From the IMG/VR virus record IMGVR_UViG_3300032130_000407, positions 1-27,986 of that record: 27,986 nt of DNA, one strand, 5' to 3'. Shown here in pieces: positions 1 through 27,986 of the stretch. Origin of the DNA: a virus. Lineage: Duplodnaviria; Caudoviricetes. Position 1 is the first letter of the stretch. Every line of letters starts with the position of its first letter. A program made the position numbers and the translations under genes. The notes under the pieces are model-generated. The model had not been told where the DNA came from, searched no databases, and worked only from the letters and a program-made list of their open reading frames with translations.

Positions 1-168
1 TATGACGATATGCCAGTCAGTATTTTTCAGCCAATGTTCGACTGTATGACTGCCGATAAACCCGAGGCCACCGGTCAGAAGAACACGCGTACCCATGTCA
101 GTTATCTTTCCATGTTTCCGTCAGGTGTTGAGGCCATCGGATACGAACAAGATTTAGAATCCACCTAA
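1..168 (+). CDS. 3' end of a hypothetical protein (partial)
   Basis: Frame 1 is open from base 1 (YDDMPVSIFQPMFD...EQDLEST) to TAA 166-168; its stop overlaps a convergent stop. Confidence 0.5.
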   Translation, partial: YDDMPVSIFQPMFDCMTADKPEATGQKNTRTHVSYLSMFPSGVEAIGYEQDLEST

Positions 169-269
169 CCATTTTTCTTTTGCCTTCTTCTTTTACTGAT
201 GTATGAGAATCCCAACCATTCCAATACTACTAAACATCCCGCCGCGATGTATGTCAGGGTTGTCTTCAC
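165..269 (-). CDS. 34-aa single-pass membrane peptide, leaderless
   Basis: GTG start, MKTTLTYIAAGCLVVLEWLGFSYISKRRRQKKNG; hydrophobic stretch plus basic tail; TGG-TAATCT extended -10 lies 6 nt upstream; below ORF track cutoff. Confidence 0.6.
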   Translation of the reverse strand: MKTTLTYIAAGCLVVLEWLGFSYISKRRRQKKNG

Positions 270-324
270 GCTCTGAGATTACCACTTACACACAGGGTAA
301 TAGTTGGATCATTCAAGACGGAGG

Positions 325-353
325 TTGTGAAACGCGTTAGCGGTCGATATAGT
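325..353 (+). promoter_or_regulatory. sigma70/SigA-type promoter
   Basis: TTGTGA (325-330), 17 bp spacer, TATAGT (348-353). Confidence 0.6.
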
Positions 354-360
354 TCCTGTT

Positions 361-490
361 GGCTTTCCGGTGGCCGTGGTCAGTACGCGTGCTGACTCAC
401 CGGGCGCTTCCCTGTCTGTGTGATGACAGGGTGGGAGTTGCCGGTCCCCATGAGAGCAGAAGGGTTGCGTCCCCTGCGACTGGCACCACC
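361..490 (+). ncRNA. candidate structured ncRNA (three hairpins)
   Basis: Stems 367-372/398-403 with 379-385/390-396; 410-416/425-431; 439-446/478-485 with 456-459/474-477 and 462-464/471-473; G-U pairs work on + strand; follows a promoter; no convincing ORF. Confidence 0.55.
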
Positions 491-491
491 A

Positions 492-540
492 TGTGACTCT
501 TGTCACAGAGGTTGGTTTTCTGCAAGTCACCCTCTAGTAT
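492..540 (+). promoter_or_regulatory. promoter module P1 with TGTGAC-N4-GTCACA palindrome
   Basis: Palindrome 492-507, TTGGTT -35, 17 bp, TAGTAT 535-540; 37/49 ungapped identity to 2947-2995. Confidence 0.75.
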
Positions 541-548
541 GCCCCTTA

Positions 549-657
549 GCAGATCATCGGGGTCTATGACTGATGTCCCGTGGCACATACATCCACTCCC
601 GCAAGGGCCGTGGTTAGGAGTGCCCTATGACAATGGTCCCGTACCCCGATGGTCTGC
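549..657 (+). ncRNA. candidate rod-shaped structured RNA / 5' leader
   Basis: Nested stems 549-563/643-657 (15 bp), 568-577/629-638, 582-586/620-624, 593-596/610-613, 598-600/605-607 capped by GCAA; begins about 8 nt after the -10 of P1. Confidence 0.65.
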
Positions 658-681
658 GCCATTCTCAATGAAGGAGAGAAC

Positions 682-882
682 ATGCACATACATACCAGCG
701 ACATCACGATCACGATGAACGGCGATGAAGCCGAACTGCTGGGAGAGTTCCTAGCGAACTTCCTTGGTACCGATCCTGACAAGCACACCGTTATCAAGAC
801 GGCGTTGCCGCGGGATGACGGCGTAGCCCCCCGATGGGAAGGCTTGCGTACATTGTACGACGCGGTTTGGGCAAGGATTTAA
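682..882 (+). CDS. hypothetical protein (66 aa)
   Basis: GAAGGAG RBS at 670-676, ATG 682 within ORF 649..882. Confidence 0.75.
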   Translation: MHIHTSDITITMNGDEAELLGEFLANFLGTDPDKHTVIKTALPRDDGVAPRWEGLRTLYDAVWARI

Positions 883-886
883 TGCC

Positions 887-908
887 GGGGGCTTCGGCCC
901 CCTCCCCT
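887..908 (+). repeat. intergenic hairpin repeat copy 1 (UUCG loop)
   Basis: GGGGGC-TTCG-GCCCCC-TCCCCT, 4 nt after stop, runs directly into ATG 909. Confidence 0.9.
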
Positions 909-1178
909 ATGAACACAACTGAGCAAGACATTACCTACGAAGTAGGCAACCGGGTGAAGTTCCAGACGGATGACGATAAGCCAAACTATTCATTCCATCC
1001 CCGAACCTGTGGCACCGTCACGGGCATTACCGATACCGGACAGATTGAGATACTGGTACCGGGCGTGAGGGCAAATAGTAACTGGACCCGCGATCCTGAG
1101 GAACTACACATCGCAACCGAAGAGGAATACCGCGCGTATTCGTCTTTTCCCAGCGCCGGAGCGCAAGCACGGTTCTGA
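909..1178 (+). CDS. hypothetical protein, possibly SH3/KOW-like beta barrel
   Basis: YEVGNRVKF...GTVTGI pattern; start may instead be ATG 882 (TAATG overlap), in which case the repeat is translated. Confidence 0.65.
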   Translation: MNTTEQDITYEVGNRVKFQTDDDKPNYSFHPRTCGTVTGITDTGQIEILVPGVRANSNWTRDPEELHIATEEEYRAYSSFPSAGAQARF

Positions 1179-1182
1179 TAAT

Positions 1183-1220
1183 GGGGGGCGCAAGCCCCCT
1201 CCCCCTTACTAACGAAGGAG
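1183..1220 (+). repeat. hairpin repeat copy 2 (GCAA loop) with RBS tail
   Basis: GGGGGGC-GCAA-GCCCCC-TCCCCCTT-ACTAACG-AAGGAG. Confidence 0.9.
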
Positions 1221-1227
1221 TAAGCAA

Positions 1228-1638
1228 ATGCTAGACACAACACAACAGGTCACGACCGAGCGTTACGGCTCAGGCCATAAGCATGTTGATGCAGCAAGCA
1301 TCGTTACCGATGTTGATGTCGTTGTTGAGGAAATGTTTTTTCAAGACGGCGATTATTGCGACACGGCAGACGAGGCTACGAGTGCGCATCGCAAGAGCAT
1401 CCATTTCCTTATAGATAATTTCAGCAATTTCTATGAGAGCGGACTGGTCGGAGTATGGATGCGTTCCGATTCCGGCTGGACAGACGGCGACGAACTTAGA
1501 GATGAAGATGGCAATTTTATTTTCAGTCGTAGCCAATCGCATGAAGGTCCGAAGGTTGTCTTGACACAAGATTCAGTCAAGAAACTCATTCAGGCTTTGG
1601 CATCAGCAGCCCGCCTAAAGGTGGAGATAGAACGATAA
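1228..1638 (+). CDS. hypothetical protein (136 aa)
   Basis: Strong RBS AAGGAG, ORF bounded by repeats. Confidence 0.8.
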   Translation: MLDTTQQVTTERYGSGHKHVDAASIVTDVDVVVEEMFFQDGDYCDTADEATSAHRKSIHFLIDNFSNFYESGLVGVWMRSDSGWTDGDELRDEDGNFIFSRSQSHEGPKVVLTQDSVKKLIQALASAARLKVEIER

Positions 1639-1643
1639 CGATT

Positions 1644-1668
1644 GGGGGGCGCAAGCCCCCTACCCCTT
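1644..1668 (+). repeat. hairpin repeat copy 3 (GCAA loop)
   Basis: GGGGGGC-GCAA-GCCCCC-TACCCCTT; followed by promoter module, not RBS. Confidence 0.9.
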
Positions 1669-1676
1669 GAACCTAA

Positions 1677-1726
1677 TGTGACGAATGTCACCTATCAACC
1701 TCAGGTCTAAGCGACCTTGATATAGG
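1677..1726 (+). promoter_or_regulatory. promoter module P2 with TGTGAC-N4-GTCAC palindrome
   Basis: TGTGAC-GAAT-GTCACC 1677-1692; AAGCGACC at same offset as AAGTCACC in P1; -10 is less clear (TATAGG 1721-1726). Confidence 0.55.
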
Positions 1727-1778
1727 TGTAAGCACGAATACGCCCGGTCAACCGGCTGGGTGAAGGAGGAATGAGCCT

Positions 1779-2507
1779 ATGAAAGCAGCAGACGTACAGC
1801 CGAACACGATCTATCGTGTCGGCAAGAAGGACGACCCCGGACATTTGGAGTTCGTCCAGACCACAAGCAAGCCCATCATGGAGCCGGAATACCGCAGCGA
1901 CAGGATCAGCCATGTCAACGCCTACCCAATCAAATGGGTGGACGGCGAAGTGGTAGCCATCAAGCGTATGCATGTGTATAAAGACGCACATTACAGCGGA
2001 ACGCCGGGAGCGAAGAAGCGAGACTGTAAGGTATATGCCTTGCAGAAGATTCAGCCATTCACCCAATTGAATTGGCCGGAACCGGTTGAAGGTGTCAACT
2101 ATGGGTATGGAAACACCATACCCGTAGTCGGAGCCGAGATTGGTAGTCCTGCCTTGGCTGACTGCGAACATGAATGGGTCAAGAAGGAGCGCAACAAGAA
2201 ACGTTGTGAAGCGACCTCAGATAATACAGAGGCCGACTACACGGCAAGGTGGGAAAAGATTAACCTAGCCACCTTGGAACTGTTGGGTATCTTCCAACCT
2301 AACCCAATCAATTATTATGAATGGCATCACGATTTTGACGAGGCTTTTGAAAAGCACGGCTACGTCGATGAGATTGCTAGGGATTTGGCGTATGACAAGA
2401 AATTCGGATTCACGCGGGATCGCGTCTACATGAACGATTTGTCAATCGACACGATTGAAAAGATCAACGATTTGGTGAACTGGAAAGAGGATAACGCTTT
2501 CCTGTAA
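1779..2507 (+). CDS. hypothetical protein (242 aa)
   Basis: RBS AAGGAGG, long ORF ending before repeat copy 4. Confidence 0.8.
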   Translation: MKAADVQPNTIYRVGKKDDPGHLEFVQTTSKPIMEPEYRSDRISHVNAYPIKWVDGEVVAIKRMHVYKDAHYSGTPGAKKRDCKVYALQKIQPFTQLNWPEPVEGVNYGYGNTIPVVGAEIGSPALADCEHEWVKKERNKKRCEATSDNTEADYTARWEKINLATLELLGIFQPNPINYYEWHHDFDEAFEKHGYVDEIARDLAYDKKFGFTRDRVYMNDLSIDTIEKINDLVNWKEDNAFL

Positions 2508-2513
2508 ACCGTT

Positions 2514-2551
2514 GGGGGGCTTCGGCCCCCCTCCCCTTACTAACGAAGGAG
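2514..2551 (+). repeat. hairpin repeat copy 4 (UUCG loop) with RBS tail
   Basis: GGGGGGC-TTCG-GCCCCCC-TCCCCTT-ACTAACG-AAGGAG. Confidence 0.9.
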
Positions 2552-2557
2552 TTAGAA

Positions 2558-2842
2558 ATGAACATCAGCGAACTGACAGAACACAACGACGTTCAACTGG
2601 TAGACGGACGATACGGTTATACCTCAGGACAAGATGGGGAGACTTGTCCGTTCGGCTGCATGGAGTGGTCGGCTAGCGCCTCAGGCGAAAAAATTGAAGG
2701 ATCGGAGATGTGGCAATACTACATGAACTGTTGCCGATCTGATTTCATCGCCCAAGCGCCAGACGGCAGGCTCACCATCAGCAGCATTGTCGTCAATGAA
2801 GCCATCGACAAAGCCGAATGGGACGACGAAGACGAAGAGTAA
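2558..2842 (+). CDS. hypothetical protein (94 aa, Cys-containing)
   Basis: Strong RBS; CPFGC and CC motifs; bounded by repeats. Confidence 0.8.
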   Translation: MNISELTEHNDVQLVDGRYGYTSGQDGETCPFGCMEWSASASGEKIEGSEMWQYYMNCCRSDFIAQAPDGRLTISSIVVNEAIDKAEWDDEDEE

Positions 2843-2846
2843 TGCC

Positions 2847-2871
2847 GGGGGGCGTAAGCCCCCTGCCCCTT
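2847..2871 (+). repeat. hairpin repeat copy 5 (GUAA loop)
   Basis: GGGGGGC-GTAA-GCCCCC-TGCCCCTT; followed by promoter module. Confidence 0.9.
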
Positions 2872-2946
2872 TGCAAATTGTTCACGAATTTTGATTTCAC
2901 CCGAGGGATTCAAAAACCTTAGACCCTGAAATGTAAAGAAGAATCT

Positions 2947-2995
2947 TGTGACATCTGTCACACAGGTTGTTATTATGCTAGTCACCCCTTACAAT
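2947..2995 (+). promoter_or_regulatory. promoter module P3 with TGTGAC-N4-GTCACA palindrome
   Basis: Palindrome 2947-2962, TTGTTA -35, 17 bp, TACAAT 2990-2995; aligns ungapped to P1. Confidence 0.75.
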
Positions 2996-3020
2996 AGATA
3001 GCCAACTACGAAGGAGAAGT

Positions 3021-3284
3021 ATGAGCGGAATCATTTACGAATCCGAAACTGGCGATGGTCTTGGTCGATTTATGATTGACCTTGGCGATAGCCGAAACAT
3101 GACAGTCAACGTGACCAGCGAGGGCGTCATCATGGATGTCTTTGAGCGCCAGCCTGAGGGTGGAGACTACGACTTGCTCAATACGTCCGACGAGGATGTT
3201 CACCTTGGCACGATGGGAATGACATTCGATGAGTGGGCCGACGAGGTTGTCTCATTCGATAGTCCAACTAAACTGTCAGCATGA
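3021..3284 (+). CDS. hypothetical acidic protein (87 aa)
   Basis: RBS GAAGGAG at 3010-3016. Confidence 0.8.
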   Translation: MSGIIYESETGDGLGRFMIDLGDSRNMTVNVTSEGVIMDVFERQPEGGDYDLLNTSDEDVHLGTMGMTFDEWADEVVSFDSPTKLSA

Positions 3285-3400
3285 GGTTTCTACTCATGGC
3301 AGTTATCTTCATGGCATCCTCAACGGCTATGGGTTTGCTCATAGGCATGGGGCTTACACAAAGCCTGCCTTCCGTAAAGAAGTGGAAGTCAATATATTAA
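3281..3400 (+). CDS. 39-aa membrane peptide
   Basis: ATGA overlap with upstream gene; MRFLLMAVIFMASSTAMGLLIGMGLTQSLPSVKKWKSIY; stop directly precedes repeat copy 6. Confidence 0.65.
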   Translation: MRFLLMAVIFMASSTAMGLLIGMGLTQSLPSVKKWKSIY

Positions 3401-3403
3401 ACA

Positions 3404-3443
3404 GGGGGGCTTCGGCCCCCCTCCCCTTAACCGATAGAAGGAG
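3404..3443 (+). repeat. hairpin repeat copy 6 (UUCG loop) with RBS tail
   Basis: GGGGGGC-TTCG-GCCCCCC-TCCCCTT-AACCGATAG-AAGGAG. Confidence 0.9.
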
Positions 3444-3447
3444 CAAT

Positions 3448-3723
3448 ATGACTACAAACATACTTGTGGTTTTGGACGGAGGACTCGTACAAGAAGTACG
3501 AACCGACGGACCAATCCATGACATAAACGTCGTCATCGTAGATCACGATGCGGAGACAATGAACTGGGGACAGCCTACTTTGGATGGCCCGCCAGATGGA
3601 ACGATCACCATGCCTAACGGCACGGAGGCGTTTACCCATCAGGCTTGGGTAGGTCCATTGGATCTGGACGCACCAGACACGAAAGTTGTCTTCGATCATT
3701 ACACGGAAGCAGCAGGAGTATGA
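3448..3723 (+). CDS. hypothetical protein (91 aa)
   Basis: ATG 3448 after AAGGAG; ILVVLDGGLVQEV...VVIVDHD. Confidence 0.8.
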   Translation: MTTNILVVLDGGLVQEVRTDGPIHDINVVIVDHDAETMNWGQPTLDGPPDGTITMPNGTEAFTHQAWVGPLDLDAPDTKVVFDHYTEAAGV

Positions 3724-3905
3724 GTAGGGATTATGTAGCGAATCCAGACTTCTGTCCTGTCTGTGGATACGATGAGATCACAGCACACCAATGCGAACTA
3801 GACGGAACTGACGGATATCAGGCTGTTACCTGTGACCATTGTGATGCTGAATGGCATGACCTATGGACATTGACAGGCTACGAACTAGTAGTGGAGGCAG
3901 CATGA
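3720..3905 (+). CDS. small zinc-ribbon protein (61 aa)
   Basis: ATGA overlap; CPVCG...CDHC. Confidence 0.75.
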   Translation: MSRDYVANPDFCPVCGYDEITAHQCELDGTDGYQAVTCDHCDAEWHDLWTLTGYELVVEAA

Positions 3906-4258
3906 TTGAACTAATCAGAGGCGACCGTAAGGTCGAATGGGTTGACATAGGAGAAGGCTGGAACGGTAACTACGATCCAGACGATCCAGACGATACAGCG
4001 TTGCTACGTTTCGACGTTCTGGAACTGACGAACATTCACGGACTTTTTTCGGACAGTCCTGTAATGGAGTGGGAAGTTTTGGACGACGCGTCGTACTGTA
4101 CGCAGATGCCAGCGGATTCGTCCGACGACATTCTGCGTCAGGCAGCCGAGATCATTATGAACGCCACCTATGGCAAGAAAAATATCAAGAAGATTTGCGA
4201 AGAACTGTCTTGGATTTCACCGGGATGGTTGGAGCAACCTAAACAAGAAGGAAACTAA
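3902..4258 (+). CDS. hypothetical protein (118 aa)
   Basis: GGAGG RBS, ATGA overlap. Confidence 0.8.
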   Translation: MIELIRGDRKVEWVDIGEGWNGNYDPDDPDDTALLRFDVLELTNIHGLFSDSPVMEWEVLDDASYCTQMPADSSDDILRQAAEIIMNATYGKKNIKKICEELSWISPGWLEQPKQEGN

Positions 4259-4260
4259 CT

Positions 4261-4344
4261 GTGGACTTTAAGGCAAGAGGCGCATTTTTCGGAGTCAAGA
4301 AACTTGTGACTGGCGGGAAGAAACGCCGCAAGCGCAAGCGGTAA
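4261..4344 (+). CDS. 27-aa basic peptide
   Basis: GAAGGA RBS, GTG start, MDFKARGAFFGVKKLVTGGKKRRKRKR; stop directly precedes repeat copy 7. Confidence 0.55.
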   Translation: MDFKARGAFFGVKKLVTGGKKRRKRKR

Positions 4345-4347
4345 TCC

Positions 4348-4390
4348 GGGGGGGCGAAAGCCCCCCTCCCCTTAACCGATTTGAAAGGAG
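4348..4390 (+). repeat. hairpin repeat copy 7 (GAAA loop) with RBS tail
   Basis: GGGGGGGC-GAAA-GCCCCCC-TCCCCTT-AACCGATTTGA-AAGGAG. Confidence 0.9.
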
Positions 4391-4396
4391 TCCAAC

Positions 4397-4795
4397 ATGG
4401 GCGACAGAGGTAACATAGAAATCGTACAAGGCACACGATGGGCAGGCGAAGGTCAAGAGCCACGCCCAATGGACAGCGTGTTCCTGTATACGCATTGGCG
4501 AGGTAGCCAAGTAGCGCAGATTCTTGCCAGCGCGTTGGAGAAAAGTGGAATCAGGAGCGGCGATCCGTCGTACTTGACTCGCATAATCTTCAATGAATTG
4601 CAAGGCGATGATCGCACAACCACAGGGTTCGGCATCAGCGTCGGGCATCCAGATGACAACGAATACTCAATTCCGAAGGTTATCTGGCAACGCGATAATG
4701 AAGACAGACAAGAACTGCGGATTCTTTACAATGGTAGAGATTACTCACCAGATGAATTTGTAGCAGAATACGCCAACAGAGAACAGTTGGTATAA
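4397..4795 (+). CDS. hypothetical phage protein (132 aa)
   Basis: Strong RBS; MGDR...VFLYTHWRG N-terminus resembles uncharacterised phage proteins (from recall). Confidence 0.8.
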   Translation: MGDRGNIEIVQGTRWAGEGQEPRPMDSVFLYTHWRGSQVAQILASALEKSGIRSGDPSYLTRIIFNELQGDDRTTTGFGISVGHPDDNEYSIPKVIWQRDNEDRQELRILYNGRDYSPDEFVAEYANREQLV

Positions 4796-4806
4796 GATCA
4801 CACATC

Positions 4807-4850
4807 GAAAGCGCCGGGGGTTCTCCTTCCCCCCGGCGCTTTCCCCTTTT
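4807..4850 (+). terminator. intrinsic terminator-like hairpin closing the small-gene array
   Basis: Perfect 14-bp stem 4807-4820/4830-4843, loop TTCTCCTTC, then CCCTTTT. Confidence 0.75.
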
Positions 4851-4866
4851 ATGATATGATTACGGC

Positions 4867-5277
4867 ATGATACGAGTAACTGGAACCATCCCCGCGTCAG
4901 AAGGCGTCGCAGAAGAATTTCGTCCCTTAGAAATTCACGTTACTTCTGATGGAAAAGGTATTGAACTTTCTAAATCGCCGGGTGCCGGGCCTAGAGATTC
5001 CGAATCATTTGATTTGTCCTACACCAAAGAAGAAGGATGGACAGATCCCGACGCCCGCATCCTAATGAAAATCAGTAGGAAAATGCGTGGGGTAACAGAC
5101 GTTCGACTTCTACCTTATCGGGGAGGTCACAGAACCATCCAACCAACTCTTGACGGTACCGAAGAAGAAGTTGCTTCTACCATTGTAGCCATCGGGGGAC
5201 GAATCCATCCGTCTATTGAGGATTTGAATGTTGAATCAGATTCACCAATAGGGGATGAACCCGACAAATTGCATTAA
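4867..5277 (+). CDS. hypothetical protein (136 aa), leaderless
   Basis: TGA-TATGAT extended -10 at 4852-4860, ATG 6 nt later, no RBS. Confidence 0.75.
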   Translation: MIRVTGTIPASEGVAEEFRPLEIHVTSDGKGIELSKSPGAGPRDSESFDLSYTKEEGWTDPDARILMKISRKMRGVTDVRLLPYRGGHRTIQPTLDGTEEEVASTIVAIGGRIHPSIEDLNVESDSPIGDEPDKLH

Positions 5278-8200
5278 ATCGTAGCAAGTAACCCTAGAAT
5301 AAAGTTTGTCGTTTCCGCATCAGCCCCTTGTTCAAACAAGTGAAACGGTCGCTGCTCTGCTGGTAAAGCCAATGCTTCCATAGCGACAGTCAGAACCTCT
5401 GAAAAGAATAACTCTGGACCCGACTCTGGCTCATGCGTTCCATCGAACGGATCATATCCGGGGTCATCTACATAACGATGGTCACCATCATCAGGATAGG
5501 CTTTTCCCATGTAGCCTGACGGAAATGTATCAACGGCGACTTCATCCTTCGGATAAGAGTGCCCCTCGCGTTTGCTTACAGGCATATCATTTATCTGCAC
5601 AAGTTTGGTCCCTAAACTGCCCGATGGAGTATCCGGGTCCATACCGTACCTACGCATAACAAACGCCTGAATCACAGGATAGAGCATCGGATGAATCGCA
5701 TCTAACCGATGTGTTACTTCATGGAACACGGTTGAGTCTCCGTCTTCGGGTGACACATCTACCCGTCCGTCCGCCCACGGCTGCCACACACGCCTGCCCT
5801 GTTGGTAAGTAACGTAGCCCCCGCGCGTAATGAACTTGTATTGAGGTATTACCTCGGACCCATCCTGCGCTGAATCATCTTTCTTATGGGTTTGCAAACC
5901 GAGCCTTCCTGCCAAGCCGAGCCTACGCACCCACTCAATCGGGTAATTTTCTAACACTCTGACAACTGCGTCCTCTGCCTCTTCCGCATAAGATATGTAA
6001 TCTTCTATAGCCTCTTTGATTTCTTTTCGTTTTTCCATACTAAGATTCGGTCGTTGTAACAATCGATGCAGAGCCTCGATCGGGTAATGAGAACCGTCGG
6101 TGCCGTACAGGATTTTTGAACCCTCCCAATCGACAACCATCCCGATCATGTGATGATCAAACTCACCTCCAAGTTCGCCTTCTGTAACTTGGCTATCGTC
6201 CAAATGAACTGCGCTAGTCCGAACGCGGACTCCTTCACCACGCAACAACTCCCTGATGGACTCTGAACCTGTTGCGAATTCACGAATCTTCTTAAGAAAA
6301 TCAAAAGCAATAAGACCGTCGTCACGCTGAACGCCAACAGAAGTCAACTTTCCTGCCCTTATTAAATCTCCCAATTTTCTATGCCGTCGTGCATCTTTGA
6401 TGGATACTTGCCAAGCGGATTCAAGTAAAGTTTCTCCCCTTGCGGATTTCAAATAGGGAGTGCTGACACGCGCTGGAACTAAATCACCAACATTAATAGT
6501 GGTTCCATCGACTGCGGAACGGTTCCTACTCCACTTTCTGTCCGCAGGCCAAATCCCGTAATAGCGACGTACTTGGCTCTCTGCCGCGAAGCGAGTAAGT
6601 ACGCCTTCGAGTTCACCCGGACTGAGCGTACTCACAAGTTCTTTAGCCCTTTGGTCGGACATTCCTAAATCCAAAAACATTTCTTCTACCACGGAAAGAT
6701 CACCTGTGGCATCTTTTAGTTTGGCACGCACCTTGTCGTAAGCCGAAGCAAGTTTCTCAGTACCCACATATTGGAAGAATTGAGGATGCCTCGGGTCGTC
6801 TTCCGCCCAATCGGGATGCTCGTCCGCTAATCCCGGTATCCCATCTATTTCATCATGCAGAGCCTCAGCAACCAGAGTTGGTAGATCATCCAACGTATCT
6901 AATAATTGTTGTTCCGTTATTCTTCCTTGCTCAAAATCTTCGGTAAGACTATCAATCAAACCTTCGAATAAAACTAACGGATCACCATTCCACATAGCCT
7001 GATGGACCGGCCAACCACCCTCTCCTCCCTCAGCGTTCCACGCTCCACCTTCTGCCTCATCCTCATATCCCCGACCGGGGTCGTGGGGCTTGTCGGGACG
7101 ATCCGCTCGCGCCCACTCAGGGGTATAACCCAAAATCCGTTCCGCTATTGATGCACCAATCTGGTTAAGCCGTGCCGCTTCGGCTGGGCGTGTAAGATGG
7201 CTGTCGGCCATGTCGTCCGCATCGAGCCCGACTGACTGTTCGTGTGCGAGGTAATGTGCAGCGTCATTAGCAGCGTTTCTTACCAGTTCGCCATCTGTTC
7301 GACCTAATATCTCCGACAGAAAATCTTCTGGTCTAGCGGATTCCCTTATCTCTTTAGCACGAACGGTTCGTACTGCTTCTCCTATCAGCGCCCCAACCCT
7401 CAAAATAGAAGTAAGCAGTTCATCAGCCGTCGTTCCGATCGTGGTATCTTCATCCTCGACTGCTTCTCGTACCGCATGAATCAATAACTCCAAAGGAATG
7501 TCAGCGTTAGGATCATCTAAAAGAGCCTGCATCATTTCATCCGGTATTTCGTCCACTTCAACAGGTACTAACGCGTTACCATTCGCGTCCATTACATAAA
7601 AACCGTCTCTCAACCTGTCCTGAGGGCTTGGACCTAGTGCAAGTTCCAGACCCGATTCGTTTTGGAAATCGGCAGGCGGAACAGGAAGTGGTTTACCGAC
7701 AAAAACAACCCGTCGCTCGCCTATCTCAAAGCCATCCCTAATCATTTCCATGGCATCATCCATCGAAGTGATTCCCATATTCTGTAACACGGCGTGGGCA
7801 TCCTTAAAAAATACCGCTGCCTCATCTACCGCCCTTCTAAAATCTGCCTTATAGCCTGTTCTCTTACTATTCTCATATCTCCCTAACGGTTCTTGAAATT
7901 TACGAAGTCTTTGTAATGATTTTTTCAAAGCAGCAACCTGTGGAGACGCGATGATTTCTCTCGCCTTCTTCACCAGCCCGCTCTCTCCCTCCTCCGGCTC
8001 CAGTAAACTTACTGTCGTGTAATCTCCAGCCTCATCTACCGGATCTAAAAGTGTTTCAGCAATAGCAGCAATACTCTCAAGAGCCTCTTCACTCGTAATC
8101 GGTTCATCTGGTTGAACATCTTCGTCAGGGTCACCCCTTCCTCTCAGAGGAGAGCGATCTCCTCTGCTTGTGCGACGAAACTCCTCACGCAAAGCCTCCT

Positions 8201-8630
8201 GTGATCCCCACCGCGCTGGACCAGAAGATGCGGGTGGTTTAGGAATCGGAGGCAAACTCGCTGCTCGTTGCTGCGCCTCGCGCGCTTTCCGTCGTTCCTC
8301 CTGTTGGGAAACCGTCGTGGTTTGTATTGTCCGTAAACCTGACGGTTGTTCTCCACCAACATCGGTTGCCACAGATGGAGCCTCATAGCCTTGATCCCCG
8401 TAAGTCGGGGTGTATGCAACAGCGTTGCCTTTCTTATCAACAACCCTGACATCTCTTGGACGAGTAGTGGCCTCTAATCCCTCCAGAATTTCCTTACCGA
8501 ATTCATCTAACATCCGTGTTCCACCGGGCCGCTCCCAAGCCGTGCCCTCCTGAACAATTTTATCCATGTCCGCGTCGATAGGTTCAGACTTGTAAGGCTC
8601 GATTCTTAACCCACCCCAACGCGGAGCCAT
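5274..8630 (-). CDS. 1118-aa protein with C-terminal zincin-like metallopeptidase motif
   Basis: HEVTH at 5709-5723 plus downstream SEVLT glutamate; start ATG 8630 by TAATG coupling and GGAGAGG RBS. Confidence 0.7.
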   Translation of the reverse strand: MAPRWGGLRIEPYKSEPIDADMDKIVQEGTAWERPGGTRMLDEFGKEILEGLEATTRPRDVRVVDKKGNAVAYTPTYGDQGYEAPSVATDVGGEQPSGLRTIQTTTVSQQEERRKAREAQQRAASLPPIPKPPASSGPARWGSQEALREEFRRTSRGDRSPLRGRGDPDEDVQPDEPITSEEALESIAAIAETLLDPVDEAGDYTTVSLLEPEEGESGLVKKAREIIASPQVAALKKSLQRLRKFQEPLGRYENSKRTGYKADFRRAVDEAAVFFKDAHAVLQNMGITSMDDAMEMIRDGFEIGERRVVFVGKPLPVPPADFQNESGLELALGPSPQDRLRDGFYVMDANGNALVPVEVDEIPDEMMQALLDDPNADIPLELLIHAVREAVEDEDTTIGTTADELLTSILRVGALIGEAVRTVRAKEIRESARPEDFLSEILGRTDGELVRNAANDAAHYLAHEQSVGLDADDMADSHLTRPAEAARLNQIGASIAERILGYTPEWARADRPDKPHDPGRGYEDEAEGGAWNAEGGEGGWPVHQAMWNGDPLVLFEGLIDSLTEDFEQGRITEQQLLDTLDDLPTLVAEALHDEIDGIPGLADEHPDWAEDDPRHPQFFQYVGTEKLASAYDKVRAKLKDATGDLSVVEEMFLDLGMSDQRAKELVSTLSPGELEGVLTRFAAESQVRRYYGIWPADRKWSRNRSAVDGTTINVGDLVPARVSTPYLKSARGETLLESAWQVSIKDARRHRKLGDLIRAGKLTSVGVQRDDGLIAFDFLKKIREFATGSESIRELLRGEGVRVRTSAVHLDDSQVTEGELGGEFDHHMIGMVVDWEGSKILYGTDGSHYPIEALHRLLQRPNLSMEKRKEIKEAIEDYISYAEEAEDAVVRVLENYPIEWVRRLGLAGRLGLQTHKKDDSAQDGSEVIPQYKFITRGGYVTYQQGRRVWQPWADGRVDVSPEDGDSTVFHEVTHRLDAIHPMLYPVIQAFVMRRYGMDPDTPSGSLGTKLVQINDMPVSKREGHSYPKDEVAVDTFPSGYMGKAYPDDGDHRYVDDPGYDPFDGTHEPESGPELFFSEVLTVAMEALALPAEQRPFHLFEQGADAETTNFILGLLATI

Positions 8631-8887
8631 TAGCCGCTCAACCTCTCCCCACACTTGTCGCAAAACGATGACCACGGATAAGTCTGACGGAACTCCGCAG
8701 GATGAGTGCAGTATAAAACTGTCTTAACATAGGAACCGACAGTAGTTCGAATCAACTCCGACATACTTATATCGCCCGTCTCGGCAGCACGCTTCCACTC
8801 CTCTCGCTCCTCTTCAGAAATTCTTACCAAAATCTGTGCTGTTTTAGTATCTTCTTCAGTCGCTATGTTCGATGGCTTCTGCATCAA
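8630..8887 (-). CDS. ribbon-helix-helix protein with C-terminal Cys/His cluster
   Basis: QILVRISEEEREEWKRAA..ISMSELIR (RHH pattern); CTH...CDKC. Confidence 0.7.
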   Translation of the reverse strand: MMQKPSNIATEEDTKTAQILVRISEEEREEWKRAAETGDISMSELIRTTVGSYVKTVLYCTHPAEFRQTYPWSSFCDKCGERLSG

Positions 8888-9464
8888 TAATCTCCGCTTC
8901 TGTTATTTCCTCTGAATCTTCAACTTCTGCTAATACTTTTTCGACTACACCCGATTCCAAAACTCCAGCCTTCTGCATCAATTCCAATAGTTGCATCGAT
9001 TCGCCTCGATAATCAACCATGCCCGTTTTCTGTAAGGCTTCCCCAGCCAAACTGTGACGAATGTCCGCAGTACCGCCAACATTCAAATCAACCTTCTGAA
9101 CCTCCATGCCCAACAGGCGCGACCTGCGATCCATGATTCCCAGAACTGTTTGAATTGCTTTCATGTCAGGCTCAACAACTAACTCCTCATCACCAATCGT
9201 TTCCCGTCGGAACTGAGTCAATGGCCAGACAGAGGATTGAAGATTATCTAAACGCTCCAATTCCATTCTCAAAACTTCAGGATATGCCAAAGCGGTATCC
9301 CGGTTTAATCTTTCCAGAACACGACTGATCCCCTTCGAAACAACCGACACGGATACTTCATAACGCTTGGCTATCTCAGAATGAGAAGCACCGGCCTGCC
9401 GCATACGGAACATCTTTAAATCCCGTTCAGCAATAAACTCCCTAGTTAGATTATTCCCTGCCAT
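8856..9464 (-). CDS. HTH DNA-binding protein, terminase small subunit-like
   Basis: RQAGASHSEIAKRYEVSVSVV HTH; ELERLD and IMDRRSRLLG motifs typical of phage TerS-like HTH proteins. Confidence 0.6.
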   Translation of the reverse strand: MAGNNLTREFIAERDLKMFRMRQAGASHSEIAKRYEVSVSVVSKGISRVLERLNRDTALAYPEVLRMELERLDNLQSSVWPLTQFRRETIGDEELVVEPDMKAIQTVLGIMDRRSRLLGMEVQKVDLNVGGTADIRHSLAGEALQKTGMVDYRGESMQLLELMQKAGVLESGVVEKVLAEVEDSEEITEAEIIDAEAIEHSD

Positions 9465-9816
9465 CTTCCCTAGTTCCTTTTACAATAGGTTGATCCTTAT
9501 AATACCGCAGCATGTCAGCCATAAACTCTGCAATCGTGGGTTTCGCTGGTGGAATCCCTCGCGCTCGTTGTTCCTTAGATAGTTGTCGTGGGGTTAGTCC
9601 GGCCCACACCCCATGCATATCTGCTGCTGGGAACTCTAAAGCATACATTAAACACTCCGACTTAACAGAACAGGCCCGACAGATACGTCGGGCCTCAGAG
9701 ATGTAGGTAATGTCTTTATGCTTCTTGGGGAACATCAAATGACCCTTCCCCTTGCAGTTTGCTTTGTCTTTCCAGTTGACAACCTCTCTACTGTCACCTA
9801 ATGTTTCATCGTCCAT
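9451..9816 (-). CDS. whiB: WhiB family Fe-S transcription factor
   Basis: W..ANC, CRAC..K.EC..YAL, GVWAG motifs with four Cys. Confidence 0.92.
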   Translation of the reverse strand: MDDETLGDSREVVNWKDKANCKGKGHLMFPKKHKDITYISEARRICRACSVKSECLMYALEFPAADMHGVWAGLTPRQLSKEQRARGIPPAKPTIAEFMADMLRYYKDQPIVKGTREDGRE

Positions 9817-9824
9817 CTACACCT

Positions 9825-10976
9825 TTATCGAATGTATTCTTTGTCCCTATAAAGGGACCATCCTTCACGAATAGTTACCATTTCCATATTGAATTTCCCG
9901 TCACCTTCCTCGTACTGAACTACCGCTAAACCTTGTTGCCAATTTTCATGGCGTTTCAGGGGCCGACCATCTAAATCCGTACCACCTTTAGTGGAAGGAA
10001 CCGCTCCATCTATCCGAGCCAAACAACCCGGCGAGGCTGCCGTCACAGTTTTGGGACCGTCGTAATCTTCACGAGTCATTTCCGCCCATTCTCGCCTGTG
10101 TATATGTCCATATATAACAGAAATCTTCTCGCGTTTCAAGTATGCCATAGCGGTACTGCCACCACTTCGCACAATATCTCCATGAATAACTTTTATATGC
10201 TCGTTAATCCACACCATTGAAGCAGGATAACCAGACAAATATTCAATACCGAAATCATCCAAGCGACAAAGATTTGGAACACTCAACACGGGCCAACTCT
10301 CTGGATGCTTCCCCTGCTTTATACCAAATGCTGCCATAGCATTATCCAGCATGAAATTCGTTAACCGTTCTTCATGGTTGCCCGCCAACCAACTGATCTT
10401 CGCATTGGGGGCAGCAGCCCGCGTCTCAGCACAAATCTCCGTAGCCCTGTCAATGGATGCCTGCGTCGTCTGTTGAAACGCCGGAGACAGTCGATACTTG
10501 CCCAACTCTGGCAGATCCAGATTGTCCCCCACCATCACCACCAAATCAGGATTGATGTCTTTAGTAATCTCCAGAGCAATAGCGATGGCGTCTTCGTCGT
10601 GGGTTGCCTCTAGTTCTCCATCCTTGTTCCGGAAGTACCCGATCTGCATGTCGGGTAGAACAACACAGGTTTTTAACGCCGTTTTCTTTTTGGTGGTAGA
10701 ACTCTTGGGAAGTTTGATTGTGGGTCCGGGTTGGATGACGGGCCACTCTGGACCCGTTTCCCACGACGGAGAAATTTGAATACCGACCAGATCATGTACC
10801 TGCGCCTCGCCGTCCGCATCTTTAGTTAGAGATTGATAAACGGAAATCTTTTTGATATCCCCGATTTGATCAATGTCGATGTCTTGACGATCCAGCAGTT
10901 GAGCCAACTTGCCAATCGACTGTCGGCTCGGCTCCTGCATCTTCTTCAAATTATCCTTCAAATCCTTCTTACTCAT
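9825..10976 (-). CDS. calcineurin-like metallophosphoesterase
   Basis: PDMQ, GDNLD, GNHE, HG, GHIH motifs; start MSKKD after GGAGG. Confidence 0.88.
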   Translation of the reverse strand: MSKKDLKDNLKKMQEPSRQSIGKLAQLLDRQDIDIDQIGDIKKISVYQSLTKDADGEAQVHDLVGIQISPSWETGPEWPVIQPGPTIKLPKSSTTKKKTALKTCVVLPDMQIGYFRNKDGELEATHDEDAIAIALEITKDINPDLVVMVGDNLDLPELGKYRLSPAFQQTTQASIDRATEICAETRAAAPNAKISWLAGNHEERLTNFMLDNAMAAFGIKQGKHPESWPVLSVPNLCRLDDFGIEYLSGYPASMVWINEHIKVIHGDIVRSGGSTAMAYLKREKISVIYGHIHRREWAEMTREDYDGPKTVTAASPGCLARIDGAVPSTKGGTDLDGRPLKRHENWQQGLAVVQYEEGDGKFNMEMVTIREGWSLYRDKEYIR

Positions 10977-11250
10977 TACCGCCTCCCAAGAGTTCTGAAC
11001 AATGTGGGTTACATCTACAAACCCGCCGTTTGTAGATACTGATGCTCTCACGACTGATCTTGTAGCCGTGACCTTTCAACTCCTGCTGGAGACTCAGGAT
11101 CGGCACATCCGAGTTCATAAAAAGGTCTGACAACATTGTGGACAACTCGGGATCATCTTCCTTCACCGCTCGTAAAAACCTTTCCGCTGGGCATGTCAAC
11201 TCGGCAGAATCCGGTGAGAGCGCTTTCAACTTTTCCCGAAGTTCCCGCAT
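10969..11250 (-). CDS. small HTH-like protein with terminal CxC
   Basis: LQQELKGHGYKISRESISIYKRRVCRC; overlaps phosphoesterase start. Confidence 0.65.
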   Translation of the reverse strand: MRELREKLKALSPDSAELTCPAERFLRAVKEDDPELSTMLSDLFMNSDVPILSLQQELKGHGYKISRESISIYKRRVCRCNPHCSELLGGGNE

Positions 11251-11311
11251 ACTGCTGCCTCTCTGTTGCTGTCGTGGTCAAACTCGTTGCTGCTGTCGTC
11301 TATGATAAACC

Positions 11312-11779
11312 ATGACGAGTGGTTCTACGGGGATCAAAGACATGACAGATTTCAAAGGCTACGGAGCCAACTATCAGCATTACGTTAAGAAACGCATCGC
11401 TGATGCCATCGCTGGCGCAGACACATTGGAAGTGGCTGCTGACTATGTAATGGAAATCCTTAACGATTTACGTCTGGTCTCGTATAGCAAGCGTGACCGC
11501 GTCTCTTTATTGACCCAAGCGGGAAGAGCATTTGTCCTTCTGATAGAGAATCCAAACTCCACCCAACGAGAAATCGCTGTTAGGCTGGGGATTAACGATT
11601 CCGGGGCACAGCGTCTAATAACAAAACTCCTAGAAGACGGACTGGTGCAACGACAAAAGCGAGGACAGGGGTATTCCTACCGTCCCCACTATGAAAGCGT
11701 GTGGAAGCACCCCGATGTGTGGAGATTTGCCCTTGCTATAGCCGACATGTCCAAGAAACAGCCGGAAGATCCCCACTGA
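11312..11779 (+). CDS. MarR-like winged-helix protein
   Basis: NPNSTQREIAVRLGINDSGAQRLITKLLEDGLVQRQK; TATGAT 5 nt before ATG. Confidence 0.8.
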   Translation: MTSGSTGIKDMTDFKGYGANYQHYVKKRIADAIAGADTLEVAADYVMEILNDLRLVSYSKRDRVSLLTQAGRAFVLLIENPNSTQREIAVRLGINDSGAQRLITKLLEDGLVQRQKRGQGYSYRPHYESVWKHPDVWRFALAIADMSKKQPEDPH

Positions 11780-11848
11780 TATACATAGATTTGCTAAGAT
11801 CGAACAGATTTCAACTCTGAAAGTCTCCAATTCTTGTCAGGAGTAGCC

Positions 11849-12223
11849 ATGTCAGACAACGGTGCTGAAATAACACACGCCCCCGGATCGGATTTGTCGT
11901 TAGAGGCGACAGAAATGTTGTTGGAAGACATCGCTTCAACTGTTTTCGGAGCAGAGGTAGAGGAAGTTATCGAGATTCACTACGCCATGTTGGAAAATGG
12001 AACAACAAATACACACACCGTCCAGTGTAAATCTCTTGAAGCGGCATTTAAAAATGTTAGAGAACTTGCAAAATCATCTTCCATTCTTCCCAACACTATA
12101 CAGGTAACTTCTCATAAAAGAATCATCACACCAAAAGTAGAACACGCAATAAAAGAAGAAACCCCACCCGATGCACCCAGATGGAAGCCCCCTGAATCGC
12201 ATCCGTATATCCCCAAAAATTAA
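11849..12223 (+). CDS. hypothetical protein
   Basis: AGGAG RBS before ATG 11849. Confidence 0.7.
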   Translation: MSDNGAEITHAPGSDLSLEATEMLLEDIASTVFGAEVEEVIEIHYAMLENGTTNTHTVQCKSLEAAFKNVRELAKSSSILPNTIQVTSHKRIITPKVEHAIKEETPPDAPRWKPPESHPYIPKN

Positions 12224-12573
12224 TCGTCCGACTTCAAAGGTTCTCGCACTCCCAGCCAACTAGCAAAAGCCGTGTCCTCCAAGGGTAACCACCACATCTG
12301 ACACGCACCCAAGTCGAAGTCATCCCCCAAAAGCGTCCATGCTATTTCCATCTCAGCCTGAACTGGGGCCGAACCAACGTTACATTCCAACCCAAAGTTA
12401 TTGATGAAATACTCAACAACACAAGGAGCCTCTCTCAAATTACACGGTCCCCCTTGTTTCCCATGAGGACACACCAGTAATCCTATTTTCAACTCATTCT
12501 GTTCTAACTCTAGGTATATGATATGGCCATCTGTGTGCCACGTTGCATCATAACTGGCTGTAATCTCAGCCAT
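12220..12573 (-). CDS. hypothetical protein (117 aa)
   Basis: Coupled by TAATG to upstream gene; five Cys. Confidence 0.75.
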   Translation of the reverse strand: MAEITASYDATWHTDGHIIYLELEQNELKIGLLVCPHGKQGGPCNLREAPCVVEYFINNFGLECNVGSAPVQAEMEIAWTLLGDDFDLGACQMWWLPLEDTAFASWLGVREPLKSDD

Positions 12574-12746
12574 TACTTCTTCTTTTTCTCCTGATCTGCC
12601 TCCACCTCTGGCTCCGCAATCACACTACGTTCTGCTAGTTCTTGTTGCATTTTGGCCAAAGCCATCTTCAACATTGTATTTTCTGTCGTCAAAGCACCAA
12701 TCTGAGAACTTAGACTGTTGATTACTTCTTCAGGGTTGATGTCCAT
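12573..12746 (-). CDS. small coiled-coil protein (57 aa)
   Basis: AGGAG RBS; LSSQIGALTTENTMLKMALAKMQQEL heptads. Confidence 0.75.
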   Translation of the reverse strand: MDINPEEVINSLSSQIGALTTENTMLKMALAKMQQELAERSVIAEPEVEADQEKKKK

Positions 12747-12804
12747 CAATTTCTCTCCTTGTAGGGCACCCCGTAAGGATAGACTATTCACCGGAGGTAA
12801 TGCA

Positions 12805-13155
12805 ATGACCGCAGCAACCCACAACATAACCTGCGAACAGGGATCAACATTTGTAAAAACGTTGACAATCACCAACAACGCCACCCCCGCCGTCGCCCGC
12901 GATCTCAGCACTTACTCGGGCCGAATGCAACTGCGTCCTGATATTGAATCAACCACAAAATTATTGGATCTCACTTCAGGAGCAGGAGATATTACTCTCA
13001 ACTCAAGTGGTGTCATCGTCGTTACAGTTAGCGCAACAAACACCGCCGCCCTAAGTCAAGGTGGAGTTTACGATCTAGAGATCGAAGATGCGAGTGGTGT
13101 CGTGGAGCGCGTTATTGAAGGAACTTTCACCCTCAACAAAGAAGTAACCCGTTAG
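12805..13155 (+). CDS. putative virion/tail-associated beta-sandwich protein
   Basis: GGAGG RBS; QGSTF...DLSTYSGRMQLR...YDLEI...RVIEG pattern of phage BppU-like small proteins. Confidence 0.65.
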   Translation: MTAATHNITCEQGSTFVKTLTITNNATPAVARDLSTYSGRMQLRPDIESTTKLLDLTSGAGDITLNSSGVIVVTVSATNTAALSQGGVYDLEIEDASGVVERVIEGTFTLNKEVTR

Positions 13156-13613
13156 TTAAGTATCCCCGGTGGTGAATGCTTCCTCTTCTTGGCCGCTGGC
13201 TTCGGGGATGATTTGGATTTCTTCTTGGGCTGTTCGTAGGCTTCGTTCACATCGGGAGTGGATTTGTCGTCACTCCTATAGGTACCGTCCGACTTGCGCG
13301 CCCGCTTAGATGCGGGCGCTTGTGCTGAGAGAGTTCTTACTAGTTCCTGTAGTTCTCTTCGCTCCCCGTGACATCGTTCGACATCCTTCTCCAAAGCGGT
13401 AATCCTTGCTTCCAACTCCCTGCGATCTGCTTGATATTCCTGCTCGCGCCGATCCATCTCGGTCCGTAGTTCATCTCGTAATCGTTGACCAATTTGGAAG
13501 TCCGACTGGTAACGCTCAGTCTTATGTTTACGCCTCATATTGCGCTCCCTGAAAATTGCCGCCACAGCGACTAAGATAGCGCCGATTGCACCACTAGCGA
13601 AGACGGATTCCAT
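13152..13613 (-). CDS. membrane-anchored coiled-coil protein
   Basis: N-terminal TM helix, coiled coil, RARKSDGTYRSDDKSTPDVNEAY motif, basic tail. Confidence 0.7.
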   Translation of the reverse strand: MESVFASGAIGAILVAVAAIFRERNMRRKHKTERYQSDFQIGQRLRDELRTEMDRREQEYQADRRELEARITALEKDVERCHGERRELQELVRTLSAQAPASKRARKSDGTYRSDDKSTPDVNEAYEQPKKKSKSSPKPAAKKRKHSPPGILN

Positions 13614-13685
13614 AGGACCCCCACGGGACAGCAGACCTGCTAATAATAGCAACTAAGGAATACGAAAACCTACAACAAACAAAAC

Positions 13686-14552
13686 ATGAATATAAACCCA
13701 GACCTATTTCAAAAATTCTACGATCATAACTTGATCGAAAACTGGCCATCTCCGGAACTCCTCCCACGGCTGGATCGACCCAACCAAGAACCTACGACTA
13801 ATCTCCAAGCCGAATGGCAAGACGACGGACTAGTGATTCTTCCCAACTTCATGCCTGAATATTTTCTGGACAGATATGCAGAAGCGTGGCTACGGGACAA
13901 CGCCAACCGACCCCGCGGCTGGCCATTCGACGTTCCTTATATGTACATTTCAGCCCTTATGGATATGCTGGCATACGAACCGCTACATAAAGTAATGGAA
14001 GAACTCATCGAAGAACCGATGGGAACTCATCTCAACCTGACCGGATGGCGTTCAACTCAAAGAAACTGGCATCAAGACGGATATCTAAACCCCGATCATG
14101 TACATGACTTTTACTGTGCCGTATGGATTGCTCTTGATGACATCCATCCAGACGCAGGACCATTTCAATTTATTCGTGGTTCTCACACATTCCCAGTCAT
14201 CACCAACCAGAAGATGCTCGCCGCCTTAAAACCAGAGCAGAGAGGTGATAACTGGCCCAAACATTCAGAAGAAATCCTGACTCCCATCTTTGAACAACTT
14301 CTCATTGATGCGGAATTGAATGTAGAAAGTTTCATCGCCCAAAAGGGAGATGTATTGATCTGGCACAGCCGACTGATGCATCGTGGGAGCGCCCCCATCA
14401 ATCCAGACTTGGAGCGCCGCGCGTGTATCGCTCACTATTCAGGCATCGATCACAGACCCGACATGCCCAATCAGCCACTCTCACGAATCGGCAGGACTAA
14501 TAACTTTCAACTTTCTGGCTACTACTTCCCGATTGAACAAGCGTATCGTTAA
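13686..14552 (+). CDS. phytanoyl-CoA dioxygenase (PhyH) family 2OG-Fe(II) oxygenase
   Basis: WHQD, VWIALDD, GP...GSH, GDVLIWH..L.H, distal R. Confidence 0.9.
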   Translation: MNINPDLFQKFYDHNLIENWPSPELLPRLDRPNQEPTTNLQAEWQDDGLVILPNFMPEYFLDRYAEAWLRDNANRPRGWPFDVPYMYISALMDMLAYEPLHKVMEELIEEPMGTHLNLTGWRSTQRNWHQDGYLNPDHVHDFYCAVWIALDDIHPDAGPFQFIRGSHTFPVITNQKMLAALKPEQRGDNWPKHSEEILTPIFEQLLIDAELNVESFIAQKGDVLIWHSRLMHRGSAPINPDLERRACIAHYSGIDHRPDMPNQPLSRIGRTNNFQLSGYYFPIEQAYR

Positions 14553-15173
14553 ATGCTAACCATAGTTATTGCCTCTTACCGGTATGGACATTTGGCCGCA
14601 CATTGTATTGAAAGTCTCCTAGCCCAAACTAAAGCACCTGACAAAATTCTATTCGTAGATGATGGCATCGGTGACTGCACCCATTTGCCAGCAGTGTATC
14701 CCGAAGTTGAATACGTTCTAAGAGAAGAAAACCTTGGCGTAGTAAACAACTTTCAAGACATGTTGATGAGAGTTCAAACTGAATACACAATGTTTGTAGG
14801 AGCAGACAACTGGCTACGCTCTGACACTGTTGAACAACTATTAGAACATAACTACCTACGAGATGCTGACATTGTTACCTATGAAATTATGGTAACCGGA
14901 GAGTTCAAGATGAAACATCGCGACGCAGGATTGCCCGATGTTATGAGAAACGGGGATGTCTACTGGCGTCGTAACGGCCACCACGGTTCGATAATGTACC
15001 GCACATCCTTAGGACAAGCAGCGGGGTATGCAGCCAAGGACGGACAAAAGAACGCGTGTGAAGATTGGGAACTGTGGGATCGGATGCTGGCGGGCGGTGC
15101 CACAGTTACTCATCTCAACGAGCCGCTGCTCTACTATAGAAGACACAGAGAGAACTTCATTAACTGTGGTTAG
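14553..15173 (+). CDS. glycosyltransferase family 2
   Basis: IVIASY, VDDG, ENLG, GADN, EDWELW, YYRRH. Confidence 0.9.
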   Translation: MLTIVIASYRYGHLAAHCIESLLAQTKAPDKILFVDDGIGDCTHLPAVYPEVEYVLREENLGVVNNFQDMLMRVQTEYTMFVGADNWLRSDTVEQLLEHNYLRDADIVTYEIMVTGEFKMKHRDAGLPDVMRNGDVYWRRNGHHGSIMYRTSLGQAAGYAAKDGQKNACEDWELWDRMLAGGATVTHLNEPLLYYRRHRENFINCG

Positions 15174-15886
15174 GGAATCTTTTTAGGATCAACCTTTTCA
15201 ACTATTTTACCATTTACAAGATAATCGGGATAGGTGCTCGCTGATCTAGTTCGGCAAAAACCATTCATATAAGTCATTCTGGAACTGGTTGATTTGTTCG
15301 CCTCACTTCCGTGGACAATCGTCACCGACCAAACCATCACATCGCCCTTTTGGGCTGTGTACTTTGTCCCCTCCAAATCACCTCTTTCAAAAAGCCGCAG
15401 GTTTGCAGGGTCGCCAAACTCTTCCCAAAGATGTGATCCTGTAATGAACTCAACAGGACTATTTTCTTCTGTAATGTTGTCTATAGCAATGATCGTTTGA
15501 AGATAATCCGTCACAAGATTCGAAGTGAATACATGACCTTCTCTAAATATCGTATCCCTATGCCACGCAAAGGTATCTAGATCACCTTGTTCTCGGAAAT
15601 AGATTTGATTATTTATCTGTCGAACATCATCGCCTAAAAATATTCGTACAAGATTTTGCATTCGTTCATCAATGCGTATGTCATTCAAATAATTATTGGC
15701 TAATGCCGGAAAAAATATAAGCGACTTCTTGTTGTAGGCTTGTTCACTTGGAGCATGCTTGTACCCCCCTGCCTTAATCTGATCGTCCGTGACTCCATAC
15801 GCTTCACTCTTGATCCTGTCGCACTCTTCCTCAGTGAAGACGGAAGGTATAACAACTACACCCTTATGCTTATATTCTTTCAACAT
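15170..15886 (-). CDS. PhyH family dioxygenase
   Basis: WHRD, IAID, GSH, GDVMVW..VHGS..N.S..R. Confidence 0.9.
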   Translation of the reverse strand: MLKEYKHKGVVVIPSVFTEEECDRIKSEAYGVTDDQIKAGGYKHAPSEQAYNKKSLIFFPALANNYLNDIRIDERMQNLVRIFLGDDVRQINNQIYFREQGDLDTFAWHRDTIFREGHVFTSNLVTDYLQTIIAIDNITEENSPVEFITGSHLWEEFGDPANLRLFERGDLEGTKYTAQKGDVMVWSVTIVHGSEANKSTSSRMTYMNGFCRTRSASTYPDYLVNGKIVEKVDPKKIP

Positions 15887-16385
15887 AGTTACTAAGAATC
15901 TTATACTGATGATCTTCTACGCCCTGTGCGGCAGAGTAAGCCTTTTCATACCCCGCCCGCTTCGCACACTCTATAACTTTGTCACAGTATTCTCCATAGG
16001 GGTACCGCAGATACCTCGTTCTGAACGGTGCAGCGATTTCTTGCATTATCTCTTTTTCCGATAGTTCACAAAGGTTCCTATGCGACCATGTATGCCACCC
16101 GATTTCAAATGTATAAAGACTGCATAATTCTTTAACTTCGTGCATAGTGCAGTAGCGTTCAAGTTTTGGAACATTCTTCAAATCAAACTCGTTGTTTCCT
16201 CCTAGGAAATTCCCCATCACAAACATAATACCAGATTTATCTTTCAAAACATCTTGATTTTCATAGACGTTCCGATAGACCCCATCAAACCCAATCGGAT
16301 CATCACAGGCAAGTATCTGCTCTCGGGTGTGATAGTTGGGATGATTTTCATCTCCAATGTTATGCGCCAATCTCAACCCTTCCAT
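15870..16385 (-). CDS. polysaccharide deacetylase (NodB/CE4-like)
   Basis: EIGWHTWSH..L, RYPYG, degenerate FDG motif 1. Confidence 0.82.
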   Translation of the reverse strand: MEGLRLAHNIGDENHPNYHTREQILACDDPIGFDGVYRNVYENQDVLKDKSGIMFVMGNFLGGNNEFDLKNVPKLERYCTMHEVKELCSLYTFEIGWHTWSHRNLCELSEKEIMQEIAAPFRTRYLRYPYGEYCDKVIECAKRAGYEKAYSAAQGVEDHQYKILSNYVERI

Positions 16386-16876
16386 GGGGAATACCGTTCA
16401 TACTTGTAAACATTAAACACTGAAGTGTATTCCCTGTAAGGAAATCGAAACGTTTCTATCAACCTTCCAAACGGATAAGGCAACAACCAATCTTGAATCC
16501 CACCAATACAGACATGCTTACTGGCAGCCTCCAACACCAGCCTCGCTATCTGTTCATGGTCGTACTGCCTATAAAGCAGACCAGTCACTAGAACTAAATC
16601 GTACTCTCCCTCTGGAGCGAACACACGTTCGACATTCTTGGGCAACCTGCTCGCGGCATTGTCACTCATCTCAATGGCGTGGATCTGCTTTGCCGGAAGA
16701 TCCCCCGTTATGAATCCCTCACCAGCACCAACATCCAATGCCCTGTCATAGTATTCGCCTAAGCCTTCTAGAACTGTCAGATAGAAACGCTTGCGGTAGA
16801 TGTCATCAGGGGTGACCGTGTACTCCCACGGGTCATCCTGTTCATACCATTCTTCAAGTTCCTGCTTGGTCTGCAT
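16373..16876 (-). CDS. SAM-dependent methyltransferase, NodS-like
   Basis: Y..DDPWEY N-terminus, ALDVGAGEG, YDLVLV..LLY. Confidence 0.85.
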   Translation of the reverse strand: MQTKQELEEWYEQDDPWEYTVTPDDIYRKRFYLTVLEGLGEYYDRALDVGAGEGFITGDLPAKQIHAIEMSDNAASRLPKNVERVFAPEGEYDLVLVTGLLYRQYDHEQIARLVLEAASKHVCIGGIQDWLLPYPFGRLIETFRFPYREYTSVFNVYKYERYSPWKG

Positions 16877-16879
16877 TCA

Positions 16880-16981
16880 TTAGCGCCGCTTCGTCCTTGG
16901 CCTGCGCTCGGGTCGCCGTGCGCGCGGTTTCTTGGGCAGGCGCTTGGCGTTCCCGCTCCTCTTCCCCCCGTAATACCCCAT
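16880..16981 (-). CDS. 33-aa Arg/Lys-rich peptide
   Basis: TAATG coupling; MGYYGGKRSGNAKRLPKKPRARRPERRPRTKRR; fills the gap between genes. Confidence 0.6.
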   Translation of the reverse strand: MGYYGGKRSGNAKRLPKKPRARRPERRPRTKRR

Positions 16982-17829
16982 TACAACTCTTCGATCTTGT
17001 CTGCCAATTCCCTAAGTTTCTCAGCCAACTCACGAGCATGGGCTTCTTTCGGATCGGCAGGCGGCCAACCAGTAGTCGTCCCCACCATGGCCTCAGCCTC
17101 TTCCGTTTCTTTAGCGGCCTCTTCCTTCTCGGCAATCATCCGAGCAACGGCATCCCAATCAATGCCGGGGTCCAATGGGTCAGGACCAAGGTTTTCCAAC
17201 TTGTAATCCGAAATATCCCACGCCATATTTTCAGGAGCCACCGCAGGGCCGCCATAGTAAGCATCCAACCACGCCCAAACTACCGCCGTCTTATCAGTGA
17301 CTACGAGATTGTGGCGAACCCAGTCACCTCCATCTACTCGGGCACGAATGAAACCCTCATCGAAATCGGCTTCACATTCAAAAAGAACAGCGTTGCCACC
17401 CACTTTGAGTTGTCCAACCTTGACCGAATCACCCCACTTTGGACCCTGACCCAGATGGTAGAAGTACATGCCAATAGGCATGAATCCATCCTTGGTCTTG
17501 CCGAACCAAGTACGAAACGAGAAACCATCGGGAGCGGGCTGTCGGTTGCCATGTCCATAGGATTGGCCTCTGGCATTCTTGTAGCGCAGATCAGCGAACC
17601 CCAGCGTCTTTCCCGTACTGTGGGAATCCCAATTACTGAGCGCCCTGACCATGTAAGACACCTTCACATGGCGACAGGGTGGGACTTCCTTGTAGAGAGC
17701 GCACCCGTAGTGGTCGCCGGTTCGGAACATCAGCCGTAGGGCATCACCGCTCACATAGGCGTTTTTGATGTCCCCCTTCCACGACTTCTGCCATCCCTCT
17801 TCAAACGTTTCATGGACCAGAATGGACAT
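16981..17829 (-). CDS. polysaccharide lyase-like (PL14-type) protein
   Basis: GKTLG, GFSFRTWF, Y.YH, YYGG resemble PL14 GKLPG / GFS.R.MW / FFGG motifs. Confidence 0.6.
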   Translation of the reverse strand: MSILVHETFEEGWQKSWKGDIKNAYVSGDALRLMFRTGDHYGCALYKEVPPCRHVKVSYMVRALSNWDSHSTGKTLGFADLRYKNARGQSYGHGNRQPAPDGFSFRTWFGKTKDGFMPIGMYFYHLGQGPKWGDSVKVGQLKVGGNAVLFECEADFDEGFIRARVDGGDWVRHNLVVTDKTAVVWAWLDAYYGGPAVAPENMAWDISDYKLENLGPDPLDPGIDWDAVARMIAEKEEAAKETEEAEAMVGTTTGWPPADPKEAHARELAEKLRELADKIEEL

Positions 17830-17832
17830 GGC

Positions 17833-18195
17833 TTATCGTTTACCTCCGTCGTATCGGACCGCGTGGCCCTCTTCAAGCAATACATCATTCAAACAAACGC
17901 CTTCTTCATTAAGAATCCGCCCCAGAACCCGACCAAACTTTCCCTTCTTATCTAAAGAAGTTTCAATAATGGGATGATTCCCTGCATGTTCAACCAACCA
18001 ACGGCCCACAAAATCTTTTGCAGCAAGACCCAAAGCCTTTTCCTCCAAGTCTCTGGTGCGAGATTCCGGAGTATTGATACCTACCAACCGCACGCGGGAT
18101 TTGTACGAAATATCGAAACCTAAATCGAAGATGACATCTACGGTGTCTCCGTCAACGACGCGATCCACTTTGGCACGGTATTGGTATAGTTGCAT
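17833..18195 (-). CDS. thermonuclease (SNase-like), leaderless
   Basis: RVVDGDT, RVRLVGINTPE, GKFGRVL; TAGTAT 6 nt upstream of ATG. Confidence 0.93.
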   Translation of the reverse strand: MQLYQYRAKVDRVVDGDTVDVIFDLGFDISYKSRVRLVGINTPESRTRDLEEKALGLAAKDFVGRWLVEHAGNHPIIETSLDKKGKFGRVLGRILNEEGVCLNDVLLEEGHAVRYDGGKR

Positions 18196-18211
18196 CTAAA
18201 CATACTAATGC

Positions 18212-18487
18212 CTACTCCCCTACCTCAATGTAAATACACTCACCCGGACACTCATCTGCCGATTCAATCACGGCCTCCAACTGGTCCTCAGGAACCTCGG
18301 CCATGCCTTCGGCCATCTGGTAGGCGGGATCACCCTTGGGGGAACCATCTGGGCCGTACATCGTGGGCCATCCAACCTCCTTGACGTAGGCCAATCCATC
18401 GTCGTGCATCTCGAAGATGTCAGGGCAAATCTCGGCGCACAGACCGTCGCCCGTACACAGGTCTTGGTCAATCCAAACCTTCATCAT
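18212..18487 (-). CDS. single-cluster ferredoxin
   Basis: KVWIDQDLCTGDGLC...CPGECI (CxxDxxC...C). Confidence 0.93.
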   Translation of the reverse strand: MMKVWIDQDLCTGDGLCAEICPDIFEMHDDGLAYVKEVGWPTMYGPDGSPKGDPAYQMAEGMAEVPEDQLEAVIESADECPGECIYIEVGE

Positions 18488-21400
18488 TCAACCTCTTCGA
18501 TAGTTAGTCGGTACCACCCACTGTTGTTCCCGTTGTACACGGAAGCACGCACCACATAGTCGCCAGCAGCCTGATTCGTGCGGACGATGCGGCTGTCCCA
18601 CTGATCGCTCACGTTGTCGATCACGGGAACACCGTCAGAGCAAGCCCCCCCGGTATCGCAGTAGGTGATCGTCGGGGTTTCGTCCACATCCACGGCGGTG
18701 CTGGGAGGGTTAACACAAGTGTTCCCACAGTCGTTCCCGCCATCATCGTCACTTTCAATCTGTTGACCGACCCCTACTGCTGACGCATCTCCTGAGTGGT
18801 CTCCCTCGGGAGCGTGGGTATCCCAGTTCAGGTAGATGTAGGGGTCGGCAGCCTCGTTGTTTGTATTGAACTGAGCACGGGTCAGGTTCGTTTCAGCGTC
18901 GATACGGATGCTCGTAGGTTCATCCAACGTGAACTGGACATAGTCATAGTTGGTGCGGCTAGTAGACGAGACGATGCACCAGTCTCCCATGCCTCTCCAA
19001 CCACCCTCAGCGCAGCCCTCCTCGGTGCCCACGGTCGCGCTCGCACTCGCAGTAGTCGTGGTGGCCTCCGTGTAGGCATCACCAACAGTGGCCGTTGTTT
19101 CATTGTCATTCCATGACCTCTGGGTGGAGCAACCGCCACTCTGCTGTATCCCATCTATCATAAGGCAGGACACAAAGTCAGTTCCTGTCCGCGCCACCAC
19201 GGTCGTTGTATCAACGAGGGTGTTGGTGACCGTCGTAGCGGTCGTCGTGACTGTAGTTGTATCTAGATGCCAGTGACCGTCGTTGCTGTTATGCGTCAGA
19301 ATCCCCGACTCTGAGGTGGTGACATTGGTCGTGGTTGCTGTCCCCGTCTGGGCAGTTGACGAGGATGTAGAGATCGTTTCTTGCAATGACACAGCAGTGT
19401 TCGTATATGTGTAGGTCGGAACATAGACCGGAGCAGGAGGGGGGATGTATGTCTCTTGGACTTCTTCGGGGAGATATTCTTCTGCGACCTCAGCATCAAC
19501 TATCCCTGCTTCTACCTCAACAGTGAAGTCAACCCATGTAACATACCCACCCGGCGGAGTACCCCAGTCATCGTAATAGTTAGGATCATTTGCTGCGTCG
19601 TAAGCCTCCCAACTAGTGAAGCCGCCGGGAGCCATAGAGCAGGCATCCGTACCCCTACACCCTTCATAGGGATCCCAACTAGGTTCAGGTACTACTGGTT
19701 CCGGTTCCTCTACTACTGGCTCTTCTGGTGGCTCCTCTGGCTGCAATTCACACCAGTGTTCATCACAAATATCAGGTGAGTCTTCATCAGGCCAAGGCAC
19801 CACCTCTTCATCCCAGTATGGATCTTCTTCCTCGTCCCAAGGCTCCTCGTCCCAAGGCTCCTCTTCACACCAAGACTCCGCATCACAAACGTCAGGCTCT
19901 TCAGGCTCCCAATCTGGATCCCAGTCTGGATCTTCTACCTCCCAATCTGGGTCTTCTTCGATCTCCTCATCCCAAGGCGGCTCTTCGCACCAATCAGTAT
20001 CTGAACAGCCCTCCTCTACCTCAGGCTCCTCCACCTCAGGCTCATCCGTTTCTTCGATTTCAGGTTCGTCTACTTCTTCAGAAGGCACCTCCGCTTCATC
20101 CACTTGCTCTTCATCCACTTCCTCTTCTGAAGGTGAATCTGGCTCGGGTAGAAGTTCTTCGTCAAAGGTGCCTGTATCTTCCGGGTCGGTGAATGGGTCT
20201 TCCTCATCATCCCACAACTCTGGCTCTTCCAAGTCATCAACATCTTCACCCGTGAATTCATTCCAGTCGTCCCACTCCTCCTCGGTCCACTCCTCGGTCA
20301 TGTCCTCCCAGTCCTCCTCCCACTGGGCTTCCATTTCCTCGTCGTATTCCTGCCAATCCTCTTCTGTCCATTCCCATGTTTCGCTAGGTGGTGGTCCCCA
20401 GTCCTCGGGCCACTCCTCTAGACCCTCCTCCTCCAGAATCCACGCTTCCTCATCTTCCGCTGACCAGTTTCCCCACTCGTCATCTTCTTCTAACCAAAGA
20501 TCATCTTCAGATACATTTTCATCTTCTTCTTCCATCCAATCTTCATCAGACCAATCCTCTTCCAAGGACAAATCGGAATCTTCATCCAAGGACCACTCGT
20601 CATCTTCTTCATCATTGACCTCCCATAACAATTCCTGTTCAGCGTCATACGCTTCCCAATCACCATCATCCCACAGCGCGGTTTCGCTAGGTGACGGACC
20701 CCAGTCCTCTGGCCATTCGTCAAAACCTTCCTCTGCAAGAATCATGGCCTCTTCATCAGCGGCCCACTCTTGATCGTAGGCGTCCCAATCGTCTTCAGTC
20801 CACTCTGCGGATTCCGTGGGTGACGGACCCCAATCCTCAGGCCACTCCTCTACACCCAGTTCTTCCAGCAGTTCCTCTTCCCACGACTCCGGATCTTCCA
20901 TCTCCTCTTCCCAGATGGCGTCCATTTCCTCGTCGTAGATATCCCAATCTTCTTCTTCCCAGTCAACGGTTTCGGTAGGCGACGGACCCATGAGGTCTTC
21001 GTTCCACTCCTCCAAACCCATCTCTTCCAGAATCCACGCCTCTTCCAAATCAGCGTCATACTCCTGAAAGGCGAAATCCTCTTCGTAATATTCTTCTTCG
21101 TACTCCTCCCAGAACTCCTCCTCATCAAACTCTTCATGTTCTTCAAAGAATTCGATGCGCTCCTCTTCGACCTCCTCCATGAACGATTCAACTTCTTCAA
21201 ACAGTTCTTCAACATCGACAGCCTCACCAAAGAGATCGTCCATCAACTCCTGTTCTTCTTCAAAATATTCGTCGTCGTATTCGACTTCTTCCCACTGCTC
21301 GTCTTCCCAATACTCTTCATCCACACTGAGAAGAATCTCAACGAAATCAATCTCATCTTCTTCAAATATTTCAGGGGCTTCCCACTCTTCAACTGATTCG

Positions 21401-23328
21401 ATCTCTTCGACGTAGGACGCGCCCAACACTTCTTCAATGCGATCCTCAGCAACCGCTTGGAAATATTCAGCATCCGAAGCGACCCACGCTTCAACTTCAA
21501 CTTCCTCTACTGTGATCTCCCCTACATCTACATCGAACGTCAGTTCGATAACAACGGGAACGATTACCGGTTCTGGTGCAGGGGGCAGGGTCGCTGCCGG
21601 AGCATCCGGTCGATCCGGAATGGTGACAGTCGGTTCATCGAACACCTGTTCGACAACCCGGTAAGCGGTCATGTCAACCTCTACCTCGGCCAGCACCTCG
21701 CCCGCTTCATCTTGAATAGCAATATCCAGCGTGTCTCTGACTGGCTCCGACTCAGGAATTGTGACACCCGGCTGCTCAGGTTCAGGCTCCGGTTCTGGAG
21801 CAAAAGCCACCTCAATTTGCTGACCGGCTTCCAGTTCGATCTCAACCTCAAGGGCATCAACAGCAATCGCGACAGTCGCTTCCTCTATCTCTGCAATTTC
21901 GATTGATTCTTCAGAGAAGGCCAACAACGACTGAGCCTCTTCAGGTTCTTCTTCAACCTCTTCTTCAGCCTCTTCCCACCGTTCCGGCTCTTCCTCCTCC
22001 ACGATGACCGCTTCAATCTGAACCGATTTCTCCTCGCTCAGAACCAGCAGAGAGAACTTTTGTTCAGTTTCTTCTTCTATCTGTTCCTCTATTGCTTCTT
22101 CGATTCTGTCCCTAGTAGAAGTCGGCTCTTCTACTTCGGGAGTTGGAACATCAATCTCTTCGACATCTGCGGAGAACGACTCCACCCCCGGTGGAAGAAA
22201 CACCAAAACTGGATCAGCGGTACTTGGCCCTGAAATCAGATAACGATAAGTAGCGCCTTCAATTTCATTAACGAACGCACCATCGTAGTAACCCAGCCTG
22301 TCACCTGATTCAGTTTCAATCTTAAGAGCCATCTGCTTGTCACCAGAAGCGGCAACGGTAAGCATTGTCCCTGACTCTTCTCCCTCTTCCTGAGGGCAGA
22401 AACTGCAAGTAAACGGACCGGACCGGGAACGCATCGGAGTGAGTTCCATGGTCCCCGTCCCACCAAACCAAGCCTCCGATTGTTCCGTGGGGTTGGTCGC
22501 AGCAAGGGCATACATCCATTGACCGTCATTGGATACGTCGATCCAACGTTCCTCGTTAGGCCAGTTGGAATCGTAGATATGGATGCGATAGCCACCGGCC
22601 ATCTCTTCTACTCGGTAAGGCGTGACGGCGTGTCCGCCCATCTCGCTGTAAATACCGATTGTGAAACCGGTGTGCGGGTTTCCCTTTTCTGCTTCTGAGA
22701 AATCGTAGAGAAGAACCTCTGCCAATTCCGTGGGAGACTTCTCTAGATAAGAGGATGCTTCCTGCTGCACCTCCATGGCGAACTGGGTTACATACCAGTA
22801 GGCGATTTCAGAGAGGAGGGCCGGATCCTGCTTGATGAGTTCCGCAACAGTTTGTGTGTTTTGGAAGGTCGCAAGGGTTTCTATGTCGCCCGCGAGGCGG
22901 AGGCTCAACACCGCCAAGCCTTCGCACAGCCCTCCACGCATTGACTTGTTGGCCTGCGACATCAACTGCAAGATCACCGGATACGGCGTACATTGACCGT
23001 CGGTTACATCTGAACAAACTTGGTTGTCGCCGTACAGACGACGCGCCATGTTTACTGTCAGGTCTGCTGGTGCTTCCCCACCACCGAAGTTCTCAAAAGA
23101 GAAGGTGTCATCTACGGTCGCGTAATTCGGGATGGCGTGATCCGCCAGAGGAACTTCCTCAAGAACTACTGAAGCGATAGTGGCAGTAGGGGCAACAGTT
23201 GTCGTGACTACATCAGTGGTCGTCGGAGGAAAGAGTGTCGTCGGAGATGCATCCGGATCTCCGGCAGGGGAGGAACATCCGAATAAGAACAGCGACCCCG
23301 CTAGCAGGGTGGCGATAAACCGTTTCAC
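18484..23328 (-). CDS. 1614-aa acidic lipoprotein with putative Cys-His-Asp domain and C-terminal PPC-like domain
   Basis: Lipobox LFGC; GGLCEG/GGHAV/IYDSN; long E/D/W-rich repeats; Thr-rich linker; DPYIYL..DDDGG..DSRI..GDYVV. Confidence 0.75.
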   Translation of the reverse strand: MKRFIATLLAGSLFLFGCSSPAGDPDASPTTLFPPTTTDVVTTTVAPTATIASVVLEEVPLADHAIPNYATVDDTFSFENFGGGEAPADLTVNMARRLYGDNQVCSDVTDGQCTPYPVILQLMSQANKSMRGGLCEGLAVLSLRLAGDIETLATFQNTQTVAELIKQDPALLSEIAYWYVTQFAMEVQQEASSYLEKSPTELAEVLLYDFSEAEKGNPHTGFTIGIYSEMGGHAVTPYRVEEMAGGYRIHIYDSNWPNEERWIDVSNDGQWMYALAATNPTEQSEAWFGGTGTMELTPMRSRSGPFTCSFCPQEEGEESGTMLTVAASGDKQMALKIETESGDRLGYYDGAFVNEIEGATYRYLISGPSTADPVLVFLPPGVESFSADVEEIDVPTPEVEEPTSTRDRIEEAIEEQIEEETEQKFSLLVLSEEKSVQIEAVIVEEEEPERWEEAEEEVEEEPEEAQSLLAFSEESIEIAEIEEATVAIAVDALEVEIELEAGQQIEVAFAPEPEPEPEQPGVTIPESEPVRDTLDIAIQDEAGEVLAEVEVDMTAYRVVEQVFDEPTVTIPDRPDAPAATLPPAPEPVIVPVVIELTFDVDVGEITVEEVEVEAWVASDAEYFQAVAEDRIEEVLGASYVEEIESVEEWEAPEIFEEDEIDFVEILLSVDEEYWEDEQWEEVEYDDEYFEEEQELMDDLFGEAVDVEELFEEVESFMEEVEEERIEFFEEHEEFDEEEFWEEYEEEYYEEDFAFQEYDADLEEAWILEEMGLEEWNEDLMGPSPTETVDWEEEDWDIYDEEMDAIWEEEMEDPESWEEELLEELGVEEWPEDWGPSPTESAEWTEDDWDAYDQEWAADEEAMILAEEGFDEWPEDWGPSPSETALWDDGDWEAYDAEQELLWEVNDEEDDEWSLDEDSDLSLEEDWSDEDWMEEEDENVSEDDLWLEEDDEWGNWSAEDEEAWILEEEGLEEWPEDWGPPPSETWEWTEEDWQEYDEEMEAQWEEDWEDMTEEWTEEEWDDWNEFTGEDVDDLEEPELWDDEEDPFTDPEDTGTFDEELLPEPDSPSEEEVDEEQVDEAEVPSEEVDEPEIEETDEPEVEEPEVEEGCSDTDWCEEPPWDEEIEEDPDWEVEDPDWDPDWEPEEPDVCDAESWCEEEPWDEEPWDEEEDPYWDEEVVPWPDEDSPDICDEHWCELQPEEPPEEPVVEEPEPVVPEPSWDPYEGCRGTDACSMAPGGFTSWEAYDAANDPNYYDDWGTPPGGYVTWVDFTVEVEAGIVDAEVAEEYLPEEVQETYIPPPAPVYVPTYTYTNTAVSLQETISTSSSTAQTGTATTTNVTTSESGILTHNSNDGHWHLDTTTVTTTATTVTNTLVDTTTVVARTGTDFVSCLMIDGIQQSGGCSTQRSWNDNETTATVGDAYTEATTTTASASATVGTEEGCAEGGWRGMGDWCIVSSTSRTNYDYVQFTLDEPTSIRIDAETNLTRAQFNTNNEAADPYIYLNWDTHAPEGDHSGDASAVGVGQQIESDDDGGNDCGNTCVNPPSTAVDVDETPTITYCDTGGACSDGVPVIDNVSDQWDSRIVRTNQAAGDYVVRASVYNGNNSGWYRLTIEEVE

Positions 23329-23332
23329 GGCT

Positions 23333-23773
23333 CTACTGCCGTTTGCGTTTATTCTGGTACCAGAAAAGAAAGCCGACTAGAACAACTAACGCGGTAGCGA
23401 CAATAATAACGGTTACCGATCCACCCGGCGCTCCGCTCATGTCCAACGAAAAGTTTTTGGTCCCACCGCCAAGAAGATCGTTCTCGGCCTTCATCTCTGC
23501 TACTGCCTGCTCCAACTGTTCAACCTTGTAGTTGAGAGCAGCCTCTTCCCCAGATGATTGCCAGATGAATCCAAAGGCTCCAGAAATGGCAGCAGGTAGA
23601 CCAAGGACGTAGGCTATGTTGTCTTTGATGCGGTCAAACAAGCCTGAAGCGTGTTTAGCCGCACCGACGACAGACATACCTACGCCCTCGGTTACCTCTA
23701 AGTCCGTTTCCTCCAGTGCGTTGGAAATATTATCCGCAGCACCTTCCAAGTATTTCCGAAGCGCGTCATCCAT
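23333..23773 (-). CDS. membrane protein with two hydrophobic segments
   Basis: IAYVLGLPAAISGAFGFIW and VTVIIVATALVVLVGFLFWY; GAGG RBS. Confidence 0.75.
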   Translation of the reverse strand: MDDALRKYLEGAADNISNALEETDLEVTEGVGMSVVGAAKHASGLFDRIKDNIAYVLGLPAAISGAFGFIWQSSGEEAALNYKVEQLEQAVAEMKAENDLLGGGTKNFSLDMSGAPGGSVTVIIVATALVVLVGFLFWYQNKRKRQ

Positions 23774-23871
23774 AGCAACCTCTTATGGGCTTATGCCCAA
23801 GTCACTTAGATGATACCCGCTAACGTAATACGGAAACGGTTAGTTTCTGGTCTTCCCCGTATTCAATGTCC

Positions 23872-24078
23872 TCAAGACATCATCGACGGCGAACGGTCTC
23901 CGAACTTACTTGCAGCCCAGCCCTTGATAACTGCGACACCTGCTGACACACCGGCCATCAGAATCATCTTCCAGTTATCTACGCCAAGGTCCATGACGCT
24001 GTTGGTACCCATGGCACCAATAGCGGCTTGAACAAAAGTTGCAATTGTACGTTCGGCAAGATCCTTGTATTCGGCCAT
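23872..24078 (-). CDS. holin, r1t-like
   Basis: DLAERTIATFVQA motif, two hydrophobic segments, 68 aa. Confidence 0.75.
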   Translation of the reverse strand: MAEYKDLAERTIATFVQAAIGAMGTNSVMDLGVDNWKMILMAGVSAGVAVIKGWAASKFGDRSPSMMS

Positions 24079-24258
24079 GAAATAACCTCACATCTCGCCA
24101 ATATGGACAGCCCTAAGGCTAATGAGAGTTTACTCCACTTGAATATGCTGAAAGATGAACCTTATACTGTTTCAAATACCGCGTCACTTTCTTCGTATGG
24201 ATAGTCGCGTGGTGTAGTATAGTCATCATCGCGTATCAGACGAATCTAAGGACGGGCG

Positions 24259-24510
24259 ATGGAATTTGCGAACGTTATTCCAGATGGAACCAAGAAGGTG
24301 ATCCTGACTCGTGTCATCAAAGAACTAGAGATTGAAATCTGGGACAAATGCACGATGATGGGCGTTGATATGGCTGCCCTCGCCGCTGATTATGCTGCTC
24401 CGGCTGAACCAGAAGACAGCGACGGCCTAACGTATGTGGGTGAGAGGCAGATCGAATCACTGAACACACGCATCGTCAGTTGTAAGGCCCAACTAGCAGC
24501 ATTAGGATAA
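24259..24510 (+). CDS. hypothetical protein (paralog family A)
   Basis: AAGGA RBS; similarity to next gene. Confidence 0.75.
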   Translation: MEFANVIPDGTKKVILTRVIKELEIEIWDKCTMMGVDMAALAADYAAPAEPEDSDGLTYVGERQIESLNTRIVSCKAQLAALG

Positions 24511-24514
24511 TCAA

Positions 24515-24724
24515 ATGGCTCTCACCGTTGAACAGGTGGCCGCAGCCAAAGCGGAAGCCAAAGAATTCTTGGAGTATTCCACACAGATACTCTGTCACAC
24601 GCTTGGCGTAGATCCGGCGACTGTCACCGCTTCTTACACCAATCCAGTTGCCGTAGATGACGCGTTCTATGAATCCCACGAATGCCTGCGAATTCAACTA
24701 GCAGCGCTTGGCGCATTGGCGTAA
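24515..24724 (+). CDS. hypothetical protein (paralog family A)
   Basis: C..LGVD.A...Y..P and QLAALG shared with preceding gene. Confidence 0.75.
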   Translation: MALTVEQVAAAKAEAKEFLEYSTQILCHTLGVDPATVTASYTNPVAVDDAFYESHECLRIQLAALGALA

Positions 24725-24727
24725 GTC

Positions 24728-24967
24728 ATGGCTGAAAAGAATCAGCAGGACATCGCCAAAGAGGCCGGTAAAACCCTCCTAACAGAAACACTGCTGTTCG
24801 ACCCTCTCGTTATGGAAGGAACAGACGGTCTTAGCCCTGTCGGTAAGTGGCGCGAGAACGAGCCTATTCATTGGAATCAGGAACTAGCCGTTTGGGAATA
24901 CAAGTCTGACGCGAGCATATTCGCGTGTAGTCGCATGGATCCCGACACCGATGCGCGTGGGAACTGA
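24728..24967 (+). CDS. hypothetical protein (79 aa)
   Basis: Tightly packed in operon. Confidence 0.7.
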   Translation: MAEKNQQDIAKEAGKTLLTETLLFDPLVMEGTDGLSPVGKWRENEPIHWNQELAVWEYKSDASIFACSRMDPDTDARGN

Positions 24968-24970
24968 CCA

Positions 24971-25270
24971 ATGGCTGCTCGTAGCACTCCCGGCAACTCG
25001 TACTCTGCTTCTGCGGAATTAGAATTTTGTGAATCGCAAATAGCGAAAATGATGTTCATCCTTGGTTTGGACTGGGCCAATATTGACTCCACATCCATTG
25101 ATGACATGCTTGACAAAATCAATGAAAACTATTGGCTGAATCCAAATGGTGGTGCTGAAGACGGACAAGGACGCGCCCCCGAAGACTATCTAAGAGCCAA
25201 TAACAACCTTCTCGCAATCTTGACACGACGCAACTGGTATTGGCGTCACATGGCCATAGGGGTGTCGTAA
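24971..25270 (+). CDS. hypothetical protein (99 aa)
   Basis: Tightly packed; E..I....LGLD.A weakly like family A. Confidence 0.7.
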   Translation: MAARSTPGNSYSASAELEFCESQIAKMMFILGLDWANIDSTSIDDMLDKINENYWLNPNGGAEDGQGRAPEDYLRANNNLLAILTRRNWYWRHMAIGVS

Positions 25271-26016
25271 TGGCTCACGCATGGTTTGAAACCAACCTGA
25301 TCTCCAAGTCGCTATCCACCCTCGGAGACAAGCACGATCAAGCGTGGAACGATTCAACCGTTGACTACATCAACGCGTGGTCAGCGCACGACACTGCCAT
25401 GAATACTGACCGGCGAGCAGTAGCCACAGGAAACGACGCCGAACTTCATTGGTGGACGATGATTCAAACCAACATTCCCGGCTGGGACGCAAATGTTTGG
25501 TCAGCCGAAATGCGAAGCGCATTGTTTACAGAATGCATTAACGCCACCAACTCTTTGTGGGCAATCGGGATACCAGAAACGTGGATGACGGAGCAAATGA
25601 ACGACCGCTCCAAGAACGTCACACTAGTCAATGACCGATTTCTGTACGGATATGAACAGTTTTACCTGTCCCAAAGTGCAGCGTCCGCATACTCTGACAC
25701 ACAGTATTCCACCATGGACGTTCAAGATATTCTGGCTGGCACCAACGCCGGAACCTTCGACTATGTTCATGTTCGCATGGCGGATCTAATTGACACTTCC
25801 ACCAAGTTGGTAGACGGCTACTTGTCCATGCTGGCTGTCGGTGGAATCATGCACATCGAAGACTCTGGCATGTTCGGACAAATCTACACCAACCATCAGG
25901 CGCTACATAAACATTACGCAACCAGAACCAACAGGCATCTTTTGACCAAGGACAACCTGCTGGTATTCCATCTCGTCACCGATGATGGAACAACCATCAT
26001 AAAACGAGTGTCTTAA
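25270..26016 (+). CDS. hypothetical protein, degenerate methyltransferase-like C-terminus
   Basis: TAATG coupling; GTFDYVHV...MLAVGGIMHIED; no clear glycine-rich motif I. Confidence 0.55.
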   Translation: MAHAWFETNLISKSLSTLGDKHDQAWNDSTVDYINAWSAHDTAMNTDRRAVATGNDAELHWWTMIQTNIPGWDANVWSAEMRSALFTECINATNSLWAIGIPETWMTEQMNDRSKNVTLVNDRFLYGYEQFYLSQSAASAYSDTQYSTMDVQDILAGTNAGTFDYVHVRMADLIDTSTKLVDGYLSMLAVGGIMHIEDSGMFGQIYTNHQALHKHYATRTNRHLLTKDNLLVFHLVTDDGTTIIKRVS

Positions 26017-26033
26017 TCTGCTAAAATCTGCTC

Positions 26034-27059
26034 ATGGCCTTAGTTAGAGAGTACCCCGGATGCAGAACCCCGATCCCTTACGTCTCCGAAGCAGACTGTG
26101 AATACATCGGAGGTCTAGAGGTACACGACTATGGGGCAGGGGTTACCGTATTTCGCAATGTCATAGACGTAGACCAGCCTAGATTATTTGAATACATAGA
26201 CAAATATGCCGTGCATTCAACGCCGGGAGTGTTTCTCAAAGAAGAAAACGGCGAGCAGTGGTGCGAAGACCTAGAAGGCAGGAAGCATCCAGTAGCAACC
26301 TATTACAGAAATCCATATCGACTTGGTGGATTTGGTAACAGCAAACCCGTCATGGATAAAACTCCTAAGGACATCGCGGAGTTCTTCTATGAAAACGAGA
26401 ATCAAATCTATCTGTGCCTAATGAAATACATAGACATATACACCCATGTTCTCAACTCATTGTGGTGGCGCTTTAGGGGCAATGTTCTCAAGTATTATCC
26501 CAACGGAGCAATCGGAATGCATAGCGACAATGACACCAGTCGCAAGACCAGAGACGGGCAGCGATACGAAACTGATCGTCCTGAAGCCATCTTCCAAGTT
26601 CTTTCCACCATCACCTATTACAACGATTGCGTGGACACGGAAGAAGAACTAGACGGAACCAATTTCACGGGTGGAGAGATGTGGTTTCCGTTCCTTAACA
26701 ATCTTACTTACAAGCCGCGTACCGGAGACATTCTGTTCTTCCCCGCGAACTATGTTGGTTCACACGGTGTACGAGACATCACTGGTGGCATAAGGTACGA
26801 CTACCAATCTGTGTTTGGTCAAGGAATACATACAGACGAACCTTCCCCTTTGGTTCCGATTTATGAATCAGATGCCGGACATTGGTGTCAGGCCATTTAC
26901 CTGCCATGGCTTCATCAGGATTGGGAAAGGTTTACCCAATCTCCACATTCAAGGTGGAACACCAAAGGCGAAGGACCACCCAACGGTGAGATCAATCCAT
27001 TATTGCGACCTGTCGAATCCGACCCAGAAGGCCCACTGATGTCCTATGAACATATTTGA
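26034..27059 (+). CDS. 2OG-Fe(II) oxygenase, prolyl-hydroxylase-like, leaderless
   Basis: HSD, Y.N, GGE..F, G..LFFP, HGV..I..G.RY; TGC-TAAAAT 6 nt before ATG. Confidence 0.9.
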   Translation: MALVREYPGCRTPIPYVSEADCEYIGGLEVHDYGAGVTVFRNVIDVDQPRLFEYIDKYAVHSTPGVFLKEENGEQWCEDLEGRKHPVATYYRNPYRLGGFGNSKPVMDKTPKDIAEFFYENENQIYLCLMKYIDIYTHVLNSLWWRFRGNVLKYYPNGAIGMHSDNDTSRKTRDGQRYETDRPEAIFQVLSTITYYNDCVDTEEELDGTNFTGGEMWFPFLNNLTYKPRTGDILFFPANYVGSHGVRDITGGIRYDYQSVFGQGIHTDEPSPLVPIYESDAGHWCQAIYLPWLHQDWERFTQSPHSRWNTKGEGPPNGEINPLLRPVESDPEGPLMSYEHI

Positions 27060-27986
27060 TGCTTCCACCCCTGAAATAACCGATGACACCTTAAGGGAAA
27101 TCCAAAACCTAGAGGCAGATCATCTTGGTGGAGGCGTAGTCAAATTTGGCAATACCTGCACAGTGGACCCCTCATTCTTGTCTTGGGTTGACGACAACGC
27201 TTCTGAAGCCTTTGAACAGAACTGGACTTACGAAACAGACGAAGCCGGAAACACCTACGCCCTTAATATTGATCGCAACAAGTTCTCGCTTGAACAAGTC
27301 AAGATGGTGCCGACTCGTCTGTTACAGCCGGTCAAACACGACACTCCTCAAGACATCGTTGACATCTTTCAACATTACGAAGCCGCCATCTACAAATGCC
27401 TAATCAAATATATAGACATGTTCCCTCTTGTGTTGGGCACTATTTGGTGGCGTTCTAGGGGACACGTTCTACATTACGATCCGGGCAGTTTCTTGGGGGT
27501 ACATAACGACAACGACGCCAACTACAGAGCCTTGGATGGGCAACGATTTATTCCCCACGCACAGAATGGCTCTCGTCAAACACTTGCCATTATCTTGTAT
27601 CTAAACAACGGCATCAAAGATCCCGAAGAATTGGATGGCACCAACTACCTCGGTGGGGAAATCACATTCCCTTATCTGGACATTGAACACCAAGGACAAA
27701 TAGGCGACGTTCTAATCTTCCCATCCAACTTCATGGCATCGCATGGAGTGAACACAGTTATCGAAGGCACTCGGTACTCGTATCTAGAATTCCTATCTCA
27801 CGGAAGCCCCTCGCCGGAAGTAATGGTCGAAGTGTTTGAACCCGACGAAATACAAGCATGGTGTGAGCCGCACTGGCTAATGGGCATCTACGAAGATTAC
27901 GCCAAGTACGCACTCAAGACGCAGCAAGGCAACACGGACAAAACAGCAACTAGTTCTGTCAACCCGGTGTTTCAAAACAGATCGCT
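27046..27986 (+). CDS. 2OG-Fe(II) oxygenase paralog (partial, runs off window)
   Basis: Manual translation: MNIFDAS...WWRSRGHVL..HNDND..YLN..ELDGTNYLGGE..HGVNTVIEGTRY; absent from ORF track because no stop. Confidence 0.9.
   Translation, partial: MNIFDASTPEITDDTLREIQNLEADHLGGGVVKFGNTCTVDPSFLSWVDDNASEAFEQNWTYETDEAGNTYALNIDRNKFSLEQVKMVPTRLLQPVKHDTPQDIVDIFQHYEAAIYKCLIKYIDMFPLVLGTIWWRSRGHVLHYDPGSFLGVHNDNDANYRALDGQRFIPHAQNGSRQTLAIILYLNNGIKDPEELDGTNYLGGEITFPYLDIEHQGQIGDVLIFPSNFMASHGVNTVIEGTRYSYLEFLSHGSPSPEVMVEVFEPDEIQAWCEPHWLMGIYEDYAKYALKTQQGNTDKTATSSVNPVFQNRS

Follow-up and report, generated by a model that had tools for sequence, protein, structure and literature searches.

Tetraloop-hairpin linkers as likely joints of a variable gene cassette array in a phage genome

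The closest described counterparts of the locus reported here are the promoter-early stem-loops (PeSLs) of the T4-type phages RB49/phi1, T4/PST, and KVP40/nt-1 (PMC2839356, PMC4122927). As those papers describe them, and as at our locus, small orphan genes are separated by repeated regulatory linkers that contain a stem-loop and a ribosome-binding site (RBS), genes are gained, lost, and replaced from one linker to another, crossovers fall at several points of a linker, and no dedicated recombinase is known. Integron cassettes are a second comparison: each is a gene with a folded attC site at its 3' end, lacks a promoter, is read from one upstream, and is rarely noncoding, and the attC core boxes are RYYYAAC and GTTRRRY. 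Intercistronic CUUCGG hairpins are reported from T4, and early terminators without poly-U are said to occur in phiC31. Like ours, such hairpins are GC-rich tetraloop structures a few bases 3' of a stop codon, but ours are multiplied into an array, have a fixed C-rich tail, and appear to double as an exchange joint. Finally, SAS and ESAS repeats stand ahead of small genes in actinobacteriophages, including Microbacterium clusters EC, EF, EG, and EI, and the part of that work drawn on here reports neither gene exchange at the motifs nor tetraloop hairpins (PMC7302621).

Seven hairpin repeats punctuate one end of the window, the 27,986-nucleotide stretch of viral DNA analyzed here, and the repeats are genuine (Table 1). 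Their pattern matched exactly seven times (GGGGGCNNNNGCCCCC), against a mean of 0.04 and a maximum of 1 in shuffled sequence. As originally predicted, the positions were recovered, as were the loops (UUCG three times, GCAA twice, GUAA and GAAA once each), the 3 to 6 nt between each stop codon and the G run, and the paired flanks of copies 2/4, 6/7, and 1/5. A single one-mismatch match, at 10407 within a phosphoesterase gene, is probably due to chance. Identity between window copies is confined to exact runs of 7 to 26 nt, which is short for homologous exchange. We consider it probable that at these repeats the units of a variable cassette array are joined, in what are likely early operons, that exchange runs through short homologies, and that the hairpins serve as leaky stops or 3'-end protectors.

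Table 1. Features of the array, in window positions
Feature	Positions	Strand	Remarks
Promoter module P1 (predicted)	492..540	+	16-bp palindrome 492-507; -35-like hexamer 512-517; spacer 17 nt; -10-like hexamer 535-540
CCCCTT joint, then gene-less closed-stem RNA unit N2 (549-657)	542..657	+	Fold, conservation
g0, 66 aa, no assigned function	682..882	+	With RBS; 6 related contigs carry homologues
Linker 1: UUCG hairpin + TCCCCT	887..908	+	ATG immediately 3', no Shine-Dalgarno
g1, 89 aa	909..1178	+	Weak SH3-like match under cutoff
Linker 2: GCAA hairpin + C-rich tail + RBS	1183..1227	+	
g2, 136 aa, no assigned function	1228..1638	+	
Linker 3: GCAA hairpin + tail	1644..1668	+	No RBS
Module P2 (likely promoter)	1677..1778	+	Includes g3 RBS; near-perfect palindrome copy
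g3, 242 aa, no assigned function	1779..2507	+	
Linker 4: UUCG hairpin + tail + RBS	2514..2557	+	
g4, 94 aa, no assigned function	2558..2842	+	Seen in no strain group but the window's
Linker 5: GUAA hairpin + tail	2847..2872	+	No RBS
Promoter module P3 (predicted), P1-type design	2947..2995	+	Consensus scan, homology to P1
g5 (87 aa) + g5b (34-39 aa, hydrophobic)	3021..3400	+	
Linker 6: UUCG hairpin + tail + RBS	3404..3447	+	
Block g6-g7-g8-g9	3448..4344	+	Hairpin-free inside; g9 is a basic 27-aa peptide
Linker 7: GAAA hairpin + tail + RBS	4348..4396	+	
g10, 132 aa, phrog_31860	4397..4795	+	Widespread family without assigned function
Operon-closing hairpin	4807..4850	+	Longer relative of the repeat

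The window was compared with 18 related metagenome contigs (14 strain groups with the window). The relatives had been retrieved by the linker pattern and thus are not an unbiased sample. The 62 hairpins of the whole set were reduced to 45 by dropping 16 from near-identical strains and 1 cut by a contig end. The full linker pattern had no match in 185,579 species genomes, and a search of annotated phage records gave no match. One further sequence, G010, shares only 5 window proteins and has no array of this kind, and distant carriers of g10 (L260 to L292, the G001 group excepted) mostly have 0 to 2 tetraloop hairpins.

How the array compares with PeSLs can now be stated. It works like PeSL cassettes, as the original prediction loosely proposed, but is not a PeSL. 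Stem-loops lie in intergenic linkers, genes are gained, lost, and replaced between them, and a Shine-Dalgarno sequence and start codon follow in 4 of the 7 window copies and, within 50 nt of the hairpin, in 29 of the 45 internal linkers. No sigma70-like promoter lies inside each linker, the stem is a G run paired with a C run under a UUCG or GNRA loop, the tail is poor in U, the host is likely actinobacterial, and folded RNA units without genes are part of the array. The predicted linker plus RBS therefore holds for four window copies and fails for three: copies 3 and 5 lead into promoter modules, and copy 1 directly into an ATG. Of the 45, the linkers that remain are likewise followed by a promoter module, an RNA unit, or an ATG that lacks a Shine-Dalgarno sequence. 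A switch in which CCUU of the tail pairs with AAGG of the RBS was rejected, as the pairing (-1.4 to -4.6 kcal/mol) is too weak.

Gene order among the relatives is not fixed, and different genes and RNA units stand at the linkers, as a recombination joint would have it. With flank families grouped by hand, since automatic clustering had split some, and with L254 and G001 excluded, strain-group pairs compared over a hairpin had a different downstream neighbor in 51 of 73 cases, versus 16 of 56 at hairpin-free junctions (L238 and L248 are possibly one strain at the g9 junction). Extra neighbors gave the same picture, 15 of 27 with a hairpin versus 4 of 22 without (Fisher p = 0.009). Blocks of homology to the window begin or end at hairpins in L244, L246, L248, L250, L252, and L259. 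Six strain groups show five gene families downstream of g1, and g2 is preceded by g1, x6, RNA unit N16, or g9 depending on the strain. Linker 6 kept its neighbors in three of three strain groups, and not every change lies at a hairpin: x26, y1, a g7 duplication, and L250 are exceptions, and others fall at RBS repeats, as with x4, present or absent between two of them, or at CCCCTT without a tetraloop hairpin. Most gene orders fit gain, loss, and replacement, with 21 protein units involved that the window lacks; clear reordering within the close group was confined to L250, where g2 has moved behind g9. A count of breakpoints from strict BLAST ends was also linker enriched (78 of 255 block ends inside linkers, 30 expected) but was dominated by intragenic divergence, so the junction count was used in its place. 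Among the contigs listed for three DNA runs, which drop rare variants, neither a circle nor a deletion joining two repeats was seen, nor was either in a raw-read run that comprised one read. With different genes and gene-less RNAs joined at the same points, the locus probably represents an accessory cassette array whose parts are mixed and matched.

Where the exchanges fall was read from the 45 deduplicated hairpins, again without L254 and G001. When the upstream unit was the same and the downstream unit different, the loop was identical in 34 of 50 pairs and the first 10 tail bases in 0 of 50; in the reverse case the figures were 8 of 19 and 12 of 19, on backgrounds of 308/900 and 12/900. Thus, the hairpin stays with the preceding gene and the tail and RBS with the following one, and no single base is the point of exchange. 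Exchange points lie 3' of the loop, distributed over the C-rich tract and the RBS; the x6 and g2 tails differ as far as the RBS. Polarity is not absolute, as the g9 junction (Linker 7) has four different loops in relatives while the neighbor stays. A cassette would then begin with the tail, which comes with an RBS, a promoter module, or an RNA unit, continue with cargo, and end with the hairpin. Exchange likely proceeds by short-homology recombination, perhaps through annealing or template switching of a general kind; none of 116 open reading frames (ORFs) scanned in the window and relatives matched an annealing recombinase, with about one-fifth of the genome in view. Exchanges at linkers presumably survive because linkers keep the expression signals of each gene whole.

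The linker itself lacks a promoter, as predicted, but the region does not, for it contains three predicted modules (P1 to P3). A consensus scan of the array found plus-strand promoter-like sites only at 2948 to 2995, in P3. P1 is homologous to P3 and is retained in L244, L248, and L252 with a -10 that varies within TAnnnT, and its palindrome resembles a CRP/GlxR box. P2 shares 13 nt (1721 to 1733) with the intergenic motif of Microbacterium cluster EC. Four different genes precede P3 in relatives. Promoters are separate cassette heads and not part of the hairpin linker.

How the hairpin acts is likely a matter of RNA. Loops are UUCG or GNRA in 42 of 45 hairpins, the G run is longer than the C run in 22 of 45 and is then always followed by T (22 of 22), the reverse case never occurs, and stems covary in G001 and L254. 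Tetraloop types and G·U pairs indicate selection at the RNA level, in line with the original prediction. That these are not classical terminators also stood. Each of the 45 internal hairpins has only 2 to 4 U among the 8 nt that follow the stem and none has a 7- to 9-nt U-rich tract directly 3', and contigs from RNA runs bridge hairpin 5 (X15 record 3 and X19 record 26) and hairpin 6 (X16 record 11), all of which argues against full termination. The closing hairpin has a full U tract in four strain groups, and in the window and L245 its tail is broken by C; in two studies, contigs from RNA runs end at 4801 and 4803, a weak hint of termination. Runs X15 and X16 have no contig from 4810 to 9000, which fits high early expression, but missing cover is not evidence. 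Among the RNA-run contigs listed, 10 of 27 right ends lie -20 to +5 from a hairpin start (1.25 expected), a weak hint of 3' ends given that this interval was chosen after the data were seen and that a reverse-transcription block would give the same ends. Mycobacterial polymerase requires a U tract and tolerates imperfect ones (PMC3993855). We infer that the hairpin may be a weakened terminator, now a leaky stop or 3'-end protector of the preceding gene.

Gene-less, closed-stem RNA units (N1, N2, N4, and N16) are bounded by the same CCCCTT joint without a tetraloop hairpin. N2 has a 15-bp closing stem around a variable interior (fold z = -6.0) and is retained in five relatives with G·U changes, its interior being swapped in L248. 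Rfam returned no family at its cutoff for the window, N2 included. A motif scan of viral contigs for the N2 interior gave 12 matches, none with the closing stem, and these were judged chance. L254 and G001 carry an 82-nt match to tmRNA (RF00023; 72 and 59 bits, gathering threshold 47) that skips 294 model positions, such that the tRNA-like domain is kept and the mRNA-like domain is absent. The short form is absent from the window, lies among linker-bounded RNA units in relatives, and was matched only in G001 and G002 when scanned for. Mycobacteriophage DS6A has a comparable tmRNA consisting of the tRNA-like domain alone, reported to inhibit host tmRNA (PMC4131195, PMC11915505). The L254/G001 form likewise lacks the entire mRNA-like part but, judged from sequence, sits among RNA units of a cassette array.

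Perhaps CCCCUU is mainly a site for an actinobacterial RNase E-type host nuclease, and DNA exchange there is a by-product. Cuts after each helix would free hairpin-protected mRNAs, folded RNAs, and a leaderless g1 message, and CCCCTT indeed flanks the four hairpin-free RNA units, while the g1 ATG directly follows CCCCT without a Shine-Dalgarno sequence in five of five strain groups and behind two different upstream genes. Mycobacterial RNase E cleaves single-stranded RNA 5' of cytidines, but the in vitro motif mapped there, RN/CNU, does not match the usual T-CCCC-TT tail (PMC10641625). Moreover, CCCCT also occurs inside promoters just 5' of the -10 hexamer, where it is untranscribed, and RNA contigs bridge hairpins 5 and 6. 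We regard this explanation as doubtful though tenable, and it can coexist with a cassette joint. We also entertain, as a speculation with rather little probability, that helix and CCCCUU are read twice, as an RNA cut that releases units and as a DNA exchange joint, in a swappable library of proteins and decoy RNAs against host RNA-binding machinery; the decoys would be the tagless tmRNA together with four or more closed-stem RNAs that are absent from catalogues and whose nested interiors can be exchanged.

Alternatively, the hairpins might be ordinary weak terminators that arrived with each accreted gene, and the linkers no hot spots but places where breaks are neither lethal nor silent. Unrelated phages often have this hairpin after a stop codon (half of the viral collection yielded 121 stretches, mostly single-copy), several G001 copies have U-rich tails or sigma70-type promoters next, and an intergenic survival bias is expected. 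Hairpin-free junctions are equally intergenic, however, yet change less often; new junctions are scarless, within the shared tract, and consistent in polarity; and N1 and N16 come and go between short CCCCTT-type direct repeats. We find this explanation unlikely.

An integron-type tyrosine recombinase or REP-associated HUH transposase that recognizes the folded stem and CCCCTT is very unlikely. Gene plus 3' folded site, promoterless cassettes, noncoding units, and a hairpin that belongs to the upstream cassette are integron-like, N16 is bounded by a direct repeat of only about 7 nt, and the bulk of the genome lies outside view. Exchange points spread, however, x4 moves without a hairpin, and stems covary freely, and in L253 the ends of g0 and x10 share 36 nt across the 5' side of the hairpin. 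The 45 linkers inspected have neither attC core boxes nor a single crossover base, and no integron integrase matched among the 116 ORFs, from partial genomes. Nor is the hairpin enriched, as REP elements with their high chromosomal copy number would be, in four host-like genomes that may not be the true host (3 to 14 matches versus 2 to 16 in a reversed control). Misassembly at repeats is hardly credible: every relative is a short-read metagenome contig, and L237, in which genes of bacterial type adjoin a truncated methylase gene, may be chimeric, but differently flanked linkers share a median of 13 and a maximum of 36 bases (6 of 1,651 pairs reach 31), 7 of 27 new junction types recur in at least two separate contigs, and misjoining the window's own repeats could not create the 21 protein units it lacks.

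The genes and RNAs carried by the probable cassette array are likely accessory or directed against the host, and RNAs among them may be decoys. Pfam gave no match above cutoff for the 11 array proteins or the cassette proteins of relatives that were scanned, and g0 had no PHROG match either. In the Atlas, g2 hit only unnamed viral clusters, under 0.8, and g8 nothing. The g10 protein has 344 homologues and a confident structure model, with no structural match at E <= 0.001 (best Z, 4.4). T4 core genes were absent from the scanned ORFs, most of the genome lying outside view. A WhiB protein and a ferredoxin whose identity to genes from metagenome-assembled genomes of marine Acidimicrobiales/Actinomycetota is 88% and 82% point to Acidimicrobiia as the likely hosts of this marine phage.

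Linker-guided cassette exchange, known from T4-type phages of Gram-negative hosts, thus extends to wild marine phages with a likely actinobacterial host, and exchange positions inside the linker are now mapped. More than 30 variable early units provide a candidate list for tests of host takeover or antidefense. Foremost in the cargo are gene-less folded RNAs and, in relatives, a tagless tmRNA of a type reported to inhibit ribosome rescue. If these RNAs are decoys, cassette arrays would be a place to seek RNA-based phage weapons.

All seven hairpin elements of the array were found where the original prediction had placed them, and its description of the loop types, of the 3 to 6 nt between stop codon and hairpin, and of the paired flanks also held. 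The pattern GGGGGCNNNNGCCCCC had seven exact matches and one single-mismatch match in the window, against a mean of 0.04 matches over 100 shuffles, and an Rfam search of the region matched no family. Linkers 2, 4, 6, and 7 run from the hairpin through TCCCC(C)TT to a ribosome-binding site (RBS) and start codon; in linker 1, the ATG of g1 follows directly with no Shine-Dalgarno sequence; and linkers 3 and 5 lead to modules with a 16-bp palindrome. The palindrome, which we take to resemble a CRP/GlxR box, is followed in the module 3′ of linker 5 by −35 and −10 hexamers spaced 17 nt apart, and the position of the palindromes suggests regulation by a host or phage regulator. The array had been said to lack a promoter, which is correct for the linkers themselves but not for the region, as putative promoter modules lie after linker 5 and, in homologous form, at P1. 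A longer hairpin ends the operon, with a full U-tract in the related loci L238, L244/L255, L247, and L250; in the window and L245, C interrupts its tail. Gene g9 lies directly 5′ of a hairpin in close relatives and in G001, a more distant phage sequence whose g9 peptide is 70% identical.

The loop was UUCG or GNRA in 42 of 45 hairpins, the others being GUAU (two) and UUUG (one). The G-run exceeded the C-run in 22 of the 45, the next base was T in all 22, and the reverse was never seen; thus, G·U pairs form on the sense strand only. Such hairpins, with covarying stems, recur in G001 and G002 (10 to 11 in 20 kb) and in L254 (8 in 4.3 kb). Internal tails contain just two to four U residues in 8 nt, and an RBS and start codon follow within 50 nt in 29 of 45, leaving no space for a promoter. 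Mycobacterial RNA polymerase is reported not to stop at hairpins without a U-tract and to tolerate imperfect U-tracts (PMC3993855). Contigs from four RNA runs cover the array, three of them bridging hairpin 5 or 6, and RNA-run contigs stop at 4329-4343 in four studies and at 4801-4803 in two. Among the matches listed (30 of 37 records, 3 of them outside 400-4900), 10 of 27 right ends fell between −20 and +5 relative to a hairpin start, against 1.25 expected. This is a weak hint, since the interval was chosen after the data were seen, library DNA may contribute, and blocked reverse transcription would give the same pattern. The same hairpin is common 3′ of stop codons in unrelated phages, most of which carry only one, and was not enriched in four host-like genomes. 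Alternatively, the RNA might be cut at the C tract of the linker, a live rival because CCCCTT also bounds the gene-less RNA units described below and because g1 has no RBS. Mycobacterial RNase E is reported to cut 5′ of cytidines, but the RN/CNU motif given for it in vitro does not match the usual tail (PMC10641625). The hairpin is best read as a leaky stop or 3′ protector. In G001 and L254, several hairpins are also followed by longer conserved noncoding modules with a second shared hairpin, and the G001 array holds an AAA ATPase and a large partner gene, with Fic, histone-deacetylase-like, and phosphatase genes nearby.

That the linkers are joints for gene exchange, as was proposed, is documented in relatives. 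A metagenome scan for the linker-plus-RBS pattern retrieved 23 loci, of which the window's own contig accounts for 4; 18 of the remaining 19 have array units in common with the window or with one another, and L254 shares genes only with G001. As relatives were fetched by the pattern, the set is biased toward loci that keep the linker. The window and the 18 loci make up 14 strain groups and 34 units, namely, 12 from the window, 21 other open reading frames (ORFs; two poorly defined), and 1 noncoding unit. Gene g1 has five different next families in six strain groups, g2 has four different next units in five, and g3 has three in three. The next unit differed in 51 of 73 strain-group pairs across a hairpin and in 16 of 56 without one, and extra neighbors numbered 15 of 27 and 4 of 22, respectively (P = 0.009). 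Moreover, g2 lies 5′ of g5 in the window and 3′ of g9 in L250, and within the same samples, loose ends at 2513, 2514, 2847, and 2868 in DNA runs X2 and X3 lead to other neighbors, one end matching that of x57, a unit of the relatives. Mis-assembly at repeats is an unlikely source of the variable junctions, as differently flanked linkers have a median of 13 and a maximum of 36 identical bases in common and 7 of 27 new junction types occurred in two or more contigs. At L237, the array and a cut methylase gene adjoin bacterial-type genes (dioxygenase-like and nitroreductase-like, from translations judged by eye), through either chimeric assembly or an integration junction. Three to four copies of the same hairpin, spaced 0.4 to 2 kb apart, occur in L018, L012/L049/L052, and L230; no DNA similarity to the window was detected (L230 was compared by protein only), and these are possibly independent arrays.

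Where exchange falls was read from 45 hairpins, counting each strain group once; the other 17 of 62 were left out. When two hairpins shared the upstream unit but not the downstream one, their loops agreed in 34 of 50 pairs (31 of 33 if g9 is excluded) and their first ten tail bases in none of the 50. When they shared the downstream unit but not the upstream one, the loops agreed in 8 of 19 pairs and the tails in 12 of 19, against backgrounds of 308 and 12 of 900, respectively. Thus, the hairpin goes with the preceding gene, and the switch point falls within the C-rich tract or 3′ of it. The exchange point is more than one base, since the tails before x6 and g2 differ as far as the RBS, the stretch between two RBS repeats contains x4 in some cases but not in others and has no second hairpin, four loop types are found in the g9 hairpin at a single junction, and the g0 end of L253 has 36 nt in common with the x10 end, spanning the 5′ side of the hairpin. 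Such spread would fit short-homology recombination, perhaps through an annealing protein or through template switching at a hairpin-stalled polymerase. Phages are reported to encode several such recombinase families (PMC2896510). The 116 ORFs scanned (40 in the window, 11 in its extension, 39 in G002 and part of G001, and 26 in array relatives) included no annealing-type recombinase; RusA is present in G001. Neither linker-to-linker deletion joints nor circles were found among the listed contigs of three DNA runs.

Some units contain no gene. Relatives carry up to four closed-stem units in series (N1 to N4) where the window has N2, and the spacers are CCCCTT or other short pyrimidine-rich or purine-rich stretches. 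N1 is absent from the window, and the gap ends exactly at a CCCCTT. In N1 and N4, the stem that closes the unit has compensatory and G·U changes, among just three to four distinct versions, and the interiors of the units are swapped or nested. Strings of units between P1 and g0 were seen in L244, L248, L249, L252, L253, and L256 (reversed loci read on the minus strand), and one 4×4 internal loop occurs twice in N2, in opposite orientations. A further unit, N16 (110 nt; z = −6.5), lies between linker and g2 in three strain groups (seen in L249, L252, and L259), behind three different genes, and ends 3′ in a stem, T, and ACCCTT. Neither N1 to N4 nor N16 matched Rfam. The tmRNA-like RNAs of L254 and G001 have no mRNA-like part, the former lying 3′ of a linker and another closed-stem unit and the latter 3′ of a hairpin and a sigma70-type promoter; a second copy possibly begins at the end of L254.

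Features of the window and related loci, with positions
Feature	Location	Observation
CRP/GlxR-like palindromes	window 492-507, 1677-1692, 2947-2962	immediately 5′ of predicted early promoters
Promoter module P1	window 492-540	homologous to module 3′ of linker 5
N2 closed-stem unit	window 549-657	between P1 and g0; fold z = −6.0; single such unit there
13-nt match to 3′ part of Microbacterium cluster EC phage intergenic motif reported in PMC7302621	window 1721-1733	one copy, spotted post hoc
g9	window 4261-4344	27-aa peptide, C-terminus very basic
Operon-closing hairpin	window 4807-4850	
Two large proteins	window 5274-8675 and 18484-23328 (− strand)	1133 aa and 1614 aa
Oxygenase cluster	window 13686-16876 and 26034-27986, on into L294	PhyH, 2OG-Fe(II) oxygenases, glycosyltransferase, deacetylase, methyltransferases
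Hairpins and noncoding modules	L262:343-2330 (G001); L254:2087-3200	
82-nt tmRNA-like RNA	L254:4138-4219	tRNA-like domain only; RF00023, 72 bits
82-nt tmRNA-like RNA	L262:2751-2832 (G001; also G002)	tRNA-like domain only; RF00023, 59 bits

The window is an entire 28-kb virus contig. Completeness estimates from a 99.95% identical overlapping record and one relative (18% at 28 kb and 41% at 54 kb) indicate a genome of ~130 to 160 kb, largely outside view. The window encodes WhiB, a holin, a phosphoesterase, and a ferredoxin, and because the best cellular matches of the ferredoxin (88% and 82% identical) are in metagenome-assembled genomes labeled Acidimicrobiales and Actinomycetota, a marine member of the Acidimicrobiia is the likely host. 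The 20 runs containing the stretch are labeled marine, seawater, or plain metagenome. The oxygenase cluster likely serves DNA or surface modification. The two large proteins had no Pfam match, and the 1614-aa protein begins like a lipoprotein and contains a highly acidic repeat region.

The array works like the PeSL cassettes described for T4-type phages (PMC2839356 and PMC4122927), but it is not classed with them because its linkers carry no promoter. An integron array was rejected, as attC boxes and a fixed crossover are absent, and REP elements were rejected for the linkers. A limited literature search turned up no account of the element, nor of RNA cassettes lacking a gene within arrays of this type. 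What the cargo proteins do was not revealed by Pfam, PHROG, and Atlas searches or by structure-model comparison of g10. For the RNA units, a role as decoys is plausible by analogy, because the tmRNA of mycobacteriophage DS6A, which has the tRNA-like domain only, reportedly inhibits the tmRNA of the host (PMC4131195 and PMC11915505). Ultimately, the elements are real and form a cassette array whose linkers are documented sites of exchange, and beyond the original prediction, the array carries RNA as well as protein cargo.
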